From the IMG/VR virus record IMGVR_UViG_3300027126_000001: a stretch of DNA of 64,000 nt; one strand, 5' to 3'. The notes under the pieces were generated by a model that was not told where the DNA came from, ran no database searches, and worked only from the letters and a program-made list of their open reading frames with translations. The DNA is from a virus (lineage: Duplodnaviria; Heunggongvirae; Uroviricota; Caudoviricetes). Below, in pieces: positions 1 to 64,000 of this stretch. Numbering within the stretch: the stretch's first letter is position 1; every line of letters starts with the position of its first letter. The translations under genes and the position numbers were made by a program.

Positions 1-357
1 AAATAGGAATTTGTTTTCATAATATGTATGAAGCTTTTTATTTGGAGTAAAGATAAGAATTTCTCTTGAGAATTCCAACTGTTTACCTTCTTTTATTAAG
101 CCTTTTATTTCTGAGTGAGAACCATAGTATGTTTTCCAGTCAGATTCTTTTCTAACTATTTTAGATTTACTAGCTCTTTTATCTGTTATTAAAGCCAGTT
201 CTTTTTTACCTAAAGCTTTTTTTGTAACAGAAATAAGTTGTTTCTTTCCTAAGTATTTTCTACCGGTTGGTAGATGTGTTACTTCGTAGATAAACCCGAA
301 AATGTCTTCGGGCATATCTGATAGTTCTTTAATTTCTTTTTCTTTATATAACCACAT
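1..357 (-). CDS. GIY-YIG-type endonuclease-like protein, N-terminal part (ORF runs off the window start)
   Basis: ATG at 357-355. 119 codons stay open to position 1. The translation MWLYKEKEIKELSDMPEDIFGFIYEVTHLPTGRKYLGKK contains GFIY...(9 aa)...YLG, the GIY-YIG signature. Not in the ORF track because it is truncated by the window edge. Confidence 0.55.
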   Translation of the reverse strand, partial: MWLYKEKEIKELSDMPEDIFGFIYEVTHLPTGRKYLGKKQLISVTKKALGKKELALITDKRASKSKIVRKESDWKTYYGSHSEIKGLIKEGKQLEFSREILIFTPNKKLHTYYENKFLF

Positions 358-372
358 TTTTATTTTGTTTTA

Positions 373-1950
373 TTAGAATAATGCATTCCAAATTGTTCCG
401 TTATAGTAGTATAGTACGCTAGATCCTGCTGAACCTGATGCTATTATCATTCCTTCTACCGGTGTTGGTGTTGTTGTTCTTACTGCTAACTGTAAGATAT
501 CTTTTAACATTAACGAACCTGTTACTTGGAATGTACTTCCTGATGCAAATACTAAATTTGATCTTGAGCTGTTTGAGGTTCCATTTCCTATTATGAAAGC
601 AGATTGTGCTGATGATGATATGTTGTACTGGCCTTGAACGTGTTGGTATGAACCTGATGCTACTGTTGCTAATCCTTCAGCATGAGATGCTAATCCTATA
701 GCGTCTGTACTAGCCCCTTCTGCATGTGAATAATTTCCTACTGCTGCGTTGTTGAATCCTTCAGCGTGTGAGTAAGATCCTGATGATACCGATAGCCATC
801 CTTCTGCATGAGAGTAATAGCCTGTAGCTGTTGTGCTGCGTCCTTCAGCGTGAGAGTAGTCTCCTAATGCTGTTGTATCGTTTCCTTCTGCATGTGAATA
901 AGATCCTGATGCTACTGTAGAGAATCCTTCAGCGTGTGAGTAGTCACCTAGTGCTACTGTATTCGCTCCTTCAGCATGTGAGGCAACTCCTGATGCTTGT
1001 GTTTGCTGTCCTTCAGCGTGTGAATAGTTGCCTAATGATTTTGTATTAGTCCCTTGTGCATGTGAGGCACCCCCTCTTGCTTCTGTATACGATCCTTCGG
1101 CGTGTGAGTGACTTCCTGATGCTATTGCCCCATTCCCTTCTGCATGTGAATATGATCCCGACGCTATTGTTACATTCCCCTCAGCATGTGAGCTATTTCC
1201 GACTGCAGTGGTACCGTACCCCTCAGCATGTGATCCTTCTCCTCCTGCCGTCGTTTCAATCCCTTCTGCATGAGATGCCTGATCCACTGTTACTGTCTGG
1301 TAACCTTCAGCATGAGAATAGTCTCCTACCGCTCTTGTGTCTCCTCCCTCTGCATGTGAGTACGATCCGGTTGCTCTTGTATTCTCGCCCTCTGCATGTG
1401 AGTAGTATCCTTTTGCAATAGTAATACTTCCTTCGGCATGTGAATATGATCCTGACGCTATGGTACCAAATCCTTCGGCGTGAGATGCTACCCCTACTGC
1501 CCCTGTGCCGGATCCTTCTGAGTGTGCGTAATTGGCTGTAGCTGTGGTTGTAAATCCTTCAGCATGGGAGCCGGTTGCGGTTGCCTGGCCATTTACCCCT
1601 TCTGCATGCGAAAATAATCCTGATGCTATAGTGCTGTAACCTTCTCCATGTGAAAACCTGTCATTTGGTGCAGAAATACTTCCACTTCCGTTTACTAGTG
1701 ATCCTGATATCTGAACTTGACTATCTGTATAGGTCATTGCTGCACTTCCTTCCCATTGTGATATGGTTGGGATTGTTAATGACATGCTTGCTGGTGCAGG
1801 TATATCTCTGTCTTCTATTATACTTCCTGTAGTGAATAGTGTTATTGTTCCACTTGAATATGATGCAGAGTAGAAGTATGATGAAAAGTTGGTATCTAAC
1901 TGATCAAATGTAAGTGCTGATCCTGTTACGTTTCTTAAAGTGATTGCCAT
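373..1950 (-). CDS. Tail fibre / receptor-binding protein carrying ~20 tandem 14-aa repeats (SHAEGxxTxAxGxY), YadA-head / hep_Hag-like
   Basis: 525-aa ORF. Residues ~110-440 are a near-perfect 14-residue periodic repeat (YSHAEG-x2-T-x-A-x-G-x), which is a 42-bp tandem repeat at DNA level (~640-1640). Gly/Ser/Thr-rich, and last gene of the structural block. Confidence 0.6.
   Translation of the reverse strand: MAITLRNVTGSALTFDQLDTNFSSYFYSASYSSGTITLFTTGSIIEDRDIPAPASMSLTIPTISQWEGSAAMTYTDSQVQISGSLVNGSGSISAPNDRFSHGEGYSTIASGLFSHAEGVNGQATATGSHAEGFTTTATANYAHSEGSGTGAVGVASHAEGFGTIASGSYSHAEGSITIAKGYYSHAEGENTRATGSYSHAEGGDTRAVGDYSHAEGYQTVTVDQASHAEGIETTAGGEGSHAEGYGTTAVGNSSHAEGNVTIASGSYSHAEGNGAIASGSHSHAEGSYTEARGGASHAQGTNTKSLGNYSHAEGQQTQASGVASHAEGANTVALGDYSHAEGFSTVASGSYSHAEGNDTTALGDYSHAEGRSTTATGYYSHAEGWLSVSSGSYSHAEGFNNAAVGNYSHAEGASTDAIGLASHAEGLATVASGSYQHVQGQYNISSSAQSAFIIGNGTSNSSRSNLVFASGSTFQVTGSLMLKDILQLAVRTTTPTPVEGMIIASGSAGSSVLYYYNGTIWNALF
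640..1640 (-). repeat. 42-bp in-frame tandem repeat array (~20 copies) inside the tail-fibre gene
   Basis: Recurrent gcatgtga / gcgtgtga (SHAEG codons read on the minus strand) every 42 bp. Confidence 0.75.
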
Positions 1951-1956
1951 GGTGTT

Positions 1957-2916
1957 TTATATGTCTATTTTAACAATTATTGTCATTTCTGTATTTGCAG
2001 GTTTTGGTACTGGTCTGTTTAATTTTCCAACTGCTATTAACTCATTTGCATCGTTATACAGTCCTACTGTAGTAATGTATGGTGTAAAACTACTTCCTGT
2101 TACGTTATTGTTCAACCTTCCATCGCTAATACTTGCAGAGGTTGAAAAGATATTCCCTTCATTATCATATACAGTTTTTAACGAACTTGTAAGTGCTGAT
2201 GGGTTGTATGTAAAGTTGTTTTCAAATTCCCTCACCTTGCAGTGATAGTTGTGGGTGAATATCGGTTGACTTGATTTGAATGTAAGCTGTACACCTTGTA
2301 CTGTACCTTTACCTCCCATTGCTGTACTGAATAGTGTAGCATATGTTAGGTCTGTTACTACTACTGTCCCATGTGGGTAGATAATATCTCCTACATACGT
2401 TCTAGGAGAGCTTCCAGATAAGTACAATAACCCTTCCCCGTCATCTAATATTGTTGCTGATGTTGGTATTATTACTACTTCTGCTGGTCTTGGGCGTCTT
2501 CCACCAAAATCTAGTGGTGATAGGTAACCTTGTAGAACTGCACCTTCTGCTAATGCACCTAGTTGTTGGAGTATCCCTGAATCAGCTTTAAGCATAAATC
2601 CGTCTTGCGGTTTTATTGCTGTACCGAATAATGTCCTTGGTATATTTAATTGAAAAGATCCTGTTGTCAGGTTTCTTGATTGTGACTGGTATAGTGTGGT
2701 TTGGTTGTAGTAGTCGTACTTATGGCTTGTTATGTTTCCTAATACCTTTGTCGGATAGTATAGTTGCTGTAAGCTATTTAACGCTGTCCCTGTTACATTT
2801 GGATTGTATGTTATTGAGTACGCACTAAACGCACTCCCTGTTACTGCCCAGGTCTTGTGGGCAGTATAGGTTGTGATAAAAGCATCTTGTTTGTTTAGTC
2901 TCTTGTAAGTGCTCAT
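1957..2916 (-). CDS. Tail fibre / structural protein sharing a conserved C-terminal module with the next gene
   Basis: 319 aa. C-terminus TTVGLYNDANELIAVGKLNRPVPK matches the C-terminus of the 2920-3930 product (TTVGLYNDSNDLLAVAKLSRPLLK). T/S/N/G-rich, as fibre proteins usually are. Confidence 0.5.
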   Translation of the reverse strand: MSTYKRLNKQDAFITTYTAHKTWAVTGSAFSAYSITYNPNVTGTALNSLQQLYYPTKVLGNITSHKYDYYNQTTLYQSQSRNLTTGSFQLNIPRTLFGTAIKPQDGFMLKADSGILQQLGALAEGAVLQGYLSPLDFGGRRPRPAEVVIIPTSATILDDGEGLLYLSGSSPRTYVGDIIYPHGTVVVTDLTYATLFSTAMGGKGTVQGVQLTFKSSQPIFTHNYHCKVREFENNFTYNPSALTSSLKTVYDNEGNIFSTSASISDGRLNNNVTGSSFTPYITTVGLYNDANELIAVGKLNRPVPKPANTEMTIIVKIDI

Positions 2917-2919
2917 TCA

Positions 2920-3930
2920 TTAATAATCAAGCTTGATTCTTACTAACGCTTCTTTTGTAAAATCTTTCAGTAAAGGTCTTGATAGTTTTGCAACTGCTAA
3001 CAAATCGTTACTATCGTTGTAAAGCCCTACTGTTGTCATATATGATTGTGGACTGTTAACCATTACATCCCATCTTAATTCTCCTGATCCTGTTATGTTC
3101 GATGGATTTGTTGAATAGTTAAATTCACTGTTTCTTACTCGGATAAATACGAAATTTGAAGAAATAGTCTCTTCAGAGCTTAACGAAAAATTACCTCCCT
3201 GTGCCAACATGCTAAAGAATATGTCTAGGTTATTAGGGGTTGCACTGTCGTTTGTTTCGTTTAGTACTGCTGCTAATCCTCCTCCTGCTGCTGATGCTTT
3301 TAGAGCTTCTCCGTTTATTACTACGATCCCTACATCTGGTAAGAATTTTCCATACGATCCTGAGTTGGGTGTAAAACCTGTTCCCCCGTTGTATGAAACT
3401 CCGTTCGACCCGCTTATAATATCATAAACTCTTCCCGAGTCTGTATAAGATACTGTTGTCTGGTTAGCGCTATTATCAGTTAGTTTTATTATATTAGATC
3501 CTGATGCTAATGTTAGGTTAAATGTACCTGGTTTTAGCTTCTCTTTATAACGAGATCTGTTTATAGATAGTATATATACTGAGTTTGGAGTAATCGTACC
3601 GAAGGTAAAATCTGTATTCTCATCTCCGTTGACCAATGTTCTGTACTGTCCGTAGGTTACTGCTGAGGGTGATTTTCCTGCAATTTCGCTTATATTTTCT
3701 GAACCTGATCCTACCCTATTGCCATATGCTGCTGCAAATTGTACTGTTGTTCCGGTAGTGCTAGTATTTAGGTTGTATACATTATAGTAGTAGTTTCCTG
3801 TGTTACTTGATACCTGTGATGATGCTGTAAAGAAGCTTGTAAGTGTTGTTGCTTGGTTTGTCCAGGCAGGTGCTACTACTGCTTCTGCACTTATTGTGAT
3901 ATCTTCTGGGTCTAATCTTTTGAATGACAT
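2920..3930 (-). CDS. Tail fibre / structural protein, paralog of 1957-2916 at the C-terminus
   Basis: 336 aa, shared C-terminal ~35 aa, 3-nt spacing to neighbouring genes. Confidence 0.5.
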   Translation of the reverse strand: MSFKRLDPEDITISAEAVVAPAWTNQATTLTSFFTASSQVSSNTGNYYYNVYNLNTSTTGTTVQFAAAYGNRVGSGSENISEIAGKSPSAVTYGQYRTLVNGDENTDFTFGTITPNSVYILSINRSRYKEKLKPGTFNLTLASGSNIIKLTDNSANQTTVSYTDSGRVYDIISGSNGVSYNGGTGFTPNSGSYGKFLPDVGIVVINGEALKASAAGGGLAAVLNETNDSATPNNLDIFFSMLAQGGNFSLSSEETISSNFVFIRVRNSEFNYSTNPSNITGSGELRWDVMVNSPQSYMTTVGLYNDSNDLLAVAKLSRPLLKDFTKEALVRIKLDY

Positions 3931-3936
3931 ATCTTA

Positions 3937-4596
3937 TTATTGATTTACTTTAATAATAGTTACCGGGATTGTTAGTCTTGCTCCTGAATCTCTACCTATT
4001 ACTGTAATAGTTGTGTTTAGTTCAGTTCTCTCTCCAAACAGTGTGTTAATTGTTGTACCTGTTAGGTTAATTGATGTTCCTATTACTGTCTTAGATACAT
4101 TTGTTCCTAAAGTTGTAGTAGAGTTTAGATTAGTAGCTTCTTGTGTATTAATCCCTACACCATTAAATGTACTCAGTACTCTAGCATCAGCAATAGTTGC
4201 AACATATCCTGCAGATTCGAATGCTTGAGAAGATCCTAAATAGTTTAAAGTTTGTGGTGTGATTGCAAGTGATGCTCCTTGTTTTAATCTGATTGCAGAG
4301 AATCCTAAATCTAAGATTGGCAACTTAGCAGTACCTCTTGGTAGTGTTGCAAGTTTATATTTCATGATTTGAGTTTCATCTGGAAATGCTTCCAGTAGTG
4401 GCATAGCCTCTATAGCTTCTCCAAAATAGGCAGACCCAGATGGGTGATCGGGGTTGTACAACGTATAATCTATTTCATCATCTGCTAATGCAAATTGCGT
4501 TATTTTAAAAGATCCATCTCCTCTTGCAAGTAATTCTCTTCCTTTTTTTGTTAAAATCGCATCTACTGTTACGACTGTATTATTCAAATATCCCAT
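3937..4596 (-). CDS. Virion structural protein (hypothetical)
   Basis: 219-aa ORF tightly packed in the structural operon. Confidence 0.4.
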   Translation of the reverse strand: MGYLNNTVVTVDAILTKKGRELLARGDGSFKITQFALADDEIDYTLYNPDHPSGSAYFGEAIEAMPLLEAFPDETQIMKYKLATLPRGTAKLPILDLGFSAIRLKQGASLAITPQTLNYLGSSQAFESAGYVATIADARVLSTFNGVGINTQEATNLNSTTTLGTNVSKTVIGTSINLTGTTINTLFGERTELNTTITVIGRDSGARLTIPVTIIKVNQ

Positions 4597-4649
4597 TTGT
4601 TTTTACTTTTATTAATAAATATATGACTTTATACTTTCTAAAACAACCC

Positions 4650-5756
4650 CTAAATAGTAGGTGTACTCCCTGATACTACATACCCTAGTGCATCTGTGTA
4701 CACAATGTACCCTGTATCCTTTAACCTTACCTTTCCCTGTCTTGTCGGTGAAGGGCGACTTTTTTCTAATTCAAACATTCTTATAGGGTTAATTCTATAT
4801 AATTTTGTAGAATCGTTTATAGCACTCCTTACTGTATTATTCCAACCTCGTACTACCTCCAGGTTATAGTCATTGTTAGATGTAAGTCTTCTTATCGACA
4901 CTACTTTTATTATTTCCGAAGAAGTTCCTGCTTTTATTAAATCCCCTGGCTCGTAGAGTTTAAGTGGTCTGTTTGATCCTTCTGGGTAGACTATCAACTG
5001 GGAGGCAGATGGACTTGCTGCTGGGCTTATATAAAATAGAGGTGTTGTATCTAACGAATATAGTGGGTATGTTTGTTCACTTGTGTGAAAATATTCTAGA
5101 TACGACCTCTCTGACACATCTATATTTGCTATCTCCGTGTCAGGTGTCTGTATTGGGTAATAGGTTCCTTGTAAACTTGTACCTCTAATTGCGGAATCAA
5201 TAGTTGCGTATGTTAAATTATTTGTAGGTGTTCCTTCATACCTTGCATTAATCCACCCTGTATCTGAGTATGAACTGTCTTGTACGTCAGCAAATGTTAT
5301 TGATGTATTCTTTAGTATGTACTCCGAAGCTCTACTATTTTGTGCTGTATTTAAAGTTACGTTATAGTCACTCACGTAGAAACTCCCTCCTCGTATATTT
5401 GGTAATAGAATAACCTCACCATCCTGCACTGTCTCATTTTCAGTAGGAGTGTACGTCACGTAGGGTTGAATATTCTTAGGTGTTACCTCAAAAAAGTAAT
5501 ACCTAAACGGTGTTGCTCCTCGAATAACTCTAGAGGTTATTACTAATTCCACAGTTGCTCCGGGATCATTATCTACCGGTAGTGTTATTGTCTGTGTTTG
5601 AGCAAGAATATTCCTTACCTCGCTACCTTCATTATCTAAAAAGGGAACTGTAACACCTAGTACTGTTATAGGTGCACTATCTGTGCACCATATATTAACT
5701 CCTTCCGGGTATAGGTCTGCTATTTCGAGAAACTCCTGTTGTGTTAGTGTTGCCAT
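4650..5756 (-). CDS. Virion structural protein (hypothetical)
   Basis: 368-aa ORF in the structural operon. Confidence 0.4.
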   Translation of the reverse strand: MATLTQQEFLEIADLYPEGVNIWCTDSAPITVLGVTVPFLDNEGSEVRNILAQTQTITLPVDNDPGATVELVITSRVIRGATPFRYYFFEVTPKNIQPYVTYTPTENETVQDGEVILLPNIRGGSFYVSDYNVTLNTAQNSRASEYILKNTSITFADVQDSSYSDTGWINARYEGTPTNNLTYATIDSAIRGTSLQGTYYPIQTPDTEIANIDVSERSYLEYFHTSEQTYPLYSLDTTPLFYISPAASPSASQLIVYPEGSNRPLKLYEPGDLIKAGTSSEIIKVVSIRRLTSNNDYNLEVVRGWNNTVRSAINDSTKLYRINPIRMFELEKSRPSPTRQGKVRLKDTGYIVYTDALGYVVSGSTPTI

Positions 5757-5785
5757 TGTTTATTCTGTTTGTATACAGTATTTTA

Positions 5786-8700
5786 TTAACTAAATCGATC
5801 TGGGACGTCCCCACCTGTGTCCTCTGTTATACACTCTTGTGGGCTATATGCATACTGGCCGTTGTCGCAGAGGTAGTTCCGTATGTCAGCTACCGGTGGT
5901 GAGGTTGGTTCTATAAGTACAAACGGTGTACATTCTGGTTCATTCTCTAAAGCTGTTATCCTCAATGTTAGTCCCTCTATGTACTCCTGGTCGACCTGGC
6001 TTGGGTATGTAAGTAGGAAGATATCCGTATACTCTATCTTAAATAGTGCAACGTTTCCTGTTATAGCAGGAAAAGAAGTCTGCGGTCCGTATCTCCAAGA
6101 ATACTTATATAGCCCTCCTCCATAAGGCCCGTTGCCGAATTCTCCTTGACCTGTTACTTCAAACTCCAAATCAGTTGGAGGGCGTAGTATAGTTGAAGCT
6201 AGTACCGATCCAAAGGCATAGTTGTCTAGTATTTCTACCCTATAGCTTAGTGTGTCAGGATTCTCTCCTGTAAAATATCTTGCCAAACCGTAGTTGTTTA
6301 CTGTACTACTTGGGATAACTTGTGTTGTATCTGTTGTACCTACATATTTTTTTAATCTCCAGTCTGCTCTATCAATAAGAGCTTTTGATTCTGTAACTAC
6401 ACTACATAATCCTGCTGCAATTGGATAGTTATAGGTACACGTTAACGGTATCTTGGTGTCTTGTACTGTTAATGTATACGTGTTTGTTGCTGCACCAGTA
6501 AAGGTTATAGTGGCAGCACCGGCACTCGAAAGAAGTCCGTTGTATACTACGTTTGAGTTTGTGTTGTTTACTATATTTAGGTTTATATTGGCTGGTAGAT
6601 TTTGTGAACCTATTGTAAACCAATTCTGTAAGTTATACACATTTGTATTTGTAACATTTTGCCTGAACTGTTCTGTAGTTTGAATATCACATACTGCAAC
6701 TTGTATTTTAATTGACGATGTACATATACCCTCTACCCCTTCGTTTGAAGCAGTTAAAGAGTGTGTGGTATAATTTGCATAGTTATTTGTATTGAAAGGG
6801 AATATGAAACTACCTGTAGGTTTATTACTACTTGTTATTTCGTACTCCATATTTTGTGATAACCCTGTGTATATATTATTACTGTTCCAGCTTCCTGAGT
6901 TTAGGTATAGTGTATTATTACTACTGCTGTAATATATACCTCCTTGTACATCTGTATAGGTAGTGTATGGGTTTAGTATACATAGGCCTTCTGCATTTAT
7001 CCACCTAGTTACATCAAAAGGATTTGTAAAAAATGTAGGTGTTTTAAACAAATTTGCACTGTTAAGTTCACCGTTTGATACCCTAATTGTACCTCCTGCT
7101 AATTCTCCGTTAATTCTAGCCTCTTGATGTAAATGTGCATCAGTTGTACCTATTCCGAACAGAGTTTGTACGTATGTAGTGTAGTTTGTATTTAACTCAC
7201 CATCCACACCTCCTTGTGTTACAGAATCATATGCACCTGCACTTTTTCCTTGTATAAACCCAGTATCAATTGATGCTGTATATTCTGGTCTTGTACCCTG
7301 TAATGTAGGGGATTTTGCTTTACTTCTCTGTAGCAAATGTGGTTTAATTATTACACCTGTGTCTGCTACTGCTCTTGCAGGTATGAAATCCTTAACCATT
7401 TTAAATACTGTATTGTCAAAGAATTTGATAAGTCTCACATAATCCTGTACATTATATGCATCTAAATCCCTTGTAATATATTCCACTACTGTATTCAGTC
7501 CTGAGTAATCGCTTTCATATAGATTTTGCGGATTACCTAAGAACTCATCTATAGTTGTAAATTCGTACGATAGAGATGTTGCAGTTGATGTAAAGGTCGG
7601 TGCCGGTATTGCTAATCCCCACACTATATCACTCAGGTTTTCTAAATCCTCTATACTTCCTCCATCTGCTAAAACCCTTGTACTATAGTTTGTGACAATC
7701 TGGTTAATTGACGCACTATATGCTGCTACCTGCTGTGCTATTGATCCTGAGGCTATGTTTGTATTTATTGCTACTATTGATGCCGATATTGCTATTGAAC
7801 CACTATCTAGTATAAACTTATCAATATTATCTGTTGGTGAGAATCCTACTTCTATTGTATGTAGATCGTCTGTGTATTTATACTCTCTCTTAACAATTGA
7901 AGTGTATCCAGATAAGGTGCTACCAGTTAATATACTTCCCGTATTATCTAGTCTAATTTTATCTAGTGAACTCGTATAGTGTTGGTAGTCCCCATAAAAA
8001 GGTGTTGTTGATACCTTCCTACCTCCATATGTTTTTACATCTAGAATGTCTGATGGTATTCCAAAACAGTTGATAAGTGCTCTAAGTCCTCTCTCTGTTC
8101 CTTTTGATTTTAAAAGAAGTGGTAGGTTGTGGTAAATTCTTTTATAAATTTCCCTTTGGTAGTTATCAAATGAAGAAGGTTGTATTGGAGTATTTGACCC
8201 TGTTACCGATCCTGTTACGTATGTAGTTATCTTTTCACTCCCTGATTGATATGGTTGCCCGATAAATGACGAAAATAAGTCCTCTATCGATTTATTCGAT
8301 GTGTATAGTTTTACTCCAAAATTTTTCAATACCTCTGCAACTAAGTCTCTAGATACTCCAAAATTTAACCTATTATCTGCATCGTATTTATCTGAAACTC
8401 CTTTTGCATATATCCACATATTGTCAAAGTGTTGACCAATCATATGGATAAAAGTTATATAACTTGCATTAGAACTGTCGTCTCTAAGGTAAGAAGGTAT
8501 GCTATTAATTAATATGTTAGTGTTTGTAACATCGTATGTGGCAGCTACAGTTAGCTTACTGTTAAACCATGTATCTGCTCCTGAAGTTGTATCGTTTATA
8601 TAGGGTTTTGTACTGTTTGTTTTTGGCCAGCTATTACTTCCTGATTCGTAATACAGAAATCTTTCGTAGTGATCAAAATTATTTACTATACCTTTTACAA

Positions 8701-9736
8701 GGTCTTGGTAGTACGTAATACTTCCTGTAGTACCTAAAGAAGATGTCGTAACTGCTTGAACGTTTGCAATCTGTGTATTATACGACTGTATTAGGTCTAG
8801 CTTGTACTTAAAATTCAATAACCTCTCTTGTGCAGATGAAAAATGTACAAAATTACTGTAATCGTTATGGTCAATACTTAATTGTACCCCTTTACTATTC
8901 ACTAATGAATACAGCTCGTTAGTTGTATTTGTAATAGGCAGACTTAGAAGAGTATCATAGGTACAGTAATCTGTAGGTATTACGTTTTCGTCTGCTAAAT
9001 CTAGATTGAAATTTGGAGATCTTAGCTGTAGTGCTGATTCTACCTCTGTTTCAAAAGTACTTGTTACTTCATATACGGTACTGTCACTTACAAGCTCTAC
9101 TATACGTAATGTAGATTTCTCTACGATATCCTCTAATAGTGGTTCATATAATTTAACGACCACTACTGTGTCGTCCCCTTCCTGTAGTGTATCTATATTT
9201 ACTCCTATAAGTAAATCGTTACTAAGTAGATTTACCCTAAATTCATTAAAGTATGATTGTGTCTCTAACTTTGTTTTTATAGAAGTTGTAAAGGTTGTTA
9301 ACTCTTCTGAGGTTAAATTGAAAGTTTTTAGTTTTAACTCTGTCCTATCTGGTGAGATTGAATCGATAAAAAACTCTACACTATCCCTACCTGTTGTATA
9401 TAGGTCATTTATGAAGTTGTAAAATAGCTTAACTCCTCCATTATCATACCCATACACCTTTACATCCTCTATAGGATCTATAGTTAATACTGATGCACCT
9501 TTCTTCCCTGCTGAAGCAGCGTTACCTAACTCTTTGTAATTTCTGTAGTCGTATTCACTCTCTTGAAGTTCTCCGGCAAGGTTGTAAATATGAAGTTCTA
9601 CTACATGTTCACTGCTATCAAATAACTGGTTTACCTGGAAGGTGTTTATCAAGTTAGTATCCTCTTGTGATAGAATTTCTACACTAGCTATGCTTTGAGG
9701 AGTGTCTTGATTGACTGTATATGTAATGTTTGTCAT
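5786..9736 (-). CDS. Large tail / baseplate-associated protein (host-specificity / fibre-like, 1316 aa)
   Basis: Uninterrupted 3.95-kb ORF downstream of the baseplate J/W-like genes. Size and position are typical of a central fibre or host-specificity protein. Confidence 0.45.
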   Translation of the reverse strand: MTNITYTVNQDTPQSIASVEILSQEDTNLINTFQVNQLFDSSEHVVELHIYNLAGELQESEYDYRNYKELGNAASAGKKGASVLTIDPIEDVKVYGYDNGGVKLFYNFINDLYTTGRDSVEFFIDSISPDRTELKLKTFNLTSEELTTFTTSIKTKLETQSYFNEFRVNLLSNDLLIGVNIDTLQEGDDTVVVVKLYEPLLEDIVEKSTLRIVELVSDSTVYEVTSTFETEVESALQLRSPNFNLDLADENVIPTDYCTYDTLLSLPITNTTNELYSLVNSKGVQLSIDHNDYSNFVHFSSAQERLLNFKYKLDLIQSYNTQIANVQAVTTSSLGTTGSITYYQDLVKGIVNNFDHYERFLYYESGSNSWPKTNSTKPYINDTTSGADTWFNSKLTVAATYDVTNTNILINSIPSYLRDDSSNASYITFIHMIGQHFDNMWIYAKGVSDKYDADNRLNFGVSRDLVAEVLKNFGVKLYTSNKSIEDLFSSFIGQPYQSGSEKITTYVTGSVTGSNTPIQPSSFDNYQREIYKRIYHNLPLLLKSKGTERGLRALINCFGIPSDILDVKTYGGRKVSTTPFYGDYQHYTSSLDKIRLDNTGSILTGSTLSGYTSIVKREYKYTDDLHTIEVGFSPTDNIDKFILDSGSIAISASIVAINTNIASGSIAQQVAAYSASINQIVTNYSTRVLADGGSIEDLENLSDIVWGLAIPAPTFTSTATSLSYEFTTIDEFLGNPQNLYESDYSGLNTVVEYITRDLDAYNVQDYVRLIKFFDNTVFKMVKDFIPARAVADTGVIIKPHLLQRSKAKSPTLQGTRPEYTASIDTGFIQGKSAGAYDSVTQGGVDGELNTNYTTYVQTLFGIGTTDAHLHQEARINGELAGGTIRVSNGELNSANLFKTPTFFTNPFDVTRWINAEGLCILNPYTTYTDVQGGIYYSSSNNTLYLNSGSWNSNNIYTGLSQNMEYEITSSNKPTGSFIFPFNTNNYANYTTHSLTASNEGVEGICTSSIKIQVAVCDIQTTEQFRQNVTNTNVYNLQNWFTIGSQNLPANINLNIVNNTNSNVVYNGLLSSAGAATITFTGAATNTYTLTVQDTKIPLTCTYNYPIAAGLCSVVTESKALIDRADWRLKKYVGTTDTTQVIPSSTVNNYGLARYFTGENPDTLSYRVEILDNYAFGSVLASTILRPPTDLEFEVTGQGEFGNGPYGGGLYKYSWRYGPQTSFPAITGNVALFKIEYTDIFLLTYPSQVDQEYIEGLTLRITALENEPECTPFVLIEPTSPPVADIRNYLCDNGQYAYSPQECITEDTGGDVPDRFS

Positions 9737-10074
9737 TATTGGTTAGCTGTTTCTAAATCTAAAATTTGCTGATTAGCCTGTAGTAGTTCGTCCCTTAACT
9801 GTGCGATTTCGTCAAGTAATGGCTGTATCTCTTCTGTACTTCTTTCGAAGTTTACTAGCTCTGAACTTTTCTTTATTAAGTATTCGTGAGAATCTGTTTC
9901 ACCCTCAACATCTATTACAAAGTAAAGTTTCTCATATAGTCTAAAAAACTCATCAACAGTATCAGGATCTTCTTCCGCTATAGGTTGTACGAAAGTATTA
10001 AAACTTCTATCTACTACTTTTTCAAACTCAACTGAATTATAAACTGTTTTCTGTATCTTTACGTCATTATCCAT
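9736..10074 (-). CDS. Small acidic coiled-coil protein (possible fibre assembly / chaperone protein)
   Basis: 112 aa. Shares nt 9736 with the downstream gene (ATGA-type overlap). C-terminal LRDELLQANQQILDLE heptad-like segment. Confidence 0.35.
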   Translation of the reverse strand: MDNDVKIQKTVYNSVEFEKVVDRSFNTFVQPIAEEDPDTVDEFFRLYEKLYFVIDVEGETDSHEYLIKKSSELVNFERSTEEIQPLLDEIAQLRDELLQANQQILDLETANQ

Positions 10075-11185
10075 TTCTAACTACTTTAAATACATTCTGA
10101 TTATCTACTACTGTGGTACTTCCGTCTAAAGTCGTTTTTATCAATATACGATAATATCTCTCAGGCTGCAAGCCATCCATGTATACATCGAAATACCCTC
10201 CTTGACTATCACAGCTTATCTTTGTAAATTTTGTATCAAAATCTATAATCATCTCTTCTGTATTTTCATCTCTTATTCCCCAATACGATCCCGAAGGTAA
10301 CGCATAGTTTGTTAGGTATATTGACGTAGTTGTGAAGGTTCTAATCGGATATTTGGGTTTAGCTGCTATTCTAAATCTCTGCTTACCTGTATTTACGTAC
10401 TTACCTGTATTATTAGTGATGTTAATAGTTGATATATTGTTTGAAAGAGTAGAGAGACTACCTGTACTGTACGAACTGTCATCCCACTTAAAATCTAAAT
10501 ATGGAGGATATATTGTGTTTGTATCTGCACTAAAATACTTCAACCTTATTGAAGAAGTCGTATTAAACTCTAGATTATTTGACAGTTTTAATATAACTCC
10601 GTTATTGGCAATCGTACCTGTTTTCCACAGTTTTACAGCTGGGGTTATGTTTATATCGATATCATATGTCGAGTTGATTGCATTTGATTGTGTGAATTCA
10701 AGACTTGTTGCTCCTGATCCTGTATACCATGTGCCTCCTCCTGGTTTTGTCGATATGTATGATGCAGTTACCCCTGTTGAATAGGTTGAGGTTGACCAAG
10801 GTGTCTCTAACCCTGTTTTTTGGTAGGTCCAAGAGACTCCTGATGTGTTTGTAGGAATATCCCCGTACTTTCCTGTACCGTTATCCCATCCCCCTACTGA
10901 ACTAGATACTGGGTATGCGTAGATTGTTGTGTCCACCGGTATTTGGTATGCATCTGCAAGATACAGCCCTAATGATGCACTGTAGTTATCATTCCCTATT
11001 TTATTGTTTACAATATCAGCTATTTCTGCAGAGCTAAACTGTACAAGTATTCGACTTGTTTCTCCTGTCCCTGTAATATCGTAATAACCTCCTAGCTCAA
11101 CTATCTCATCCAATCCTGCGTTAGATGTAGGAGTTTCACTAAAAATAAATGTATCTTTTTCGGGAAATATTCTGTATACTGCCAT
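10067..11185 (-). CDS. Baseplate-associated structural protein
   Basis: 372 aa, directly follows the baseplate-J-like gene (P2 gpI-like position). Confidence 0.35.
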   Translation of the reverse strand: MAVYRIFPEKDTFIFSETPTSNAGLDEIVELGGYYDITGTGETSRILVQFSSAEIADIVNNKIGNDNYSASLGLYLADAYQIPVDTTIYAYPVSSSVGGWDNGTGKYGDIPTNTSGVSWTYQKTGLETPWSTSTYSTGVTASYISTKPGGGTWYTGSGATSLEFTQSNAINSTYDIDINITPAVKLWKTGTIANNGVILKLSNNLEFNTTSSIRLKYFSADTNTIYPPYLDFKWDDSSYSTGSLSTLSNNISTINITNNTGKYVNTGKQRFRIAAKPKYPIRTFTTTSIYLTNYALPSGSYWGIRDENTEEMIIDFDTKFTKISCDSQGGYFDVYMDGLQPERYYRILIKTTLDGSTTVVDNQNVFKVVRNG

Positions 11186-11186
11186 G

Positions 11187-12986
11187 TTATAGTGTTGTTA
11201 TTCTTCCTTTAATATCTGTTGTTGGAAATTTTACCTCAAAAATCATAGGATCATATGAAGGGTATACCACATTGTTCCTAGTAGCTCCATTGATATCGTA
11301 TCCGTATTGTGAATAGTTTCCTCCTGTTAGGTTATTTACCTGTATCTTCTGTACTGTCTGTACCCCTGGTACCTGATCTAGTAATGTGTATACACTTGAT
11401 AGGTTTATTGGTTGATTTATATTCCATTTTTTAATACTGAAGTAGTCTTGAAGTAGAGTGTTACATTGTAGTAGTACGTCTCTACCTAAGAAGTTAGGTC
11501 GAACCACTACGTCATACTGCACCTCTATATTTACAATAAATGCATCCTTAATATTAATAGCATCTGTCAATATCATATACTCTGCTAAATACCTTTTCAG
11601 ATTATTCTTCAACGAAATTGGAGCTGTTGTAAGGTTGCTATTTAGATCGTATGCTAATGTATAAAGTGATAGTGATAGAGGATTACTATCTAATATACTA
11701 TCTGTACTTGAGTTTGGATTTGTTAACTGGTCCTGAGTTATATATACTTTGCTTACTGTTCCGTACTTTGCTGGTAGTGATAATGCTCTAACTGTATAAT
11801 CCTGTAAAGTTACTGCTCTTCCCTGTTCGTTAAACGCTCTTAAGGAGTTCTGTCTTAACTCTTCCACTGTATCTCCATCTCTTCCTCCTGTTGCTGCTTC
11901 GGGGTTATTAAATGTTAGCGAAGTTGTTGGATCAGCTATTGGGGTTAGTAAATTTGTAACAGTGTTTGCCGGTACATTTGAAGATACTCCTCCTCCTACC
12001 AAGTATTTGATTGTTAGAGTTGTATTTGAAGGAGCCAATCCATAAGTCTGTGTATGTAAGAAGTTAGAAGGATCGTATGCATAATCGATTCTAGAAATTC
12101 CTTGAGAAGTTCCTAATCCTACATTGGTTGGGTCCGGTGTCAATACACTATCATCTTGTCCTGTAATTCCTGCTCCAAACTGTATTTGCAGTTCTCCTGT
12201 TGAGTTAAATCTTGTTACAAATCTTCTAGGAACTTTTCGAAGTACCAAATTATACGGCACCAAACCGCTATCCGAGCTTGTGTTTTCGTCATCTACAAAT
12301 ATAGTATCTTGCCCTAAAAACGGTACTTCGTACCAGATATTACTAGCACTATCTGTAATTGATAAGATACCTACTACGTTTGTATCGTTAATATTTATTG
12401 TTTTAAATTTTTCTGCAGCTGTAATTTGCTGTGTGATTGTCTTTACTTCTCCTGAATATGCTTTTCTAGTTTTTGTTAGTCTGAACTGGTTTGGAGATGT
12501 TCCTGCTAAGGATTCTATTACTACTTCTGTCGGATCGTAGGAGCTTGAAAATGTAAAGTCTATAGGAGTATCTATATAGAATCTAGATTGACCTGATGTT
12601 GTTGAGCTTAGCTGTGTGCCTGCTGCTATTTGTAGGGCTTGTGACCAGTCTGGTTGACCTGTTACCGCACCTACAAGGTGTGATACTTCTATATCTACTT
12701 CAGAAACTGTTGTAACTTTAGGACGATATCCCATCATATACGCTAAGTTATAGAGATTTACAGGGTCCTTAGCATACTGTATATATGTTTCCTGTAATTG
12801 TAAATCTTGGTAGAAAGATAAAATATCTCCCACATAAGCTGCCATTTCTATAAACATCATACCTGGTGAGGTTGGTGTAAAGTCGTTGTATGTGTTTGGG
12901 AAATAATTCTTTGCGTACTCGATTAATTCAGATCTTAAATCTGTAAAATCTCTTCCTGTATATTTTATATCTCTATCTTGAGCCAT
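11187..12986 (-). CDS. Baseplate J-like (T4 gp6 / P2 gpJ family) protein
   Basis: 599 aa. N-terminus MAQDRDIKYTGRDFTDLRSELIEYAKNYFPNTYNDFTPTSPGMMFIEMAAYVGDILSFY is characteristic of the Baseplate_J family. Preceded by a gp25/W-like gene sharing nt 12986. Confidence 0.55.
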   Translation of the reverse strand: MAQDRDIKYTGRDFTDLRSELIEYAKNYFPNTYNDFTPTSPGMMFIEMAAYVGDILSFYQDLQLQETYIQYAKDPVNLYNLAYMMGYRPKVTTVSEVDIEVSHLVGAVTGQPDWSQALQIAAGTQLSSTTSGQSRFYIDTPIDFTFSSSYDPTEVVIESLAGTSPNQFRLTKTRKAYSGEVKTITQQITAAEKFKTININDTNVVGILSITDSASNIWYEVPFLGQDTIFVDDENTSSDSGLVPYNLVLRKVPRRFVTRFNSTGELQIQFGAGITGQDDSVLTPDPTNVGLGTSQGISRIDYAYDPSNFLHTQTYGLAPSNTTLTIKYLVGGGVSSNVPANTVTNLLTPIADPTTSLTFNNPEAATGGRDGDTVEELRQNSLRAFNEQGRAVTLQDYTVRALSLPAKYGTVSKVYITQDQLTNPNSSTDSILDSNPLSLSLYTLAYDLNSNLTTAPISLKNNLKRYLAEYMILTDAINIKDAFIVNIEVQYDVVVRPNFLGRDVLLQCNTLLQDYFSIKKWNINQPINLSSVYTLLDQVPGVQTVQKIQVNNLTGGNYSQYGYDINGATRNNVVYPSYDPMIFEVKFPTTDIKGRITTL

Positions 12987-13396
12987 TACTGTTCAAAGTT
13001 TATTAACAATTCGTCTTGTATATTTGTCATGTTTATGCTATAGTTTATATACAGTGTAAATGTACCTGTGTCCGGTGATGGTTGTGCTGTAATCTTATTT
13101 AATGTCACATTTGGAAACCATTTTGAAACACCTGCCCTTACAGCTTCCTTTACTCTTTCCGAGGTATCTTCTGTACTCTGTGCAAAAATGTATTGTCTAA
13201 GTCCTGCTCCCATTTCTGGATTAAGAAACCTCTCTCCTTCTTCTGTTAGGAAGAAATTTACTAGATTAGCTTTTATAGCTTCTCGAGTGGTGTAGGTTGT
13301 TGTGAACACCTGGTCTGATGTAAATGGAAGTCCCACTCCAACTCCAACACTTGGTTGTAAATCTAAAGGGTTTATTTGTTGAACTTGAAATGCCAT
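12986..13396 (-). CDS. gp25 / GPW-like baseplate wedge protein
   Basis: 136 aa, W-J gene order, overlapping stop/start at both ends (translational coupling). Confidence 0.45.
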   Translation of the reverse strand: MAFQVQQINPLDLQPSVGVGVGLPFTSDQVFTTTYTTREAIKANLVNFFLTEEGERFLNPEMGAGLRQYIFAQSTEDTSERVKEAVRAGVSKWFPNVTLNKITAQPSPDTGTFTLYINYSINMTNIQDELLINFEQ

Positions 13397-13788
13397 TATT
13401 CTCCGAATCTTGCTTTATCCTTCTCTACCGATGCTTTGTAAATTGCTCCTGCATTTTTTGCGAAACTCAAGGTGCTTAAATCTAATCCTGGTGCTGGTCT
13501 TGTTTGGAAACCTTCAATAGGATTCATCCCTAATCCAGGTGCTTGAACCATGTCTGAGGTTGCATTAACTAAATCTCTATAGGATTCTTGAGTCATAGAA
13601 GCTCTCGTTTCATTTAAGATATCCATAATCGGATCCCCTGTCCTTACAGTTTTTGCAACAGCAGGTCTATAATTGTCGTACCTGGTTATTTCTGCTACTA
13701 CCGGAGGTGTAGGAGAACTTCCCAACTCTTCCTGTAAAACTTCTCGTACTGCTTCCTTTATTAATTTTTTAAAAACATCTAACTTCAT
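13396..13788 (-). CDS. Hypothetical baseplate-module protein
   Basis: 130-aa ORF coupled to its neighbours. Confidence 0.35.
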   Translation of the reverse strand: MKLDVFKKLIKEAVREVLQEELGSSPTPPVVAEITRYDNYRPAVAKTVRTGDPIMDILNETRASMTQESYRDLVNATSDMVQAPGLGMNPIEGFQTRPAPGLDLSTLSFAKNAGAIYKASVEKDKARFGE

Positions 13789-13805
13789 ATTAATAAATAG
13801 TTATG

Positions 13806-14585
13806 TTATGGTAATTGATTATCTATTCTAAATTTTATCTCGTCTAGTAATACTTGTGTCGAGGAGCTAAATGATGGTTGCCCTCTTAGTACTACAATTC
13901 CTCTTCTATCTTTTGCAATAGCATACCTTCTCGGTGCTATTTGCGGTGAATTTGGGTCTTGAATAATTTCTAACTTGTAACCCTTATACTCGTAATCTGC
14001 ATCAGGAGTCCCTTCTGATCCAGTATTCTGTTTCGGTTGTGCTTGTGTTACTATTTTTGCTAGATCTGGGGATTGTTTACTACATTCCTGTATTGCTAAG
14101 TCTATTGCGTTCAGTCTATTTTTTAAACTTGCTAGTGTTGTTGCTACAGAATCTACTATACCCAATATCCCCCTTCTATCTGCTTCCAGTGTGTCCAGTA
14201 ATTTATTTAACCTAATTAAAGCATCACTATACTTTGTTAATATTTTTATTGGAATACCCAAACCTCCCGACATTGGCGGTATGATTGCGGTAGGAATTGG
14301 TATATTCGTAATAATCCTAATAATTGTCCTTACAGTACGTATAGTCGAATCAAGCCTCTTTGCTGTCGCTTTCAGTGAATTTATCCTTTTTTCAAAAGAG
14401 TTTATGACTTTAAGTAGGTTGTTTCTCTGCTTTATAATACTCTCTAAATCCTTTCCCGAAGGGCATTGGTTTGTAAATTTTGATAGTATTTCTAATACCC
14501 TGCCCTGTACTTGTGCTGATATTTTACCCTGTATAGCACCTACCTGTCTTGCTATTATTCCTGATATTTGCGGTACTATTGCCAT
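13806..14585 (-). CDS. Hypothetical alpha-helical structural protein
   Basis: 259-aa ORF. Confidence 0.35.
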   Translation of the reverse strand: MAIVPQISGIIARQVGAIQGKISAQVQGRVLEILSKFTNQCPSGKDLESIIKQRNNLLKVINSFEKRINSLKATAKRLDSTIRTVRTIIRIITNIPIPTAIIPPMSGGLGIPIKILTKYSDALIRLNKLLDTLEADRRGILGIVDSVATTLASLKNRLNAIDLAIQECSKQSPDLAKIVTQAQPKQNTGSEGTPDADYEYKGYKLEIIQDPNSPQIAPRRYAIAKDRRGIVVLRGQPSFSSSTQVLLDEIKFRIDNQLP

Positions 14586-15739
14586 TATTCTGTAAATACT
14601 TTTTTAGATTGAAATATCTTAAATTGAGCTTTTAGCGACTGTACTGTTGCTTTTAGTGCCGGCCCTGTTGCGTTTAACTGGGTTACTGGCCCTGCTCCAA
14701 CTGCAGAAGCTGTTGACATTGCATCTGCTACTGATGATAAGGTATCTAATAGTGCACCTAACCAATTCTCTAGCTGTTTACCTAAAACTACCGGTTGCTG
14801 TACACTTGGTGAAGCAGTCCTTGCTTTTTCTCCTAGTAGTATCTTTTTTGCATCTACACAGAAGTAATCTGTTGCGTCTAGGTTTAATGTCTTAGCATTC
14901 AATCCTACCGACTCTTTAGCTGATAGTAATATACTTTCCTCTTTTGCATTGAAGTACAGTCTTCCTCCATTAACTATTACTTGATTGCCTTTATATTGAT
15001 CTGCTGTTTTAGGTTCGGTATTATAAGATTTCCTTTTTGTATTAGCAGACGTTAACGGTACTTTATGGTCTGACATCATGTAAATTGAGTTTACATCTCT
15101 ATCTATATCTTCTACAATCGAATCTATACCATTTTTTGTCTTTATCTGACCGTTTCTTATTATTGTAAGGGGTTTTCCGTTATTCGATACTTCTGTCCAC
15201 GGATTCTTTTCAGTCTTATAACCTCCCATTCGGATAGACTGCCCTTGCCTGCCCTGTATTATCACATCTCCAGGAAACGGATAAAGAGGGTTAATATCTT
15301 TTAACTCTGGAATGTTCCTACCTATAGGGGATTGGAAGTCTACGCCTTGTGTTGGAAGTGCATTGTGATGTGTACTCCCCCATATATTCACTACACTTGA
15401 GTAGTAATTTAGAACTTCACTACTATTTTCCTGGAAGTCTGGTGTTGGACCAACTACTATTACTACGATTTCATTAACAAAAGGAAAATGCTTCACTGCA
15501 CTACTAAGTGGGTATGCATGTGGCAGTATTGCTTCCTTATCTACAGGTGTATTGATGTCCTGGTAGATTATTGAACCGATTGGTAGTTTATTCCCTTGAG
15601 CATCGTATAGTGTAGTAGTTTCGTCTAGTACTATATTTACAACTCTACCAAATACCGGTGTAGGTTGAGAATTACCTCCTCCACCTACTCCTCTTCCGGC
15701 ACTACTTATTGTATTCCCAAGAAAATAATTACCTGCCAT
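14585..15739 (-). CDS. Baseplate hub / central spike-like protein (tentative)
   Basis: 384 aa. N-terminal Gly-rich stretch then GRVVNIVLDETTTLYDAQGNKLPIGSIIY, which resembles the gp5 / VgrG OB-fold start. Position upstream of the W/J-like genes. Confidence 0.3.
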   Translation of the reverse strand: MAGNYFLGNTISSAGRGVGGGGNSQPTPVFGRVVNIVLDETTTLYDAQGNKLPIGSIIYQDINTPVDKEAILPHAYPLSSAVKHFPFVNEIVVIVVGPTPDFQENSSEVLNYYSSVVNIWGSTHHNALPTQGVDFQSPIGRNIPELKDINPLYPFPGDVIIQGRQGQSIRMGGYKTEKNPWTEVSNNGKPLTIIRNGQIKTKNGIDSIVEDIDRDVNSIYMMSDHKVPLTSANTKRKSYNTEPKTADQYKGNQVIVNGGRLYFNAKEESILLSAKESVGLNAKTLNLDATDYFCVDAKKILLGEKARTASPSVQQPVVLGKQLENWLGALLDTLSSVADAMSTASAVGAGPVTQLNATGPALKATVQSLKAQFKIFQSKKVFTE

Positions 15740-16086
15740 TACTCTTCTTCTTTTTTAATATCTTTCCCGATTTCCTGACTTTGTTCCATTAGTTTAGCAA
15801 GCTCTTCTGGGTCAAAGAAATCTGCTTCAGATCCTTTTCCTCCAGATTCTAACCTCTGTACTAAAGCTACCATCTTAATAAGGTGTTCATCATTCTTTAC
15901 TCCAACTTCTAAGTACTCTTTTATCATAGGAACAACTAAAGTTGCGTCTCCTATGTTTTCTACAAGAGGCTTTAACTCTCCAATAAGAGCATTAATCTGT
16001 TTTTCCTTATTTTTTGAATTATCGTAAATTTCTTTTAGAACATCAGAGACGGTCTTTTTCCCGAATATTGTAGTATCTAATCCCAT
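15739..16086 (-). CDS. Small acidic hypothetical protein
   Basis: 115-aa ORF. Confidence 0.35.
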   Translation of the reverse strand: MGLDTTIFGKKTVSDVLKEIYDNSKNKEKQINALIGELKPLVENIGDATLVVPMIKEYLEVGVKNDEHLIKMVALVQRLESGGKGSEADFFDPEELAKLMEQSQEIGKDIKKEEE

Positions 16087-16119
16087 GCTGTATTTATTTT
16101 ATAAATATCTTCGAATACA

Positions 16120-16842
16120 TTATTGAATTTCATACCCTGCTTCCTGATATACCTTATATGTCTTATAAAATTTTTCTTTAAGTCTGGAGATTACTCTAGT
16201 AAGAGTGGGTGTTTCGCAGTCTGTCATCTCCCGTATGTAAATGTATAAAGCTTTCTTCTTAAAAATATCTAAATCATGTCTAGTTTTAAATAACGTTAAA
16301 ATTGCATCAGCGACAACCTGTTCTGATTGTTTTTGAAAATCCTCCTCTAAAGTGTTGTAACAATTCTCAACAAACATATCTACTACTTTAGCTAGTTTTA
16401 TTTCCCTAGAGTATTCCTCAATATCACCTGTTTCGTACGAATCTTCCATTTCTTCAAAAGATCCTACTTGTTTCAACTTCTTGTAGTTCTTATTACTGTA
16501 ATTAATAAGCCACCTCTTCACTATTGTTTGAAAATAGGAAAACGCCTTAGCCCCGTTACTGGGGTCAAATCTGTGTAGTTTTTCCTCTACAAGCATACTT
16601 ACTATATCTAACTTTAAATCCTCAATGCTATCTACATCTAGGTAGTAGAACTTAAAAGTATGTATAATGTTTTCTGCTAATTTGTAGAGTGGTAAATAAA
16701 TCTCTTTTTTAAATACCTCATCCCTGTACATAGGGTCAGAGGATGCATTGTATCTTACTATTGCATCCTCTGTTCCTTGTGTAAAGTAGTAATTGTCTTT
16801 ATTCTGTGGTTTTGCCATAATCATCTGGTAGACGGTAGGCAT
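16120..16842 (-). CDS. Sigma-70-family RNA polymerase sigma factor (phage-encoded, probably the late-gene sigma)
   Basis: 240 aa. HRFDPSNGAKAFSYFQTIVKRWLINY matches sigma-70 region 2.2-2.3 (KFDPxxGxKFSTYAxxWIRxxI). The C-terminus ETPTLTRVISRLKEKF resembles a region-4 helix-turn-helix. Confidence 0.55.
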   Translation of the reverse strand: MPTVYQMIMAKPQNKDNYYFTQGTEDAIVRYNASSDPMYRDEVFKKEIYLPLYKLAENIIHTFKFYYLDVDSIEDLKLDIVSMLVEEKLHRFDPSNGAKAFSYFQTIVKRWLINYSNKNYKKLKQVGSFEEMEDSYETGDIEEYSREIKLAKVVDMFVENCYNTLEEDFQKQSEQVVADAILTLFKTRHDLDIFKKKALYIYIREMTDCETPTLTRVISRLKEKFYKTYKVYQEAGYEIQ

Positions 16843-17092
16843 TTATAGTATCTTGTATTTCTTTCATAAAGTTAAAGAAAACTCCGACTTCATCGTCAGA
16901 CCTAAAAGTGCCTTTCTCATCTAATTGTTCAACATAAATTTTTGATTCACTAATAAGATACGCAACCTTTCTTAAATAACCTACTTGGTACTCTATAATA
17001 TCTTCTTGCTTTGTCACCTTACGGTGTAAGTTCCAAGTAGTATATCCGAATACTAAAACCAATATTACTAAAATAACTGTTAATATTATCAT
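16799..17092 (-). CDS. Small membrane protein (N-terminal TM helix)
   Basis: 97 aa beginning MIILTVILVILVLVFGY. Confidence 0.35.
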   Translation of the reverse strand: MIILTVILVILVLVFGYTTWNLHRKVTKQEDIIEYQVGYLRKVAYLISESKIYVEQLDEKGTFRSDDEVGVFFNFMKEIQDTINAYRLPDDYGKTTE

Positions 17093-17093
17093 A

Positions 17094-17831
17094 TTAAATT
17101 TCTTTTACTAATCCCATTAATCCCTGAGATCCGTTTACTTTCTTACCTGTTGAAGAGGTTGTTTTCTGCACCTTAGGTGTGGAAATTCCTCCTGAAGATT
17201 TCCATGTATCGTATTCTACTTTAGAAGCTAGAAAGTCTGCTTGATGTAAAATATATACTAGATTTGTTCTGAATTTAGAATCTGGATTAAAGGATAGGTA
17301 GTAGGGTTTATTTACATCGTCATATAATCCATCATGTAACTTTATAGCTAAATACTCTTTCTCATTCATAGCTATTCCATTTTGTTGAAGTATGAAAAGA
17401 GAACGGTCTTGAATAAGCATAAAAGACAAGTCTTTATTATGAACATACTCCTCACCTAACTTATCCTTCCTCCAGACATCTGTTTGAGGGAGGTAATTAG
17501 GCTGTCCTCTAAACCCTATTTTTCCTAAATCATGATTAAGAGCTGCAAATACTAATTCCTCATCTGTAAAATCAATAGTAGCTCCCATAGCCTCCCATAA
17601 CTCTTTTGACTTAAAAGCACAATGAACAACACGGTTTACGTGGTCAATATACCCTCCGGGAAAAGCATTATGAAAGGAAGGTTTACCGGAAGCAGGAGCA
17701 AGTATCATTTCCTCCGCCAAAGACTCATAAAGAGATTTTAACTTCTCTTTACGATCTCCGGTGATAAAAGTATCTAATATTCTTAGATGCTTATCCCAAT
17801 TACTTTGTATCTGTTCTGCCGAAAGATTCAT
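17094..17831 (-). CDS. HD-domain phosphohydrolase
   Basis: 245 aa. H...HD motif (AALNHDLGKIGF) and a downstream LHDGLYDD. Confidence 0.55.
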   Translation of the reverse strand: MNLSAEQIQSNWDKHLRILDTFITGDRKEKLKSLYESLAEEMILAPASGKPSFHNAFPGGYIDHVNRVVHCAFKSKELWEAMGATIDFTDEELVFAALNHDLGKIGFRGQPNYLPQTDVWRKDKLGEEYVHNKDLSFMLIQDRSLFILQQNGIAMNEKEYLAIKLHDGLYDDVNKPYYLSFNPDSKFRTNLVYILHQADFLASKVEYDTWKSSGGISTPKVQKTTSSTGKKVNGSQGLMGLVKEI

Positions 17832-18004
17832 TAGTCTTGGTGCTCTGTGTTTAGTAATGTTTGAATATCACTTACCATTCCTAAAAGCTCCTCTACTTTT
17901 GTATAAGCGATAGCTTGTTCGTTCCTATGGATATGATATCCCATTTTTTTAATCTCTGCTTCTAATCGTTCCAACTTTTGTTGAAATAAGTCTTTATTTC
18001 TCAT
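17831..18004 (-). CDS. Small hypothetical protein (57 aa), not in the ORF track
   Basis: ATG at 18004-18002. Translates to MRNKDLFQQKLERLEAEIKKMGYHIHRNEQAIAYTKVEELLGMVSDIQTLLNTEHQD. Its stop overlaps the HD gene start as TAATG. A degenerate cassette lies upstream. Confidence 0.35.
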   Translation of the reverse strand: MRNKDLFQQKLERLEAEIKKMGYHIHRNEQAIAYTKVEELLGMVSDIQTLLNTEHQD

Positions 18005-18100
18005 CTTTTCTTTTTTTATTAATATTAGTTATTTTTATTTATTATACTATTAATTACCTAATAATGGCTAAGTTATGAACTTTTTTTTTAAGAAGCAACT

Positions 18101-18754
18101 TTACTGCTCAAACACTACTTTTAACTCTTTAACTACTGTCTGCTTATTCTCTCCGAAAGTGACATTAATGTATATAGTTGCTGACTCCCCTATAAAATCT
18201 TCAAAAAACGCCATTGATTGCTGAGGGGTGTAGGTGTATCTGGAATTAGTGCAGAAGTACGACTGTACTACCGACTGATTGGCATAGTAATCTGTATGGG
18301 GTTGAATTGTGTAACCTACTAAATTCATTATGGTAGTCTGTCCTGAAAGTTGCGGAAATGTGTAGGTTTGTGTACCTACTGCGATAGGTGTATCCATTTG
18401 ATTACTTGACCACAACCCTTGGTAGGAATATACAGGGTATGTCCAGGTTACATTTCCCGGCAAGTAGAAGAAATTAGAATCAAAAGATGTAATAACTAAC
18501 GGGACATTGTTAATTACATACCGAGAATCTAAAGGAGATAATTGCCCTTTCACTGTAAAATAGTTTAATCCAGCATGTTTTATATGCCAAACCCCTTGCC
18601 CATCTTGGTAAGTTCCAGGATGCCCTTGAGTATCTACCCAGAAAGTGCCGTAACAATCCCCGGATAAGCACACACTAGGCTCTATTTCAGGAGTGGAACA
18701 ACTAAGTACGAATAAAGAAAGTAATAAAAGGAATAAAGTTTTTAACTGTTTCAT
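18101..18754 (-). CDS. Secreted lipoprotein (start taken at the internal Met)
   Basis: MKQLKTLFLLLLSLFVLSCSTPE is a signal peptide with a lipobox (LSC). The longer ORF to 18808 is probably an over-extension. A degenerate cassette lies at 18775-18820. Confidence 0.5.
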   Translation of the reverse strand: MKQLKTLFLLLLSLFVLSCSTPEIEPSVCLSGDCYGTFWVDTQGHPGTYQDGQGVWHIKHAGLNYFTVKGQLSPLDSRYVINNVPLVITSFDSNFFYLPGNVTWTYPVYSYQGLWSSNQMDTPIAVGTQTYTFPQLSGQTTIMNLVGYTIQPHTDYYANQSVVQSYFCTNSRYTYTPQQSMAFFEDFIGESATIYINVTFGENKQTVVKELKVVFEQ

Positions 18755-18881
18755 AACATTTTTATTTTGATTGTACCTAAATATATGAAGAAAGACGGAG
18801 AGGAGCAACTATTTTATAAGTTATTTTCAAAGAATCGCCGCGCAATTATTTTATATATCCTACCCGGATACCTATTAAGTT

Positions 18882-19586
18882 TTAGTAAATTACGCATTCC
18901 CCAACGGTAAACAATGCACCTACCTCTCGAATCTTATCAAAAGCCTCAAAAGGAGTAACCTTAAAAAATTCTCTTTTACCTCCTCTATCGGAAGAAACCC
19001 TTACAGAACTAAAATGCTTGTGAACGGCCTTCTCCACTTTTAAAGCCGAACCTTTTTTCAAAGGAAGAGCAAATTTTGGAACCCACTCTTCAACCGTAGC
19101 TGTAGCGTTTATTGCCGTGACTCTCCTAGGAACGTCATGAATGGTCATTCCTATCTTAACGAGTGAAGTATACCCGGGATTAACCAGAACGTAAACATAC
19201 TCTATATCATCGGTAGATTTCTCTTTTATCTTAGAATTCTCTATACCGTGGAAATACCTCCAGGAATATGTATTGGTATCTTGATCTACCTGTCCTTCGG
19301 ATACCTCTATAAGGTATCTTGCCGAAAGAAAATCAAGGAGTTTACCTGGGGATATATGTCTGTGTTTGGATTGAAGGGTAGTAAATGCTTCTTTCCATTT
19401 TTTTCCTACCTTGGGGTAGGCTAGAACAGACTCTGGTGAAGAATCAACAATTGTAATCTCTCCTACTAATTCAAGAGACATGGCCTCTGCCATACTTATT
19501 TTATCTCTAAACATAATTGTTTTGAATTTTAGTTGAAAAAATCCCTTACTACTAAGTTGATAACACTCCCTGCAATTATAGGCCAT
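18882..19586 (-). CDS. T5orf172 / GIY-YIG-superfamily domain protein
   Basis: 234 aa. YVYVLVNPGYTSLVKIGMT...RRV matches the T5orf172 (Mug113-like) domain consensus. Confidence 0.45.
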   Translation of the reverse strand: MAYNCRECYQLSSKGFFQLKFKTIMFRDKISMAEAMSLELVGEITIVDSSPESVLAYPKVGKKWKEAFTTLQSKHRHISPGKLLDFLSARYLIEVSEGQVDQDTNTYSWRYFHGIENSKIKEKSTDDIEYVYVLVNPGYTSLVKIGMTIHDVPRRVTAINATATVEEWVPKFALPLKKGSALKVEKAVHKHFSSVRVSSDRGGKREFFKVTPFEAFDKIREVGALFTVGECVIY

Positions 19587-19726
19587 ACGACAATTGTTAC
19601 TAGTATTTCGCCAAAAGTCATTGTAGTACTAGAACGAGTAGCCCATATAATGGCATCCCCTATTGCTGCACAAATAAATCCTACAATAAAGTAATCTAAT
19701 AAGATATCTAAAATTAAACTTTCCAT
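19529..19726 (-). CDS. Small two-TM membrane protein
   Basis: 65-aa hydrophobic ORF. Confidence 0.3.
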   Translation of the reverse strand: MESLILDILLDYFIVGFICAAIGDAIIWATRSSTTMTFGEILVTIVVWPIIAGSVINLVVRDFFN

Positions 19727-19770
19727 AACCTTTTTGTTTTTAAATTATACATAAAGATAAGTGTTTATTC

Positions 19771-20196
19771 TCACTCTACCAACTGATTTAGTGAAAAAAG
19801 TTGTTGAAATTTAGATAAAATAATACATTTTTCATAATACTCTTCTTCTATAAATAGATCAAGTATTTCCTGTAGGGCGTAGTTAATGGATTGTAATCCA
19901 AATTCATCCTGTAGTGATCCAATAGTAACTTCCGGTATCTCTTCAATTCTCTCAAGGTATCTCATAAGTCCTATAAAGTACTTTAGTTTAATAGAATCCC
20001 TTACGCAGTCATATTGCTGGCCGTATCTTTTTTCATATAACTGATCTATTATGTAATAATTCTCCACCCCCTTCACCACCGTCCCAAATAAAACAAAAGT
20101 GTTATCCAACACATTCTCGGATTGGTGTTCTCTATACACTTCTTCATCTCCTATCTGGAATATGTTGAAGAGTTGATTTGTATCTAATTTTTTCAT
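19771..20196 (-). CDS. Hypothetical protein
   Basis: 141-aa ORF. Confidence 0.4.
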   Translation of the reverse strand: MKKLDTNQLFNIFQIGDEEVYREHQSENVLDNTFVLFGTVVKGVENYYIIDQLYEKRYGQQYDCVRDSIKLKYFIGLMRYLERIEEIPEVTIGSLQDEFGLQSINYALQEILDLFIEEEYYEKCIILSKFQQLFSLNQLVE

Positions 20197-20256
20197 ATTA
20201 TCTTTTATATAAATATATAATGTTGATGTAATGAAAAATTTTCCGGAAAAATTCCT

Positions 20257-20523
20257 ATGAATTTCTGGAAATTATACGGAAAAGGTGATTTGGAATTATT
20301 TATTAGTATGGAAGTATATAAAAACTTTAGCGGGAAATCATCTGTATATGCATATATTATAGGAGCAGATTACATATCCATACAGTTTAAGAATTTAAAA
20401 GTTTACAACTATACATACTCTAGGGCAGGGGCAGGTAATGTAGAGAGAATGAAAACTTTAGCCAAACAGGGGTTGGGGTTGAATACTTTTATTAAGAGGT
20501 ATGTCAATAGTAATTATAGTTAA
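20257..20523 (+). CDS. KTSC-domain protein, the only credible plus-strand gene
   Basis: 88 aa. VYAYIIGADYISIQFKNLKVYNYTYSRAGAGNVERMKTLAKQGLGLNTFIKRY resembles the KTSC domain (xVxFxNGxxYxYxxVPxxxYxxLxxAxSxGxYFNxxIRxxY). Converges on the minus-strand array. Confidence 0.45.
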   Translation: MNFWKLYGKGDLELFISMEVYKNFSGKSSVYAYIIGADYISIQFKNLKVYNYTYSRAGAGNVERMKTLAKQGLGLNTFIKRYVNSNYS

Positions 20524-20582
20524 ACTTATATAAATATATATTACCATAGTCTAAAAATCGTCAGAAATATCTCTCTTAACTA

Positions 20583-20612
20583 AACCCGAGAGACCCGACT
20601 GTGATACCCGTT
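20583..20612. repeat. Three inverted-orientation copies of the iteron core (ACCCG, the reverse complement of CGGGT), including an exact GATACCCGTT
   Basis: aaACCCGag, agACCCGac and gatACCCGtt at 20584, 20593 and 20606, in the convergent gap between the KTSC gene and the array terminator. Confidence 0.45.
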
Positions 20613-20674
20613 AGGGAAACATACTAGCAGTTTTCTCTCAACTTGACATCACCGTGACGTCACCTTGACCATCC

Positions 20675-20706
20675 ACAAAAAAAAAGAGGCCTAAGCCTCT
20701 TCTTTA
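20675..20706 (-). terminator. Rho-independent terminator of the small-gene array (minus strand)
   Basis: Hairpin AGAGGC-TTAG-GCCTCT (plus 20685-20700) overlapping the TAG stop, followed on the minus strand by a 9-nt U-run (plus A-run 20675-20684). Confidence 0.6.
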
Positions 20707-20966
20707 AATTCTACCAAACTTTCAAATCGATATGTTACTACAACCTTCTTACCCATCACAAAGGTAAATCCAGTAAAACTAACTCTACCTACCCGATCTA
20801 CATTACATTCGTACTCATTTAATACTATTCTACCATCTAAAGAAGATCTTATTTGTCTTGTAATACATTTACCTGCATCCTCTCTATAGGAGTAAGTTGA
20901 ATCTCCTTTGTAAGTTGATTGTCCGATTGTAAAAGGTGTTCCGTTTAAAAATTGTTCTCTTGTCAT
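20691..20966 (-). CDS. Small hypothetical protein (array gene)
   Basis: 91 aa, cassette promoter upstream (20967-21035). Confidence 0.45.
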   Translation of the reverse strand: MTREQFLNGTPFTIGQSTYKGDSTYSYREDAGKCITRQIRSSLDGRIVLNEYECNVDRVGRVSFTGFTFVMGKKVVVTYRFESLVEFKEEA

Positions 20967-21012
20967 AATGTTATCTTGTTTTAATTATTGATACCTAAAT
21001 ATATGAACTATT

Positions 21013-21246
21013 CTAATCAAAGGCAACTATTTTTAAACTATTTTTATCTACTGAGGTTAGTTTATTTTCTATTGTTCTTAAGACTGCTTCATCATTCTGA
21101 TCAAACATCTCTAATAAGACTCCTATAACTCTCTTTCCAAAGAACTTATCTGTGCCTTCATAAACCATTCCAATCATTGGAGAGGAAGTCTTAGCGACTT
21201 TCCTCCCTTTGACCTTCCATGTTCCTTTTAAATCTCCATCACTCAT
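21013..21246 (-). CDS. Small hypothetical protein (array gene)
   Basis: 77 aa. Its last codons contain the AGTTGCC -33 element of the next cassette. Confidence 0.45.
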   Translation of the reverse strand: MSDGDLKGTWKVKGRKVAKTSSPMIGMVYEGTDKFFGKRVIGVLLEMFDQNDEAVLRTIENKLTSVDKNSLKIVAFD

Positions 21247-21443
21247 TAGGATGCCTTTGCTAACTCTTCTTGAACATTCTCTAATGCGATCTTATAGCCA
21301 AAGTTAATAGCCATCTGCATTAAAAGAATATCCATTGAACCATTATTAGCTTTAGCAAATGCTTCAAGATCTTCTCTTGTGTTAGGAGTTGCTACAATAC
21401 CTCTTGATAACATTTTGAACTGCTCTTCGAAAAACTTTTCCAT
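21246..21443 (-). CDS. Small hypothetical protein (array gene)
   Basis: 65 aa, cassette upstream. Confidence 0.4.
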   Translation of the reverse strand: MEKFFEEQFKMLSRGIVATPNTREDLEAFAKANNGSMDILLMQMAINFGYKIALENVQEELAKAS

Positions 21444-21519
21444 AACTTATTTGTTTTAATTATTGATACCTAAATATAAGAACTAACTCTGTAACTAGCA
21501 ACTTTATTTTTAACAGAGA

Positions 21520-21714
21520 TTAATCATAACCTCCGTCTTCTTCTTCATCTCCTTCAATACTTAATTTGTAATTTCCTTTAGCTGTTTCAACAATATCACA
21601 ATCATTTACTTTAATCCAACTACCTCCTCTTCCTGTTTCGATATACGAGAAGAATTTAATCTTTTTGTCTTGATCTAATTTTGATAACTGATCTACTAAT
21701 TCTTTTACTAACAT
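21520..21714 (-). CDS. Small acidic hypothetical protein (array gene)
   Basis: 64 aa, cassette upstream. Confidence 0.4.
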   Translation of the reverse strand: MLVKELVDQLSKLDQDKKIKFFSYIETGRGGSWIKVNDCDIVETAKGNYKLSIEGDEEEDGGYD

Positions 21715-21766
21715 AACTTTTATTGTTTTAATTATTGATACCTAAATATAAGAATTAACTTTGTAA

Positions 21767-22072
21767 CTAACAACTTTCTTCTAACCTTTTTTCTGTAACT
21801 AATGTATAATAAGTTCCTGAATATCCATTAGCAGCAGAGTTGTTTGTAGCTATGTTTAAGCTTGTAATTAATCCTGCTATTGCCTTTGGATTACAATTTA
21901 CCTTTTTATTACCCTTTTCATGTTGCCAAGAAGCCCCACATTCTAAAGTATAACTAAAATACTTTATAAGATATTCTAAAGTACCTTCTGCATAAGAATA
22001 CCTTGTTGGTCTTGATGACATAAATCCTCCATTTCTAGCTATTTCGATAATGAATGTTTTTTCTTTTTTCAT
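21767..22072 (-). CDS. Small hypothetical protein (array gene)
   Basis: 101 aa, cassette upstream. Confidence 0.45.
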   Translation of the reverse strand: MKKEKTFIIEIARNGGFMSSRPTRYSYAEGTLEYLIKYFSYTLECGASWQHEKGNKKVNCNPKAIAGLITSLNIATNNSAANGYSGTYYTLVTEKRLEESC

Positions 22073-22115
22073 GATACTATATGTTTTAATTATTGATACC
22101 TAAAGATAAGAAATA

Positions 22116-22129
22116 GCCCCCGAAGGGGC
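22116..22129 (-). terminator. UUCG-tetraloop GC hairpin inside a cassette (gene-end terminator/insulator); equivalents at 25299-25312, 25627-25640, 26244-26257, 28538-28551 and 38924-38937
   Basis: GCCCC-CGAA-GGGGC on the plus strand, which is GCCCC-UUCG-GGGGC on the transcript, followed by a U-rich tract. The 5' arm retains the AGTTGCC -33 element. Confidence 0.45.
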
Positions 22130-22137
22130 AACTCTTT

Positions 22138-22494
22138 TTACAATTCATTTTCTGCTCTTTCTAGCTCAACTACATCATCTTCTTCAATAGCTTCTCCGAA
22201 GTCCATAAAGTTATTCTCTAAAGCTTCTCTAACATAATCTAAATTCAATCCAATACTTTCTACTTCCAATCTATTATCATAACTGATATTAAATTCAACT
22301 GAAGTATAATCTACAATCTCTTCTGTATTCCTTTCAAAGCTATCGATAACTTTATCAATTGCTCTTTCAATATCATCTACTGAGATTACTCTTCCTCCTC
22401 CTTCAATTGAATTGATAAGATTAATAACATCTTCTTTTGAAAAGATTGAAGATACTGAATTCTGAACTGACTGTAATACTAATTCTTTTTTCAT
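22138..22494 (-). CDS. Small acidic hypothetical protein (array gene)
   Basis: 118 aa, cassette upstream, hairpin terminator downstream. Confidence 0.45.
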   Translation of the reverse strand: MKKELVLQSVQNSVSSIFSKEDVINLINSIEGGGRVISVDDIERAIDKVIDSFERNTEEIVDYTSVEFNISYDNRLEVESIGLNLDYVREALENNFMDFGEAIEEDDVVELERAENEL

Positions 22495-22560
22495 AATGTT
22501 ATATGTTTTAATTATTGATACCTAAATATATGAACTTTAATTGTAACTAGCAACTTTATT
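22495..22560 (-). promoter_or_regulatory. Representative promoter/leader cassette: AGTTGCTAG, 16 nt, TATATTTAGGTATCAATAATTAAAACATATAAnATC, ATG
   Basis: Near-identical copies lie at 20967-21035, 21444-21519, 21715-21766, 22073-22137, 22750-22816, 23201-23264, 23538-23599, 23858-23940, 24776-24840, 25256-25326, 25585-25649, 25947-26033, 26211-26267, 26571-26646, 26869-26931, 27109-27180, 27514-27595, 27764-27822, 28030-28110, 28495-28561, 28838-28910 and 29473-29545. Degenerate copies lie at 18775-18820, 31484-31560, 32935-32991, 35057-35140, 36018-36074, 36450-36486, 37658-37720, 38889-38955, 53348-53387 and 55883-55899. TTG(C), a 19-nt spacer and TAnnTTTAG fit the Bacteroidetes sigma-A -33/-7 promoter geometry. 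Confidence 0.6.
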
Positions 22561-22749
22561 TTAAAAAGATCTTTCCCAATCTCTCTCTTTAACATCATCA
22601 ATAATGTCCGAAAGTACTTGTCCTAACTCTTCATCAAAGTCAACATCATCAATAGATGTTTTGTCTTCTTTGTATTGAGCAATTAATTCATCAATCTCTT
22701 CAATGAATCTTTCTTTAATCAACTTTAATTCTTTAAATGCTTTTGCCAT
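22561..22749 (-). CDS. Small acidic hypothetical protein (array gene)
   Basis: 62 aa, cassette upstream. Confidence 0.4.
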   Translation of the reverse strand: MAKAFKELKLIKERFIEEIDELIAQYKEDKTSIDDVDFDEELGQVLSDIIDDVKERDWERSF

Positions 22750-22816
22750 GATTTTATTTGTTTTAATTATTGATACCTAAATATATGAATTAACTTTATA
22801 ACTAGCAACTATTTTT

Positions 22817-23200
22817 TTAGTTATTTTTAGCAATGTTTCTAAGATTAGTATACCAGTTTATTTGATAATCATCAGCTGTACCGATTAATTGTTTTAACAT
22901 TTGATCTTCCATTCCTACCTTCTCTAGAATGAATTGCATAGTCTCTCCATCTACATCAATCTCTCTTAAAGTATCAATTACTAATTGTACCTTATCTGAA
23001 TGATCAAGATGTATATGATAAGATTTAAAGTAATTATTCTCCCAATTGATGATCATTTGCTTTTCATCCTCTGTAGTGATTGTAGTTTCATTCACATCAA
23101 AGACCTCTATGATATCTGCGAAGTCCAATTCAAATTCATTCTGTGTTCTGTTTGATGCCTCTCTAATAAAGAAGTTGACATCCATAAATTCTTTTGTCAT
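22817..23200 (-). CDS. Small hypothetical protein (array gene)
   Basis: 127 aa, cassette upstream. Confidence 0.45.
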   Translation of the reverse strand: MTKEFMDVNFFIREASNRTQNEFELDFADIIEVFDVNETTITTEDEKQMIINWENNYFKSYHIHLDHSDKVQLVIDTLREIDVDGETMQFILEKVGMEDQMLKQLIGTADDYQINWYTNLRNIAKNN

Positions 23201-23264
23201 AATATATTGTTTTAATTATTGATACCTAAATATATGAACTTTAATTGTAACTAGCAACTTTATT

Positions 23265-23537
23265 TTACTGAGCTTTTTTTATTTCTTTTAAAAATTCCTC
23301 TAACATATCTTCATCTGAATTATGATACCCTAACTGACTGAAGAAGTTAGTTTCTAATTTTGAAATCAAATCTGTGAAAGATTCTATTGAATCAATTTCA
23401 AATAACATTTCCCCAAGATTTGAATAATGATTTCTAAATTCTTCTTTCTCTAAAGGAAGATCATCTGCAAAGATGTTGTACATTTCAATTGCAGATTCTT
23501 TCAATACTTGTTTTGCTGTATATAATAAATTTGACAT
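23265..23537 (-). CDS. Small acidic hypothetical protein (array gene)
   Basis: 90 aa, cassette upstream. Confidence 0.45.
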   Translation of the reverse strand: MSNLLYTAKQVLKESAIEMYNIFADDLPLEKEEFRNHYSNLGEMLFEIDSIESFTDLISKLETNFFSQLGYHNSDEDMLEEFLKEIKKAQ

Positions 23538-23599
23538 AATATATTGTTTTAATTATTGATACCTAAATATATGAACTTTAATTCAATTGAGCAACTTTT

Positions 23600-23857
23600 T
23601 TAAACTAAACATTTAAAAGAAGTTTCAAAATAAACACTACTTTTTACAGCTTGTCTAACAGCATAGATAGCATCCAATAATTCTTCATACTCAAAGACAT
23701 ACATAGGAAGTTTTGTTTGCATATTGCTGATTGAGAAACTTGTCCTGTTGTGGTTAATTAGAGTGTAATCTAAAGTTTCTCCATTTGAGCGTACTTCAAG
23801 ATTTTTTTTATTACCCATGTAATCACTAACTCCGATAACTGCTACTAATTTTGACAT
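23600..23857 (-). CDS. Small hypothetical protein (array gene)
   Basis: 85 aa, cassette upstream. Confidence 0.45.
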   Translation of the reverse strand: MSKLVAVIGVSDYMGNKKNLEVRSNGETLDYTLINHNRTSFSISNMQTKLPMYVFEYEELLDAIYAVRQAVKSSVYFETSFKCLV

Positions 23858-23986
23858 AATATATACTGTTTTAATTATTGATACCTAAATATATGAAATA
23901 GTCTAGTAACTAGCAACTATTTCACAAACTATTTTAACCCAAAAAGGCCCCTAATAGGAGCCCTTTCTTCGATCAATAATTAAAAA

Positions 23987-24775
23987 CTATTCAGCTAAAG
24001 TGTGCTGAACAATATTTTCTCGTAGTCCATAAACTTGATCAATTATAGAACTAACGTTTATATTTTCTTCGCTTGATGTACTACTTCCATGAGCAAAAGT
24101 AAATACTGCAGTACCTTTCTTACCCGACTTAGAAACATCAATCAACTTAATACTAATTACAGTTGGAGTGTAGTTGTATTTCAATTGAATACCTTTTCCT
24201 TTGACAAACTCAACTCCACCATTCTTTAAATCGAATTCAATTTTTTCTCTTTCTATAACTCTAATTAACTCTTGAACTTCTCTAACCTCTCTTCCTACTT
24301 GTTCCATTTCTTTATACACTGCACTATATTCTTCTCTGAAAGAAATCACAGCTTCATTTGCAGCATCAATCATTTTATCTTGATCATTCAAAACAATCTC
24401 TGCTAAATCTCCTAACATTCTTAATCTTTTTAATTCGAAAGAGTCAACTCCTTTTGTAGAAGTAGTATAGTAAGATAAATCAATTCCACTATAACACTTG
24501 TTACTTTTCACTCCATCAAAATTCCAATTCTCTCTTAAATTTAAACTAAATAATTCTTTCTTGTAAGAATAATCTGGATGATCTGCTTTAAAGTAAACAG
24601 ACCCTCTAGTTACTTCAATGTAAGCATAAGGACTAAATCCTGAGAAGAAGGGAAGTAAAGCATCTGAAATTGCTTGTTGCTCTCTTACGTAAATGTCCCC
24701 TCTTTTGTTTTCTATTAATTCTTTTTGAGCTGTAAGGATTGCTTTTTGATCCTCTAATAAACTTAATCTTGTCAT
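23987..24775 (-). CDS. Hypothetical protein, largest gene of the array (262 aa)
   Basis: ORF with a cassette upstream and a GC hairpin downstream. Confidence 0.5.
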   Translation of the reverse strand: MTRLSLLEDQKAILTAQKELIENKRGDIYVREQQAISDALLPFFSGFSPYAYIEVTRGSVYFKADHPDYSYKKELFSLNLRENWNFDGVKSNKCYSGIDLSYYTTSTKGVDSFELKRLRMLGDLAEIVLNDQDKMIDAANEAVISFREEYSAVYKEMEQVGREVREVQELIRVIEREKIEFDLKNGGVEFVKGKGIQLKYNYTPTVISIKLIDVSKSGKKGTAVFTFAHGSSTSSEENINVSSIIDQVYGLRENIVQHTLAE

Positions 24776-24866
24776 AATGTTATATGTTTTAATTATTGAT
24801 ACCTAAATATATGAACTTTAACTTTATGAGGCAACTATTTTAACAATTATTTTTAATTTATTTTGA

Positions 24867-24942
24867 TGTTGTGGAAGGATTCGAACCTTCGTCCTATCGG
24901 CCCCCTCGGACCGATCGCTTTCGCCGCTTCAGCTTCACAACA
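24867..24942 (-). tRNA. tRNA-like element with a canonical acceptor stem and T-arm but a non-canonical anticodon arm
   Basis: Minus strand reads TGTTGTG-AA-GCTG...GAAGG-TTCGAAT-CCTTC-CACAACA-T. A 7-bp acceptor stem, a perfect GGTTCGAATCC T-arm and a D-loop GG are present. The anticodon arm ATCGGT/CCGAGGGG/GCCGAT gives an 8-nt loop, and no CCA is encoded. Downstream lies the hairpin AAGCCC-N8-GGGCTT. Confidence 0.4.
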
Positions 24943-24958
24943 GCTTTATAAGCCCTTT

Positions 24959-25255
24959 TTATAGGGCTTTTAATATTTCTCTCTCAGCATCATTTGAAAC
25001 TGATTTACTTTTTGATCCGATATGCCATGTTACATATTCATCCCTTTCTAACGGACGACCTTCCTTCCAGTCGTAAATACAAAATACTTCCCCTTCATTT
25101 GTTTCCATTTCCCATTCGAAATTCACTTTGTCCTCACCCGTATTATATTCCATGGTCGGCTCTCCGAATGCTGAAATTAATTGATCAACTGTTGCTCGAA
25201 TTACAACTCCGTGAAATGACGTCCCGCTTGTGCTTTGATAAGTTTCTTTTGCCAT
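24959..25255 (-). CDS. Small hypothetical protein (array gene)
   Basis: 98 aa, cassette upstream. Confidence 0.45.
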   Translation of the reverse strand: MAKETYQSTSGTSFHGVVIRATVDQLISAFGEPTMEYNTGEDKVNFEWEMETNEGEVFCIYDWKEGRPLERDEYVTWHIGSKSKSVSNDAEREILKAL

Positions 25256-25326
25256 GATTTTATATGTTTTAATTATTGATATCTAAAGATAAGAAAAAGG
25301 CCCCGAAGGGCCAACCCTTTTGTCAA

Positions 25327-25584
25327 TTATTTTTTAAAAGTTTTTCTATTGGCTGTAAATGAGATAACCTCGTTTAAGTTAACAAATCTGAAGTCTCTTT
25401 TCTGCATATCGTATACAGTTAATAAATTCTTTTCGGAAGGATTGAAAGAATGTCCAACTCCTTTAACTCCTTTTCGTACTCCTCTCATGGCATTCATTTT
25501 TCTAAGACTTCCATCTTTTTTAACAAAAGTTACAGAGAAGATTTTCTTGTTAGCAGTTTCTTGTAATAGATTTTCTACGATCAT
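25327..25584 (-). CDS. Small basic hypothetical protein (array gene)
   Basis: 85 aa, cassette upstream. Confidence 0.45.
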   Translation of the reverse strand: MIVENLLQETANKKIFSVTFVKKDGSLRKMNAMRGVRKGVKGVGHSFNPSEKNLLTVYDMQKRDFRFVNLNEVISFTANRKTFKK

Positions 25585-25649
25585 GATTTTATATGTTTTA
25601 ATTATTGATACCTAAATATAAGAAGAAGCCTCCTAAGAGGCAACTTTTT

Positions 25650-25946
25650 TTAGATATTTTTTATAACTAATTTCAAATAGATTGGACGAATCTTACCACA
25701 CTTTAATCTAGAAGCCCAGCCCTCTTCCTCCAAAGTAGACTGTATATCCTTCACAGATAAGCCTTCTCTATGGAGAGCTACAATTCTAACTTTCATAGAA
25801 TCCTCTTTTGATTTCTTCTCTACAGTAGCTCCTTTAATATGTTTTTCAACAAGTGCTTGAAGATCTTCAGTCTTCATCATATGAGCTGGTTTAGTAGTTT
25901 GAACATTTAAACTTTTTACTTGAGCAATTAATTCTGATCTTGTCAT
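25650..25946 (-). CDS. Small hypothetical protein (array gene)
   Basis: 98 aa, cassette upstream. Confidence 0.45.
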   Translation of the reverse strand: MTRSELIAQVKSLNVQTTKPAHMMKTEDLQALVEKHIKGATVEKKSKEDSMKVRIVALHREGLSVKDIQSTLEEEGWASRLKCGKIRPIYLKLVIKNI

Positions 25947-26033
25947 GATTTTATATGTTTTAATTATTGATACCTAAATATATGAACTTAACTAATACGA
26001 AACAACTTTTTTAACAATTATTTTTAATTAGAA

Positions 26034-26210
26034 GTAATCTTTTTTACTGTATAAGACATTCCGTAATAACTCTTCTCTCCAGGAGATAATGCTGCTCTTC
26101 TTCTTTTAGCATAGGCCTTAGCCTCTTCATGATTTTCAAATTCAGCAACTACTTTGCTAATTGTACCGATATACCCTCCCTTTTGAATAACCTGTGTCAT
26201 GATTTTATAT
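26034..26210 (-). CDS. Small hypothetical protein (58 aa), below the ORF-track cutoff
   Basis: ATG at 26210-26208. Translates to MTQVIQKGGYIGTISKVVAEFENHEEAKAYAKRRRAALSPGEKSYYGMSYTVKKITSN. A full cassette with a UUCG hairpin lies upstream (26211-26265). Confidence 0.4.
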
Positions 26211-26267
26211 GTTTTAATTATTGATATCTAAAGATAAGAAATAGCCCCCGAAGGGGCAACTATTTTA

Positions 26268-26570
26268 CTAGTTATTTTTCAAAAAGTTTTCTTTAACAGA
26301 AGTTGGAACATAATAACGATATAGATTTCTACTATCGTTTTTCTTTTTCCATAGAAATCTTTTATACAAACCTTTTTGAAGTCCACGTCTTAACATGTCG
26401 GCATATTTTTTATTCGATTCCCAAGTTTCATTTCTGTAATAGTCAAAAACTTGTTCCTGAATTTCAGATTCTGTTCGAAATGGTTTTTCGATTAAAAAGT
26501 TTACAATTTCATTTACTGAACGATAAGGTTGGTCAAAACCTTTACCTAATAACATACTTGAATAACCCAT
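26268..26570 (-). CDS. Small basic hypothetical protein (array gene)
   Basis: 100 aa, cassette upstream. Confidence 0.45.
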   Translation of the reverse strand: MGYSSMLLGKGFDQPYRSVNEIVNFLIEKPFRTESEIQEQVFDYYRNETWESNKKYADMLRRGLQKGLYKRFLWKKKNDSRNLYRYYVPTSVKENFLKNN

Positions 26571-26646
26571 AGTTTATATTGTTTTAATTATTGATACCTA
26601 AATATATGAACTATTCTTTAAACGAGCAACTTTTTATACAACTTTT

Positions 26647-26868
26647 TTAGTTAAAGTATTCTGTATACAAATCATTATTTAAACCCTCTTCTAAAAATTC
26701 AGTCAAACTCCAATCAAAATAATTTGAGATATCTGAACTTAAAGTTTCTTCTAATTCCTCTAAATTAATATCTTTTTTTAATTTTAGATCAAAACCCTTA
26801 CCTGCATCTTCAAGAGCATTAACTAAATCCTCTTTACTAATTTCAAATGTAATTTTTACTGTACTCAT
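26647..26868 (-). CDS. Small acidic hypothetical protein (array gene)
   Basis: 73 aa, cassette upstream. Confidence 0.4.
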   Translation of the reverse strand: MSTVKITFEISKEDLVNALEDAGKGFDLKLKKDINLEELEETLSSDISNYFDWSLTEFLEEGLNNDLYTEYFN

Positions 26869-26931
26869 TTTTATATGTTTTAATTATTAATACCTAAATA
26901 TATGAACTATTATTTTAGTAGGCAACTTTTT

Positions 26932-27108
26932 TTACAACTTTTTTAAAAAATAAAGTTGATAGTCACAAATTAGATTTATAACGTCATCTTCTTCTAACTC
27001 TCCAAATTCTTCTTCATAGTTAGATATGATATTTTCTAAGTAGTCAAAATCTTCAACTTCACTTCTAGTTAGCTTATGTGCATCTAACCATTTAAAAACT
27101 TGCTCTTT
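26932..27108 (-). CDS. Small acidic hypothetical protein (58 aa), not in the ORF track
   Basis: ATG 27108-27106. Translates to MKEQVFKWLDAHKLTRSEVEDFDYLENIISNYEEEFGELEEDDVINLICDYQLYFLKKL. A cassette lies upstream (27109-27180). Confidence 0.4.
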   Translation of the reverse strand, partial: KEQVFKWLDAHKLTRSEVEDFDYLENIISNYEEEFGELEEDDVINLICDYQLYFLKKL

Positions 27109-27318
27109 CATAACTTTTATTGTTTTAATTATTGATACCTAAATATATGAACTTAACTAATACGAAGCAACTTTTTTTACAACTAATTTAAAGAAAGATT
27201 TGCTTGGGCCATTCTAACAACTAATTCCTGAGGATTAAATGACATATAAGAAACTCCTCCTAGATTTACTTCGTAATAAGTAACTCCTAATAATACTACT
27301 TTTTTCATATACTTTTTA

Positions 27319-27513
27319 TTATAAGTTCTCTAAAAATTCTTCATTATCTTCATCATTTATCCATTCATCAAAATTTATTTCAAATTGATTGTAAGGATGT
27401 TGAGTAATTTCTCCTAAGTATTCTAAAAATACTTTTTTTGTTTGTTCTTCATTCCAACCACATTCTAAACATGTACGAATGATTCCTTCTGGGATGTTAA
27501 TTGTAACTTGCAT
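27319..27513 (-). CDS. Small acidic hypothetical protein (array gene)
   Basis: 64 aa, cassette upstream. A possible co-transcribed 41-aa ORF follows at 27187-27309. Confidence 0.4.
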   Translation of the reverse strand: MQVTINIPEGIIRTCLECGWNEEQTKKVFLEYLGEITQHPYNQFEINFDEWINDEDNEEFLENL

Positions 27514-27595
27514 AACTCTTATTGTTTTAATTATTGATACCTAAATATAGTTAAAAGAAAGGGAACTAGCAACTAATTCCCTAACTTTTCTTAAC

Positions 27596-27763
27596 TTATC
27601 TTACTTCCAATATATCTAACACAACATCCTCCCTCTCTAATTCCTCTAAAGCTTCTATCCCATCTTCTACAAACAATTCCTCTTTTAAGAAAGTATCAAC
27701 TTTCTCTATACTATCAAAAACTTCAGCAACTGCTCCATCTATACTTAAAATAAATACCTTCAT
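27596..27763 (-). CDS. Small acidic hypothetical protein (55 aa), not in the ORF track
   Basis: ATG 27763-27761. Translates to MKVFILSIDGAVAEVFDSIEKVDTFLKEELFVEDGIEALEELEREDVVLDILEVR. A cassette lies upstream (27764-27840). Confidence 0.4.
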   Translation of the reverse strand: MKVFILSIDGAVAEVFDSIEKVDTFLKEELFVEDGIEALEELEREDVVLDILEVR

Positions 27764-27822
27764 AATTTTATATTTTTTAATTATTAATACCTAAATATAA
27801 GAACTCTTTTTTAATCTAGCAA

Positions 27823-28029
27823 CTATTTTTTAATAAAATCACAACTTTTTTCTTCAAACCAAGCTTTATTCGTTTCATTGGTATAAGGAAAAGTAGTAAC
27901 ACTAAACCCATGAATAAGAGCAATTGGCTCAAATCCTTCGGCTAAATAACCTTGATAAACTTTACCATTTTGATCGGCTGAGGAAAGTTTAGACTCTCCC
28001 GTCTTTGCATTGTACAAAAATACTTTCAT
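27823..28029 (-). CDS. Small hypothetical protein (array gene)
   Basis: 68 aa, cassette upstream. Confidence 0.4.
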   Translation of the reverse strand: MKVFLYNAKTGESKLSSADQNGKVYQGYLAEGFEPIALIHGFSVTTFPYTNETNKAWFEEKSCDFIKK

Positions 28030-28110
28030 CTTTTATATTGTTTTAATTATTAATACCTAAATATAGGAAAAAGGATTGTAACTAACAACCCTTTCCCCAT
28101 TTATTTTTAA

Positions 28111-28494
28111 TTATTTTTCTAAACCATTTATAACAAAAACTTTATCTGCCCAAGTCTTAGCATTGACTGCCTTGTATTGATTGTGATCCATTAGATTTGT
28201 ATTGTAGAATAAAGAATTGATTGTTCCTACCTCTATAGTCTCAGCTATCCTCTCATCCAATAAGATAACCTTTGTGCCCTTCTTAGCAAATACTGTTGTC
28301 CAATGGCTAGTTCCTTCAGCTTTAAACTGGATAGTCTGAAGAGCTCCTTTCTTCCATCTATCAAGAGAAGGTATATCAGACCCTATTTCAGCTGCTATCA
28401 TAAAGCCTGCTGGTACTTTTGTAATGGCCTGGAAGATACCTTTTCTACCTCCGATGAAATCTACTACTGTTAATCCTTTAATTTTGTTTACCAT
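28111..28494 (-). CDS. Small hypothetical protein (array gene)
   Basis: 127 aa, cassette upstream. Confidence 0.45.
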   Translation of the reverse strand: MVNKIKGLTVVDFIGGRKGIFQAITKVPAGFMIAAEIGSDIPSLDRWKKGALQTIQFKAEGTSHWTTVFAKKGTKVILLDERIAETIEVGTINSLFYNTNLMDHNQYKAVNAKTWADKVFVINGLEK

Positions 28495-28561
28495 GATATA
28501 TGTCGTTTTAATTATTGATACCTAAAGATAATGAATTGGCCCCGAAGGGCCAACCCTTTTG

Positions 28562-28837
28562 TTAATTATTTAAGTAATTAGCTTTGTAATTTGTTACTAT
28601 TACCTCAAATTGAGCTAGACAATCTACAGCTGATTTACCTTTTAAGCCATAGTATTGTTTTAGATCTTTTAATTTAACCCCTCTACAGCTTAATCCTTTT
28701 GACATTAATTTAAGGTTAAAATGATGAACTGATAATTGATAACCAAAGTAATTAACATTACCATTAGGAGTTGATACTGTAGGAGTGTTTAAAGTTCCTT
28801 CCTGTGCTGCTGTAAGAGCTTGTTCAAATTGTGTCAT
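28562..28837 (-). CDS. Small hypothetical protein (array gene)
   Basis: 91 aa, cassette upstream. Confidence 0.45.
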   Translation of the reverse strand: MTQFEQALTAAQEGTLNTPTVSTPNGNVNYFGYQLSVHHFNLKLMSKGLSCRGVKLKDLKQYYGLKGKSAVDCLAQFEVIVTNYKANYLNN

Positions 28838-28970
28838 AATATACTATGTTTTAATTATTGATACCTAAAGATAGTAAATTATCTAATACGAGGCAACTTT
28901 TATTCCATATTATTTTCCTATTAAAACAAATACTGCCATAGATAAAATATATTAAAAAACTTTGTGAATT

Positions 28971-29010
28971 AGTTGCTAGATAGAATCATTCTTCGTATCT
29001 TTAGGTATGT
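28971..29010 (+). promoter_or_regulatory. Plus-strand copy of the cassette promoter (AGTTGCTAG, 16 nt, TATCTTTAGGTATG) with no ORF downstream
   Basis: The -33-like 9-mer is identical and the spacing to the -7-like TAnnTTTAGGTAT box is the same as in the ~25 minus-strand cassettes. It points rightward into a GC-rich non-coding stretch that ends at the 29117-29145 terminator. Confidence 0.5.
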
Positions 29011-29011
29011 T

Positions 29012-29156
29012 AGAAGGGAATAAAGGGCCTGGCACTGAAAGACTGTCGGAAGAGTAGACGGTCCGGTACGCCTATTTCTGTAGTTGGTAATACCTAGTAC
29101 CTGGTGGTAAAAAAAGAAGGGCCCTGTTGGGAGCCCTTTTTCTTATGCTTGTCTTT
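29012..29156 (+). ncRNA. Candidate ~140-nt small RNA (promoter-to-terminator unit on the otherwise empty plus strand)
   Basis: Bounded by the plus-strand cassette promoter and the hairpin AAGGGC-N10-GCCCTT followed by TTTTTC. GC content is far above the surroundings (GGGCCTGGCAC...GACGGTCCGGTACGCC). Only a 16-codon ORF is possible. Confidence 0.4.
29109..29145. terminator. Bidirectional rho-independent terminator
   Basis: An A-run (29110-29115), then a GC hairpin (29117-29138), then a T-run (29137-29141). Confidence 0.55.
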
Positions 29157-29262
29157 TCTGTCGTAGGTCTTTTTGCTCTTATACACCTTGTGCTGGGAGG
29201 CTGCCCATCTCTCCTGGAGAGTTACCTGAATTGTTTTCATTACTTGCTGAGGTTTGTTTCTA

Positions 29263-29472
29263 TTAAATATCCTCTTCTAGGAAGAAAGGGTCCCCTGAGG
29301 TATCAAATGTAATAAATCCTTCTCTATTAGTATAATAGTCATTAGGTCCAGTACTCATAAAGAATAGAGTTTCTTCCTCATCATTCCTCCCTACATAGTG
29401 AGCTTTATTTCCTCTCTTATCCAAAGTATATTCAACCCCTACAACTAAATCATCTCTTTCAATTTCTCTCAT
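29263..29472 (-). CDS. Small hypothetical protein (last array gene)
   Basis: 69 aa, cassette upstream (29473-29545). Confidence 0.45.
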   Translation of the reverse strand: MREIERDDLVVGVEYTLDKRGNKAHYVGRNDEEETLFFMSTGPNDYYTNREGFITFDTSGDPFFLEEDI

Positions 29473-29574
29473 ATCGTATATGTTTTTAATTATCTATACC
29501 TAAAGATAAGAACCATTGGCCATATAAGCAACTTTTTTATAGGCTTTTTTTACCCCCGGAGGGGGACAGGAAAC

Positions 29575-29730
29575 GGGTAACTAGAACGGGTCTCAACCGG
29601 GTCTCTTAACGGGTCACTAGACGGGTAACAAAACGGGTATCTAAATCGGGTATCTCCTTACACTCTGCATTATCTGCCTATAGGGACAGGTACCAAACGG
29701 GTATCTGAAATGGGTATCTGCTTACACTAT
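29575..29730. repeat. Iteron array A: ~9 direct copies of (A)ACGGGT(A/C), spaced 11-13 bp
   Basis: cgggt occurs at 29583, 29595, 29606, 29619, 29630, 29642, 29655, 29706 and 29720. Two copies of the longer unit GGGACAGGnAAACGGGTA and two copies of GGGTATCTSCTTACACT are also present. Confidence 0.7.
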
Positions 29731-30002
29731 ATAGGATAGTTTCTTCCTATTATAGAAAAAAACTATTAGGGAGACACATACCCCTCATTTTACCTATCCT
29801 TATTCTACCATCCCTTCTCTATCGTTTTACACATCGTATATACTATACAGTACCTTTTCATACCTACTACCATATGTCTTTATACTCTTTACTAGGTTTT
29901 ACTACTCTTTATGTTTAATCAGAGTCCTTAACCTTTTACTATGTATCTCAGCAGTTCTCCCTATGTCTCTCCTTATATCTCTCCAGCTCTATATGTATGT
30001 AT

Positions 30003-30095
30003 ATTCGGGTAATAGGCCGGGACAGAAACGGGTAATTGAATGGGTATCAAATGGGTATCGGACCGGGTTTGTAGACGGGTCTCTTAACGGGTTTC
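30003..30095. repeat. Iteron array B: ~8 direct copies of the same (A)ACGGGT motif, same orientation as array A
   Basis: cgggt/tgggt occurs at 30006, 30029, 30042, 30053, 30064, 30076 and 30088, and GGCCGGGACAGAAACGGGTA recurs. The two arrays are separated by a ~270-bp tract that is C/T-rich on the plus strand. Confidence 0.7.
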
Positions 30096-30151
30096 TATAT
30101 AATATTCTCTATAGGATTGTCCATTGTCCTTATAACGTCTTCTTTATTATC

Positions 30152-30427
30152 CTATATAGTATTCTTATCTATTATATTGCTGGAGATATTATTTCTTTCT
30201 ATAGTACTTACCCCCTCTACGGATACTCTCTTTATTCTTATTTGCCAAACTTCTTTTACTCTTATGTATCCATTCTCGTCTGGCTTACCTACATACTTTA
30301 GTAAGGCCATATGACTATTCTTTTTTACTAGAGTGAATGTCTTTGGATCATAGTAGTCTCTAAGGGTAATAATATAACCTATCCTTCTACATATTCTCCA
30401 ATATAGATTTCCTATTAGCTTTTTCAT
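30152..30427 (-). CDS. Small basic hypothetical protein
   Basis: 91 aa; its stop overlaps the next gene's start. Confidence 0.4.
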   Translation of the reverse strand: MKKLIGNLYWRICRRIGYIITLRDYYDPKTFTLVKKNSHMALLKYVGKPDENGYIRVKEVWQIRIKRVSVEGVSTIERNNISSNIIDKNTI

Positions 30428-30618
30428 ACCTCTTCCAATGTCAATATTGATACTGTGTGCGGGAAGTCTTCTATGTCTCTTAACACTACTAATCCGTGTT
30501 GTGGAACTACATGGACAGCTATTCCTTGTATAGGTTTTCCTGCACCCTTTCTAGAGTTGAATGTCATTTTACTTGCTGTGTACTCCTTGGTGTACAATAC
30601 TACGTCTTCAATTTTCAT
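30424..30618 (-). CDS. Small hypothetical protein
   Basis: 64 aa. An upstream 46-aa ORF (30616-30749) overlaps it by 4 nt. Confidence 0.4.
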   Translation of the reverse strand: MKIEDVVLYTKEYTASKMTFNSRKGAGKPIQGIAVHVVPQHGLVVLRDIEDFPHTVSILTLEEV

Positions 30619-30774
30619 CTTGTATAACTAAATAAGGTTTATCATTCTCTGTCTTTTTTATTGTACCCCTTTGTATTAATTCCTGAGTACCTTGAGGATC
30701 TTTCTGAGACATTATTAGGATTGTCTCCTCCATGTAAATTACTTTCATACTACTTTTATTTAGCTTTTTAACCT

Positions 30775-30855
30775 CCTACAACTCGGAGGGTTGGGAGAAT
30801 TTGCGCGTGACACCTTCGGTAAGGAGAGAGAAGCGCCCCCTCCTTCCCTAAGTCT
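30775..30855. other. GC-rich nested-stem element in an AT-rich intergenic region
   Basis: CCTCC-N8-GGAGG, then GGAGGG[..GCGC[..CCTT-CGGT-AAGG..]GCGC.]CCCTCC. No ORF is present. Confidence 0.35.
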
Positions 30856-30961
30856 CTAGATTGAATCAATCTGTTCCTGTGTTAAACTATCTCTCCATTC
30901 TTGTACATACTTCTCATCTTCGTCAAGTAGTGCCTGTAATTCTTCTTCTGTCATAACTTAT

Positions 30962-31345
30962 TTATTTTAATATTTCTCTTAATTTAATTAATACTTTTTT
31001 CAAGTGTCTTGTATTGTCATAGTTGTTTATAAACGAACCCTGAATATCACTTGCTGTAAATAATGTCTTTGTGATATACCCTTCAAAGAATCTAGAACGA
31101 CATTGTTCTAATATTTCAGGACATTTACTCTCACTTGTCATCAATCCACATATCCAAAATCCATCTTTTTTCTCCAACAAAATATAAGGGTGATTAAATG
31201 CTGTATGCATAAAAACATCTCCTACTTTATGAAATTTAGGCTTTCTAGTAGCTGATGATCCTGGTAAACAATTTACCCATGATATTAACTGTTCTTGACT
31301 GTATTTACCCGCCTTTACTTTTTCTAATAATTGAAACTTATCCAT
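30962..31345 (-). CDS. Hypothetical protein
   Basis: 127-aa ORF. Confidence 0.45.
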   Translation of the reverse strand: MDKFQLLEKVKAGKYSQEQLISWVNCLPGSSATRKPKFHKVGDVFMHTAFNHPYILLEKKDGFWICGLMTSESKCPEILEQCRSRFFEGYITKTLFTASDIQGSFINNYDNTRHLKKVLIKLREILK

Positions 31346-31360
31346 AACCTTTATTTTTTA

Positions 31361-31483
31361 TTAAGAATTAATAACTCTACAAACCCATGCTTGAGAAACA
31401 TTAAGTCTTTGTGCAATAATAGAAGTTGTTAAATTTTCATTAAAGAATAAATCCTTTGCCATTTGTGTTTTTGTAATTTTCAT
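31361..31483 (-). CDS. Tiny helix-turn-helix protein (40 aa), not in the ORF track
   Basis: Translates to MKITKTQMAKDLFFNENLTTSIIAQRLNVSQAWVCRVINS. TSIIAQRLNVSQAWVCRVI is a textbook HTH. A cassette-like promoter lies upstream (31484-31560) and the gene probably co-transcribes with 30962-31345. Confidence 0.35.
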   Translation of the reverse strand: MKITKTQMAKDLFFNENLTTSIIAQRLNVSQAWVCRVINS

Positions 31484-31570
31484 AACCTTTATTATTTTTA
31501 ATTATACCTAAATATACGAAAAAAGAGCTGCGCTAGCAACTCTTTTATTAATTATTTTTAAAATATTTTA

Positions 31571-32407
31571 CTATTTTATATTCATCATGAAGTTACCTCC
31601 ACCACTTGTGATGTATTGAGGTACCTTAGATCCACCTCTTCTCCATGCTTCAATCCATTGTTGTTGCAATAGCATTGGTGTTAACGTTCTTTGTTTTAAA
31701 CTATTTGCTTCAGCTTCAGCTCTTGCTCTTGTAAGTGTTGATTGAGCATCTCCTTCTGCTTCTGCTACTTTGATCTTTGCTTCAGCTTCGGCTTGTTTAA
31801 CTCTATTCTCAGCCATTAAAGCTTTCTGTACTGCATTATTCTTAGCATTAATAGCATTCTTAAATGATTTTGGATATTCTAAATTAGTTGTAAATTGATC
31901 CAATACAAATCCTTCTGGTTCTAATTGTTTTCTTAGTGTAGCTTTTACCTTATTATCAAATGCCTCTCTACTTGAGATTAATTGATCTGCTGTATAACTA
32001 TTTGTAACAATTCTGAATGCTTCTGTTACCGCTGTCTTTAAGAATCCATTTTCAATACCATCTAAGTCTTTTCTATATTTGGCAAAGATTTGAGTTGCTT
32101 TATCAGGATTAATTCTATAGTTCACAATTGGGCTAACATGAAACTCTGATCCATCTTTACTATTTACTACAAATGATCCTTCGTCTGTATATTCTTTATG
32201 ACGAATATTGATTGGAAATTCATAAATTGTAGTTGTGATTGGATTATAAAACACTGTACCTGTACATTCTGTTACTCCACTCACCCCTCGTCCTGTACCA
32301 AACTTGTTTACTTTGATACCAATGTTACCTGAGTCAATATTTTCACATGACATTGTAACTGCAAAAATTGTTAGGATTAATCCTACTGCTACTAAAATTC
32401 TGTTCAT
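31571..32407 (-). CDS. SPFH / band-7 (stomatin-prohibitin-flotillin-HflK/C) family membrane protein
   Basis: 278 aa. N-terminal TM helix, then an SPFH core, then a C-terminal Ala/Glu-rich coiled coil (QAEAEAKIKVAEAEGDAQSTLTRARAEAEA) typical of HflK/YqiK-like proteins. Confidence 0.55.
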   Translation of the reverse strand: MNRILVAVGLILTIFAVTMSCENIDSGNIGIKVNKFGTGRGVSGVTECTGTVFYNPITTTIYEFPINIRHKEYTDEGSFVVNSKDGSEFHVSPIVNYRINPDKATQIFAKYRKDLDGIENGFLKTAVTEAFRIVTNSYTADQLISSREAFDNKVKATLRKQLEPEGFVLDQFTTNLEYPKSFKNAINAKNNAVQKALMAENRVKQAEAEAKIKVAEAEGDAQSTLTRARAEAEANSLKQRTLTPMLLQQQWIEAWRRGGSKVPQYITSGGGNFMMNIK

Positions 32408-32442
32408 AACTTGTTGTTTAAATTTGATTTATAATTAATTGT

Positions 32443-32934
32443 TTATTTTTCTAAAATTACTTTTGCGAATGTAGAATCTACTTTCATCTTCTCCATCAAC
32501 TCTTTAGCTGACATATTCTTAGCTTCGTCTAAGATCTTTTGTTTTTGATCTTTGATATTCAAATCTACTTTAGCTTCTGATGCCATGTTCTTTAACTCTG
32601 TTACTACAAAGTTGGATAACTCATGTGGAATTTGTTTAGCAGTTGAATCTGTTGTTAAGAAATTCATTGTTTGACCTCCTGCTACAATTAGTAATGCATC
32701 TTTCTTACTTGGAGTAAAGATAAATAAACTCCAGAATAAAAATGCAAATGGATAGGACCACCACATCCACTTTCTAGCTTGTACAGCTGAATCATCTTCA
32801 CCATTACCTCGGCAAATAAAATTAACTACTGTTGAAATAACTACTACAGCTGTAAAAATAAATAATCCTACTTTAAACATGTCCCTTGCATTGTCTGCAA
32901 CTGTTAACCAATAAAATAATTCTGTGTAATTCAT
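32443..32934 (-). CDS. Two-TM membrane protein
   Basis: 163 aa, with two hydrophobic helices in the N-terminal half. Confidence 0.4.
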   Translation of the reverse strand: MNYTELFYWLTVADNARDMFKVGLFIFTAVVVISTVVNFICRGNGEDDSAVQARKWMWWSYPFAFLFWSLFIFTPSKKDALLIVAGGQTMNFLTTDSTAKQIPHELSNFVVTELKNMASEAKVDLNIKDQKQKILDEAKNMSAKELMEKMKVDSTFAKVILEK

Positions 32935-32991
32935 AACTTATTTGTTTTTATTATTATACCTAAATATACGAATAATATTGTTAGGAGGCAA

Positions 32992-33342
32992 CTATTTTAG
33001 CCCTAATTTTTTTCTTTTCCAATTTTCTTTTGGACCTATTGCAAACATATCATCAATTCTTTTCTTATTTTTGCTCCATATAGGAATAACACCTACATAT
33101 TCTATATAGTAAGGAAATAACCAATGAATTCTCCAAGATTTTTCTATATTTTTCTTTAAGTATTTTGGTTGTATTCTATAACAATACTCTGATTGATATA
33201 CCTCGTACTCATCTGATATCTTATTTAGATATTCTTCTAAAAGATTGTCATTAAGTATACCTTTGTTTTCAAGAATGAAAAAACTTGACAATATAACTGT
33301 TAATATAACTGCTAGAATTGTTAAAATTAATAAAAATACCAT
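32992..33342 (-). CDS. Small membrane protein
   Basis: 116 aa, N-terminal TM. Confidence 0.4.
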   Translation of the reverse strand: MVFLLILTILAVILTVILSSFFILENKGILNDNLLEEYLNKISDEYEVYQSEYCYRIQPKYLKKNIEKSWRIHWLFPYYIEYVGVIPIWSKNKKRIDDMFAIGPKENWKRKKLGLK

Positions 33343-33344
33343 AA

Positions 33345-33566
33345 CTACTCCTGTTTTTCTTTATTAATTTCTTCCTCCGGCTTGAGTACTTTCAACAAAT
33401 ATAATCCTAAGAATGCAAACGCTACACCCACTATTGCAAGTACCACTATTCCTAAGTTGAATAAATAACTATCTGGTCTATTCATTAAGTATAGTCCTAA
33501 GTCCATTAATTGCACTAACCCAAAGGCTATTATCAATCCTGCTAAAATTTTAATAACTGTCTTCAT
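33345..33566 (-). CDS. Small two-TM membrane protein
   Basis: 73 aa. Confidence 0.4.
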   Translation of the reverse strand: MKTVIKILAGLIIAFGLVQLMDLGLYLMNRPDSYLFNLGIVVLAIVGVAFAFLGLYLLKVLKPEEEINKEKQE

Positions 33567-33773
33567 TAACTAAATAATTTATTTGTTGTTTACAATCTTC
33601 AATACTACTACCTGTACCGCTAGGTTCATCACAATTATTAGTATTATAAAATAAATACTTTACACTTTCAAGGTGCCCATAATTATAATCATTTATTAAG
33701 ATTTTATAACCTTTATAATCTACCATAACTTATTAATTTTAATACTTTAATACTACTCCTAATTTTTCCATAA

Positions 33774-33986
33774 TTACAATTCGTTTTCTTTTGTCCCTGA
33801 AAGTGCATCTACGTCTGCATACTTAGCATTTACTTGCTCAGCTAATACCTCTCTCAGCATTTTAATATTTTCTGATCCTACTTCCCGTAAAGCTCTCAAA
33901 GGTGATTTGTAGAGCTTAGGATGTATTTTTCCATTTTTCAGCACTACCTGAAAATAGTTTTTTGACTTCTCTGCTGCTTTTGTCAT
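33774..33986 (-). CDS. Small hypothetical protein
   Basis: 70 aa. Confidence 0.35.
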   Translation of the reverse strand: MTKAAEKSKNYFQVVLKNGKIHPKLYKSPLRALREVGSENIKMLREVLAEQVNAKYADVDALSGTKENEL

Positions 33987-33992
33987 TGTATT

Positions 33993-34232
33993 CTAGTCTA
34001 TGTATATTAATTTTCCTTGTTCATCTTCTATTTTTGTTACTTGCATTTTCTTATCTAAATTCTCTAGCATTACTCGTCCGTTCATTTGGAAGTACATATT
34101 GAAGGCTTGTTGGAATATTTCAAAGGGAGGTGTTACTCTACTGCTGTCTTTATTTTCTAAGAAGTATTGATAAAACCAAGCCAGATCATACTGGCCTGAT
34201 TTTCTCATCTGTATATACTTTTCCCTATCCAT
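33993..34232 (-). CDS. Small hypothetical protein
   Basis: 79 aa; ATGA overlap with the next gene. Confidence 0.4.
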   Translation of the reverse strand: MDREKYIQMRKSGQYDLAWFYQYFLENKDSSRVTPPFEIFQQAFNMYFQMNGRVMLENLDKKMQVTKIEDEQGKLIYID

Positions 34233-35056
34233 TAGTTAATGAATGCTGTTGCTAATTTAAAAAGCTTTTGATTAACTTCTAAATCTTTTTCGAATGACTT
34301 AATCTTTCTAACCTTTCTTACTTTAGCACCATTTAATGCTGCTGAATATCCTCCTTGAGTAATCTTCTCCTGGATTACATTAAATACTTTCCAAAGGTCA
34401 TTTCCTTTATCTTCCTCTCTTGTAGGAGTTAAAACGTCTTGAATAGTTTCTTCATCCCATACAGCATCGATTCTATTAGTTCTCAACTGCATTGCATCGA
34501 TAGCTAATTGTCTCTGCTCTACAGGGGTTAATTCTCTTAACTGCATTTTGTTAAGAATCTGTACCTTATTAGGAAGATCAGCTACTGCTTGAGATACTAC
34601 ACCTCTTAATTCTTCGAAGGTATACCCTTTGTGACGGATTTTGAATGCTGAGAATTCCTCATCAGCTACTACAAGTCCATTTGAGCATACTAATCTGTAG
34701 ATACCAACTCTAAATTGAAATGAATTAAATCCATCATGAGAGTTAGTTAAAATGATTCTCGGAAAAGCATCATCACCATTCTTACCTTTAATCATAAGAT
34801 CTGGATTCTGAAATGATACCATGTGCTTGGAGAAGATTGTAGTCTTATCAGACTTTCTAGCCTTTCTTTGAGAGGCTGTTACTGGTAACCATCCTAACTT
34901 TTCTAAGTCATCGATGATAGTTTCAGTATTAACATGTAAGTATTTATCACTTACTTTGTTGCTTGTCGGCTCTGTAGCAAATGCTACTGGTGCTAAAGCT
35001 TTTACTTGATCTTTTGAAAGGTAAGAATCTAAACCTGTGTTGAATTTTGATAACAT
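34232..35056 (-). CDS. DUF932-like protein (phage/plasmid-associated)
   Basis: 274 aa. ILTNSHDGFNSFQFRVGIYRLVCSNGLVV matches the NSHDGS...R.VC.NG signature of the DUF932 family. Confidence 0.4.
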   Translation of the reverse strand: MLSKFNTGLDSYLSKDQVKALAPVAFATEPTSNKVSDKYLHVNTETIIDDLEKLGWLPVTASQRKARKSDKTTIFSKHMVSFQNPDLMIKGKNGDDAFPRIILTNSHDGFNSFQFRVGIYRLVCSNGLVVADEEFSAFKIRHKGYTFEELRGVVSQAVADLPNKVQILNKMQLRELTPVEQRQLAIDAMQLRTNRIDAVWDEETIQDVLTPTREEDKGNDLWKVFNVIQEKITQGGYSAALNGAKVRKVRKIKSFEKDLEVNQKLFKLATAFIN

Positions 35057-35140
35057 AACTTATTGTTTTTAATTGATTTCTATACCTAAAGATATGAATA
35101 AAGATTTATACTAGCAACTAATCTACAAACTTTTTTTAAT

Positions 35141-35392
35141 TTAATCTACAAGACCTAACGTCTTGGCCCTATAGTAACTTACTTCTTTACCTGTTTTAGG
35201 ATTTAAGAACATTTGTTTTGTTTTAGGAAGATTGGCCTTAATCTTTTCCTTTTTAGCAAATTCTTCTAAATAACCTTTAGGGTATTCAAACTCTGCCTTC
35301 TCTATACCAGATGTAATACTATGTGTCCTATATGTATAAGTTGTAATAATTCCAGTATGCTCACAAGTAAAGATTGATACTAATTTTTTCAT
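35141..35392 (-). CDS. Small hypothetical protein
   Basis: 83 aa. Confidence 0.35.
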   Translation of the reverse strand: MKKLVSIFTCEHTGIITTYTYRTHSITSGIEKAEFEYPKGYLEEFAKKEKIKANLPKTKQMFLNPKTGKEVSYYRAKTLGLVD

Positions 35393-35691
35393 AAACTTTT
35401 ATCTTTTAGTTCCTTAATCAGCAGGAATGTATCAATAGCTTCATCTGACATCTCCCACTCTTCGTAATGCTTTAGGCAATTCTCTAGAGCTATTATCCAC
35501 TCTTTTGATGTAAGTGAGATTTCAAAAGATGTATCTATTCCCTCCATCTCTATTTCAAATAAGAGAGCTGTCTTCTTACCGCTCTTCATAGCTTCCTCAA
35601 TGCCCTCTCGAATATTGTCTGTCATATCGACTGACTTTTCTCTGAAGATTTGTTCTAACTCCTGTAGGTCTTCTATCTCTAATTTCCTCAT
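35389..35691 (-). CDS. Small acidic hypothetical protein
   Basis: 100 aa, coupled to its neighbours. Confidence 0.4.
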   Translation of the reverse strand: MRKLEIEDLQELEQIFREKSVDMTDNIREGIEEAMKSGKKTALLFEIEMEGIDTSFEISLTSKEWIIALENCLKHYEEWEMSDEAIDTFLLIKELKDKSL

Positions 35692-36017
35692 ATACGATTA
35701 CTATTTGATAATGATTTTTGATTGACTGGCATCTCTGGATTTGTTACGATTGTTTCTGTATCCATTCTGATTACTTCTACATTTGATTGTACAATATAGA
35801 CTGGACCATTATACTCGTATGTATGCATTGGTACATTGAACATACTATCTCCTAAGCCCGGCTGTTTGATAGGCTCAGTTATTCTTCTCTTTCCGTCAAA
35901 TGATCTGAATTCTCTAGCTGTAGTACGGTACCAATTACCTTTTATACAAACCTCACATACTCCTGAGGTATTAAAGTCGTATATTAATTTTGCGGTATTA
36001 CCTGTCTTCTCTGCCAT
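35688..36017 (-). CDS. Small hypothetical protein
   Basis: 109 aa. Confidence 0.4.
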   Translation of the reverse strand: MAEKTGNTAKLIYDFNTSGVCEVCIKGNWYRTTAREFRSFDGKRRITEPIKQPGLGDSMFNVPMHTYEYNGPVYIVQSNVEVIRMDTETIVTNPEMPVNQKSLSNSNRI

Positions 36018-36074
36018 AACCTTTATTTTTTTATTTAACTAAATATACGAATAAAATCTCTACCAGGCAACTTT

Positions 36075-36449
36075 TTATTGAAGAAGTTTAATTCTCGTAT
36101 ACCCGTCAATGTGTATTTGATTTTCACCTTCACCAGATGCTCCTTTAATAGGAATAAATAAATGCCCATGCTCTATTCTTAGTCTACGTACAATATTCTC
36201 AAACAAATACTTTTGTACATGTCTGTTATCTACAGGAAAATCGTATGCAAAAATATCATCATTACAATACCCTCTCATAGTCTCTATTGTAGGTACTTTA
36301 AAGATCAGTACTTTATTTTTAAAGAGCTTCTGAATATAATAGTCAATTGCTCTTGTGGTATTTCCGTACCTTCTAATACTTACATACCCTATCTCTTTAG
36401 CTCTTCTCTTAATGAAGTCTTCTACGTCTGCATTTATTAAATATTCCAT
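36075..36449 (-). CDS. Hypothetical protein
   Basis: 124 aa. Confidence 0.4.
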   Translation of the reverse strand: MEYLINADVEDFIKRRAKEIGYVSIRRYGNTTRAIDYYIQKLFKNKVLIFKVPTIETMRGYCNDDIFAYDFPVDNRHVQKYLFENIVRRLRIEHGHLFIPIKGASGEGENQIHIDGYTRIKLLQ

Positions 36450-36486
36450 AACCTTTATCTTCTTATTTATACCTAAATATATGAAC

Positions 36487-37035
36487 TTAATTTCTATTCT
36501 GCAACAGATTTAATAATTTATTTACATCACCTATCATTATTTTTTTGTGAAGCTCTCCTTGTATCTCTCTTGTGTAGTGGTATCCATCAGGATCAAGGGA
36601 CTCTACAGGCTTCCCTAAGATATCGCTAACCAGTGTGTTGGGTATTGGTACTCCACCTTTTTTAAGCATTATATGTTCCATTGCACCTGAGAATTCTCCC
36701 CAAGCTCTGTTCATCTTAACATCCTCTTGGCTCATCTTCATTAGTCCTTCCTTTCCTTGCATGCTTCCATCTGTTCCTGCTGCAATAGATTTTCTTCCTA
36801 GTTCATCCTTGTAGATCTTTATTGCTACAATTTTACCATCTCTTCTTACAAGTTTAGCCAATCCTGTCTTGTTAATTAAATCCTCTTTAGATTTTGCAGA
36901 TTTGAATCCTCCTATGGATGCATAGCTTTTCTGCAACATATCCCAGATCTCGTCAATGTATGGAACTAGTTGTTGGTCTGTGTGTAAGTTTATATATCTC
37001 TCAAACAATATGTTTGCAATAGTTAATTGTTTCAT
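36487..37035 (-). CDS. Hypothetical protein
   Basis: 182 aa. Confidence 0.4.
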   Translation of the reverse strand: MKQLTIANILFERYINLHTDQQLVPYIDEIWDMLQKSYASIGGFKSAKSKEDLINKTGLAKLVRRDGKIVAIKIYKDELGRKSIAAGTDGSMQGKEGLMKMSQEDVKMNRAWGEFSGAMEHIMLKKGGVPIPNTLVSDILGKPVESLDPDGYHYTREIQGELHKKIMIGDVNKLLNLLQNRN

Positions 37036-37054
37036 GTAGTTTTTATTATAAATA

Positions 37055-37657
37055 TTACCCTACCATGTTCTCCTTAATTGCTCGTACAACATCTGATATG
37101 TCTTGAAATCTATGATCTTGTTGTGAGTAGGATAACCTGTATGGTACCTCAAAACTTTTAATAAACATTATTACTTCTTTAAAATCTAATAACTCATCTT
37201 GTGTTGATAAGAAAAAGGAGCTACTGTTAATACTCTGTGCAGTGTAGTTCTGAATCATTGCTTGGTATATTGTTCGTAGTTCATTCAGAAACTCGTAAGT
37301 AACTTTAAACTGCTCCTGAGTCTTATAGTTTGTAACAGTCTCTCCATTGTGTCGAGTAAGGGTAAGATGAGGTGTGAATGAAGGATTTATTATATAAAAA
37401 TAGTAAGATATCTGATCACAATATATAGTACTCAGGTACATTGCATAGAACCCACCTAAAGACGTTCCTACTATATGTACTTCATGTCCCTTGTACAGAT
37501 CCAAAATTGTACGCAAATGCTCAATAGCCTTCTCAGGCTGGTATGATAGTTGAGGTGCATGTATGAGTACGCTGTCAGGAAACTGTATTGATAACTCTAC
37601 AGCTTTTTGCCCTGGTCCTGAATTGAATCCGTGAATATTTATGATAACCTTTTTCAT
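37055..37657 (-). CDS. Alpha/beta-hydrolase (YqiA-like esterase)
   Basis: 200 aa. IHGFNSGPG near the N-terminus and a GTSLGG nucleophile elbow (GxSxG). Confidence 0.5.
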   Translation of the reverse strand: MKKVIINIHGFNSGPGQKAVELSIQFPDSVLIHAPQLSYQPEKAIEHLRTILDLYKGHEVHIVGTSLGGFYAMYLSTIYCDQISYYFYIINPSFTPHLTLTRHNGETVTNYKTQEQFKVTYEFLNELRTIYQAMIQNYTAQSINSSSFFLSTQDELLDFKEVIMFIKSFEVPYRLSYSQQDHRFQDISDVVRAIKENMVG

Positions 37658-37817
37658 TATAATTTTTCTATACCTAAATATATGAATATGTATTCATATA
37701 AGCAACTACTTTTTAAACAATTTAAAAAAATCTGTACTTATATTTTTCTCTCTTAATTTTTCATTCAACTCATGCTGTTTGACTAATTGATTGGCAACTA
37801 TTCTTTCTCTGGAAGGT

Positions 37818-38483
37818 TTAGTCTTCTTCTTCTTTCCCATAGTTATTATAATTTTCTGAGATATAGTTTCTAGGGTCGGTAGGGTTGATTTCTTCTTTCC
37901 AGAGTCCTAATGATTTTAAATGCTCTTTCATTGTATCATCCACCTCCCAGTCAAAACTACCAACCTGTCTATCAACAGAATCTTCCATTGCAAGGACTTG
38001 CCTGTCAGTAATGGGAGATACCGAGTATAGAAAAGAACAGTTATAGCACATAAGTTCTATATTAGAAAGCTCGTAATTTGTTTTGTTTTTATCTTTGAAC
38101 TGAAGTATCAAAGGTATTTTATGATCTGTTAACCTCTCTTCGTGAAAGCCGCATTTACAGCATTCCTCCTTTAAGTACCCTTCAAAGATTAACCTCTGTT
38201 TAATTTTAGCCGGTTCAAAGCTATTAACCGGAATCTTTCCTTCTATTAGTTCTTTGAGAGGAGCTTGTTTACCCTTGTTAGGTAAGTATTTAGGTATACC
38301 AATACCTGATTGATTTTTATGAGCCTCCCATAAAGTTACCCCTTCCTCATTTACATATGTTCTAGCAAACTTCTTATAATGTACAAAGCTACATCTAAGG
38401 AAGCGAGCAGCTCCTCTATTACTTTTAGAGTTCTGCATCGCTCTTAGACAATCATCTTTTGTTATAAATTTAGCTTTTGGCAT
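37818..38483 (-). CDS. HNH endonuclease-like protein
   Basis: 221 aa. CCKCGFHEERLTDHKIPLILQ...NYELSNIELMCYNC has the CxxC-H-N-CxxC pattern of an HNH motif. Confidence 0.45.
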   Translation of the reverse strand: MPKAKFITKDDCLRAMQNSKSNRGAARFLRCSFVHYKKFARTYVNEEGVTLWEAHKNQSGIGIPKYLPNKGKQAPLKELIEGKIPVNSFEPAKIKQRLIFEGYLKEECCKCGFHEERLTDHKIPLILQFKDKNKTNYELSNIELMCYNCSFLYSVSPITDRQVLAMEDSVDRQVGSFDWEVDDTMKEHLKSLGLWKEEINPTDPRNYISENYNNYGKEEED

Positions 38484-38888
38484 CTATTCGTCGTCTTCTT
38501 CTAATTCTAATTCTTCAATACCTTCCAGATCTTCTTCTTCCTCTTCGATGATCTCTTCCTCTAGGTCATCATCCAAGGCTTTACCTACAACTGCTACAAG
38601 TGCTTTAGCATCATCAGCTAATTCATCTTCATCATAGTTTAACACCTCTAAAGGAACATTTCGTACTCCTCTGGAGGTATTTTCTAGCTCTTGAAGTTTT
38701 CTAGCAACATCTTGATCTAGTACGTCTAATTCTGTTACTGTGTAGTCTCCTTCTCCTATTACTCTAATACGTCCTACCTTTGGCTTAACATCTGAGCAGT
38801 TAACGCAAAAGTCATATCCGAATTTATCTAATCGGAGTTTTGGCATATCATTGCCACATCTTGTACAAGGAATCATTTCTAAATTCAT
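38484..38888 (-). CDS. Zinc-ribbon protein with a poly-acidic C-terminal tail
   Basis: 134 aa. CTRCG...CVNC, then an E/D-rich tail (EEEIIEEEEEDLEGIEELELEEDDE). Confidence 0.4.
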   Translation of the reverse strand: MNLEMIPCTRCGNDMPKLRLDKFGYDFCVNCSDVKPKVGRIRVIGEGDYTVTELDVLDQDVARKLQELENTSRGVRNVPLEVLNYDEDELADDAKALVAVVGKALDDDLEEEIIEEEEEDLEGIEELELEEDDE

Positions 38889-38955
38889 AACCGTTTTTAT
38901 TTATTAATTATATCTAAAGATATGAAATTGCCTCCGAAGAGGCAACTTTTATCTA

Positions 38956-39357
38956 CTATTTTTTTAAACTAGTTATAACATTCCATACCTGCTCAGGTGT
39001 TTCAAAGTCTACTGTAATCATATCCTTTCCATCTGAGAGATCTATCTTACCGTCCCAGTTATCTAGGGTAGGTACTTGGTAAATGTAGTACTGTATTAAA
39101 GCGAACTGTTCTTTACTAAAATGTATTTTAAATAGATTCTCTATAATCTGCAGGAACTTCTCTTCATAGACTGACATATCTAATCCAAGTTCTTCCTCCA
39201 TAAAGTCTCTCCTGTCCTCTATTTCTCTTAAAAGGATAATATTTTCTATAAAAAGCTTCTTTTCCACTACCTCCCTAGCCATATCCTTTTCTTTTATCTG
39301 AACACTACCCTTTAAGTAGTTGTTTAGTGTTTTCCTTAATTCCTTCTTGAGCACCAT
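38956..39357 (-). CDS. Hypothetical protein
   Basis: 133 aa. Confidence 0.4.
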   Translation of the reverse strand: MVLKKELRKTLNNYLKGSVQIKEKDMAREVVEKKLFIENIILLREIEDRRDFMEEELGLDMSVYEEKFLQIIENLFKIHFSKEQFALIQYYIYQVPTLDNWDGKIDLSDGKDMITVDFETPEQVWNVITSLKK

Positions 39358-39517
39358 ATGTGTAGTTTTTTACTTCAAAAATTATTAAAAAATCATTCAC
39401 CGGCAGCATTTTACTTAGTGAGAAGAATTTAACTGCTTCTTCTTTGCTCAATGCCTCTACCACCCCTACTGGTTCTTGTGTTGGGTCGTTCTTACTGTAA
39501 AAACAAAACTTACTCAT
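39305..39517 (-). CDS. Small hypothetical protein
   Basis: 70 aa; overlaps the previous ORF, so the true start may be internal. Confidence 0.3.
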   Translation of the reverse strand: MSKFCFYSKNDPTQEPVGVVEALSKEEAVKFFSLSKMLPVNDFLIIFEVKNYTYGAQEGIKENTKQLLKG

Positions 39518-39535
39518 GTTATAATTTATTTATGG

Positions 39536-39877
39536 TTATCCTTTAGCTGCTTGACTTAAAGCATTTATTATTATTTTATTAAGATATTCAATGTATATGA
39601 AGAAACCTATAACTGTCTTATCCTTTAATTCTCTGTCTCTCTCAACAGATAGCCCCAGTGAGGATAGTCCTTGATTTAACTTCTGTTGTAGTTCCATAGC
39701 GATGTCATCCTGTTGCTGTCTTGACATGCCTGTAAATGTAGTTGGAAGGAATTGTACCTTCACTCCTTTTTTATTCGGATCTTCATTAACATCAATCTTA
39801 AGAACAAGTTTATGTCCTTTGAAGTTTACTTTTGTTACTTCTGAAAGTATTTGTTTTATTTCGTTTAGTAAAGTCAT
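39536..39877 (-). CDS. Hypothetical protein
   Basis: 113 aa. Confidence 0.4.
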   Translation of the reverse strand: MTLLNEIKQILSEVTKVNFKGHKLVLKIDVNEDPNKKGVKVQFLPTTFTGMSRQQQDDIAMELQQKLNQGLSSLGLSVERDRELKDKTVIGFFIYIEYLNKIIINALSQAAKG

Positions 39878-39900
39878 ATTGGTTTTTTTATATAAATAGT

Positions 39901-41127
39901 TTAGTTCTTACATACTATTAGATTATTCTGATATTCTTCTAAAGAGTTAATAGTTACCTTAAATATATCTAGTTCAAACTCTCCTACCTCTCCACTCTCT
40001 TTTATTATTTCCGGCAATTGTTGAATAATATTAAAGGATTGTTGAGTGAATTGTTTTGCATCAAACTCTAATACAATATCATTTTCTAACTTAGGATCGT
40101 TATACTCTATAGTATATATTCTCTTTGATAAGTCAAATTTAGTATTTAACTGCTCCTTGTCAATATAATGTGAGGTAATAACCTGCATAGTATCGTCTAT
40201 GTATATCCTATCGCACCAAGGTTCTAATACTTCTAGTACCTGTAAATTAGAGTTTTTAATTACATAGGCTATGTTATATTTCGGCGGAACTTTTGGCATC
40301 ATAAGTTCATCATGTAGTACATTACTTCCCCATTTTCTCCACCACTCTCTGAATTTAATTGCTCTTAATGCTTTGTATTCTTCAGAGTCTTTTGGCTTAT
40401 ACCAAATTGTCCCATCTGGTAAAGGAATCTCAGCCTCTATCTCTAATCCATCTTTAAACCTACTTCCTCTACAAGTCATATGGTATGTCAAAGAATCTCT
40501 TGATTGTATTAAATCATATCCGGCTAAGTACATTCTATTGAAGATATCCGAGTCTTCTAATTCCATTGGAGCAAATAACTTGTCATGTCCTCCTATGGCT
40601 TGAAAGTCTTCTTTATTCATACACCATGGAGCAAAGATTCCATTTGTTGTTTGATCTTTGTATACAGTTTGACTCTCTTTTACAAATTGTAAGAAGTCTT
40701 CTTTCTTAAACTCTTCCGGCTCTGTTCCAAACAGTCTTACAAACTTCTCAGGCCCTGGAGGATGTAGAGGCGGTTCAACTCTAGTAGCTGCTACAACTGT
40801 TTTATCTTTTAAATGCTTAAGTAAGTTCTCTACATATCCTGGAGCTACAACCATATCGGCGTGAAGTATGCTGAATGCTTCTGTCTTAGATATCTCAACT
40901 CCTTTGTCATATAGAATGGTATGTCCTTGTCTTTCTGGACCTTCGTTTCTGTATTTAATTATGTTATCTCCTTTTAAGGATTGAATCCAATCCCAAGTAC
41001 CATCTGTTGATGCATCGTCTAATAAAACAATATCATGCTGAGTTCCGTAATGCTCTTGTATAGAACCAACTGCTTGTTTTAAGTATTTTAAATTATTCCT
41101 GGAAGGAATTACAAAACTTATTCTCAT
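39901..41127 (-). CDS. Glycosyltransferase family 2
   Basis: 408 aa. The N-terminus MRISFVIPSRNNLKYLKQAVGSIQ...VLLDDASTDGT is the GT-A / GT2 signature. Confidence 0.6.
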   Translation of the reverse strand: MRISFVIPSRNNLKYLKQAVGSIQEHYGTQHDIVLLDDASTDGTWDWIQSLKGDNIIKYRNEGPERQGHTILYDKGVEISKTEAFSILHADMVVAPGYVENLLKHLKDKTVVAATRVEPPLHPPGPEKFVRLFGTEPEEFKKEDFLQFVKESQTVYKDQTTNGIFAPWCMNKEDFQAIGGHDKLFAPMELEDSDIFNRMYLAGYDLIQSRDSLTYHMTCRGSRFKDGLEIEAEIPLPDGTIWYKPKDSEEYKALRAIKFREWWRKWGSNVLHDELMMPKVPPKYNIAYVIKNSNLQVLEVLEPWCDRIYIDDTMQVITSHYIDKEQLNTKFDLSKRIYTIEYNDPKLENDIVLEFDAKQFTQQSFNIIQQLPEIIKESGEVGEFELDIFKVTINSLEEYQNNLIVCKN

Positions 41128-41894
41128 TTTAATTTATTATATACATTTTCAATTCCTTGCTCTAATCCGATAAAAGCTACTGGAAGCTCGGTAAAGGTCC
41201 CTATATAATTCTCTCCTGGTAGAGGATCTTCTATGTTAATTGGTACTTTATTTATTGATAAATGGTTATTTATGTAATTAGCTATTTTGCTTAATGATAC
41301 TGTATCTTCATATATGCAGTCTACTTCTTTTAAAAGATCTTTACCCTCCATGTAATATACTATTGTAGAGATTAGATCAGGCATGTATATAAAGTCCATT
41401 AACCTATCTTGGTATACTACTATAGGTTCGTTGTTAAGAACCTTTCTAATACTGGATTTAATAAATCGAGTATCGTTTTCATTTTCATCAAACACTGCAA
41501 ATACTCTTAAGGTATAGAAATCATCATACTTGTGAACTAGCTTATTGATAATATTTTTGCTATGACCATATGGAGTGTCCGGCAAATACCTTTCTGCTCC
41601 CGAACCTATATTGATTAGCTTCTTAAAGTGATCTTTTTTTGATAGTAAGTTATAGAACATAACTAAATTCCAGAACGATATAGTCTCATCAGGATCTCTA
41701 GTATTAGCTACTCCTTTTATAGCAGTATGTATAACAACATCGAACTGCTTATTCTCAAAAAATTTATCTACAGAAGATTTATCAGTTAAGTCTAATTCAT
41801 CTTTCCCAGGAGCTATTATATGGTACCTACTCCATAAAGTATTAGTAATACTTTTAGCAATATACCCTTTTCCTCCTGTAACTAATATTCTCAT
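41124..41894 (-). CDS. NAD(P)-dependent sugar epimerase/reductase (RmlD-like SDR)
   Basis: Start moved to MRILVTGGKGYIAKSI (Rossmann GxxGxxG). TAA-T-ATG junction with the upstream gene. Confidence 0.5.
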   Translation of the reverse strand: MRILVTGGKGYIAKSITNTLWSRYHIIAPGKDELDLTDKSSVDKFFENKQFDVVIHTAIKGVANTRDPDETISFWNLVMFYNLLSKKDHFKKLINIGSGAERYLPDTPYGHSKNIINKLVHKYDDFYTLRVFAVFDENENDTRFIKSSIRKVLNNEPIVVYQDRLMDFIYMPDLISTIVYYMEGKDLLKEVDCIYEDTVSLSKIANYINNHLSINKVPINIEDPLPGENYIGTFTELPVAFIGLEQGIENVYNKLK

Positions 41895-41895
41895 A

Positions 41896-42432
41896 TTACT
41901 TCTCTTTACTAAAATCCCCAAATTCAACTAAGATAGTATTTATGCCATCTACTCTATTTAGAGCTTTTTTATAAGCAGGTACAATATCTTCAGGTTCAAA
42001 TAACTCTACAACTTCTATATTACGATTCATCTGCCTGAAAGCCTCCGAGAAGTTTCCTTTGTGTTGACATTGAGGGTCAACTGGTCTTTCGCTACCTACT
42101 GCTACTCGTATAATAACTTTAGGATCTAACTTACCATTAGACATTTCAATAAACTTATCCAGGTGATTAACTATTTGATCAACTCCCATAAGTAGAAAAT
42201 TCCACCTAGGATATGTTGATACAGGTATCATGCCTTCAATTGCCATTCCATTTGCTAGTCCTGTTTGAAAATATTCGGCCACTGGAAGTTCTAATTTCTT
42301 TTCAGCTGGTAGGTGAGACATGGTATCAAATAGTCCAGTTCCTTCGTACTCTACTGCTTGACCTATAAAGAACGTCTTAGGATGTTCTGCTAACAAGCTC
42401 ATTGCTTTCTGTAACTCTTCAAAGTATTTCAT
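41896..42432 (-). CDS. Transketolase-like TPP enzyme, C-terminal (pyrimidine-binding) subunit
   Basis: 178 aa with a Transket_pyr-like fold signature. Paired with the adjacent TPP-binding subunit. Confidence 0.4.
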   Translation of the reverse strand: MKYFEELQKAMSLLAEHPKTFFIGQAVEYEGTGLFDTMSHLPAEKKLELPVAEYFQTGLANGMAIEGMIPVSTYPRWNFLLMGVDQIVNHLDKFIEMSNGKLDPKVIIRVAVGSERPVDPQCQHKGNFSEAFRQMNRNIEVVELFEPEDIVPAYKKALNRVDGINTILVEFGDFSKEK

Positions 42433-42441
42433 ATCTCTATA

Positions 42442-43068
42442 TTAAAATTGAACTCTCATTCCTGCTCCGGCGTGAGGGTATTTGTTATTAGTATACTGAT
42501 AGTATATTAAATTCTTCTGTCTTAACAGTCCTCCTGTATACTCTGATTCAAGATAATACGGTCTTTCTCTCTTCCAGATATCTGGTGTAGGAGTGCACAC
42601 TGATTTTTTATTATCCTCTACAACAAAAGTTATTGGTAGGTCATGATTCAAACTGTACTTATAAGCTTCGTGAAATGCTCCTGTTTCGGCTGACATATCT
42701 CCTACCCAGCACCAAACTCTATTTGATTTTCCTTGAAGTTTAATTGCTAATGCAATACCTGCTGCTATGGAAGGAATACCTCCTACAATAGAGCTGCATA
42801 CAAATTTATACTCTGGAAGATTAACCACCATAGATTTCCCTTCTAGAATATTCTTTTTCATTACTTCAGCTGGAATTCCTTTTAATAATCCTTGGTAATG
42901 GTTTCTCCAGGTACAGCACACCCAGTCATTTTCTACATCGACATCTTTAAACAATTCTATCATTAAATCCTCATTACCCGAATAGAGGTGTATAGGTGCT
43001 TTAATTTCACCCCTATTGAATGAATCCCCAATTTCTGTTTCAAATTGGATTAATTGTTCTCTTACCAT
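42442..43068 (-). CDS. Transketolase-like TPP enzyme, N-terminal (TPP-binding) subunit
   Basis: 208 aa. VGDMSAETGAFHEAYKYSLNHDLPITFVVEDNK is a GDG-x(24-27)-N TPP-binding motif. Confidence 0.5.
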   Translation of the reverse strand: MVREQLIQFETEIGDSFNRGEIKAPIHLYSGNEDLMIELFKDVDVENDWVCCTWRNHYQGLLKGIPAEVMKKNILEGKSMVVNLPEYKFVCSSIVGGIPSIAAGIALAIKLQGKSNRVWCWVGDMSAETGAFHEAYKYSLNHDLPITFVVEDNKKSVCTPTPDIWKRERPYYLESEYTGGLLRQKNLIYYQYTNNKYPHAGAGMRVQF

Positions 43069-44018
43069 ATAAATTTTTCTCTATAATATTCTACAATATA
43101 CTTTAATTCAGTATCAAAATTAATTTGAGGCTTCCATCCTAATGCTCTCAACTTATCATCATTTAAAGCATATCGAACATCCTGCCCTTGTCTATCGTAT
43201 GAGAAGTCTACAAAGTCTTCTAACATATAATCTTGATCTTTATTGTACAATATAAGAACTTTTTTGATAGTATCCAAATTACTTTGCTCAAATCCTCCAC
43301 AGATATTAAAGATTTCATTCTGCACTCCTGATTCGATTATCTTCACAACAGCATTGGCTGTATCCTGAGCATGAAGCCAAGTTCTGATTGGAGTACCGTT
43401 ATTGTGTAAAGGAATCTTTTTGCCTAGCTTTAAATGCTTCAATGTTTTTGGAATTAGTTTTTCAGTATACTGCCCAATTCCGTAGTTGTTAGTTGGACGA
43501 ACAATTACATATGGAAGGTTGTAAGTCCTACCCCATGCTGTTACAAGCATATCTGCTGCAGCTTTTGTAGCTGAATATGGATTGGAAGGTTTAAGTAAAT
43601 CTGTTTCAACATGCTCTCCTTCTTCAATATCGCCATATACTTCATCTGTGCTAAAGTGGAGTAGTGTAGGTTTTGTTGAATGTTCTCCTCTATGATTCTT
43701 AATTAACTCTAATAGGTTATGAACTCCATTTACATTCGAAGATACAAACTCATCTGAATTAGCAATTGAATTACCTACGTGAGTCTCAGCTGCTGTATTG
43801 ATTATATAATCACAATCATATAGAAACTTCAAATCGTTAATATCACAATCAACAAAAGAGAAGTTACTGTATTCTTTAAATTCTTTTAATAGAGTTTTAT
43901 TGGCTGCATATGTTCCTTTATCAACTCCTTTAACATACCATCCTCTATCAAGGCATACTCTTGTTACATAGGATCCTATAAACCCTAGACAACCTGTTAC
44001 GTAAACTACTTTCGTCAT
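43062..44018 (-). CDS. NDP-sugar 4,6-dehydratase (RmlB-like extended SDR)
   Basis: 318 aa. VTGCLGFIGSYV Rossmann motif and YSATKAAADMLVTAW (YxxxK catalytic motif). Confidence 0.55.
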   Translation of the reverse strand: MTKVVYVTGCLGFIGSYVTRVCLDRGWYVKGVDKGTYAANKTLLKEFKEYSNFSFVDCDINDLKFLYDCDYIINTAAETHVGNSIANSDEFVSSNVNGVHNLLELIKNHRGEHSTKPTLLHFSTDEVYGDIEEGEHVETDLLKPSNPYSATKAAADMLVTAWGRTYNLPYVIVRPTNNYGIGQYTEKLIPKTLKHLKLGKKIPLHNNGTPIRTWLHAQDTANAVVKIIESGVQNEIFNICGGFEQSNLDTIKKVLILYNKDQDYMLEDFVDFSYDRQGQDVRYALNDDKLRALGWKPQINFDTELKYIVEYYREKFIW

Positions 44019-44019
44019 T

Positions 44020-44691
44020 TTATTCTTTATATAAGTGTTGTGAAAAATCTACTGCATCTACATAGTCCTGATACAGATTAAATACACTCTTGTACTTTGA
44101 ATCTACACCTGTGCCGATCCAAAATTCACATTGATGGCGTTCATCAAATATTAACGGCATCTCTTTTGGATGTTGTAATTTATTAATGTGGCTTGCTCTT
44201 GTCCACCAAAAGTTCTGTGAGAAATGACGTACTGGGTTATATATCAGTTCAGCACCTACTACATCGTATTCTTTTAAGAACTCTAAACTCTCCCTGTACC
44301 TAGTTACATTCCAGTGTAGTTGATATTTTCTGACATCTTCAATCCATTTATATTCTGGAACTTGTGTTGAATTGCTAGATCCTTTTGTATGTAGGTACAA
44401 TATATTATCTGTTGGATTATACTTACAGTGTTTAATTATTTTATCTAGTGTTGGAAATTCCCAAGCATGTACATTTGTTCCGTTGTAATTTATTTTACCC
44501 TTAGGTACATTAAACCTAATATTTGGATTCCCTAATAGTTCTAAATTAATTTCATCGACATCTGTATATATTTTTGAATCTAATATATGTTGAGCTATTT
44601 CATCAACTATTGCTTGACATCTTCCATGGTTATTGTATCCATTCTTGTCTATCAGTAGGTTTGCTGCATGAATAAATATAATGTTTCTCAT
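44020..44691 (-). CDS. Hypothetical protein of the glycan island
   Basis: 223 aa. Confidence 0.4.
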   Translation of the reverse strand: MRNIIFIHAANLLIDKNGYNNHGRCQAIVDEIAQHILDSKIYTDVDEINLELLGNPNIRFNVPKGKINYNGTNVHAWEFPTLDKIIKHCKYNPTDNILYLHTKGSSNSTQVPEYKWIEDVRKYQLHWNVTRYRESLEFLKEYDVVGAELIYNPVRHFSQNFWWTRASHINKLQHPKEMPLIFDERHQCEFWIGTGVDSKYKSVFNLYQDYVDAVDFSQHLYKE

Positions 44692-45500
44692 ATTGCAGTC
44701 CAGGTATTTGGATAGTAATTTTTATTTATAAATTGACTTTCTTTGTCAGAAGGTCCAATATAGTCTTCCGGGCAAACAACTATTTTATTTGGATTGTTGT
44801 TTAAATAAGCACCCCACCAACTAAAGCTAGAATTTGCAATTATGTTATGATCACATAAAGACATCATACACATATCTACATAATTTGAATTACCTTCACT
44901 AAAGTGTATATTATCCCCTACTAGTACTTCTTTACACCATTCTATATCGTCTGAGAATACTAATAGTTTAAAGTATGTAAATTTTTCTAAGAATATATTT
45001 ATAGCTTCATTATAATAATCTAGTGTAAGATTTAGTGAAGAAACTTCTAAATAATCTCCTCTTCTAAAATGTACAGAAACTATAGGGTAGTTCTCACCTT
45101 CTTTTACCTCTTCTACCTTACTAATAGCTTCAGCTAATATACTCTCCTTAAATTTAAAAGCATCCTTAATAAGATTTTCATACTTATCCCAGTAGTGGTA
45201 TAGGTGGAACCATCCCTGTATATCCCAATTAGTATTTGGATCTAGATTAAAAACTTCTTTATCACATATTTTCTCTTTAAGAGTATATATAGAGTGAGTT
45301 CCTTCTGAAATACTTTTGATTGGATGTTTCAAATCAAACGCTTCAAATAACCTTACTCCTCTAAACAGTTCCATATATTCTTTGAAGAATACAATATCAC
45401 TACCTAAGTGTTTTGAGAGTGCCAGCAAGCCAGCGTACTGGCTCATCTGCGAACCAAACTGAGGCCCTATTGAGAGGTTTGTTTTTGTTATATAGTTCAT
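44688..45500 (-). CDS. Alpha-1,2-fucosyltransferase (GT11)
   Basis: Start at the internal MNYITK. GSQMSQYA (compare GNQMFQYA), HFRRGDY, and DHNIIANSSFSWWGAYLNNNPNKIVVCP (compare H. pylori FutC [27 protein letters not shown]). Confidence 0.7.
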   Translation of the reverse strand: MNYITKTNLSIGPQFGSQMSQYAGLLALSKHLGSDIVFFKEYMELFRGVRLFEAFDLKHPIKSISEGTHSIYTLKEKICDKEVFNLDPNTNWDIQGWFHLYHYWDKYENLIKDAFKFKESILAEAISKVEEVKEGENYPIVSVHFRRGDYLEVSSLNLTLDYYNEAINIFLEKFTYFKLLVFSDDIEWCKEVLVGDNIHFSEGNSNYVDMCMMSLCDHNIIANSSFSWWGAYLNNNPNKIVVCPEDYIGPSDKESQFINKNYYPNTWTAI

Positions 45501-45540
45501 TATTATTTTATCTTTTATTAATATACGAAATACTCTTCTA

Positions 45541-46386
45541 CTATACAACTTTATAGTGATCGATAAGTTTTTGCACAATTTCATCAATACTATATTCACA
45601 GTTGTATCCAAAATTTCTTAACTTTGTTGTATCCAAGTATGAATTTTTTACCTGTACGATATTGTGAAAATGTGTAGGTTCTATATTAATAATCTGAGAG
45701 TTTGAATTAGCTTTTTTAATTGCTTTTTTAATAATGTTTAAGAATAAGTAAGGTTTTCCGCTTCCTATATTTATAATCTCGTCTACAGGTGCATTCTCTA
45801 TACAGTGGTGTATTGCTTTACATACATCATCTACGTAAATATAATCTCTAAGTACATTTCCTCCGTAATATAGTTCTACGTCTCTACCTTCAACAATTTC
45901 TTTAATTAAGAACTGTAGTGCATTTTTCTTTTTAGAAATTTTTTGATCTCCTTCTCCTAGTACATTTGCTAGTCTAAATATTCTGTACTTTACATTATAC
46001 GTATTACAAAAACTTATAATTAACTGTTCTGCACATCTCTTTGTAATAGAGTAAAAGCCTGTAGGATTACAGCTTAGGTCATCTTCTTTAAAAGGAGTCT
46101 TATCATTTTGTCCGTATACAAACCAGGAGCTAATAAAATTAAAAGTTGTATCTGGATTATCTTTTATATGCTCTAGAACATTTAATAAAACTTTTAAGTT
46201 TGTATCTACATCTACGTGTAGGTCTTTGTGTATATTATAATTGTCAATTGTACTAATAAAATACAGTAACTCTTCTGATTGAGGTTTATAATCAGCTCTC
46301 TTGTTTATAATAACTTCTTCTGGGTATAGTTCACAGAATTTACTGCCGATAAAACCTGTTCCGCCAAAAACGTTTATTTTTTTCAT
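45541..46386 (-). CDS. NAD-dependent epimerase/dehydratase (SDR)
   Basis: 281 aa. FGGTGFIGS Rossmann motif and YSITKRCAEQL (YxxxK). Confidence 0.5.
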   Translation of the reverse strand: MKKINVFGGTGFIGSKFCELYPEEVIINKRADYKPQSEELLYFISTIDNYNIHKDLHVDVDTNLKVLLNVLEHIKDNPDTTFNFISSWFVYGQNDKTPFKEDDLSCNPTGFYSITKRCAEQLIISFCNTYNVKYRIFRLANVLGEGDQKISKKKNALQFLIKEIVEGRDVELYYGGNVLRDYIYVDDVCKAIHHCIENAPVDEIINIGSGKPYLFLNIIKKAIKKANSNSQIINIEPTHFHNIVQVKNSYLDTTKLRNFGYNCEYSIDEIVQKLIDHYKVV

Positions 46387-46391
46387 ATAAT

Positions 46392-47675
46392 TTAATTTAT
46401 TAAGTTTATCTTATCATCATGTTGCTGAGATCTTCTACTGTGAAATCCGAATGTATTTTCCAAATTGTAGTCACATTCTGCTATTGGAAGTTCTAATGAA
46501 AAAGTCATTGCAAGAGTTACAGGTGCTGTATGTATGTCCATATCTCTTAAAATCTTATTATGTGTTACTCCTATAATCCAATCATCATTGCATGGCTCAT
46601 ATTCCAAACCTCTTGTCGCGTCCAGTAGACGTCTACTTCTTATACAGAACCCTCCGTTACCTACCCTTCCGTATTCTATATCTGATGTAGGACCTGGCCA
46701 CGGAGCTCCTATGTAGTCGTACTTTAAAAAATCTGAATTCCAAAGATGTGGATTTATTACAAAACCATCGTCATGTATCATTAGTACAAATTCAGAATCT
46801 GTATAATTGTATAGCTCTTTTAATGTAAAATCACTATACCCTTCCCTTGTAGTGAACTTAGGTACTTGTACATGTATCATATCTGCAGGCAGATTCTGCG
46901 GTACTGTATCTGAAAATATCTTTTTGCTTGCAAAGGTAATATGTTTACAGCTGTATTCTATAGCTTTAACCGACTGTTCTGGGTTATGTGTATTGATTGA
47001 TATTATCTCTACGTTAGGTAGTTTCAGTTTATGTTCATACCGTTCCAGCTTTTTTATATTATTACGAGCTTCTTCATGTAGTTTTCCATGAAAACCAAAT
47101 GTATTGTTTAAGTTGTATTCACATTCAGGTATTGCATGTTCTAACGAAAACCTAGACGCTACATCCACAGGTGCATACTTACATCCGTTTTGTTTAAAGT
47201 AATCGTAATATGTATTTGTGACCAATACGTCATTGTGTGCATCTGTATAGGGAATAGTTTCTTCTAAATTTAAAAACTTCTTACTTTTCAATACAAACCC
47301 TCCGTTACCTACTCTATTTCTTTTACACCATTCAAGCCCAGCTGGCCAGGGAGCTCCTATGTAGTCGTACTTTAGAAAATCATCATCCCATTTATCTGCA
47401 TTAATCACAAAACCGTCTTCATGTATAGATAACATATACTCGTTGTCTATGTATTTAGGTAAGGTATTGAGATGAAACCAGTTCATTGTACTATGTGTCT
47501 GCTTCTCTATTTGGATGTATTCTATATGAGCTGGTAGGTTGCTCGGCCTGTAGTGGGCAAGTATTTTTATAGATCCGAATTTTATCTGCTCAGAACTATA
47601 TAAAAGAGCTTTTACAGATTCTTCTGGGTTGACACAGTTTACCGATATTAAATCTATTTTGGAAAGATCTTTCAT
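46392..47675 (-). CDS. Internally duplicated protein of unknown function (two ~210-aa homologous halves)
   Basis: Both halves carry YDYIGAPWP...GNGGF and end NTFGFH(G/S). Confidence 0.4.
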   Translation of the reverse strand: MKDLSKIDLISVNCVNPEESVKALLYSSEQIKFGSIKILAHYRPSNLPAHIEYIQIEKQTHSTMNWFHLNTLPKYIDNEYMLSIHEDGFVINADKWDDDFLKYDYIGAPWPAGLEWCKRNRVGNGGFVLKSKKFLNLEETIPYTDAHNDVLVTNTYYDYFKQNGCKYAPVDVASRFSLEHAIPECEYNLNNTFGFHGKLHEEARNNIKKLERYEHKLKLPNVEIISINTHNPEQSVKAIEYSCKHITFASKKIFSDTVPQNLPADMIHVQVPKFTTREGYSDFTLKELYNYTDSEFVLMIHDDGFVINPHLWNSDFLKYDYIGAPWPGPTSDIEYGRVGNGGFCIRSRRLLDATRGLEYEPCNDDWIIGVTHNKILRDMDIHTAPVTLAMTFSLELPIAECDYNLENTFGFHSRRSQQHDDKINLIN

Positions 47676-48649
47676 TACAGTGTGTTAAATAAATTATCTA
47701 TGTAGTACTTCTCTATGTCTTTTTGCCCTTTTGTACACCCATATGCCATATGTATTCCATAGCAATTTCTTACATATATTGGGGATTTGTCTACTTTATT
47801 TGCATACATTGTTAACTGCCCTTCATCCCAATTATCAAAGAATAATTTCTGTGCTTCCAAGTAAAATTCTGTTTTTGCTATAAATAAGTTATTACAGAAA
47901 TAAGGTGTTAGGTATTTTTCTAAAAAAAGTTCTGAGTTATTCAGTACAAGTTCTTTCTTCTCTGCTGCATGTCTAGCAATGTACATGTTGTAGTCGTAAG
48001 AGAATCTGGCAGGATGTACCCCTTTAACTATGCTGTAGAACCATGGTAGCCCTTCCCTTCCTTTTACAGGATTAATCCTATCTACTAACTTCCAATAGTC
48101 TTCTCCATTCCATGCACTTAATCCCTCTATGTACCTAAACACTTCAGAATAATTACATCCAAAAATATTCGGATCTATATTATCTTTCAGAAAAATTTTA
48201 TATACATCCTCTTTTTCTTGTTCTGTTAAAAAATCTTGTAGAAATAACTCTACAGAAGGCATTCCATTTGATAATGTAGGAGCTAACACTGACACGGTAG
48301 GGTCATTTAGTATACCTCTATTTTCAATCATATAGTCCCAGACATAACGATTTATAAAAACATCATCATCCCATTTACAGAAATATTCTGTTGTTGTTTG
48401 TTGAGCTACTTGCATTTTATGCTCATAGGCGTCTGTCGGCATACTAGCTAAAGTAGCTTCTATTCCTCCTTCTACTACTGGGTATAATATTTCTTCCCAA
48501 AGTCTGTTATCATTTTCATGACAGTACACGTAAAGCTGTATTTCTTTCTTGTTACCTTCTTTAATGTTTACAAGTTCTTTTAAAGCTGCTTTTACTAAAG
48601 GTAGTCTGTATTTATTCTGTGAACTGTTAAATAAGTTAATCTGTATCAT
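47675..48649 (-). CDS. Hypothetical protein (possible glycosyltransferase)
   Basis: 324 aa; ATGA coupling. Confidence 0.4.
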   Translation of the reverse strand: MIQINLFNSSQNKYRLPLVKAALKELVNIKEGNKKEIQLYVYCHENDNRLWEEILYPVVEGGIEATLASMPTDAYEHKMQVAQQTTTEYFCKWDDDVFINRYVWDYMIENRGILNDPTVSVLAPTLSNGMPSVELFLQDFLTEQEKEDVYKIFLKDNIDPNIFGCNYSEVFRYIEGLSAWNGEDYWKLVDRINPVKGREGLPWFYSIVKGVHPARFSYDYNMYIARHAAEKKELVLNNSELFLEKYLTPYFCNNLFIAKTEFYLEAQKLFFDNWDEGQLTMYANKVDKSPIYVRNCYGIHMAYGCTKGQKDIEKYYIDNLFNTL

Positions 48650-49436
48650 CTGGTAGTAATTTGTACTGTAAATCTGTATTTAGAACTCTAGCAAAATAGT
48701 TTACATTAGAGTTAGTGCAACATAGTAACATGTTAGCTTTGGACAGTAAGTATGCTTCTACAATTACATCTTCGCCTACATAGTACTTACTACATTCATA
48801 GTCATTAGCATAATGTAACGGGATATCATTATTGCTTCTAAAAGTTGCAGGATACTCCACTACTTTATCGCCAAAAGCTTTCTTTATTGCATCTACTCTA
48901 TTCTGCTCATCAGATGCTATGAAAAGCACATCGTACTCATCTATGTACTTTTTAATACGTTGAATATAGAAATCCATAGAAAGTTTATCTGGGTGATCTG
49001 TACCTCTACAATGTACTCCTAATACTCTTTTTCCTTTAAAGTGAGTATTGTAAAAACTGTTAATTTTAGACTCTACATGAGGAAGAAGTTTTACGTACTT
49101 TTTTACTATTTCTCCATACTCTTTACGTTTAACTTTATAGTCTTCCGGGGTGGTGTATATGTCCCTAAATTCACTAAACTCATCATGAAGTAATCCTACC
49201 TCTGATAAAATTTCAGAAGAAGTAGGCTTAGTGTCTGTGTGAGGTTGTTCAAAGTAGTATTCCCAAACGTTCTCTATTTCTTGTTGACGGTACATTTCTT
49301 CATCGAAGTAGCAAGATTCTCTACCAAAATGTATGTAGTACTTATCGTTAGGGTAGTGGTACATTCCTCTTATTGTTTGCCAAATAAAAGCAAACATCCC
49401 TGAGTTGTGTTGTGTGGGGTGTAAATATCTGTACAT
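48636..49436 (-). CDS. Hypothetical protein of the glycan island
   Basis: 266 aa. Confidence 0.4.
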   Translation of the reverse strand: MYRYLHPTQHNSGMFAFIWQTIRGMYHYPNDKYYIHFGRESCYFDEEMYRQQEIENVWEYYFEQPHTDTKPTSSEILSEVGLLHDEFSEFRDIYTTPEDYKVKRKEYGEIVKKYVKLLPHVESKINSFYNTHFKGKRVLGVHCRGTDHPDKLSMDFYIQRIKKYIDEYDVLFIASDEQNRVDAIKKAFGDKVVEYPATFRSNNDIPLHYANDYECSKYYVGEDVIVEAYLLSKANMLLCCTNSNVNYFARVLNTDLQYKLLPDDTD

Positions 49437-51091
49437 TAATTAATTAATTTTTTAAAATACTTATTAAATAACTGATCATTGTTGTAAGCGTATTGTTTAG
49501 CTTTTTCAAAATTCTCTTTAATATACTCTTCTCTGGAATGATAATCTTTTTCTGTTAAATTGTTGATCAATTGAAAAAGCTCTTCCTCTGTATTAAATAT
49601 AAGAAAACCTTTTGTATTAAAAAACTCATCTATATTTGAACATCCTTTATAAATTGGAATAGTTCCTGTTAGAAAGCAATCCAATATCTTTTCTGTAAAA
49701 TAATTGTCATGTACTCCATTTTCAATTGCGATAGAAAATTTATAGTCTTTTAATCCTTCAATCTTACCTTGAATCTCTCTCAACCCTACTCCATAAAAGT
49801 CTATATTAGGAATCCTAAGGTCAATAATTTTTTGAACACATCCTACTCTAAATCTATGTCCCTCAGTCATTGTCTTATTAGAAGTGATAAACGAAATATG
49901 TTTTGGTTTATCTTTATAGATTTGTATTAGAGAGTCATCTTGAAGAAGTGGATGTTCTGCTTTATGTACATTTTTATTTAACACCACTTCGTAACCTCCA
50001 TTTCTGAAGACTGCATTCGGTAATTTAAGTAACTCTTTATCAAAGGTAAGTACTAAGTCAAACATTTCACTATTTTCTTTTACGGCAGTATACACTTCAT
50101 TTTGGGAAAGTAAGTGTGGTGCTTCATGTACATCCGCTATAACCAGTCCTCTGTCTACTTTTATAACTCCCTTTACGTACTTTAGTATTTCTGTATCCTC
50201 AATAAGAGTTATATCAAATTCTCCATCAGATAAGTTATATGTATAAGAAAATGTTTCCGGTATACTATTCTTTTCTCTAAAATTGCCCAACACATTTACC
50301 TGTGGTAATTTCTCTCCAGATAAACTTTCTCTGTATTTCTTCCTATCTCTAATCTCTAATTCATACCTACTATTGTCTTTACTCTCTCTTTCGTGAGTAC
50401 GAACTTGATTGGCCTTACTGTGGTTATATACACAGTCAAAAAAGTCTACAACCTGTATTTTTTCCTTAGGGCACATTTCCATACAAGGATACTGAAAGGC
50501 TAGATCTGCTGCATGCCAATAATATTCTCCGTCTTGCAGTGATCTTAAATCTCCTAACTTAACTGCTTGTAGTAGAAATGCTCTGTAAGTTCTTAGATGA
50601 GAAGCTCTCCAATGATCTCGACGGTAAAGTTTATACTTATGTACAAAATCAGAATGCTCTGTTGACTGTGGATATGGTAGTGTTGATTCTGCATCCGGAC
50701 CATCCCATACAATAAATCCTCCATATGTCATCCAACAATCCTTTTTATTATAAAAAGTATTGAGCTTCCCTAAAACTGTTTCATCATAAAGCCAATCGTC
50801 TCCATCTAAGTGAATTACGATTTCTTCAGGGTCTTCTATGTAACTATTCAGATTATGGAAGTAATTATACATAGCTCCTTTATTTTCGGAATTTCTTATA
50901 ATGTTCCAGTTAGGAAGCTCTCCTACAATCTCTTTTACCTTTTCGTAGGTATTGTCTTTAGAAGCATCGTCTATGTAAGTGACTTTGTAATTGGTGTATG
51001 TTTGATTTAGAATACTTGCAAGATTATATTCAACCCACTCTTCATTATTATAGGAAGGAGTTATTATTCTAAATTTATTTTGCTTTTCCAT
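49436..51091 (-). CDS. Bifunctional glycosyltransferase: N-terminal GT2 domain fused to a C-terminal GT10 (alpha-1,3-fucosyltransferase) domain
   Basis: The N-terminus RIITPSYNNEEWVEYNLASILNQTYTNYKVTYIDDASKDNT is GT2. The C-terminus YKFSIAIENGVHDNYFTEKILDCFLTGTIPIYKG matches the GT10 motif of H. pylori FucT (YKFSLCFENSQGYGYVTEKIIDAYFSHTIPIYWG). Confidence 0.65.
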   Translation of the reverse strand: MEKQNKFRIITPSYNNEEWVEYNLASILNQTYTNYKVTYIDDASKDNTYEKVKEIVGELPNWNIIRNSENKGAMYNYFHNLNSYIEDPEEIVIHLDGDDWLYDETVLGKLNTFYNKKDCWMTYGGFIVWDGPDAESTLPYPQSTEHSDFVHKYKLYRRDHWRASHLRTYRAFLLQAVKLGDLRSLQDGEYYWHAADLAFQYPCMEMCPKEKIQVVDFFDCVYNHSKANQVRTHERESKDNSRYELEIRDRKKYRESLSGEKLPQVNVLGNFREKNSIPETFSYTYNLSDGEFDITLIEDTEILKYVKGVIKVDRGLVIADVHEAPHLLSQNEVYTAVKENSEMFDLVLTFDKELLKLPNAVFRNGGYEVVLNKNVHKAEHPLLQDDSLIQIYKDKPKHISFITSNKTMTEGHRFRVGCVQKIIDLRIPNIDFYGVGLREIQGKIEGLKDYKFSIAIENGVHDNYFTEKILDCFLTGTIPIYKGCSNIDEFFNTKGFLIFNTEEELFQLINNLTEKDYHSREEYIKENFEKAKQYAYNNDQLFNKYFKKLIN

Positions 51092-52035
51092 TTATCTATG
51101 CTGTAATATTTTCTATAATTCTCCTTAGCTGTTCTGCTACACTCTTCGTAAAACTCTTTATCATCTCTTAATCTCTCAGCAAGCATGACTGCTTTCTCCA
51201 CATCCTCTACATCAACTGATAAATCTGGATGGCAGAGTCTTTGTGTGTCTACTTTCTCATTTCCTATACAAGGTATGTTAAAATAAGCACAATTCAAACT
51301 AAAGGTTCCAGCTGCTATGGTTGGCATAAGGTGTACAGCATATTTGAATGAACTTAACTGTTCCATCCAATCTGTCCACATAACTCTTGGTAAATGATTT
51401 ATCAACTGATCCTCTCCCTCTCTCATTGCATGAGAAGTCTGTCCCCATATTGGAACATCAAACCTCTGTGCTACTGTAAAGCTTTCCATACCTCCATACC
51501 ATCTAGCAAAATTACCTCCTATGATAACTTTTTCTTCTCTAATAGGTTGAATATCTTTTACTATAGAATCAATCATTAGAGTAGGAATAACGTGCACAGG
51601 TACGTTAGGAAACATTCCTTTATAGTATTTTACATCGTGTTGGTTATGTGCAAAGATACCGTCTGAGGAGATGAGCATATTATAGAATAATACTTGATCG
51701 ATCATTTCATAATCATTCCACCACCAGTGAGGTCCTTCCTGAACTATATACACTTTTTTATTGGTAAGCTTTAATCTCTCTATAGGTTCTTTTACCAGAA
51801 GTTCACTTACTGGATTCTGATCAGCTGCAAGTTGACTTCCTTCTGCACTTAAGTATAGCTTTCCTTTAGGAAAAATAACAAAGACGTGATCATATCCTTC
51901 TACTTCCTGAAAGTGATGTATGTGTCTATGGTCAGCACCTAAAGCATGCATCCAAGCAAACTCTGTTCGCATATTAGAGTGATTGGAAGGAATCTTTCCT
52001 TCAAAACCCATCTCTGTTAGGAATGCTATCTTCAT
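51064..52035 (-). CDS. Hypothetical protein (possible glycosyltransferase)
   Basis: 323 aa. Confidence 0.4.
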   Translation of the reverse strand: MKIAFLTEMGFEGKIPSNHSNMRTEFAWMHALGADHRHIHHFQEVEGYDHVFVIFPKGKLYLSAEGSQLAADQNPVSELLVKEPIERLKLTNKKVYIVQEGPHWWWNDYEMIDQVLFYNMLISSDGIFAHNQHDVKYYKGMFPNVPVHVIPTLMIDSIVKDIQPIREEKVIIGGNFARWYGGMESFTVAQRFDVPIWGQTSHAMREGEDQLINHLPRVMWTDWMEQLSSFKYAVHLMPTIAAGTFSLNCAYFNIPCIGNEKVDTQRLCHPDLSVDVEDVEKAVMLAERLRDDKEFYEECSRTAKENYRKYYSIDKWKSKINLE

Positions 52036-52036
52036 A

Positions 52037-53347
52037 TTATTTATTGAAGAACTTATCTACGATTGTTTCTATATATTCAATTTGCTCTAAAGTAATAACT
52101 GGAGAGCATCCTAAGAAGAAAGTATCTGTTGTTACTTTTCTTGATACTGGATATTTTTCAATTACTTCTTTAGGGTCAATTAAATGAGAGTATCCTGGCT
52201 GAAGCATAATGTTACCTGCAAAGTAAGGTCTTGTTTGAATCTTATTTGCTTCTAAGTATTGACAGAACTCAGCTCTTGTAAAGTCCATTCCATCTTTAAC
52301 TGTTAATGCAACTGCAAACCAATCTGGATCTGATTTATCAGTAGCTTTAGGAAGGATAAACTTATCTTCATACTTTTTAAAGATGTCAACAATTGCTTTA
52401 TGATTTCTTCTTCTTATTACTCCAATCTCTTCTAACTTACCTAACTGAACATTACCCATTGCAGCTTGTAATTCAGTTGGTTTTAAATTATAACCAATCT
52501 CTTCGTAAGTATATTTGTGATCAAATATCTCATTAGGAAGACTTGGCAACCAATTACTGAACCTTATTCCGCATGAACCGCACTCTAAAGCATTTGCCTT
52601 ACCTTGACAGTAACATCCTCTACCCCAGTCTCTAAAACTTCTTAAGATTTTTTCTAGCTGTGGATCACTACATGCTACAAATCCTCCTTCACCCATCGTA
52701 ATGTGATGTGCTGGATAGAATGAACATGAGGACATTTTACCGAATGATCCTAACATCTTACCATCATAAGTTGTTCCTAAAGCATCACAGCAATCTTCTA
52801 ATAAGATTAAATCGTATTTGTTTACAATTTCCATCAATCGATCCATGTTAGGTGGATTACCTAATACGTGAGCAAATGTAACCACTTTAGCATCTGGATG
52901 ATCAATACATGCTTGCTCTACTTGATCTAAATCTAAGTTTAAAGATTCTAATTCAATATCAACAAAGATTGGTGTAAAGCCTGCTTGAATGGTAGGACTT
53001 AAAGTAGCTGGGAATCCAGCAATTGGAGTAATTACTTTCGTACCTTTTGGTAAGTTCATTCCTCTTTTAGATGTTAAAGCTAACATCATTAGTAGATTAG
53101 CACTAGAACCGCTATTAACAATAACTCCGGTCTTGTGTCCTAGTTTTTTAGGAAACTTTCTTTCGAACATTGCTCCTTCTTTTCCTAAAACCAACCAACC
53201 TTCTAGCATAGTCTTAACTACAGCTTGATATTCTTTTTCGTCAAAATAAGGTCCGGCATATTGAACTAAGTCCTCTCCTGCTACCCACTTTTTTTCACTG
53301 TTCTTTTTTGTAATGTGCTCTTGTACTAAGCTTAAAATTTGATCCAT
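52037..53347 (-). CDS. DegT/DnrJ/EryC1/StrS-family PLP/PMP-dependent sugar aminotransferase or 3-dehydrase (RfbH-like)
   Basis: Start at the internal MDQILSLV (436 aa), which leaves a cassette-like promoter upstream. GWLVLGKEGAMFERKF...VNSGSSANLL is the family signature. Confidence 0.6.
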   Translation of the reverse strand: MDQILSLVQEHITKKNSEKKWVAGEDLVQYAGPYFDEKEYQAVVKTMLEGWLVLGKEGAMFERKFPKKLGHKTGVIVNSGSSANLLMMLALTSKRGMNLPKGTKVITPIAGFPATLSPTIQAGFTPIFVDIELESLNLDLDQVEQACIDHPDAKVVTFAHVLGNPPNMDRLMEIVNKYDLILLEDCCDALGTTYDGKMLGSFGKMSSCSFYPAHHITMGEGGFVACSDPQLEKILRSFRDWGRGCYCQGKANALECGSCGIRFSNWLPSLPNEIFDHKYTYEEIGYNLKPTELQAAMGNVQLGKLEEIGVIRRRNHKAIVDIFKKYEDKFILPKATDKSDPDWFAVALTVKDGMDFTRAEFCQYLEANKIQTRPYFAGNIMLQPGYSHLIDPKEVIEKYPVSRKVTTDTFFLGCSPVITLEQIEYIETIVDKFFNK

Positions 53348-53387
53348 ATAACTGATTTTATTTGTTTTATTAATATATGAAATTATC

Positions 53388-54380
53388 TTATTGCTGGCAA
53401 CTATTTTTATAATAATTCTCCCAGTATTCAATCATTTCATCCAACATACTTTCAAAAGTATATTCATGCTTCCATCCTGTTGTTTCAACTAACTTAGAGC
53501 AATCTCCTTTCAAGTCATGTAATTCTTCTGGGCGTAAGAATTTCTCATCCTGCTTAACATACTGCTTCCAGTCTAGTTCTAACTTACCAAATACATATTC
53601 ACATAACTCTTGTACTGAGTGGGATACTCCTGTTGAGCATACAAAGTCATCCGGCTTGTCTTGTTGAAGTATCAACCACATTGCATAAACATAATCCTTA
53701 GCATGACCCCAGTCCCTTGTAGCATCCAAGTTTCCTAGCTTTAATTCATTTGATAATCCTAACTTAATCTTAACCGCCTCTTTGCAGACTTTATTTGTTA
53801 CAAAGTTTGTACCTCTACGAGGTGATTCATGATTAAATAATATACCGTTTGATACAAACATATTGTATGAGTTACGGTAATTTCTACTAATGTTATACGC
53901 AAATACTTTAGCACATCCGTAAGGTGATACTGGATTGAGTGGTGTAGTTTCTCTTTGAAATCTATCCTCATCAATACTATTTCCAAACATTTCTGAAGAT
54001 GATGCTTGGTATATTTTTGTTTTAGGGGATACAAGCCTTACTGCTTCAAGGATATTTAATGTACCTATTCCTGTTGTATTGGCTGTATATAGGGGTTGGT
54101 CGAAGGATATTCTAACATGCGATTGTGCTGCTAAATTATATAATTCATCTGGCTGTACCTTTGCAACAACCCTTACCAGTGATGCTAGGTCTGTAAGGTC
54201 AGCGTACTCTAGCTTGATACTATTATATACTGCATCTAATCTTGCTGTTTGATTTTCAGCTACAGAATTCCTCTTTACTGTTCCCCATACTTCATATCCC
54301 TTTTCTAGGAGTAATTCAGCTAAGTATGATCCGTCTTGTCCGTTTATTCCTGTTATAAGTGCTACTTTATTTTCTCGCAT
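53388..54380 (-). CDS. gmd: GDP-mannose 4,6-dehydratase
   Basis: [33 protein letters not shown] is nearly identical to the E. coli Gmd N-terminus ([29 protein letters not shown]). Confidence 0.8.
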   Translation of the reverse strand: [330 protein letters not shown]

Positions 54381-55275
54381 TATCGTAATTTTCTATAAAC
54401 CATTTAACTGTTTCTTTTATCCCTTGTTCAATTGAAGTGTATTTAAAGTCTGGAAGATATCTTTTTACCTTTTCATTTGAAGAAGGCTTTCTAAATTGTC
54501 CATCTGGCTTATCTGTTTCAAAAATAATATTTCCTTTATAATTAAACTCCTCAGCTATTAGCCCTACCAAGTTTTTAATACTTATTTCCTCTGAGGTTGT
54601 AAATATGATTGGTTCTTCTTCGTCGTAATTCTCAACAGCCCATTTAGCTAATTCAGCTACATCTTTAGAGTAAATAAATTCTCTTAAAGGCTTCCCCGTA
54701 CCCCATACTTTGAAGTCTGTTTTATTTTGTATTGCTAAATACATTTTATGTAGAAGCATCGGCACTACATGTCCATGTTCTAAAGAGAAGTTATCATTTG
54801 GTCCGTATATGTTTGTTGGAATTACAGAAGTATATTTCAATCCATACTGCTCTCTATAGGCTCTAATTTGTATATCTGCTAGACGTTTAGCATAGGCATA
54901 AGGATAGTTTGAACTGTGAGGAAACCCATTATGTACTTGATCTTCTGTTAAAGGATAGTTTACTTTGTCTGGAAATACGCAGGTGGATAGAAATGATACT
55001 AGATTTGTAACCCCAGCCAGTCTAGCTGATTCAATTACATTTGTATTGATCATTACATTATCGTACAGGTATTCTCCTTTGTACTTCATATTTCCCCCCA
55101 AACCTCCTACTTTGCCGGCACAGTGAATAACGTGAGTTGGTTTATGCCATTCAAAAGCTCTTAAAGTTTCTTCTGGGCTTGCTAGGTTATATTCTCTTCC
55201 TATTTTAATATCAGCATCTATAGCTGAACCTACTAGGCCTTTTCCTCCTGTTATTAGTAATTTAGAGTGTATCAT
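54367..55275 (-). CDS. fcl: GDP-L-fucose synthase (GDP-4-keto-6-deoxymannose 3,5-epimerase/4-reductase)
   Basis: Start at the internal MIHSKLLITGGKGLVGSAI. PTNIYGPNDNFSLEHGHVVPMLL, WGTGKPLREFIYSKD and KPDGQFRK align with E. coli Fcl ([46 protein letters not shown]). Confidence 0.75.
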   Translation of the reverse strand: MIHSKLLITGGKGLVGSAIDADIKIGREYNLASPEETLRAFEWHKPTHVIHCAGKVGGLGGNMKYKGEYLYDNVMINTNVIESARLAGVTNLVSFLSTCVFPDKVNYPLTEDQVHNGFPHSSNYPYAYAKRLADIQIRAYREQYGLKYTSVIPTNIYGPNDNFSLEHGHVVPMLLHKMYLAIQNKTDFKVWGTGKPLREFIYSKDVAELAKWAVENYDEEEPIIFTTSEEISIKNLVGLIAEEFNYKGNIIFETDKPDGQFRKPSSNEKVKRYLPDFKYTSIEQGIKETVKWFIENYDNARK

Positions 55276-55882
55276 AGTAACTATTCTGTCTTTCTTGTCT
55301 GTCGATTGTCTTTGGATGATATAAAGCCCATTCCTCTTCTGGTGGAAGCATTCCATGTATCTTAAATCCTTCTAGTACTTCATGTACTTTGTTTACCCAT
55401 CTTATATGAGGAGCATTCTTATAAATTCTCATTTGCCAATCTGCCCAGTTGACCCATCCTTTTTCATTTACATGCCATCCCCACTTCTGAATATGCTCTT
55501 GTGTTAAACCCTCTACAGTATTTACTCTAGGGATTCTAAGCATATCGACATCATTGGTCTTTAGCATTTCAGGAAGGTTTTGTATCAAATTAATATGAGG
55601 AATCTCATCAGCATCTATCTGAAAGATATAATCTCCTGAACATACTTTGAAGAATTTATTCTTCCAATCAGCGAAGTGTCCCTTAAATTCAGATTCGATT
55701 AAAAGTATTTGATTTATCGAAGCACATGCTTTTAAAACTTCTTGTAGCTCTTGAGACATTTTAGGACTATCTGCTAGTACTACTATCTCATCTTCTGTAC
55801 GTTTGTTGGAAAGGAGGAAGTTGACTAGTCTTTTCACTTCCTCCAATTCATTACAAACTGTTATTGCATAACTTATTTTCAT
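55262..55882 (-). CDS. Small GT2-like glycosyltransferase
   Basis: 206 aa; N-terminus MKISYAITVCNELEEV. Confidence 0.45.
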   Translation of the reverse strand: MKISYAITVCNELEEVKRLVNFLLSNKRTEDEIVVLADSPKMSQELQEVLKACASINQILLIESEFKGHFADWKNKFFKVCSGDYIFQIDADEIPHINLIQNLPEMLKTNDVDMLRIPRVNTVEGLTQEHIQKWGWHVNEKGWVNWADWQMRIYKNAPHIRWVNKVHEVLEGFKIHGMLPPEEEWALYHPKTIDRQERQNSYYDTL

Positions 55883-55899
55883 ACTTAAATATATGAAAT

Positions 55900-56358
55900 T
55901 TATTCTTTATCTGCAACTTCTACATCAAAAAATCCTATTACTTCTAAGGCATCCATAAAATCTCTTTGACCAAATATTTGAAGGTTTCCCATATCCATCT
56001 TATGTGTTTGCCCTTTAGGGAAGTTTGCTTTTTCTTCCTCTACAATTTCGATAGCTTTTACTGCAGACCACATCCAATTATCTTTTGATGTACCGTCTAA
56101 GAATACCATTCCTTTACCTGGGATAGTGATTGTGGCTGGAAGCCATACCTTACCTGAATCATCTGTGTATAAGAGATCTTTGTATAGTTCCGGTGATGCT
56201 TCTAAGGTTTTGTTTACCAAATCTCCTCCCTCAACCATTAAGGTTGAAGTTGAATATCCGCAACCAAAGCAAAAGCTTGTTGTTACTTCTTCTGTTACTG
56301 CTTGTTCATAGCAAGCATTTCCTCCACAGTGTGGACAGTCTACCATTTTTTCTTCCAT
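55900..56358 (-). CDS. Zinc-ribbon protein
   Basis: 152 aa. CPHCGG...CFGCGY. Confidence 0.4.
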   Translation of the reverse strand: MEEKMVDCPHCGGNACYEQAVTEEVTTSFCFGCGYSTSTLMVEGGDLVNKTLEASPELYKDLLYTDDSGKVWLPATITIPGKGMVFLDGTSKDNWMWSAVKAIEIVEEEKANFPKGQTHKMDMGNLQIFGQRDFMDALEVIGFFDVEVADKE

Positions 56359-56900
56359 TATACTTTTTTAGTTATATACCAGGTATCATCATCTTCAGAG
56401 TACCCTTTATTAAATTCAAACTCACTACTATTTAATTTTCTAAACATGTTTTGAAAATAACTTAATCTATCATCTTCAAGACCATCTCCATCATAAGGTT
56501 CAAATTTTATACCCTCACTATCAGTATTGTTTAAAAAAGGAATGATTTCACTATTCATTACTTTTTGTAAAAATATTGCTTTAGGTAATCGATTTGGATC
56601 ATTATCATCCCACTTAAACTGCTCTTCAGGAGTAGGTGCATTTAGATTTCCAAATTTCAATTCCCAAAAATTATCACTTGGATCATATACTAACCTAACT
56701 TCAAAAGGAGAACTATCATTAGTTCCTCTAAATTCTTTTGGTTTGAATATTATAATATTACCTTGGTTTAATTTTCTTACCCCCCATTGAGATATTTCAG
56801 TAAGGATGTATTGTTTTGTAGCTTCTTTCTTTTCTGTTAAGTTTGTATACTTACCTAATGACTGATAAACTTCAGTTGCCAGTATTGTTAAGGCTCTCAT
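56358..56900 (-). CDS. Hypothetical protein
   Basis: 180 aa; ATGA coupling. Confidence 0.4.
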   Translation of the reverse strand: MRALTILATEVYQSLGKYTNLTEKKEATKQYILTEISQWGVRKLNQGNIIIFKPKEFRGTNDSSPFEVRLVYDPSDNFWELKFGNLNAPTPEEQFKWDDNDPNRLPKAIFLQKVMNSEIIPFLNNTDSEGIKFEPYDGDGLEDDRLSYFQNMFRKLNSSEFEFNKGYSEDDDTWYITKKV

Positions 56901-58196
56901 TTATTCTATTTTCTTTAATTTTGGTAATTCTATTTTCTTAAGCTGTGGTAGCTTTAACTGAACCTGTTTAGGAAACTCAGGGACATATTGTGTTAGAAGG
57001 TTATCTAGCGTTTCTGTCATCTTTTCGTATGAAAAATGTGTTCTACTCTTGTGTCCTTGTCTCTTAGCAAGAGGTTTCCACTTTTCATAGTTGTCGTAGA
57101 TGTCCTTAAATGCCTGACCTACCTGCACTGGATCTGCTGAGAACCATTGACTGTCGGTTAATATCATATTAGGAACTGCCGCTGAAGGATGTACATTTGT
57201 GAGATTACCTCCTATGTATTTTACAAATTCTTTATCAAGAAAATCTACATGACCTGACCAAGCTGATGCTATAATTGGTTTGTTTACTAGACTAAACTCT
57301 AATAGAGGTCTTCCAAACCCTTCTCCTTTTGTTAGAGAAACCATTGCTTTTACTTTACCGTAGTTGTATAGTTCGTTAATCTCTGTATCAGTCATGTCAC
57401 CATGGAGTAGGTATACGTTAGGTAAATCACCTTTAACTGTTTTCCTTATTGCATCTACCCTGTCTAGCAGTTCTTCCCTATCCATAATAGATGTTCCTGA
57501 TCCTGCTTGTACTTTCAGTAGTAGTGCCGGCCTTTTTCCTTTAGGTTTATTTTTAAATGTCTCCAGGAAAGTCTTAATGGTATATCCTATATTCTTCCTA
57601 TCCTCTCCCATGATTCCAGGTAACCAATGTCCTACTGCTAAGAAGCAAAACATTTCATCTATCTCATCAAATTTTAACTTTACAGGAAATGCAAGTGGGG
57701 AGTATTTTGTAATATCAGCTCCTTCAAACAACACCTCTACTTTTGACTTTAATACAAGTTCTCCCGTTACTTGACCTGTATTACTGTCCTGCATATTAAA
57801 TTTTGAATCTTCAAATACTTTTTTTGCATGCTCAGAAGATACTAATACCAAGTCCATGTTATTACATCCCTGTATCCAGGTAGGATCACATACTGTAGTC
57901 TCAATTCCGGCTGTTACTCCTATATTATATTTACCTACTTTTTGAAATTCATTCGGTACTGTGATCTGAATCCATATATCAGGCTGTTGTGTTAGTTGTG
58001 GTATGATTCTAGAGACTAAGGATTCGTTATTATGGTCTTTTAAGTATCCGAATCTAGTTCCTCCCCATCTCTGTGATAATATTTTTACATCATACTTATC
58101 TGTATCGATAATTGATTGTACAAAGTCTCTTGCTCTTGCTCCATATCCTGAGTAAGTATCAACTGGACAGCTTACTACTAATGTAGGTTTACTCAT
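56901..58196 (-). CDS. Hypothetical protein (possible GT-B glycosyltransferase)
   Basis: 431 aa. Confidence 0.4.
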   Translation of the reverse strand: MSKPTLVVSCPVDTYSGYGARARDFVQSIIDTDKYDVKILSQRWGGTRFGYLKDHNNESLVSRIIPQLTQQPDIWIQITVPNEFQKVGKYNIGVTAGIETTVCDPTWIQGCNNMDLVLVSSEHAKKVFEDSKFNMQDSNTGQVTGELVLKSKVEVLFEGADITKYSPLAFPVKLKFDEIDEMFCFLAVGHWLPGIMGEDRKNIGYTIKTFLETFKNKPKGKRPALLLKVQAGSGTSIMDREELLDRVDAIRKTVKGDLPNVYLLHGDMTDTEINELYNYGKVKAMVSLTKGEGFGRPLLEFSLVNKPIIASAWSGHVDFLDKEFVKYIGGNLTNVHPSAAVPNMILTDSQWFSADPVQVGQAFKDIYDNYEKWKPLAKRQGHKSRTHFSYEKMTETLDNLLTQYVPEFPKQVQLKLPQLKKIELPKLKKIE

Positions 58197-58198
58197 AA

Positions 58199-59641
58199 CT
58201 AGTATATTAATTTATGTGTTATACGTTTTTTAGGTCTGTCTGTAATTTTATGTAATTCGAATCTTTCTCTTGGAACAAACTTCTCAAATGATTCATCCAT
58301 TGCATCAATTACATTCTCACACATCTGTCTTGCTGACATTCCTGATTCATCAGATATTACCCATTCTCTTGCTTTCAATCCTTTAGCATCTCTTTCTTCT
58401 TTTGACATCTCATATGCCTTTAAAATAGCTTTTGCTACATCTTCTGGTGCACATCTATCGTCAAAAATATAAGGAGTTGGAACTGAACCTACCAGTGAAA
58501 TGTTTGAAGGGAACACCGGGATGGCCCATTCACCACACTCCCTATATGTTCCTCTATGGTTAGAAGGAAAGTCTGAACTGAAGTCAATCCACTTACCATT
58601 CTCATCCGTAAATCTCATTTGATCCTGCATACCTCCAGTTACATTTGCAATGATCATTCTACCTGCCATCATAGTTTCAGTTAGAGATAGTCCCCATCCT
58701 TCGTTTGAAGTAATAAGTAATCCTACATCAGCTACGTTGTAAAGCAAATTCATTTGTGGAGTATCTAGTTTATCTTGAGAGAAGAATACATTTATATTTT
58801 CATCACATAAAGCTTCTCTTACCGCATAAAGATCTGTTCCATTTTCATCTACAGCTTGAGTATGCATTACAAGTGCACATCTCTTTGCTCTCTCTTCTCC
58901 GATTAAATCACAGAATAATTTGTATGAAAGGATTACATCTCCTGGAGATTTTCTTCTAATGTTTCTTGAATTAAACAGAACTACAAAGTCGATTTGTTTT
59001 TCTCCAAACATATTGTTCTTAAACTCTTGTAATAGTTCAAAATTTTCATGACCTTCTCTAATAGGAAAGAAGTGTTTATCATTTATTCCATGAGGAACGT
59101 ACTTGATAATTTTACCCTTAGTAGACTCTCCTAAAACTATTTCATTAATATTTTTAGTTTGTTTTGAGATTGCCATTAATAAGTCACATGATTCGTAGTA
59201 TGCTTTATTGTATAACGGTGCTGGAAGATCATCCCAAATGTTTAGATACATTAGTGGGATTTCATTTCTAATTTCTCTCTCTATCTCAAACAACCAAGTC
59301 CAATATCTTGGATCTGTGAATATAAAAATTGCATCAGGCTTTTCCTGCTGCATAAGTGAACGTATAAGCATTGCATCTCCATATCCATTGCTAGGCAATA
59401 CTCTTACCCAAGCATCTTCAATATCTGCAAACTTATTTACCTCCGAGGATATATCAAGTCCTTTTCCTGCATCAGGATGGTTAATGGCTGCTCCTACATT
59501 AAGCCAATTGAAATGGTGGGCTGTTCCTACAACAATCTCTCTTGCCATAGTTGCGATACCGGAATGCATCCTAATATCATCGCATAACAGAAGAATCTTC
59601 TTTCGATCTTCTCTCTTTACATAACGAAATTTTTCTTTCAT
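58199..59641 (-). CDS. Glycosyltransferase family 4 (GT-B, group 1)
   Basis: 480 aa. EGWGLSLTETMMAGRMIIANVTGG resembles the GT4 E-x7-E region. Confidence 0.55.
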   Translation of the reverse strand: MKEKFRYVKREDRKKILLLCDDIRMHSGIATMAREIVVGTAHHFNWLNVGAAINHPDAGKGLDISSEVNKFADIEDAWVRVLPSNGYGDAMLIRSLMQQEKPDAIFIFTDPRYWTWLFEIEREIRNEIPLMYLNIWDDLPAPLYNKAYYESCDLLMAISKQTKNINEIVLGESTKGKIIKYVPHGINDKHFFPIREGHENFELLQEFKNNMFGEKQIDFVVLFNSRNIRRKSPGDVILSYKLFCDLIGEERAKRCALVMHTQAVDENGTDLYAVREALCDENINVFFSQDKLDTPQMNLLYNVADVGLLITSNEGWGLSLTETMMAGRMIIANVTGGMQDQMRFTDENGKWIDFSSDFPSNHRGTYRECGEWAIPVFPSNISLVGSVPTPYIFDDRCAPEDVAKAILKAYEMSKEERDAKGLKAREWVISDESGMSARQMCENVIDAMDESFEKFVPRERFELHKITDRPKKRITHKLIY

Positions 59642-59645
59642 GTAA

Positions 59646-59828
59646 CTACTTTAATTTTAAATTTGTTTGGTTGTGTAACTTTTGCTTAAAGCTCTCCTCT
59701 GTAAGGTATAAGTAAATTGCTCTATCTACAAGTTTCTGTAAGGAAAATTTATACCTCACACATTCTTCTTTAAATTCTTGAAACAATTCTTGTTCTACCT
59801 TTACGCTGGTTAATTTTTTTGTGTCCAT
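59646..59828 (-). CDS. Small hypothetical protein
   Basis: 60 aa. Confidence 0.3.
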   Translation of the reverse strand: MDTKKLTSVKVEQELFQEFKEECVRYKFSLQKLVDRAIYLYLTEESFKQKLHNQTNLKLK

Positions 59829-59873
59829 TGTAAGTGTGTTTTTACTATTATTATATATAAATATATACAGTTT

Positions 59874-60809
59874 TTAAAAAGTCGATCCACAATACTCTGT
59901 TCCTCTGTATTCACAGAACATACAATTTGACTTGGAAGGTTTCTTTTCATACTCCTTGTCAATATACTGTCCTTGCTCATCAAAAGCATCGTCAATAAAT
60001 TTTGCAAGAGCTGTTGTTGCTTGCCCTCTTTTTATCTTTCCTGAAGGTGGTATAAATTCTTGAACTCTTCTTCCCATTGCTGGGTATTCTGGATTGGTAG
60101 GGACTTTTCTCTTTACAATAAAATACTTTACATCTACCTTGTCAACATCGATATTAAACTGTCTTGCAAGGAATTCCTTATACAGTAGTAATTGTGCCAG
60201 CTTTTTATCATCCTTCTTTGCATAATCATTCCACCCTGAGGTTGATGTTTTAATGTCTAAAATAATATACCTGTCATCTTGCTCATCGTATAAAACGATA
60301 TCGATATACCCTTTAAAAAATACATTATCGGCTATCTTATGTACTAAGGGAATTTCTACTCCTACCAGCTTATAGTACTTGGTACCAAAGTAATTAGCAC
60401 GTTTCTTACGGACGTAATTTAATATTTCAACACCATCATTATGAAACTCAGATAACTCCTCAGAACTAGAAAAATGTTTTCCATACTTTTCTTTCTCTTC
60501 AGTGTAAATACTGAATAGTTTTTGTTCAAGCATTGCACCAAGATCCATTTCATTGGACTTCTTTACTGTTCCGTCATAAAGTTCTGTTAACCATTCCTGC
60601 ATTACCTCATGTACTGCTGTACCAAATACTGTGTGAATAGAAGGTCTATACTCCTGTAGTCCTTTTACGTACTTCAATGCCCATTGGTGTGGACATGTAT
60701 TGTATGCCAAAGTTTGACTGTATGAAATTGATTTTTGAGTAGTATAATCTAGTTCAGGTTTACAAAAGTCTCTAATTAGGCTTACTTGTTTAAGAATCTT
60801 CTTTGCCAT
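59874..60809 (-). CDS. Cas4 / RecB-like PD-(D/E)xK nuclease with Fe-S cysteines
   Basis: 311 aa. N-terminal TCPHQWALKYV (first Cys), core GYIDIVLYDEQDDRYIILDIKTS (D...D/E-x-K), C-terminal CMFCEYRGTEYC (three Cys). Confidence 0.5.
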   Translation of the reverse strand: MAKKILKQVSLIRDFCKPELDYTTQKSISYSQTLAYNTCPHQWALKYVKGLQEYRPSIHTVFGTAVHEVMQEWLTELYDGTVKKSNEMDLGAMLEQKLFSIYTEEKEKYGKHFSSSEELSEFHNDGVEILNYVRKKRANYFGTKYYKLVGVEIPLVHKIADNVFFKGYIDIVLYDEQDDRYIILDIKTSTSGWNDYAKKDDKKLAQLLLYKEFLARQFNIDVDKVDVKYFIVKRKVPTNPEYPAMGRRVQEFIPPSGKIKRGQATTALAKFIDDAFDEQGQYIDKEYEKKPSKSNCMFCEYRGTEYCGSTF

Positions 60810-61059
60810 CTTTTAATTTTCTAAGTTCTCTTTTCAAGTACCACAATGCTTTTTCAAGCTCCTGAATTGTGTCGTCTTTCTTACCTGCTCTGGAAATATA
60901 TTTTATAGTATTTCCTAAGCAGAATCCTAAGTTCCATGCTTCTATAACTTTAATTGCTTCGTAAGGATTGTCCTTTCCTCCATAGTGTTGAGGGTGGTTA
61001 ACTAATTCCTTTTTCCTCTTTTGTTTGTCAACAGTATACTTTACCTCTCTTGGATTCAT
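60790..61059 (-). CDS. DUF3310-family phage protein
   Basis: Start at the internal MNPREVKY. HPQHYGGKDNPYEAIKVIEAWNLGFCLGNTIKYISRAGKK matches the HYxxG...LGFxxGNxxKYxxRAG signature. Confidence 0.45.
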   Translation of the reverse strand: MNPREVKYTVDKQKRKKELVNHPQHYGGKDNPYEAIKVIEAWNLGFCLGNTIKYISRAGKKDDTIQELEKALWYLKRELRKLKDGKEDS

Positions 61060-61119
61060 ATTATAACATTTATATAAGTATAATATAAGAAAAAAGGCTT
61101 GCAAAAGCAAGCCTGGTTT

Positions 61120-61521
61120 TTATTTTATTAGAAGGTATATACTGAGAAATGTTGCTATACCTGTTGTTACTTTATAAAATACACTAGCAGTTTTAGCTGA
61201 TCTTACTTCTTTATGAAGATCATCTGTTAGATGTTCATATTGTCCTATTTGTAATTCTTGTTGACGAATGATGAATTTGTTATTCTCATCCTTATCATTT
61301 AGTAATTTTATAATCGTATCTTTGTGTGCTTCCCTTTCCTGAAGTTTTGATATCTTTTCTTTAGTAAGTTCTAATTCAAATTTACATCCATCGTATCTAA
61401 TAAGATCTGCTACTATAAGTCTAGCAGTCTTAGTTGGAATTATTACTTTGGTTGTATCTGTTTGAGAAAAACTGCTCAAGCTCAGCATTAGAAAACTTAT
61501 TAGTACTACTAACTTTTTCAT
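61120..61521 (-). CDS. Secreted or membrane lysis-associated protein (o-spanin-like candidate)
   Basis: 133 aa, with an N-terminal signal peptide MKKLVVLISFLMLSLSSFSQ. Confidence 0.3.
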   Translation of the reverse strand: MKKLVVLISFLMLSLSSFSQTDTTKVIIPTKTARLIVADLIRYDGCKFELELTKEKISKLQEREAHKDTIIKLLNDKDENNKFIIRQQELQIGQYEHLTDDLHKEVRSAKTASVFYKVTTGIATFLSIYLLIK

Positions 61522-61810
61522 CTGTTTGTTTTTTTATTATGTTTATATTTTTATCAATATAGTGAATTTCTTTTGAAATTCCAAATACTCTTTGTTGGAC
61601 TGAGTCAATTTTTACTGTTATAGTCTTGTCTATAGTTTTTGCAGAATCAACTTTGGTTTCTATTAGTTCTATCTGCTTTTTATATTGTTTAATATCAGTA
61701 GAAATTCCTTTAGTATTGATAAGGTTCCATATTAATAGTCCTGCAACTAATGCTAGTACTATGTTTTGCTTGTTAATTGCTGTTATCTCTTTCACCTTTA
61801 TGTTTATCAA
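61430..61810 (-). CDS. N-terminal-TM coiled-coil protein (i-spanin-like candidate)
   Basis: 126 aa; a TM helix at residues ~17-35, then a coiled coil. Confidence 0.3.
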   Translation of the reverse strand: MINIKVKEITAINKQNIVLALVAGLLIWNLINTKGISTDIKQYKKQIELIETKVDSAKTIDKTITVKIDSVQQRVFGISKEIHYIDKNINIIKKQTDEKVSSTNKFSNAELEQFFSNRYNQSNNSN

Positions 61811-62198
61811 GTTTATCTAAAATTTGTATAAGTAACTCATTTTTTATTATACCTACCATTGAAGCATTTTTAAAAATAGAAATTAATTGGAATACTAAAA
61901 ATGGAGCTATAATAGTTTCACTTAACCACGATGTTCCAGTAAACCCTTTCTCTATAGTTAGTATAGCAGATAGCATTACCACCCAAAATCCAAAGGTTCT
62001 TAGTACTTTTAATGCTTTACAAGTTTGGAAACCTTTTGCTTTTGTACCTGCCCACACACCAAAAAAACCATCAGCAAATACTACAAATGCTACTGAGAGG
62101 TATTGTTCGATGTTATCTGCTGTAAGTTCCATAAAGTAGGAACCTATAAATGCACAAGCTGTTGTCAATGTTAATGTGATTATAAGTGATGTTTTCAT
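61773..62198 (-). CDS. Holin-like protein (3-4 TM helices)
   Basis: 141 aa, multi-TM, immediately downstream of the endolysin. Confidence 0.45.
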   Translation of the reverse strand: MKTSLIITLTLTTACAFIGSYFMELTADNIEQYLSVAFVVFADGFFGVWAGTKAKGFQTCKALKVLRTFGFWVVMLSAILTIEKGFTGTSWLSETIIAPFLVFQLISIFKNASMVGIIKNELLIQILDKLDKHKGERDNSN

Positions 62199-62209
62199 GC
62201 TATATGTAA

Positions 62210-62821
62210 CTACTTTACAAATTCGTAATACTTTTTAGTTTTTTGATTTCTATCTTCTAACCCATGAGTACCACCATTGATTCTTTTTGTAAGAGCTAAT
62301 ATGGCTGCATCGTTAATTCCTTTGTCGCATATTTCCCACAATTTATTTTTGTCAAAGAAGAACATTGCTGATTCAAAAGAATAAGTTGTTGCTACTAGAT
62401 CTGGATTGGTCATGATTTCTGGTTTGTTTAAATACTTAGCAAATGCTGCGTAGTTGTCTTTACCAGTTAATTGAAGAGCTCCTCTTCCTCTAAATTTAAA
62501 ACCATCTCCGGATTTTTCATCTCCGTTACCCATTCTTGATGCGTAAACTCTATTAGCAATTTTTTCAGGATTTCTAGCATATGATTCTTCTAAAGTACCT
62601 GGGAAGTATTTTCCAAAGATACCTTGAAGTCCTTGTGCTGAGTAGTTTAAGTTTTCAGAGAATGCTTTAAATCCTCCTGTTTCGTGTGAAGTTTGTGCAA
62701 AGAAATGTGCTGCTCTAACTGGAGTTAATTTGTAAAACTCCATTGCTTTTTTCATTGTTCCTGGACCAAAAGCACCATCGGCTGTTACTCCGATCTTAGT
62801 TTGTAAACTTTGTAAACTCAT
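62210..62821 (-). CDS. Endolysin: peptidoglycan-binding domain + GH19 (chitinase-like) lysozyme
   Basis: The N-terminus LQSLQTKIGVTADGAFGPGTMKKAMEFY is PG_binding_1-like. AAHFFAQTSHETGGF...FKFRGRGALQLTGKDNY is the GH19 core. Confidence 0.65.
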   Translation of the reverse strand: MSLQSLQTKIGVTADGAFGPGTMKKAMEFYKLTPVRAAHFFAQTSHETGGFKAFSENLNYSAQGLQGIFGKYFPGTLEESYARNPEKIANRVYASRMGNGDEKSGDGFKFRGRGALQLTGKDNYAAFAKYLNKPEIMTNPDLVATTYSFESAMFFFDKNKLWEICDKGINDAAILALTKRINGGTHGLEDRNQKTKKYYEFVK

Positions 62822-62831
62822 TATTTAATTT

Positions 62832-63995
62832 TTATTTATTAGTATTACTTTCCTGTGTGGCATATTTAATTCCCATAATTGTACCAACTATTGAAAATGC
62901 ATTTGTTAATAATACACTAAACATATTCGACCAGGTTGATCCAATTATCTGTGTTTCTTTGTTTGTTACAATAGCTGCCCAGTATAATAAGGTTGTTACA
63001 ATTCCTACTCCTATTATAACTGCTAAAGCACATTTAACAATTACTTTTATTAACTCACTCTGACCTTTTTTTATTATTACGTCTAAGTCATTTAAAGCAG
63101 CATCTTTCTCTTTCTCTATTGAATCTTTAAGTTTTTGAGAGTTTTCTAACTCAACTGTTAAATTCTTTGAAAGTTCATCTATTTTCTTTTTACTATTTAC
63201 AGCTTCAGTAACATCAGTAGCAATTTTAACTACGTTAGTGATATTCCCTTTACTATCAAACACAGGATTATATGATGCTTGTAAATAAATAGTAGATCCA
63301 TCTACTTTCCTTCTTTCAAATATTCCATCAAAGAACTTACCTTTTCTTAAATTTTCCCAAAACTTTATGTACTCGTCTGATTTCGAATACTCATAGCTAA
63401 TAAAAATACTATGATGCTTTCCAATGATCTTATCTTTTTCATTGGATCTATATCCCATAGTTTCCAAAAATATAGAATTTACATCTGTTATAAACCCATC
63501 AGTATTAAAACTAATAAGAGCGGTGCTTCTATTGATTGCATCTACTTGTTTCTTACTATCGACAATTAGTGTAATATCAGTAGCGATTTTCATTATCTTA
63601 GTAATCTTACCACTATCATCAAAAATAGGATTGTAAGTTGCTTGAAGATTTATAAGACTTTTATCTTTTCTTCTTCTTTCAAATTCTCCCTGATAGTACT
63701 TACCACTTCTTAGTATGTCCCAAAATTTTTCATATTCAGGTGATTTTGCATACTCTTCACAAACAAAAATGCTGTGGTGTCTACCTATAAGTTCGTCATG
63801 ATTACCTACACCATAACCCATCGCTTCTAAAAAAATATCATTTACCCCTAATATAATACCGCTTAGGTCAAAGTAAATAATAGCATTGCTTCTATTAATT
63901 GCTTCAAGTCTACTTAGCAACTCTTCTTTCGATAAGTTTTTCATGCTATTCTTTATTAGAGTTGTTTCCTCCTCTAAAACCTGCAAACTTCTCAA
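62832..63995 (-). CDS. Tandem PAS-domain protein with a C-terminal two-TM anchor and no output domain
   Basis: 387 aa. Two ~110-aa repeats (GIILGVNDIFLEAMGY...GRHHSIFV...KIATDIT and GFITDVNSIFLETMGY...GKHHSIFI...KIATDVT) fit PAS. The C-terminus has two hydrophobic helices. Confidence 0.5.
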   Translation of the reverse strand: MRSLQVLEEETTLIKNSMKNLSKEELLSRLEAINRSNAIIYFDLSGIILGVNDIFLEAMGYGVGNHDELIGRHHSIFVCEEYAKSPEYEKFWDILRSGKYYQGEFERRRKDKSLINLQATYNPIFDDSGKITKIMKIATDITLIVDSKKQVDAINRSTALISFNTDGFITDVNSIFLETMGYRSNEKDKIIGKHHSIFISYEYSKSDEYIKFWENLRKGKFFDGIFERRKVDGSTIYLQASYNPVFDSKGNITNVVKIATDVTEAVNSKKKIDELSKNLTVELENSQKLKDSIEKEKDAALNDLDVIIKKGQSELIKVIVKCALAVIIGVGIVTTLLYWAAIVTNKETQIIGSTWSNMFSVLLTNAFSIVGTIMGIKYATQESNTNK

Positions 63996-64000
63996 TCACA

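Follow-up and report, generated by a model that had tools for sequence, protein, structure and literature searches.

The heads of trimeric autotransporters, as solved for BpaC (C-terminal head, 7O23), BoaA (3S6L) and YadA (1P9H), follow a 14-residue period that is shared by the phage fibre described below, and their small residues recur in a matching pattern (S, A, G / S or T, A, G). [quoted passage not shown] Among phages, Mizuno et al. (2014, PMC3909814) described a Pelagiphage tail fibre whose N-terminus is conserved and whose C-terminal domain is YadA-like. The YadA-like part coincides with a region of low metagenomic recruitment, which was read as an indication of host recognition. Like the present fibre, it combines an N-terminus that is conserved with a YadA-like distal part that varies, and it comes from a marine phage; it belongs, however, to a T7-like podovirus and carries another N-terminal domain, and the study did not cover unit counts or junctions (PMC3909814). 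The annotation of such a gene is routine: Pfam, CDD and UniProt already label YadA-like rolls in phage fibres, and such rolls have also been reported from marine phages.

The window analysed here is a stretch of 64,000 nucleotides from the IMG/VR virus record IMGVR_UViG_3300027126_000001 (Caudoviricetes). At the locus where Flavobacterium phage vB_FspM_immuto (immuto) has four fibre or spike genes, the phage of the window has a single 525-aa gene, which probably encodes the modular tail fibre of an Immutovirus-like myovirus (Flavobacterium phage immuto group) with a length-adjustable, recombinable shaft. The interval given for it in the original prediction corresponds exactly to one minus-strand open reading frame in the ORF list (Table 1). 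Antisense reading frames within the array (e.g., 1056..1421, plus strand) were rejected as by-products of the repeat without support. A promoter and terminator scan of positions 1..3000 returned fewer sites than in shuffled sequence. The exact sequence of the fibre protein is not on record in public assemblies.

Table 1. Features of the fibre locus, in coordinates of the window.
Feature	Positions	Strand	Basis or remark
Tail-fibre ORF, 525 aa	373..1950	minus	ORF list, Pfam, PHROG, position; stop codon at 373-375
N-terminal region, residues 1-98	1657..1950	minus	First 30 residues (MAITLRNVTGSALTFDQLDTNFSSYFYSAS) are the conserved motif
14-residue repeat array (25 units in register), residues 99-448; left-handed parallel beta-roll predicted	607..1656	minus	Periodicity, AlphaFold/Foldseek
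Recombination junction relative to L004, inside the SYSHAEG-coding motif of unit 13	1136..1154	minus	Mismatch density, sliding-window identity
Distal cassette differing from L004: units 13-25, cap and tip	376..1135	minus	Flanks 90-100% identical
Degenerate last unit and conserved cap, residues 435-481 (YQHVQGQYNISSSAQSAFIIGNGTSNSSRSNLVFASGSTFQVTGSLM)	508..648	minus	Homologue alignment
C-terminal tip, residues 482-525; predicted small three-stranded beta-meander	376..507	minus	Sub-model
SegE-like GIY-YIG gene, downstream, cut by the window edge	1..357	minus	Pfam SegE_GIY-YIG, 82.1 bits (cut-off 25)

The earlier assignment to the tail fibres agrees with the genomic context and with the N-terminus of the protein. 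A baseplate module (Baseplate_J at 11187..12986), whose genes share ~77% DNA identity with their immuto counterparts, has the gene at its distal end; the gene order matches that of the immuto baseplate wedge and fibre genes and is kept in more than 40 viral contigs. In Immutovirus-like contigs the fibre genes occupy the same position, between a homologue of a 319-aa gene and a GIY-YIG gene, and the latter is found at the matching position in nearly all relatives. Additionally, the ORF matched PHROG 25468 at 1.9e-71. Both traits looked for in a tail fibre, location in a tail/baseplate module and a conserved N-terminal region combined with variable distal parts, were found. The first 30 residues, a conserved stretch presumed to be a baseplate-attachment motif, are 70% identical to those of immuto gp167 (QQO91846.1), annotated as 'tail fiber protein', and the same start recurs in immuto gp168 and in nearly all of the relatives' fibre genes at this position. 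The link to gp167 rests on pairwise comparison because the conserved motif spans only ~30 residues; tblastn of the N-terminal 98 residues against annotated phages gave no match at E <= 0.001. The AlphaFold confidence for residues 1-98 was low (pLDDT block means 38-68). Another immuto protein, gp170 (QQO91849.1, 'tail spike protein'), contains a SHAEG array, cap and tip like those of the fibre (61% identity over the C-terminal 284 aa of the latter), but there the array counts 11 units and stands at the end of a protein of 1,053 aa, against 25 units in the window. The gene analysed here joins a gp167-type N-terminus directly to the 25-unit array and a gp170-type tip.

The body of the protein is a strictly periodic array. 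The motif H[AGSV][EQ]G occurs 25 times at a spacing of exactly 14 residues with zero indels. The original prediction of a strict 14-residue array with the consensus Y-S-H-A-E-G-x-x-T-x-A-x-G-x was correct, although its estimate of ~20 units at residues ~110-440 fell short of the actual count and of a slightly longer extent (residues 99-448). Conserved columns of the unit are occupied by small residues (S in 23/25, A in 22/25, G in 25/25, T in 20/25, A in 21/25 and G in 21/25 units), while columns 7, 8, 10, 12 and 14 are highly variable. Protein identity at a lag of 14 residues reached 0.548 against 0.105 +/- 0.016 (maximum 0.170) in 2,000 shuffles, and only 0.045 and 0.048 at lags of 13 and 15; the periodicity of the protein is far above chance.

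That such an array would form a YadA-head or hep_Hag-like beta-roll, as had been proposed, is upheld by several comparisons. The Pfam YadA_head profile (PF05658) reached 36.4 bits (cut-off 25; E 6.2e-09), and most homologues carry a precomputed match to the same family. Sequence matches to solved heads comprised BpaC (3.5e-12) and BoaA (2.3e-7), as well as CbpF and YadA. An AlphaFold model, which is a monomer prediction and not a solved structure, displayed the roll with a mean pLDDT of 85.6 and block means mostly of 95-99 within the array, with a strand pattern recurring every 14 residues. The predicted roll superimposes on the solved heads: Foldseek aligned it to BpaC (7o23; E 3.8e-14, TM 0.74 on target) and to BoaA (3s6l_E; rmsd 1.3 A over 114 columns), all PDB matches at E <= 0.001 were trimeric-autotransporter heads, and the best matches in the viral structure library were phage 'LbR_YadA-like' proteins. 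A score above the family cut-off, a 14-residue period with the S/A/G pattern twice per turn and a superimposable fold, by which YadA-like heads are recognised, were all observed. The left-handedness of the predicted roll follows indirectly, from the superposition on solved heads. Most probably, the stacked units would make up a rigid rod, homotrimeric and about 10-12 nm in size.

Since all matches to named families and solved structures point to trimeric-autotransporter heads, the gene could in principle be a bacterial adhesin, either phage cargo or a mis-binned host gene, rather than a virion protein. This is hardly credible. The fibre is a phage protein without the signal peptide, coiled-coil stalk, neck and membrane anchor of the autotransporters: Pfam gave no anchor or stalk match, the C-terminus is a 44-residue beta-meander, and the NCBIfam full-length models scored 16-36 bits against cut-offs of 600-3000. 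The AlphaFold model contains no helix of >=4 residues and therefore no coiled-coil stalk. The N-terminus (MAITLRNVTGSALTFDQLDTNF), read from its sequence, lacks a hydrophobic core and is the fibre motif of gp167/gp168, not a signal peptide. Moreover, in dozens of viral contigs the gene has baseplate genes on one side and a phage GIY-YIG gene on the other. An autotransporter cargo was consequently rejected, as the type Vc anchor, the stalk/neck and the signal peptide are all missing. An enzymatic tailspike (depolymerase), suggested by the 'tail spike protein' annotation of the homologue gp170, is very improbable as well and was also rejected: the predicted fold is an adhesin-type 14-residue left-handed roll and not a right-handed pectate-lyase-like helix, and a catalytic domain was not found in Pfam, PHROGs or NCBIfam.

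The DNA of the array does not share the regularity of the protein. The original prediction described a long, near-perfect 42-bp tandem repeat, prone to change its unit number by slipped-strand mispairing or recombination and possibly to collapse in assemblies. This description does not hold, as the 42-nt units are on average 58.7% identical (maximum 78.6%) and the longest exact repeated word in the gene is 21 nt. Neighbouring units are no closer in sequence than distant ones, and Tandem Repeats Finder reported only 9.8 copies with 63% matches. At a lag of 42 nt, identity amounts to 65-67% at codon positions 1 and 2 and to only 44% at position 3, and therefore the periodicity is held at the protein level; several synonymous codons are used for the conserved residues. 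Long near-identical head-to-tail units, the mark of a hypermutable tandem DNA repeat, were not found in the array. As DNA, its units are old copies that have drifted apart, so the gene is probably stable and not a slippage hotspot. The case corrects a misreading, in that a perfect protein repeat need not mean an unstable DNA repeat.

Comparison of repeat counts among related phages, which had been recommended as a check, showed that 27 complete genes in the matching position of related contigs range from 0 to 44 in unit number. Most indels that separate close relatives are multiples of 14 aa in length, and six relatives carry exact repeats, 40-94 nt long, whose offsets are multiples of 42 nt; in one of them (L026), the exact repeats reach 94 nt, have offsets of 42, 84, 126 and 168 nt, and represent near-perfect fresh duplications. 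One relative (L003, protein P0103) has 12 units with an N-terminus and a tip like those of the window fibre, and in another (L032) the fibre ORF is split into fragments, which could reflect an assembly or frameshift problem. The wide variation in unit counts, the whole-unit indels, the fresh duplications and the split ORF would all be in line with slippage or assembly collapse. Nevertheless, slippage requires long near-identical tracts, and the low identity of the window units, the lack of extra similarity between neighbours and the poorly matching third codon positions speak against it here, while words of <=21 nt will not collapse a modern assembly. Because the DNA is not a near-perfect repeat, both slipped-strand instability and assembly collapse are improbable for the window gene. 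The broader proposal, that units are gained and lost, stands as far as variable counts and whole-unit indels among relatives are concerned, but the difference from the closest relative has another origin, the replacement of the distal half.

The closest relative, L004 (the syntenic fibre gene of an uncultured Immutovirus-like contig, from IMGVR_UViG_3300046003_006038), has 20 units and differs from the window fibre in its distal half and tip. Its DNA is ~98% identical through unit 13 and then changes abruptly, which means that the distal half has been swapped, with the breakpoint inside the conserved SHAEG-coding motif. Mismatches are scattered up to nucleotide 815 of the gene and dense from nucleotide 816, the sliding-window identity drops from 97-100% to 13-72% with gaps, and identity is regained near the stop codon. 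The junction relative to L004 could thus be narrowed to a 19-nt stretch of the conserved motif. A donor of the distal cassette was sought by blastn of the gene against 76 fetched loci; nothing at >= 80% identity was found apart from the proximal part of L004, a 101-nt array match in immuto and short stretches at either end of the query. In T-even phages, recombination at short motifs of gp37/gp38 reportedly swaps adhesin specificity, as described by Tetart, Desplats and Krisch in 1998. The likeness lies in the use of short conserved motifs within a variable fibre gene as crossover points for distal segments; the fold and the motifs are unrelated, and in the window fibre it is the repeated structural unit that doubles as crossover motif.

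Beyond the array, the cap region contains many invariant columns among 19 aligned homologues, whichever domain comes next, and its motif F[IVL][IVLH]GNG is present in 51/120 homologues. A sub-model of the last 119 residues (16-sequence alignment) had a mean pLDDT of 65, rising to 83-92 over the last 40 residues; the predicted fold of the tip was not recognised among PDB structures (all E > 3). The tip is identical to the C-terminus of immuto gp170 in 42/44 residues. This near-identity suits a role in the structure no less than one in specificity. The roll itself might be the receptor-binding surface, as in the heads of YadA, UspA1 and CbpF, with specificity set by exposed variable positions of the distal layers and the tip serving only as a folding or trimerisation nucleus. 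Solved relatives do use the head to bind their ligands (YadA with its collagen-binding domain; CbpF with CEACAM), several unit columns of the fibre are highly variable, the distal layers were exchanged along with the tip, and the tip is conserved in gp170 while the arrays are only ~61% identical. However, two zero-unit genes at the same position (L046 and L058, 165 aa) retain the N-terminal motif and a C-terminal tip-like domain, and other members of the family end in large, varied C-terminal domains resembling receptor-binding or chaperone modules. We consider binding through the roll a possible reading, though a rather unlikely one, and regard the array primarily as a shaft.

A His-Glu pair is nearly invariant in the unit, with His present in 99.8% and Glu in 99.0% of 2,070 units from 120 homologues; the pair was found in at least 7,977 proteins. 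The solved heads (BpaC/BoaA/YadA) have V/I/T/S or variable residues at the places where SHAEG units have His and Glu. There is no solved structure with the pair, and the literature searched offered no explanation; a full-text search for SHAEG and its variants retrieved only unrelated papers (author names, AEG-1 knock-downs). Tentatively, and with considerable doubt, the viral SHAEG rolls might constitute a distinct YadA-like subclass with a fixed His-Glu ionisable ladder along the fibre. The alignment with BpaC places His and Glu at positions 5 and 7, in the trimer core of the solved heads, whereas the alignments with YadA and BoaA place them on the outer strand, and the two registers conflict. 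With the BpaC register, each layer would bring three Glu close to the axis and put three His where the chains meet, and the core could hold metal ions or protons; a loose parallel is provided by the iron-histidine sites in the tip of T4 gp37. With the YadA/BoaA register, the pair would form an exposed charged zipper. In either case, the stability or the triggering of the fibre could depend on pH or ions. The pair is a cheap and well-defined target for structural work.

Taken as a whole, the fibre may work as follows. The N-terminal motif, common to the fibre genes of the phage group, would dock the fibre on the baseplate, and the 25 stacked 14-residue layers would build a rod in the form of a YadA-like left-handed parallel beta-roll, closed by the conserved cap. 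The 44-residue beta-meander at the tip could act as a folding or trimerisation nucleus, contact the receptor, or both. The trimeric state, the attachment to the baseplate, the binding of a receptor and any effect on host range are what we infer from these comparisons. The array would be a shaft of adjustable length, with layers gained or lost mostly as whole units in the phage lineage, and the SHAEG-coding motif would serve as the crossover point at which distal halves are exchanged between phages. Gain or loss of layers, together with distal exchange, would alter both the reach and the binding surface of the fibre. A locus with 0 to 44 layers and a mapped junction provides a clean natural series in which shaft length and exchange of the distal module may be related to the host range of Flavobacterium phages.

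The putative tail-fibre gene encodes a protein with 25 copies of the motif H[AGSV][EQ]G, spaced exactly 14 residues apart with zero indels, giving the unit consensus Y-S-H-A-E-G-x-x-T-x-A-x-G-x. Protein identity at lag 14 was 0.548, against 0.105 +/- 0.016 in 2,000 shuffles, and about 0.05 at lags 13 and 15; the 14-residue periodicity is real and far beyond chance. The original prediction had the consensus and the strict period right, but not the number of units, which it put at about 20. Both the SHAEG-type array and the N-terminal motif of the fibre are found in this gene only within the 64-kb window. Antisense plus-strand ORFs of 52-121 aa overlap the array (e.g., 1056..1421) and were rejected as genes; their Leu-rich, low-complexity translations are best read as by-products of repeated codons.

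Features of the fibre locus in the window
Feature	Position	Strand	Remark
SegE-like GIY-YIG gene, cut by window edge	1..357	-	Pfam 82.1 bits vs cut-off 25
Tail-fibre ORF	373..1950	-	One ORF, 525 aa, ATG start (ORF list)
Distal cassette (units 13-25, cap and tip)	376..1135	-	Divergence from L004 between near-identical flanks
Recombination junction vs L004	~1136..1154	-	Unit 13, SYSHAEG-coding motif
Array, 25 units	607..1656 (residues 99-448)	-	Motif H[AGSV][EQ]G
Two genes upstream of fibre	1957..2916 and 2920..3930	-	Tandem paralogues
Baseplate_J protein	11187..12986		Baseplate_J domain

The fold proposed for these repeats, a YadA-head or hep_Hag-like beta-roll, was borne out by sequence and by prediction. 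The array matches Pfam YadA_head at 36.4 bits (curated cut-off 25), and its matches to solved structures at E <= 0.05 are trimeric autotransporter adhesin heads only: BpaC (7o23, 3.5e-12), BoaA (3s6l, 2.3e-7), CbpF and YadA (1p9h). An AlphaFold model built from a 60-sequence alignment has a mean pLDDT of 85.6, with block means in the array mostly 95-99, and shows a five-residue strand followed by a two-residue strand every 14 residues. All nine Foldseek matches in the PDB at E <= 0.001 are autotransporter heads, with BpaC at E 3.8e-14 (TM 0.74 on the target), BoaA at an rmsd of 1.3 A over 114 columns, and EibD and YadA weaker. Among predicted viral structures (BFVD), the top matches are phage proteins named 'LbR_YadA-like domain containing protein' or 'YadA-like head domain-containing protein'. 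Model and matches thus support a YadA-head-like beta-roll. The model is also matched in BFVD by predicted proteins with YadA-like rolls from giant viruses (Klosneuvirus, Pithovirus, Fadolivirus, Marseillevirus), some of them annotated 'collagen triple helix repeat protein'. The sole low-confidence stretch of the predicted roll (pLDDT < 50) is at residues 292-299 (1054..1077, minus strand), where units 14 and 15 meet (ARGG-ASHAQG) and the usual Glu is a Gln; the roll may have a kink or an irregular layer there.

The protein itself was rejected as an autotransporter, as Pfam found no anchor, neck or stalk domain, full-length NCBIfam autotransporter models scored 16-36 bits against cut-offs of 600-3000, the AlphaFold model lacks helices of at least four residues, and the N-terminus is not a signal peptide. 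Judged by sequence and model, the gene carries the autotransporter head repeat without being an autotransporter.

Its identity as a tail fibre holds. The DNA around the gene shares about 77% identity with the baseplate region in Flavobacterium phage vB_FspM_immuto (genus Immutovirus), a myovirus with a 160-kb genome, and a Baseplate_J protein is encoded at 11187..12986. Residues 1-30 of the fibre share 70% identity with the beginning of immuto gp167 ('tail fiber protein'), and the start of gp168 matches the same N-terminal motif. Over its last 284 residues the protein shares 61% identity with the C-terminal portion of gp170 (1,053 aa, 'tail spike protein', 11 SHAEG units), and 42 of the last 44 residues, the tip, are the same in both. 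The window protein is thus a compact mosaic, with a gp167-type N-terminus set directly on a long array and a gp170-type tip. Some relatives (L047-L053, L052 and immuto, L002:1456-8820) have two to four consecutive fibre genes with a common N-terminal motif (MAIKLRTDQSVE, MAILLRTDKGSK) and zero SHAEG units; in the window phage and in most of the remaining relatives the locus holds just one fibre gene.

The original prediction also described a near-perfect 42-bp tandem DNA repeat, prone to slippage and to collapse in assemblies, and this part failed. The 42-nt units have a mean pairwise identity of 58.7% (maximum 78.6%), adjacent units are no closer than units seven apart (0.587 vs 0.595), and the longest exact repeated word is 21 nt; Tandem Repeats Finder detected just 9.8 copies with 63% matches. 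At lag 42, nucleotide identity is 44% at codon position 3 versus 65-67% at positions 1 and 2, and each of the conserved residues (Ser, His, Ala, Glu, Gly) is encoded by two to four different synonymous codons. The repeat is therefore kept by selection at the protein level, and from its sequence neither slipped-strand mispairing nor assembly collapse is expected in this gene.

Plasticity in unit number, as the original prediction proposed, was found in the lineage, but not as a recent event in the window gene. The family is large, with at least 7,977 homologues at E <= 1e-5 among the 8,000 candidates scored in a large protein collection, most carrying PF05658 and some a C-terminal chaperone domain (Peptidase_G2 or Peptidase_S74); PHROG 25468 (function unknown) matches at 1.9e-71. 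Marine phage tail fibres with YadA-like domains had been reported before, by Mizuno et al. 2014 (PMC3909814). Aligned homologues have in common an N-terminal motif, an array of variable length and a conserved cap (YQHVQGQYNISSSAQSAFIIGNG..RSNLVFASGS.FQVTGSL), after which the C-terminal modules differ strongly. We fetched 73 viral loci anchored on the upstream 319-aa gene, together with one JGI contig carrying P0103, a homologue with the same N-terminus and tip. In most of these loci the fibre gene sits between the 319-aa-gene homologue and the GIY-YIG gene. The 27 complete genes tabulated hold 0, 11, 12, 13, 14, 17, 18, 20, 22, 24, 25, 27, 29, or 33 to 44 HxEG units, sometimes split into two or three arrays, and the zero-unit version (165 aa) retains the N-terminal motif and a small C-terminal domain. 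Internal gaps between the closest pairs are mostly multiples of 14 aa (14, 28, 56). In six relatives, stretches of 40-94 nt recur without a mismatch at distances that are whole multiples of 42 nt (in L026, 94 nt at offset 126 and 72 nt at offsets 42 and 84); these are recent in-register duplications or conversions. At L032:9139-11073 the fibre ORF is broken up, into pieces of 105 aa (3 units) and 200 aa (13 units); a frameshift, a pseudogene or misassembly within an array could account for this.

Comparison with the closest relative, the 167-kb contig L004, whose upstream gene is 91% identical in protein, points to cassette exchange. Most 60-nt windows are 97-100% identical across the upstream gene and fibre nt 1-815, with only 8 mismatches in nt 1-587. 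Divergence is abrupt from nt 816, just past the SYSHAEG-coding motif of unit 13; beyond it L004 is alignable only with gaps, total unit numbers differ (20 in L004 vs 25) and so do the tips. Towards the stop codon, and on into the downstream gene, the two sequences are again 90-100% identical. The distal cassette has therefore been exchanged, with one crossover inside the conserved motif; a search of the fetched loci turned up no donor. Two smaller differences from L004 were also seen. A patch in the 319-aa gene (2468..2581, minus strand) is 63-77% identical between flanks of 93-100% and may represent a further small patch of mosaicism or conversion; 14 clustered mismatches in units 8-9 (gene nt 588-654; 1299..1363, minus strand), in an otherwise near-identical proximal array, may mark a short conversion tract between units.

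The GIY-YIG gene directly downstream keeps its position in nearly all related contigs and is present even where the locus has no fibre gene (L042, L044), which suggests a fixed gene and not a mobile homing endonuclease. Its immuto homologue, gp171, is annotated 'NAD synthetase', probably wrongly. The two upstream paralogues have a common C-terminal domain (34% identity over 113 aa, E 1e-14) with the motif TTVGLYND.N.L.AV.KL.RP, and neither has a match in Pfam or PHROG.

In 2,070 interior units from 120 homologues, picked by flanking anchors only, the His is found in 99.8% and the Glu in 99.0%, on par with the structural Gly (99.2%) and above Ala (85%). The solved heads carry V, I, T or S, or else variable residues, in the equivalent places. 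The register of the pair can be read in two ways, since each unit has a 7-residue pseudo-symmetry. In the BpaC alignment His and Glu fall on positions 5 and 7, described in the BpaC paper as trimer core positions (PMC9543794); in the YadA and BoaA alignments, whose two half-repeats can be told apart, SHAEG falls on the outer strand and T-x-A-x-G, its x positions rich in T/I/V and S/V/T/L, on the core strand. The SHAEG motif is absent from the solved structures matched by sequence, and no discussion of it was found in the literature searched.

In the proposed working of the fibre, the N-terminal motif would dock it on the baseplate and the roll would form a rigid trimeric shaft, terminated by the cap. 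At ~4-4.8 A per layer, as described for BpaC (PMC9543794), 25 layers would give a shaft of ~10-12 nm, and relatives would reach up to ~21 nm. The 44-residue tip, whose fold was not identified by the model and PDB structure search, could be a trimer-folding nucleus or a receptor contact; its near-identity in gp170 fits a structural role. Specificity may reside in the tip, in the variable residues exposed on the distal layers, or in the two together. The original prediction is thus partly supported, since the fold and the fibre identity hold and the unstable DNA repeat does not. The interest of this fibre lies in a natural series of unit numbers, a mapped exchange junction and the candidate His-Glu ladder.

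Follow-up and report, generated by a model that had tools for sequence, protein, structure and literature searches.

The near-identical cassettes that precede the small genes of this phage are probably composite regulatory units, the Bacteroidota counterpart of the promoter-early stem-loops (PeSLs) of T4-type phages. The 64,000-nucleotide stretch analysed here (the window) belongs to a T4-like Flavobacterium myovirus, kin of vB_FspM_immuto, a 160-kb relative with annotated gp20 and gp23 homologues that carries the same cassettes in a syntenic array. Another relative, IMGVR_UViG_3300046003_006038, is 97.5% identical to the window overall, a figure that rises to 99.3% in the left flank. The exact cassette 22-mer occurs in 58 IMG/VR stretches and, among the genomes of 185,579 species, in one contig only (3.3 kb, from a MAG bin).

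A regular expression and a profile scan recovered 31 minus-strand copies of GTTG-N20-TAT(A/C)TTTAG between 18.8 and 38.9 kb, directly upstream of start codons (Table 1). The spacer is 20 nt in all 31, and every copy keeps the same orientation and distance to the start codon (16-29 nt upstream of an ORF-opening ATG). In the class-I cassettes, which span 20.97-29.53 kb, this distance is 25-28 nt in 23 of 23 and exactly 27 in 17. The invariant leader 18-mer, GGTATCAATAATTAAAAC, has 23 matches at ≤3 mismatches, 16 of them exact and all on the minus strand (20978-29500), against 0.29 expected from dinucleotide-preserving shuffles, which bears out the initial annotation's claim of more than 22 strong copies. 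An independent repeat finder returned a single family of 85-98 nt with 19 copies. The array itself is real, but it had been put at about 28 mini-genes, each with its own cassette; the count is 26 ORFs, of which 23 have one, and 21013-21246, 27183-27308 and 29094-29240 are second cistrons without their own. Diverged copies were also reported elsewhere, and those at 18.8, 31.5, 33.0, 35.1, 36.07, 36.5, 37.7 and 38.9 kb indeed keep the -33/-7 geometry with a different leader. The copy at 55.9 kb retains the core GTTG-N20-TAnnTTTA (as TTTAA), but that at 53.4 kb is degenerate (nhmmer E 0.003). Other variants, with TTTA(T/C), are found at 19.78, 4.65 and 0.08 kb.

Table 1. Cassettes and associated features of the window. 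Class-I cassettes run from GTTG to the base preceding ATG.
Feature	Position	Strand
Hyperplastic array (26 small ORFs of 41-262 aa; 23 class-I cassettes)	20691..29532	-
Class-I cassette, ORF 20691-20966	20967..21027	-
Class-I cassette, bicistron 21246-21443 + 21013-21246	21444..21502	-
Class-I cassette, ORF 21520-21714	21715..21774	-
Class-I cassette, spacer hairpin GCCCCTTCGGGGGC and T-run, ORF 21767-22072	22073..22132	-
Class-I cassette, ORF 22138-22494	22495..22554	-
Class-I cassette, ORF 22561-22749	22750..22809	-
Class-I cassette, ORF 22817-23200	23201..23258	-
Class-I cassette, ORF 23265-23537 (protein homologue in Cellulophaga phage phiST)	23538..23595	-
Class-I cassette, ORF 23600-23857	23858..23917	-
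Class-I cassette, ORF 23987-24775	24776..24835	-
Class-I cassette, spacer hairpin GGCCCTTCGGGGCC, ORF 24959-25255	25256..25315	-
Class-I cassette, spacer hairpin GCCTCTTAGGAGGC, ORF 25327-25584	25585..25644	-
Class-I cassette, ORF 25650-25946	25947..26006	-
Class-I cassette, spacer hairpin GCCCCTTCGGGGGC, ORF 26024-26200	26201..26260	-
Class-I cassette, ORF 26268-26570	26571..26630	-
Class-I cassette, ORF 26647-26868	26869..26926	-
Class-I cassette, ORF 26932-27111	27112..27171	-
Class-I cassette, bicistron 27319-27513 + 27183-27308	27514..27573	-
Class-I cassette, ORF 27596-27763	27764..27823	-
Class-I cassette, stem-loop overlaps -33 element, ORF 27823-28029	28030..28089	-
Class-I cassette, hairpin GGTTGGCCCTTCGGGGCCAATT (-17.5 kcal/mol), ORF 28111-28494	28495..28554	-
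Class-I cassette, ORF 28562-28837	28838..28897	-
Class-I cassette, leader with 3 mismatches, 29263-29472 + 29094-29240	29473..29532	-
Diverged cassette (-33/-7 same, leader other), ORF 18101-18754	18755..18809	-
Diverged cassette, spacer hairpin	31484..31540	-
Diverged cassette, ORF 32443-32934	32935..32992	-
Class-II cassette, leader GGTATAGAAATCAATTAAAAA, DUF932 gene 34232-35056	35057..35118	-
Diverged cassette, ORF 35688-36017	36018..36071	-
Diverged cassette, ORF 36075-36449	36450..36505	-
Diverged cassette, UPF0227 hydrolase gene 37055-37657	37658..37706	-
Diverged cassette, spacer hairpin, ORF 38484-38888	38889..38946	-
Promoter part only, GTTG-N20-TATCTTTAG, directed away from array	28972..29004	+
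Small structured RNA candidate, core GGGCCUG-P1 hairpin-CGGAAGAGUAGAC (29025-29059), ends at bidirectional terminator 29117-29138	29005..29140	+
Hairpin terminator closing array, past ORF 20691-20966	20684..20701	.

We infer promoter activity, start sites, timing and termination at the cassettes from their sequence. The unit of about 90 nt begins with an A-rich tract overlapping the preceding gene's stop codon. The -33 element GTTG comes next, and then the spacer, always 20 nt long, in which about a quarter of the copies hold a G+C hairpin with a T-run that may terminate or attenuate incoming transcription. The -7 element TAT(A/C)TTTA would then place the predicted start some 4-6 nt downstream, inside GGTAT, leaving a 5' leader of about 23 nt that is unstructured and has no Shine-Dalgarno sequence. 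The RNA polymerase of the host, carrying the primary sigma factor, would initiate at each cassette shortly after injection, giving every mini-gene an identical strong transcription and translation signal, and transcripts would end where the next cassette bears a hairpin, producing nested mono- to oligocistronic mRNAs.

The Bacteroidetes sigma-A geometry proposed initially holds, with TTG, a 20-nt spacer, TA at -12/-11 and TTT at -8 to -6. The -7 box, however, is not the host's TAnnTTTG but TAnnTTTA(G). In the host consensus (T-12, A-11, T-8, T-7, T-6, G-5 and a start 5 nt downstream; PMC6847099, PMC9723704) the G at -5 is nearly invariant, whereas 31 of the 33 gene-proximal sites in the window have A there and none has G. 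Sigma-70-type promoters are not enriched in the window (90 found, 89.7 expected). Analogous arrays occur in three sister phage lineages; there the box is canonical, TTG-N20-TAHHTTTG, the leaders behind it are similar (for example CATCAGTAATAATTAAAAC), and it lies at the homologous position and also before the same small RNA. Besides this lineage, Cellulophaga phage phiST has GTTG/TTTA promoters, and in its DNA all G is replaced by 7-deazaguanines; phiSM, which shares a host strain with phiST and has barely modified DNA, uses canonical TTTG/TTTG.

So, are these promoters read by the host enzyme unaided? Because A replaces G in the -7 box and GTTG replaces TTTG, recognition by unmodified host sigma-A is uncertain. 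The cassettes might be middle-type rather than immediate-early promoters, of a specificity directed by the phage (through a sigma-like factor that the phage encodes or its virion delivers, through sigma appropriation or through modification of the host polymerase). The A at -5, seen also in 28 of 29 immuto sites, points this way, as do GTTG rather than TTTG at -33 in 32 of 33 window sites and the finding that no gene of the window is preceded by canonical TAnnTTTG (TAHHTTTG). We nevertheless consider this unlikely. The geometry is that of canonical TTG-N20-TAnnTTTG at homologous positions in the sister lineages, the immuto annotation lists no sigma factor or RNA polymerase save a doubtful 100-aa 'subunit N', and Pfam finds none in 17.1-20.2 kb, 23.99-59.6 kb or the mini-ORFs. 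Moreover, phiST has the same dialect, yet its overlap with immuto is confined to the genes for 7-deazaguanine synthesis, a ribonucleotide reductase, a protein resembling phosphoribosyltransferases and a single mini-protein, and if this were the sole promoter class, some genes would still need unaided host polymerase at the onset of infection.

The leader agrees with the Shine-Dalgarno-free initiation suggested by the initial annotation. Adenine occurs at -12, -13, -14, -15, -3 and -6 in 96, 100, 87, 83, 78 and 61% of copies, compared with 68, 48, 65, 45, 43 and 52% in the other genes of the window; TAAAA is present, and the region from -23 to +20 is predicted to be unstructured (mean folding energy -0.55 kcal/mol). 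In Flavobacterium, A at -3, -6, -12 and -13 and a TAAAA motif are experimentally established positive determinants of translation, and the median 5'UTR of F. psychrophilum is 24 nt (PMC6847099, PMC9723704). The adenines that the invariant TTAAAAC supplies at -12 to -15, usually joined by those at -3 and -6, would thus raise translation. The plus-strand promoter of the small RNA keeps -33, -7 and GGTAT but is missing CAATAATTAAAAC; the leader is therefore separable from the promoter and looks like an mRNA-level element that takes no part in promoter recognition.

Conceivably, though doubtfully, GGTATCAATAATTAAAAC is mainly the site at which one phage regulator, either a DNA repressor or a RegA/RegB-like translational repressor or endoribonuclease, shuts off the block, besides the promoter role of the cassette. 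Upstream of TTAAAAC, about 11 nt (GGTATCAATAA) are conserved beyond the known promoter and translation determinants. The core is also invariant between phages: the immuto cassettes are identical to those of the window, though the shared mini-genes have a synonymous divergence pS of 0.36, and the small-RNA promoter indicates that initiation does not need the segment. But no candidate regulator was found, and what lineages with differing -7 boxes have in common is essentially an A-rich (A/T)TNAAAAC, which translation explains. Class-II cassettes hold ATCAAT at another offset from the start site, which would ill suit a DNA operator over +1.

Terminator-like sites are enriched in the window (26 compared with 5.9 ± 3.1 expected), several of them inside cassette spacers, and eight spacers fold at ≤ -9 kcal/mol. 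A terminator-like hairpin within the spacer is confined to 8-9 of the 31 cassettes, which makes read-through and nested transcripts likely. The proposal of monocistronic genes thus applies in part, and the array transcripts are probably often polycistronic.

Twelve array ORFs have immuto orthologues (pooled dN/dS 0.37), and both ends of the homology blocks fall in cassettes. Orthologous genes have identical gene-proximal leaders, but 12-14 of the 20 spacer positions differ, and the differing spacer recurs before another gene. Comparison with IMGVR_UViG_3300046003_006038 reveals three indels, each spanning roughly two to three mini-genes and again with junctions in cassettes. Such cassette-bounded insertion, deletion and replacement mark the block as a hyperplastic region of fast-turnover ORFans. 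The comparison shows that the invariant core TAT(A/C)TTTAGGTATCAATAATTAAAAC, with GTTG 20 nt upstream, also serves as portable homology for recombination, and gene conversion (concerted evolution) could help to keep the copies of one genome identical. Cassettes as breakpoints of swaps have a known precedent in T4-like phages.

These junctions, together with an HNH endonuclease homologue near the array (annotated in immuto for the orthologue of 37818-38483), might suggest that the repeats act mainly in mobility or recombination, as MITE-like elements, homing sites or attachment sites of the integron type, and not as promoters. That is very improbable given their uniform orientation and fixed distance to the start codon, and the conserved positions are exactly -33, -7 and the translation determinants, with the spacer free. 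Pfam detects no integrase or transposase in the flanks, and the promoter part by itself, of which the copy is conserved in immuto and at many IMG/VR loci, appears to drive a non-coding RNA in many phages (this candidate has no match in Rfam). A recombination site rather than a promoter had been named as the refuting outcome; gain, loss and replacement do have junctions inside the cassettes, but this adds to the predicted promoter function and does not replace it. The 26 mini-proteins, put forward initially as candidate early host-takeover or anti-defence factors, include no paralogues; Pfam matches four families and PHROGs four, each in one protein and none of known function. Many had been described as strongly acidic, and 13 indeed have a pI ≤ 4.8 (12 ≤ 4.6).

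The host-takeover module of SPO1 likewise combines numerous small early genes whose functions are unknown with a strong host-type promoter for (nearly) each, but its promoters are mutually similar without being near-identical over about 60 nt and have no common leader. The same likeness and the same difference apply to the early promoters of T4 (PMC2988021). Halovirus HF2 carries near-identical intergenic repeat families, proposed and then shown to be promoters, but it is an archaeal virus with archaeal promoter architecture (PMC8707807). The cassettes also resemble primary-sigma promoters of Bacteroidota (-33 TTTG / -7 TAnnTTTG), having in common with them TA at -12/-11, TTT at -8 to -6 and a TTG some 20 nt upstream, and translation initiation regions of Flavobacterium, with which they share a predicted ~23-nt 5'UTR, A at -3, -6, -12 and -13, and TAAAA (Baez et al. 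2019, PMC6847099; Guerin et al. 2021, PMC9723704). The phage copies differ from these host promoters at -5 and -33, and are far more identical to each other.

The closest known systems are PeSLs, described in the T4-type phages RB49/phi1, T4/PST and KVP40/nt-1 (Arbiol et al. 2010, PMC2839356; Comeau et al. 2014, PMC4122927). Unlike PeSLs, which have sigma-70 -35/-10 promoters, the cassettes have a Bacteroidota -33/-7 promoter with a 20-nt spacer, and boxes that depart systematically from the host consensus (TTTA, GTTG). They lack a Shine-Dalgarno sequence and have an invariant A/U-rich leader of 17-18 nt at a set distance from ATG; a hairpin is present in about a quarter of copies, so that a minority satisfies the 'stem-loop' half of the definition, and promoter and terminator roles are here predicted from sequence alone. 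The likeness is nonetheless broad. Both are short composite intergenic cassettes that end at the start codon and combine a strong host-type early promoter (here predicted) with an AT-rich tract upstream, and both can carry a stem-loop terminator between the promoter boxes, as the PeSL definition allows (PMC2839356), or overlapping one. Both cluster in hyperplastic regions with ORFans downstream, both bound indels and replacements among close relatives, and in both cases the carrier is a T4-like myovirus.

In number and orientation, the repeated cassette proposed in the initial annotation is borne out. TTG-N20-TAT(A/C)TTTAG occurs in 31 minus-strand copies, with a spacer of 20 nt without exception: 23 class-I copies, which carry the invariant leader and lie at 20.97-29.53 kb, and eight further copies that have the same -33/-7 part and other leaders (at 18.8 kb and between 31.5 and 38.9 kb; the DUF932 and UPF0227 genes are among those served). 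The 18-mer GGTATCAATAATTAAAAC is present 23 times with ≤3 mismatches, 16 of them exact, on the minus strand only and between 20978 and 29500, against 0.29 copies expected by chance from shuffles. An independent repeat search returned one family, its 19 copies 85-98 nt long and 245-918 nt apart. Distances to the ORF-opening ATG are 16-29 nt over the 31 copies and 25-28 nt for the class-I copies, exactly 27 nt in 17 of these 23. Weaker variants with a TTTA(T/A/C) ending occur at 55.9, 19.8, 4.6 and 0.08 kb. The statement that every ORF has its own cassette is accurate for 23 of the 26 ORFs (41-262 aa) in the array interval; the other three are second cistrons.

Window genes lie on the minus strand throughout and are collinear with 43.7-100 kb of vB_FspM_immuto (immuto), a cultured myovirus of Flavobacterium sp. 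LMO8 with a 160-kb genome, whose genes for portal (gp20), capsid (gp23), prohead protease and baseplate are T4-like; flanking genes have 50-95% amino-acid identity. The 167-kb IMG/VR contig 3300046003_006038 (L012) is 97.5% identical to the window overall and 99.3% identical in the left flank. An exact 22-mer of the cassette occurs in 58 IMG/VR stretches, contigs of 150-167 kb included. Among the genomes of 185,579 species it is found in one contig only, a 3.3-kb member of a MAG bin that we take to be phage-derived, and a host origin of the cassette was rejected on this near-absence.

A logo of the window copies together with 375 distinct copies from IMG/VR loci begins with two A-tracts that overlap the previous stop codon, followed by GTTGc, a free 20-nt spacer with a TTC(A/T) end and TAT(A/C)TTTAG, and closes with GTATCAATAATTAAAAC, ~10 variable A/T-rich nt and the ATG. 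Among the 31 cassettes, 8-9 have a spacer made up of a G+C hairpin and a subsequent T-run (e.g. GCCCCTTCGGGGGC-TATTTCTT), sometimes with the -33 element as part of the stem; the remaining cassettes have no such hairpin. The region has more terminator-like sites than expected (26 versus 5.9 ± 3.1). A scan of the same region for sigma-70-type promoters gave no enrichment (90 found versus 89.7 expected); the cassettes are not -35/-10 promoters. A second, late promoter class, ATATTTATA, was considered and dropped: it lies upstream of a few other genes and is not enriched (7 versus 4.7 expected).

Are the cassettes sigma-A promoters of the Bacteroidota type, as first annotated? In Flavobacterium, primary-sigma promoters have nearly invariant T-12, A-11, T-8, T-7, T-6 and G-5, transcription starts ~5 nt beyond the -7 box, and the median 5'UTR is ~24 nt (PMC6847099; PMC9723704). 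All 31 copies have TA at -12/-11 and TTT at -8 to -6, as TAT(A/C)TTT, and the -33 TTG exactly 20 nt upstream, where Bacteroidota sigma-A spacing is ~19-21 nt. To this extent the claim stands, but the base preceding TTG is G rather than T, and the position of G-5 is occupied by A in 31 of 33 gene-proximal window sites and by G in none. At related loci with 20-nt spacing, the base after TAnnTTT is likewise A. Other phage lineages, found via a small RNA that the window also encodes, have analogous arrays with canonical TTG-N20-TA(T/A)(A/C)TTTG, followed by lineage-specific but related leaders (...GTAATCAAAACAAC... or CATCAGTAATAATTAAAAC), and the same canonical box lies upstream of the same small RNA. 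Contigs IMGVR_UViG_3300025645_000042 and IMGVR_UViG_3300025887_000015 belong to these TTTG-type lineages. Because these canonical boxes occupy the same places, the cassette appears to be a systematic variant within the normal Bacteroidota-phage promoter class; its start sites and timing we infer. The immuto annotation lists neither a sigma factor nor an RNA polymerase, and neither has a Pfam match in the window at 17.1-20.2 and 23.99-59.6 kb or among the mini-ORFs. Explanations based on a sigma factor or polymerase of the phage's own, an integron or a transposon were set aside, as the window genes scanned contain no such domains.

The leader carries its own signature. Numbered with the A of ATG as 0, array-gene copies have A at -12, -13, -14 and -15 in 96, 100, 87 and 83% of cases, at -3 in 78% and at -6 in 61%; TTAAAAC is invariant. 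By folding energy, -23 to +20 is essentially unstructured (mean -0.55 kcal/mol versus -1.61 for other genes). Expression in F. johnsoniae is raised by A at -3, -6, -12 and -13 and falls by 60-90% when -14 to -11 are replaced, and TAAAA has been described as the Flavobacterium ribosome-binding motif (PMC6847099; PMC9723704). The leaders combine A at the four determinant positions in most copies, TAAAA and little predicted secondary structure, in agreement with the Shine-Dalgarno-free, A/U-rich leader originally proposed. The promoter of the plus-strand RNA keeps the -33 and -7 elements and GGTAT and is missing CAATAATTAAAAC, so the leader is a separable, mRNA-specific module. Its GGTATCAATAA segment is unexplained by these features, which leaves room for a regulator site.

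Acidic proteins are indeed common among the 26 mini-proteins: 13 have a pI ≤ 4.8 and 12 a pI ≤ 4.6. No two are paralogues. Pfam matches comprise four families, each in one protein and only WYL_2 below E 1e-3, and PHROGs gave four matches, again each in one protein; none of the Pfam or PHROGs matches has a known function. For the 12 mini-genes common to the window and immuto, pooled pS is 0.36 and pooled dN/dS 0.37; on this substitution pattern, the shared mini-genes are real genes under purifying selection. Despite such substantial neutral divergence, the cassette core is invariant between the two phages.

Gene content turns over at the cassettes. Only ~12 of the 26 mini-genes have immuto orthologues, mostly collinear, and blocks of nucleotide homology between the two phages both begin and end within cassettes. 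Before orthologous genes, the two phages have the same 10 leader nt next to the gene but differ at 12-14 of the 20 spacer positions, and the foreign spacer is found again before a different gene in the other phage; crossovers are thus placed in the invariant core. Window segments 21506-22077, 22575-23186 and 26026-26868, with ~2-3 mini-genes each, are absent from L012; each of the three junctions has an overlap in L012 coordinates of exactly one cassette. At window 24889-24944, the location of a tRNA-like element, L012 carries an insertion of 526 bp. The promoter-plus-leader reading is largely right and yet incomplete: the cassettes, which contain the junctions, also shuffle genes. One acidic mini-protein (23265-23537, minus strand) has a 35% identical homologue at 76075-76371 in HQ634192, the genome of the unrelated Cellulophaga siphovirus phiST, where it lies in the early region behind a GTTG-N20-TATCTTTA-type promoter. 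This homologue behind a like promoter suggests that mini-genes are exchanged across phage families.

GTTG-N20-TAHHTTT followed by A, never by G, is common to the window, immuto and the cassette-ascertained IMG/VR loci. Bacteroidota phages use two coupled promoter dialects, canonical TTTG/TAnnTTTG and GTTG/TAnnTTTA, and counts of gene-proximal promoter-like sites are set beside the state of the DNA in the following table.

Promoter dialect and DNA modification, counted over gene-proximal promoter-like sites
Phage or lineage	DNA modification	At -33	After TAnnTTT
Window	near-identical contig with dpdA	GTTG 32/33	A 31/33
immuto	100% fdPreQ1 in place of G (PMC10516641)	GTTG 24/29	A 28/29
Cellulophaga phage phiST	100% dDG	GTTG 14/16	A 13/16
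Cellulophaga phage phiSM (phiST's host strain)	~0.4% of nucleotides modified	TTTG 3/3	G 3/3
Three IMG/VR lineages with analogous cassette arrays		TTTG 19/24	G 24/24

With the comparison covering the -7 element only, canonical TATATTTG boxes are also present in phage 11b, for which no dpdA is annotated; phi39:1 and FCL-2, taken as controls, have few promoter-like sites and are uninformative. Beyond the 7-deazaguanine synthesis genes (QueD, QueE, FolE), phiST and immuto have in common only a ribonucleotide reductase, one mini-protein and a phosphoribosyltransferase-like protein. Homologues of dpdA occur in the contig 97.5% identical to the window and in six other contigs with TTTA-type arrays. 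As a test of dialect, dpdA was dropped: in a listing limited to 80 close relatives, seven TTTA-type contigs appear with dpdA and none of the three TTTG-type contigs is listed, so that their absence is not evidence. The deviation from the host consensus, common to another fully 7-deazaguanine-substituted phage, lets a connection of DNA hypermodification with the recognition of promoters be tested directly. GTTG-N20-TAnnTTTA might be an adaptive response to DNA whose guanines are all replaced by a 7-deazaguanine derivative: sigma-A may read the purine N7 at -5, and adenine would be the only purine with an N7 left in modified DNA. As only two fully modified lineages are sampled, we advance this tentatively and regard it as rather doubtful. 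If true, these cassettes would offer a natural system for studying the reading of hypermodified DNA by a host polymerase, and genome modification could be predicted from promoter sequence.

The single plus-strand promoter led to a candidate small RNA that is conserved in many large phages and absent from Rfam. It is a ~130-nt stretch with a bidirectional terminator at its end, and its core, GGGCCUG-P1 hairpin-CGGAAGAGUAGAC, was found in 67 IMG/VR stretches from several phage lineages. The promoter before it is of the lineage-local type: TTTAG or TTTG in Bacteroidota-type contigs, and elsewhere, as judged by eye, a sigma-70 extended -10-like box. Among cultured phages, cassette or small RNA occurs only in the four immuto records; in immuto the annotation at the small RNA is of a 33-aa hypothetical protein. 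Covariation supports helix P1, with 89.6% of cells paired, 44 double-change cells versus 11 ± 3 (reached in 0 of 500 shuffles), and a score of 0.435 versus at most 0.109 for slid controls. One fold for the 3' half was rejected, as its three sequence classes have no consistent pairing in common; only P1 is supported. Rfam gave no match at the gathering threshold over the whole window, and for the small RNA and five related loci none at E ≤ 1 bar a terminator-like chance match. In immuto (16790-16870) and at many IMG/VR loci an array of 3-8 tandem units of 18 nt, ACTTAAAG-NNNN-GCTTTA, comes after the small RNA, and each unit is a small hairpin or palindrome. Their copy number differs between phages, they are absent from the window, and they could be a protein-binding or decoy array.

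Features in and around the mini-gene array
Feature	Position	Strand	Remarks
T5orf172/MUG113 gene	18882-19586	-	recognisable domain, near array
Putative 88-aa ORF	20257-20523	+	in 494-bp gap just downstream of array
tRNA-like element	24865-24942	-	between two mini-genes; acceptor stem, canonical T-arm GGTTCGAATCC
Promoter part only	28972-29004	+	single plus-strand copy; no class-I leader
Small RNA candidate	29005-29140	+	promoter 28972-29004, cassette-type
Iteron-like repeats (G/A)(A/T)(A/T)ACCC(G/A)TT	29560-30160; one copy 20606-20612	-	~600 bp non-coding; candidate origin of replication or regulator-binding array
G+C-rich, structured-looking non-coding stretch	30770-30870	-	between small ORFs
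SPFH/Band 7 gene	31571-32407	-	recognisable domain, near array
UPF0227 alpha/beta hydrolase gene	37055-37657	-	cassette-type promoter directly upstream, 37658-37706
Nucleotide-sugar/glycan synthesis island	39901-59641	-	~20 kb

Several other features accompany the array. The iteron-like stretch at its upstream edge is conserved in immuto and other loci, and ACCCGTT occurs 8 times versus 2.3 expected. ARAGORN assigns the tRNA-like element a 4-base anticodon, gagg, and its fold has a z-score of -2.9. The G+C-rich stretch has no Rfam match at E ≤ 1. No cassette was identified directly upstream of the SPFH and T5orf172 genes. In addition to the putative 88-aa ORF of the window, immuto has a small opposite-strand gene, which lies inside its own array. 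The glycan island encodes GDP-mannose 4,6-dehydratase, several epimerases, a DegT aminotransferase, GT1, GT2, GT10 and GT11 glycosyltransferases and DUF5672; for the inner part of the island (41.1-58.2 kb), tblastn gave no match in the portions of immuto compared, which lie outside immuto 50.0-58.6 kb. For Flavobacterium genetics, the cassette is a well-defined and very strong candidate promoter and leader, and the 26 small proteins of this rapidly changing block, of which half are acidic, are candidates for host-takeover or anti-defence functions.

So, do the cassettes correspond to a known system? An integron gene-cassette array has a tyrosine-recombinase integrase next to it and, downstream of every ORF, an attC site in the form of an imperfect inverted repeat, whereas here the flanking genes have no recombinase domain and the repeats are direct, oriented and promoter-positioned; an integron was rejected on these grounds. 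The closer likeness is to the promoter-early stem-loops (PeSLs) of T4-type phages (PMC2839356, PMC4122927). As in PeSLs, the cassettes are intergenic, in a hyperplastic region and directly upstream of ORFans. PeSLs have an early promoter of the host primary-sigma type with an AT-rich upstream tract; the predicted promoter here has the -33/-7 geometry of the host phylum (save for the near-invariant host G-5) and an upstream A-tract. A stem-loop inside the spacer or overlapping -33, then a T-run, is present in the minority described and absent from the other cassettes. Indel and replacement junctions fall in cassettes in the comparisons with both immuto and L012, as in the RB49/phi1 comparison from which modular shuffling by PeSLs was defined (PMC2839356). 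The structural and evolutionary hallmarks of PeSLs appear to be present, with the exceptions that hairpins are a minority and that promoter and terminator activity, which is demonstrated for PeSLs along with excised mini-circles, is predicted. The promoter type, the invariant leader without Shine-Dalgarno sequence and the deviant boxes are unlike PeSLs and new; the literature searched gave no description of such cassettes in Bacteroidota phages. PeSL-like cassettes that drive and shuffle a hyperplastic ORFan block are the best description, and they extend the PeSL principle, one portable promoter-terminator unit for both expression and shuffling of accessory genes, from T4-type phages of Proteobacteria and cyanobacteria to Bacteroidota phages, with a different promoter architecture and without Shine-Dalgarno sequences.

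What the first reader, a model, noticed from the sequence alone, without database searches (positions are those of the whole stretch)
28971..29156. Cassette promoter copy flipped onto the empty plus strand drives a ~140-nt GC-rich transcript with no ORF: candidate phage small RNA
28971-29005 reads AGTTGCTAG, 16 nt, TATCTTTAGGTATG on the plus strand. The 9-mer and the spacing are identical to the minus-strand gene cassettes, but it points the opposite way into a 425-bp gene-free gap. About 10 nt downstream, a sequence of unusually high GC for this genome (GGGCCTGGCACTGAAAGACTGTCGGAAGAGTAGACGGTCCGGTACGCC...) runs to a textbook bidirectional terminator (AAAAAA, GC hairpin, TTTTT at 29110-29141). 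Only a 16-codon ORF fits. This is the clearest promoter-to-terminator unit on the plus strand in the window.
Basis: seen in the sequence. Interest (0 to 1): 0.7.

Follow-up and report, generated by a model that had tools for sequence, protein, structure and literature searches.

The report
Widespread structured small RNA of phages
The flagged stretch is very probably a real, separately transcribed small non-coding RNA gene; its folded core recurs in more than 250 uncultured phage sequences but is in no RNA-family library, and here it faces and overlaps a tiny gene resembling a ribosome-rescue factor.

Summary
Window 28971-29008 (+) is the only plus-strand copy of the phage's cassette promoter; the other 33 copies are on the minus strand. 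It is followed by a GC-rich, ORF-poor stretch and a GC hairpin with a U-run (29117-29143).

The unit is conserved, from promoter to terminator, in Flavobacterium phage immuto and about 50 related contigs. Its ~45-nt core has the form GCC, variable hairpin, G-GAAGAGU-NN-AC, closing strand. This core occurs in more than 250 IMG/VR and metagenome loci. It is absent from Rfam 15, from 185,000 species genomes (apart from two MAG bins) and from the literature searched. The hairpin shows strong compensatory, strand-specific (G-U) covariation. In other Bacteroidetes-type phages the core alone sits between a TAnnTTTG promoter and a U-run, sometimes five times in 20 kb.

It is therefore a new phage-specific small RNA family. 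Its function is unknown. My best guess is a structured decoy or ligand for a conserved partner.

In this lineage the RNA converges on a conserved 48-aa basic ORF with an ArfA-like motif (29094-29240, minus). That ORF reads through the shared terminator, so the two transcripts overlap by about 50 nt.

The parts
28971..29008 (+). Promoter: -33-like AGTTGC (28971-28976), 19-nt spacer, -7-like TATCTTTAGGTAT (28996-29008). Predicted transcription start about 29004-29010.
   Evidence: It is the only plus-strand copy among 34 matches and has 0 mismatches. The same box is conserved upstream of the core in 31 of 32 distinct class A instances. The start site is inferred from the known Bacteroidetes TAnnTTTG promoter geometry; it was not measured.
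29009..29025 (+). Variable 5' leader (GUUAGAAGGGAAUAAAG). It can pair with sequence 3' of the core to close the fold.
   Evidence: Leader length and sequence vary among relatives. Three closing pairings are seen: AUAAGG/CCUUAU; GGAGCUGUC/GACAG-CG-CUCC; and 5' GGUA(C/U) with 3' GUAC(C/U). Support comes from one-sided changes and differences between subclasses, so it is moderate.
29026..29069 (+). Family-defining core: GGCC, hairpin P2 (C29029-G29049, loop GAAAG at 29037-29041), near-invariant GGAAGAGUAGAC (29048-29059), and closing strand GGUCCGGUAC (29060-29069). GGCCUG (29026-29031) can pair with CGGUCC (29059-29064).
   Evidence: The covariance model R1 hits 29020-29075 (+) at 53 bits; this sequence was in the model's training set. 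No other hit in the window exceeds 10 bits. P2 covariation: pairs 13-27, 14-26 and 15-25 carry 4, 3 and 5 pair types. There are 61 double-sided changes against 23.5 in shuffles, with 0 of 500 shuffles reaching that value. Across 213 distinct instances there are 100 distinct P2 sequences.
29080..29100 (+). Lineage-specific 3' hairpin GUAGUUGGUAAUACCUAGUAC. In relatives this position also or instead carries 0-6 tandem 18-nt hairpin units (C-UUAAAG-N4-GCUUUAA). The window has none.
   Evidence: There are 13 distinct versions, for example L011 GUACUAUGUAAUACAUACUAC, with partial compensation at pairs 6-16 and 7-15. Array copy number across 45 class A tails: 0 copies in 14, 1 in 1, 2 in 3, 3 in 5, 4 in 16, 5 in 5, 6 in 1. 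No unit occurs in the window.
29109..29146 (.). A-run, GC hairpin (29117-29138) and U-run: a shared bidirectional terminator. It forms the predicted 3' end of the small RNA (about 29141-29146), and it lies inside the coding frame of the convergent ORF.
   Evidence: The terminator scan calls it on the minus strand, and the plus-strand version was read from the sequence. It is conserved in immuto. In class A relatives where a hairpin was detected, the minus-strand U-run starts 10-42 nt before the ORF's stop codon, apart from one over-extended ORF call (L281, 108 aa).
29094..29240 (-). Convergent 48-aa basic ORF (MKTIQVTLQERWAASQHKVYKSKKTYDRKDKHKKKG...). It carries an ArfA-like K-x-K-K-x-Y-x-R-K-x-K-H motif. 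Its last ~15 codons are the antisense of the small RNA's terminator and 3' hairpin.
   Evidence: There are 35 distinct homologues next to class A RNAs. Substitutions fall 392 at codon position 3, against 184 and 119 at positions 1 and 2. One JGI homologue is named ArfA. The only PDB hits at E<=10 are ArfA chains, best E=0.32. Pfam gives only a weak DUF7230 match and no ArfA family hit. The homology is therefore suggestive but not proven.

Best explanation
What is shown or strongly inferred. Window ~29005-29145 (+) is a stand-alone gene for a non-coding RNA of about 135-140 nt. It is transcribed from a consensus copy of the phage's own early-cassette promoter and ends at a GC hairpin plus U-run. 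Its 5' two-thirds belong to a previously uncatalogued, phage-specific RNA family. In that family a closing helix and a hairpin of arbitrary sequence frame a nearly invariant purine-rich segment, G(G/A)AAGAGU-NN-AC, plus a few fixed junction bases.

Mechanism (inferred). The RNA acts as a folded molecule whose invariant junction or loop is recognised by a conserved partner, either a protein or ribonucleoprotein of the host or a small ligand. That would make it a highly expressed decoy, titrator or cofactor, not a linear antisense seed.

Second role in this lineage (inferred from anatomy). The RNA's 3' ~50 nt overlap, in antisense, the 3' end of a convergent ArfA-like gene. The shared terminator would truncate that gene's mRNA before its stop codon. 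The RNA gene therefore also supplies, and can base-pair with, the element that would make this mRNA a non-stop message.

The confidence given (0.45) is for the whole statement. I put about 0.85-0.9 on 'a real small RNA gene of a new family' and about 0.3 on the decoy or partner-recognition mode of action.
For: Promoter. It is unique in orientation and a perfect match.

Conservation. The whole unit is conserved in immuto and in about 50 class A loci, while its leader and 3' modules vary.

Coding potential. There is no conserved ORF.

Distribution of the core. Only 2 MAG bins carry it among 185,579 species genomes. Among 50,697 isolate phage records, only the immuto phages carry it.

Structure. 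The hairpin keeps pairing through 100 different sequences, with lengths of 9-26 nt and loops such as UUCG, UACG and AACACCA. Covariation beats all 500 shuffles and all slid registers. G-U pairs are fixed or frequent: U11-G29 in 82/82, 13-27 GU in 27, 16-24 UG in 42. On the other strand these would be A.C mismatches, so the plus strand is the functional RNA.

Stand-alone units elsewhere. In other Bacteroidetes-type phages the core sits between its own TAnnTTTG promoter and a U-run. The next gene has its own promoter, and the unit occurs in either orientation relative to flanking genes. One contig has five such units within 20 kb. That dosage fits stoichiometric titration.

Against a linear seed. 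The two variable positions inside the invariant block (A/G and G/U) cannot both pair with one constant partner base, which points to a loop tip and not a seed.

Overlap with the ORF. This is shown.
Against: - There are no expression data of any kind.
- No partner has been identified.
- The single-sequence fold is not exceptional (z = -1.35).
- Only P2 has clean covariation. The closing helix changes register between subclasses, and no single fold fits both class A (...GAC-GGGCCGG-UAC) and class B (...GAC-UCC-GNCC-UAC).
- The 'invariance' of GGAAGAGU is partly imposed, because both collection scans fixed those bases. Pattern-free covariance-model hits do recover it, along with one GAAAGAGU variant.
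- Most class B copies lie within early operons without an obvious terminator, so a cis role there is not excluded.
- The ArfA assignment of the partner ORF is weak (E=0.32; hhalign probability 9%).
Confidence: 0.45

Rival explanations
1. The RNA's main job is cis-antisense control of the convergent ArfA-like gene, in the manner of lambda OOP/cII or the par RNA I/RNA II pair. Pairing at the shared terminator and 3' overlap would trigger cleavage of that mRNA or stabilise it. The conserved 5' core would then be only a stability or folding domain.
For: The convergent overlap of at least 45 nt and the shared bidirectional hairpin are conserved in all 35 distinct class A pairs. The promoter is strong.
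Against: The core is the most conserved part. It occurs in about 200 loci that have no such ORF nearby, and as stand-alone promoter-core-U-run units. By contrast, the overlapping 3' part is the least conserved region.
Confidence: 0.2
2. It is a trans-acting base-pairing small RNA that uses GGAAGAGUAGAC as a seed against a host or phage mRNA.
For: A conserved, probably unpaired 12-mer is typical of seeds, and the unit has the promoter and terminator architecture of a small RNA gene.
Against: The complement GTCTACTCTTCC is not enriched in the window: 4 hits at up to 2 mismatches against 5.9 expected. The G/U and A/G variation inside the block is incompatible with a fixed target. Conservation extends to junction bases on both strands. 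A target conserved across phages with different promoter types would have to be nearly universal.
Confidence: 0.1
3. The core is a catalytic or ligand-binding RNA: a new self-cleaving ribozyme class, or an aptamer or sponge for a small molecule.
For: It is about 45-50 nt, with helices of free sequence around a junction of fixed nucleotides. It is phage-associated, sometimes in tandem or in several copies, and in several loci its closing helix abuts a U-run. Small ribozymes and aptamers look like this.
Against: No similarity to any Rfam ribozyme or riboswitch was found. No cleavage site can be proposed. Classes A and B differ in junction bases. Nothing here tests chemistry.
Confidence: 0.1
4. 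It is a promoter-proximal cis element that modifies the transcribing RNA polymerase, like the HK022 put RNAs. Transcription would then read through the terminator, here antisense into the early genes and towards the iteron region.
For: It lies at or within about 5-30 nt of transcription starts in many loci, for example a -10 box 5-7 nt before GGCC. Sequence is conserved across phages with different promoter types, as would be expected for a polymerase ligand.
Against: In Bacteroidetes-type loci the motif is immediately followed by a U-run, and downstream genes have their own promoters. In this window there is nothing in the sense direction to express.
Confidence: 0.06
5. It is a DNA-level or replication-linked element: a primer or R-loop RNA, or a protein-binding site belonging to the adjacent iteron-rich candidate origin.
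For: Two clusters of (A/G)ACGGGT repeats spaced 12 nt apart lie 0.5-1.15 kb downstream. They have the same orientation in every class A locus that extends far enough. The RNA strand is G-rich, and AT-rich repeats follow it in relatives.
Against: Strand-specific G-U covariation indicates a folded RNA. A terminator separates the RNA from the iterons. There is no GC-skew inflection. Class B and stand-alone copies lack these iterons.
Confidence: 0.05

Closest known systems
Lambda OOP RNA (77-nt antisense RNA overlapping the 3' end of cII, next to ori)
   Same: Both are short phage transcripts with their own promoter and terminator. Both are oriented against the surrounding operon, overlap the 3' end of a small regulatory gene by about 50 nt, and lie beside an iteron-bearing region.
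   Different: OOP has no family-wide structured core. Here the conserved part is the non-overlapping 5' domain, and it is found in hundreds of phages that lack the partner gene.
par (fst) RNA I/RNA II and other type I toxin-antitoxin pairs with 3' overlap
   Same: Both have convergent small-ORF and small-RNA genes that share a bidirectional intrinsic terminator.
   Different: The ORF here is strongly basic and hydrophilic, not a membrane peptide. No toxicity is known. There are no 5' direct repeats. The RNA core exists without the ORF.
E. coli arfA (and B. subtilis brfA): rescue factors made from non-stop mRNA; arfA is also covered by an antisense RNA from mscL (PMC3989581, PMC6881298, PMC10070815; titles and abstracts seen)
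   Same: The partner ORF has a VxKxKK..Y.RK.KH motif like ArfA residues 30-45. It also has a hairpin plus U-run inside its reading frame, and a convergent transcript covers that region.
   Different: Homology is weak (E=0.32), with no Pfam ArfA hit. Most other members of the phage protein family stop normally. The host lineage (Flavobacteriia) is not known to me to use ArfA.
Protein-titrating or decoy RNAs (CsrB/RsmZ, 6S RNA, bacterial Y RNAs, adenovirus VA RNA)
   Same: They are small, abundant and structured, are recognised by shape plus a few fixed nucleotides, and sometimes occur in several copies. This is the mode of action I favour.
   Different: There is no sequence or structural similarity, and no partner is known. 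This is analogy only.
Phage pseudo-ToxI arrays (type III antitoxin mimics)
   Same: Relatives of this RNA carry 0-6 tandem short hairpin repeats between the core and the terminator, and the copy number varies between near-identical phages.
   Different: The units are 18 nt, not about 36 nt. No toxN-like gene is present. The window copy has no repeats at all.
Uncharacterised structured-RNA candidates from phage and virus surveys (Fremin et al. 2023, PMC10690425)
   Same: That survey used the same data source (IMG/VR) and the same kind of object, so the motif may be among its 10,006 unnamed candidates.
   Different: This could not be checked, because no supplementary sequences are held. No name or function is attached in any case.

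Membership tests
Any Rfam 15 family | Covariance-model score at or near the family's gathering threshold | tested here: not met
   The whole window at gathering thresholds gave 0 hits. The region 28800-29300 at E<=10 gave only terminator-hairpin noise, with a best score of 21.8 bits against a threshold of 50. Twelve class B loci at E<=1 gave nothing at the motif.
tRNA / tmRNA | Cloverleaf or tRNA-like domain with T-arm and acceptor end, detectable by ARAGORN or the Rfam tRNA and tmRNA models | tested here: not met
   ARAGORN finds nothing at 29000-29150, and there is no Rfam tRNA or tmRNA hit there. From memory, GGAAGAGUAGAC resembles the D-loop GGAAU(U)GGUAGAC of class II tRNAs. One phage tRNA-Tyr held here reads GGCGGAAUGGUAGACGC. 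This is a lead, not membership.
Type I toxin-antitoxin (3'-overlapping kind) | Small RNA convergent with, and complementary to, the 3' end of a small ORF's mRNA | tested here: met
   The overlap covers 29094 to about 29145 and is conserved in 35 distinct pairs.
Type I toxin-antitoxin (3'-overlapping kind) | The ORF encodes a small hydrophobic or otherwise toxic peptide | tested here: not met
   The sequence is lysine- and arginine-rich with no hydrophobic segment. Toxicity is not testable here.
Type III toxin-antitoxin antitoxin (ToxI-like) or its phage mimic | Tandem repeats of about 34-45 nt, processed by an adjacent endoribonuclease toxin | tested here: not met
   The window has no tandem units. 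Relatives have 18-nt units and no toxN-like neighbour.
Riboswitch / cis-regulatory leader | A sense-strand gene downstream whose expression the element can gate | tested here: not met
   In the window and in class A, the downstream genes are antisense. In stand-alone loci the next gene has its own promoter. For class B copies inside early operons the test is inconclusive.
ArfA (Pfam PF03889), tested for the partner ORF and not for the RNA | Significant match to the ArfA family profile | tested here: not met
   There is no PF03889 or NCBIfam hit. Only a weak DUF7230 match appears, with a best E of 0.0012, below the cut-off.
ArfA, tested for the partner ORF | C-terminal K/R-rich ribosome-binding motif ([12 protein letters not shown] in E. 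coli) | tested here: inconclusive
   A profile search against all PDB chains returns only ArfA chains, at E=0.32-2.6, aligned over this motif. hhalign gives E=0.0035 but a probability of only 9%. One homologue is named ArfA by JGI.
ArfA / BrfA, tested for the partner ORF | Hairpin or terminator inside the reading frame, so that the protein is made from non-stop mRNA | tested here: met
   The hairpin at 29117-29138 and the minus-strand U-run precede the stop codon at 29094-29096. The same holds in class A relatives. Whether transcripts actually end there was not tested.

The most novel reading that the evidence does not exclude
The core would be a new class of functional RNA fold carried by phages of several host groups. 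One version is a mimic of the tRNA or tmRNA elbow: a T-arm-like hairpin beside a D-loop-like GGAAGAGUAGAC strand. Such a mimic could titrate a universal tRNA- or tmRNA-binding factor, for example SmpB, or a tRNA-targeting defence nuclease. In this lineage it would then work together with the phage's ArfA-like rescue factor to take over ribosome rescue. The other version is a new self-cleaving ribozyme or ligand sponge.
Probability: 0.15. Interest if true: 0.9.

Novelty: new variant of a known kind. Interest (0 to 1): 0.72.

Why it matters
Phage-encoded small RNAs with known roles are few, and almost all come from enterobacterial models. This is an RNA fold that appears to be confined to phages and is common in lake, Baltic and ocean viromes. 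It is strongly expressed by design, through consensus early promoters and multi-copy arrays. It is also conserved at the nucleotide level across phages that use different promoter types.

That pattern implies a partner important enough to constrain about 20 nucleotides, so the RNA is a ready-made handle for finding a new phage-host interface. The lineage studied here has a cultured representative, Flavobacterium phage immuto on strain LMO8, so the RNA can be tested directly.

The link to a non-stop, ArfA-like gene also raises a testable idea: large aquatic phages may manipulate ribosome rescue.

Tried and rejected
- Rfam searches at gathering and at permissive thresholds, on the window and on class B loci, gave nothing.
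- ARAGORN tRNA and tmRNA searches gave nothing at the locus.
- The single-sequence fold energy is not distinctive on either strand.
- A full-text search for the core sequence returned only unrelated primer hits. Searches on phage structured RNAs and decoys found nothing describing this motif, and the supplement of the IMG/VR RNA survey is not held.
- A search for targets complementary to the invariant 12-mer in the window found no enrichment.
- GC skew shows no inflection, so it gives no support for an origin at the locus itself.
- Neighbouring proteins give no shared partner for classes A and B. The class B-linked early protein (...FVVRKSWLGRNQVITF...YNHD, in 144 of 201 loci) and seven other conserved neighbours have no significant PHROG or Pfam match above cut-off.
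- I looked for a single closing helix (P1) valid for all classes. Mutual information between the flanks is low, and two alternative registers each pair only 55-63% of cells. I therefore left it as 'variable closing helix'.
- I compared the core by eye with the hammerhead, hairpin ribozyme, SRP RNA, Y RNA, THF riboswitch, 5S loop E and segments of 16S and 23S rRNA. These share only short words (memory-based comparisons), and I rejected them as chance.
- I read the 18-nt repeat loops as anticodon-loop mimics (CUGUUAC resembles tRNA-Asn). I rejected this because the commonest loop, GCAAAGC, lacks U33.
- ArfA homology through a 1.8-billion-protein profile search found 133 small-protein clusters. 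The ten I scanned give only sub-threshold DUF7230 matches or nothing, and none matches the Pfam ArfA family.
Full report
**1. The observation**

The plus strand at 28971-29009 reads AGTTGCTAG, 16 nt, TATCTTTAGGTATG. The motif AGTTGC-N19-TATCTTTAGGTAT occurs 34 times in the window at up to 3 mismatches, against 0.03 expected by chance. Of these, 33 copies are on the minus strand, in front of small ORFs. The single plus-strand copy is this one, and it is a perfect match.

Downstream, GC content rises to 45-46% with positive GC skew, in a genome of about 30% GC. The only plus-strand ORF there has 16 codons (29007-29057). A GC hairpin at 29117-29138 is flanked by an A-run and a U-run. The scan scores it as a terminator on the minus strand (8 pairs). 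On the plus strand it forms 6 pairs, a C.A mismatch and 2 further pairs, followed by UUUUUCUU.

One point needs correcting. The 425-bp 'gene-free' gap contains a 48-aa minus-strand ORF at 29094-29240, which turns out to be conserved (section 6).

**2. Conservation of the unit**

The closest isolate is Flavobacterium phage vB_FspM_immuto, a 160-kb Immutovirus with about 78% identity at this locus. Several parts align between the two phages:

- the promoter;
- a ~65-nt 5' segment (...GGGCCUGGC..UGAAAGA..GUCGGAAGAGUAGACGG.CCGGUACGCC);
- the terminator;
- the convergent ORF.

The middle differs: immuto carries an extra 59 nt there.

A 17-mer from the core retrieved 17 true homologues from IMG/VR. 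All have the same layout:

- a Bacteroidetes-type promoter;
- a short variable leader;
- the core;
- an optional 21-nt hairpin and/or 0-6 tandem 18-nt hairpin units (C-UUAAAG-N4-GCUUUAA);
- a GC hairpin;
- the convergent ORF.

Some loci (L005, L009, L076) carry two promoter-plus-core units in tandem. The window's copy has the 21-nt hairpin and no 18-nt units. The 16-codon ORF is not conserved, because the ATG is absent in L007, L014 and others.

**3. The core is a large phage-specific family**

Two complementary scans were run. One was anchored on the 5' half and the other on the 3' half. The same pattern hit only two contigs among 185,579 species genomes, both of them metagenome bins. Among 50,697 isolate phage records, only the immuto phages carry it.

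Rfam 15 has no match for either class, and no paper in the library contains the sequence.

From 213 distinct instances the consensus, 5' to 3', is:

- a variable 5' closing strand;
- (G/A)GC(C/G), followed by (UG);
- hairpin P2;
- GGAAGAGU(A/G)(G/U)AC;
- then a class-specific closing segment.

The classes differ as follows.

| Class | Segment after GAC | Where found |
|---|---|---|
| A | GG(G/U)CCGG-UAC | immuto-like phages, including the window |
| B | UCC-NN-CC-UAC | the majority of loci |
| Third subclass | CGGA(C/G)AGCGCUCC | a few loci |

One caveat applies. Both scans fixed GGAAGAGU, so its invariance is partly imposed by the search. However, pattern-free covariance-model hits in independently fetched loci also show it, along with one GAAAGAGU variant.

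**4. Evidence that it is a folded plus-strand RNA**

Hairpin P2 keeps its pairing through 100 different sequences. Its length ranges from 9 to 26 nt, and its loops range from UGAAAUA to UUCG, UACG and AACACCA. Mean folding energy is -4.8 kcal/mol, against -1.9 for shuffled sequences.

I analysed an ungapped alignment of 82 diverse members:

- pair 13-27: AU 42, GU 27, GC 10, CG 3;
- pair 14-26: CG 54, UA 26;
- pair 15-25: five pair types;
- 61 double-sided changes, against 23.5 in shuffles (0 of 500 shuffles reached this value);
- 82.5% of cells paired, against 34-52% in slid registers.

G-U pairs are fixed (U11-G29 in 82/82) or common. On the opposite strand they would be A.C mismatches, so the RNA is read from the plus strand.

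The closing helix is real but variable. Examples are AUAAGG/CCUUAU, GUACAG/CUGUAC, AUAG/CUAU, GGGCG/CGCCU and GGAGCUGUC/GACAG-CG-CUCC. In class A, GGCCUG pairs with CGGGCC, and the 5' end GGUA(C/U) pairs with GUAC(C/U) near the 3' end. I could not find one fold that serves both class A and class B.

The covariance model built from the alignment finds exactly one copy in the window, at 29020-29075 on the plus strand.

**5. Genomic settings**

(a) In the window and in class A, the unit is antisense to all surrounding genes. It converges on the small ORF.

(b) In other phages with Bacteroidetes-type promoters, the core alone is a miniature transcription unit. It consists of an upstream terminator, a TAnnTTTG box, a 10-30-nt leader, the core, and a U-run 6-8 nt after CCUAC. 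The next gene has its own TAnnTTTG promoter. The unit occurs in either orientation relative to its neighbours. One 78-kb contig has five such units within 20 kb.

(c) In the main class B group the setting is the early region of uncultured phages of about 40-65 kb, with sigma-70-like TTGATAATAT boxes and GTATAGCA repeats. There the core lies on the gene strand. A -10 box often sits 5-7 nt upstream of it, or a terminator-like hairpin sits directly upstream. In 144 of 201 loci it lies about 300 nt downstream of a conserved early protein that has no family match.

Settings (a) and (b) argue for a trans-acting small RNA. Setting (c) leaves a cis role possible in those phages.

**6. The convergent ORF**

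There are 35 distinct versions beside class A RNAs. They share MKTIQVTLQERWAAS.H.V.KSKK.Y.RK.KH..KG. Substitutions are concentrated at third codon positions: 392, against 184 and 119 at positions 1 and 2. It is therefore a real gene.

Its variable C-terminus (...GSQQGPSFFTTRY) is simply the antisense reading of the RNA's terminator and 3' hairpin. The minus-strand U-run begins 10-42 nt before the stop codon in the class A relatives where a hairpin was detected, leaving aside one over-extended 108-aa ORF call, L281.

The evidence on ArfA is mixed:

- a database search found 44 homologues, one of which JGI names 'alternative rescue factor ArfA';
- a profile of the family searched against all PDB chains returns only ArfA chains, at E=0.32-2.6, aligned over ArfA's ribosome-binding segment [20 protein letters not shown];
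- hhalign gives E=0.0035 but a probability of only 9%;
- Pfam and NCBIfam give no ArfA hit, only a sub-threshold DUF7230 match.

From my own knowledge, supported by the titles and abstracts retrieved, ArfA and BrfA are made from mRNAs truncated by an in-frame hairpin or terminator, and are thereby placed under tmRNA control. E. coli arfA is also covered by an antisense RNA. The anatomy here matches that logic, but the homology is unproven.

The protein family is wider than class A: 80 IMG/VR loci and 133 clusters at 50% identity. Most other members stop normally. Only three further contigs have the RNA motif within 10 kb. The RNA family and the protein family are therefore not obligatorily linked.

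**7. How it probably works**

Shown or strongly inferred: this is a discrete, strongly promoted, terminated, non-coding, structured plus-strand RNA from a phage-restricted family.

Inferred: the RNA acts through its folded core. The fixed nucleotides lie on both strands of a junction. The two variable positions within the block (A/G and G/U) behave like a loop tip and cannot both pair with one constant target base. No complementary sites are enriched in the window. Multi-copy and tandem arrangements suggest that dosage matters.

I therefore favour recognition by a conserved partner, that is, a decoy, titrator or cofactor. I put about 0.85-0.9 on 'a real small RNA gene of a new family' and about 0.3 on this particular mode of action.

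In the immuto lineage the RNA gene additionally provides the bidirectional terminator that would make the ArfA-like mRNA non-stop. Its 3' ~50 nt are perfectly complementary to that mRNA, so a cis-antisense effect is likely as a second, lineage-specific layer.

Rival explanations are scored in their own section: antisense-only, seed-pairing small RNA, ribozyme or aptamer, put-like polymerase modifier, and origin-linked RNA.

**8. Novelty and verdict**

The unit is not a one-off flipped promoter. It is the local member of an uncatalogued and apparently abundant phage RNA family with unknown function.

By kind (a phage small RNA, convergent antisense) it is familiar. By family, architecture and distribution it is new. 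A cultured phage-host pair exists for testing.

Interest: 0.72.

Noticed in passing
window 29562-29722 and 30006-30091 (the gap 29534-30150): There are two same-orientation clusters (about 10 and 7 copies) of (A/G)ACGGGT(A/C) repeats at 11-13-nt spacing. They flank a ~280-bp AT- and pyrimidine-rich stretch that has further short repeats and palindromes. The pair of clusters is present 0.5-0.7 kb and 0.9-1.15 kb downstream of the RNA core in every class A locus long enough to show it. This is a candidate replication origin or regulator-binding array.
   Followed up: partly
window 29094-29240 (-): A conserved 48-aa basic ORF carries an ArfA-like motif (KSKKTYDRKDKH), and its reading frame runs through a terminator hairpin and U-run. 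It belongs to a broad family of 36-60-aa phage proteins (consensus I.VT.QEIW.ATRPNVYKNKKKYTRK.KHK; weak Pfam DUF7230 match). Some longer family members also end in ...(P/S/D)FF... after the basic motif, which resembles the window's ...PSFF, where FF is the translated U-run; whether a hairpin and U-run lie there in those members was not checked.
   Followed up: partly
window 24866-24942 (-): This is a tRNA-like gene. It scores 48 bits against the Rfam tRNA model when the region is searched alone, and ARAGORN calls it 'tRNA-???' with a 4-base anticodon. It has a normal acceptor stem and a GGUUCGAAUCC T-arm. Its anticodon arm can be drawn as an 8-bp stem capped by a GAGG tetraloop, which would leave no anticodon loop. 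The whole-window Rfam run at gathering thresholds did not list it.
   Followed up: partly
L001 (immuto) about 3215-3300, and class A loci generally: Between the core and the terminator there are tandem 18-nt units (C-UUAAAG-N4-GCUUUAA, each a 6-7-bp A/U-rich hairpin or DNA palindrome). The count varies from 0 to 6 copies among otherwise near-identical phages, and the 4-nt loop varies (CAAA, UGAU, CUGUUA, GAAA...). Whether the units act as RNA or as DNA is unknown. The window has none.
   Followed up: partly
class B loci, e.g. L039 3104-3700, L101, L036: In the main class B phage group the motif is embedded among repeated GTATAGCA/TGCTATAC octamers and sigma-70-like TTGATAATATAA promoters. In 144 of 201 loci it follows a conserved early protein (...PPIERANFVVRKSWLGRNQVITF...YNHD) that has no PHROG or Pfam match.
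   Followed up: partly
L289 (IMGVR_UViG_3300025887_000015) 2204-19456: There are five motif copies within 20 kb, each with its own TATCTTTG promoter and U-run. Two of them are identical duplicates about 2 kb apart. Short (A/G)TGTTAAA repeats follow the U-run in this and similar loci.
   Followed up: no
window minus-strand cassettes, e.g. 22096-22133, 25279-25316, 26224-26261, 28518-28555: Several cassette promoters carry a GC hairpin (CCCCTTCGGGG, GGCCCTTCGGGGCC) inside the spacer between the -33 and -7 boxes. The terminator of the upstream gene is thus nested within the next promoter.
   Followed up: no
relative: immuto genome (literature): In phage immuto all genomic G is replaced by 7-(formylamino)methyl-7-deazaguanine (PMC10516641). 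If the window's phage does the same, its promoters and the candidate origin operate on fully modified DNA. No link to the small RNA was found.
   Followed up: no
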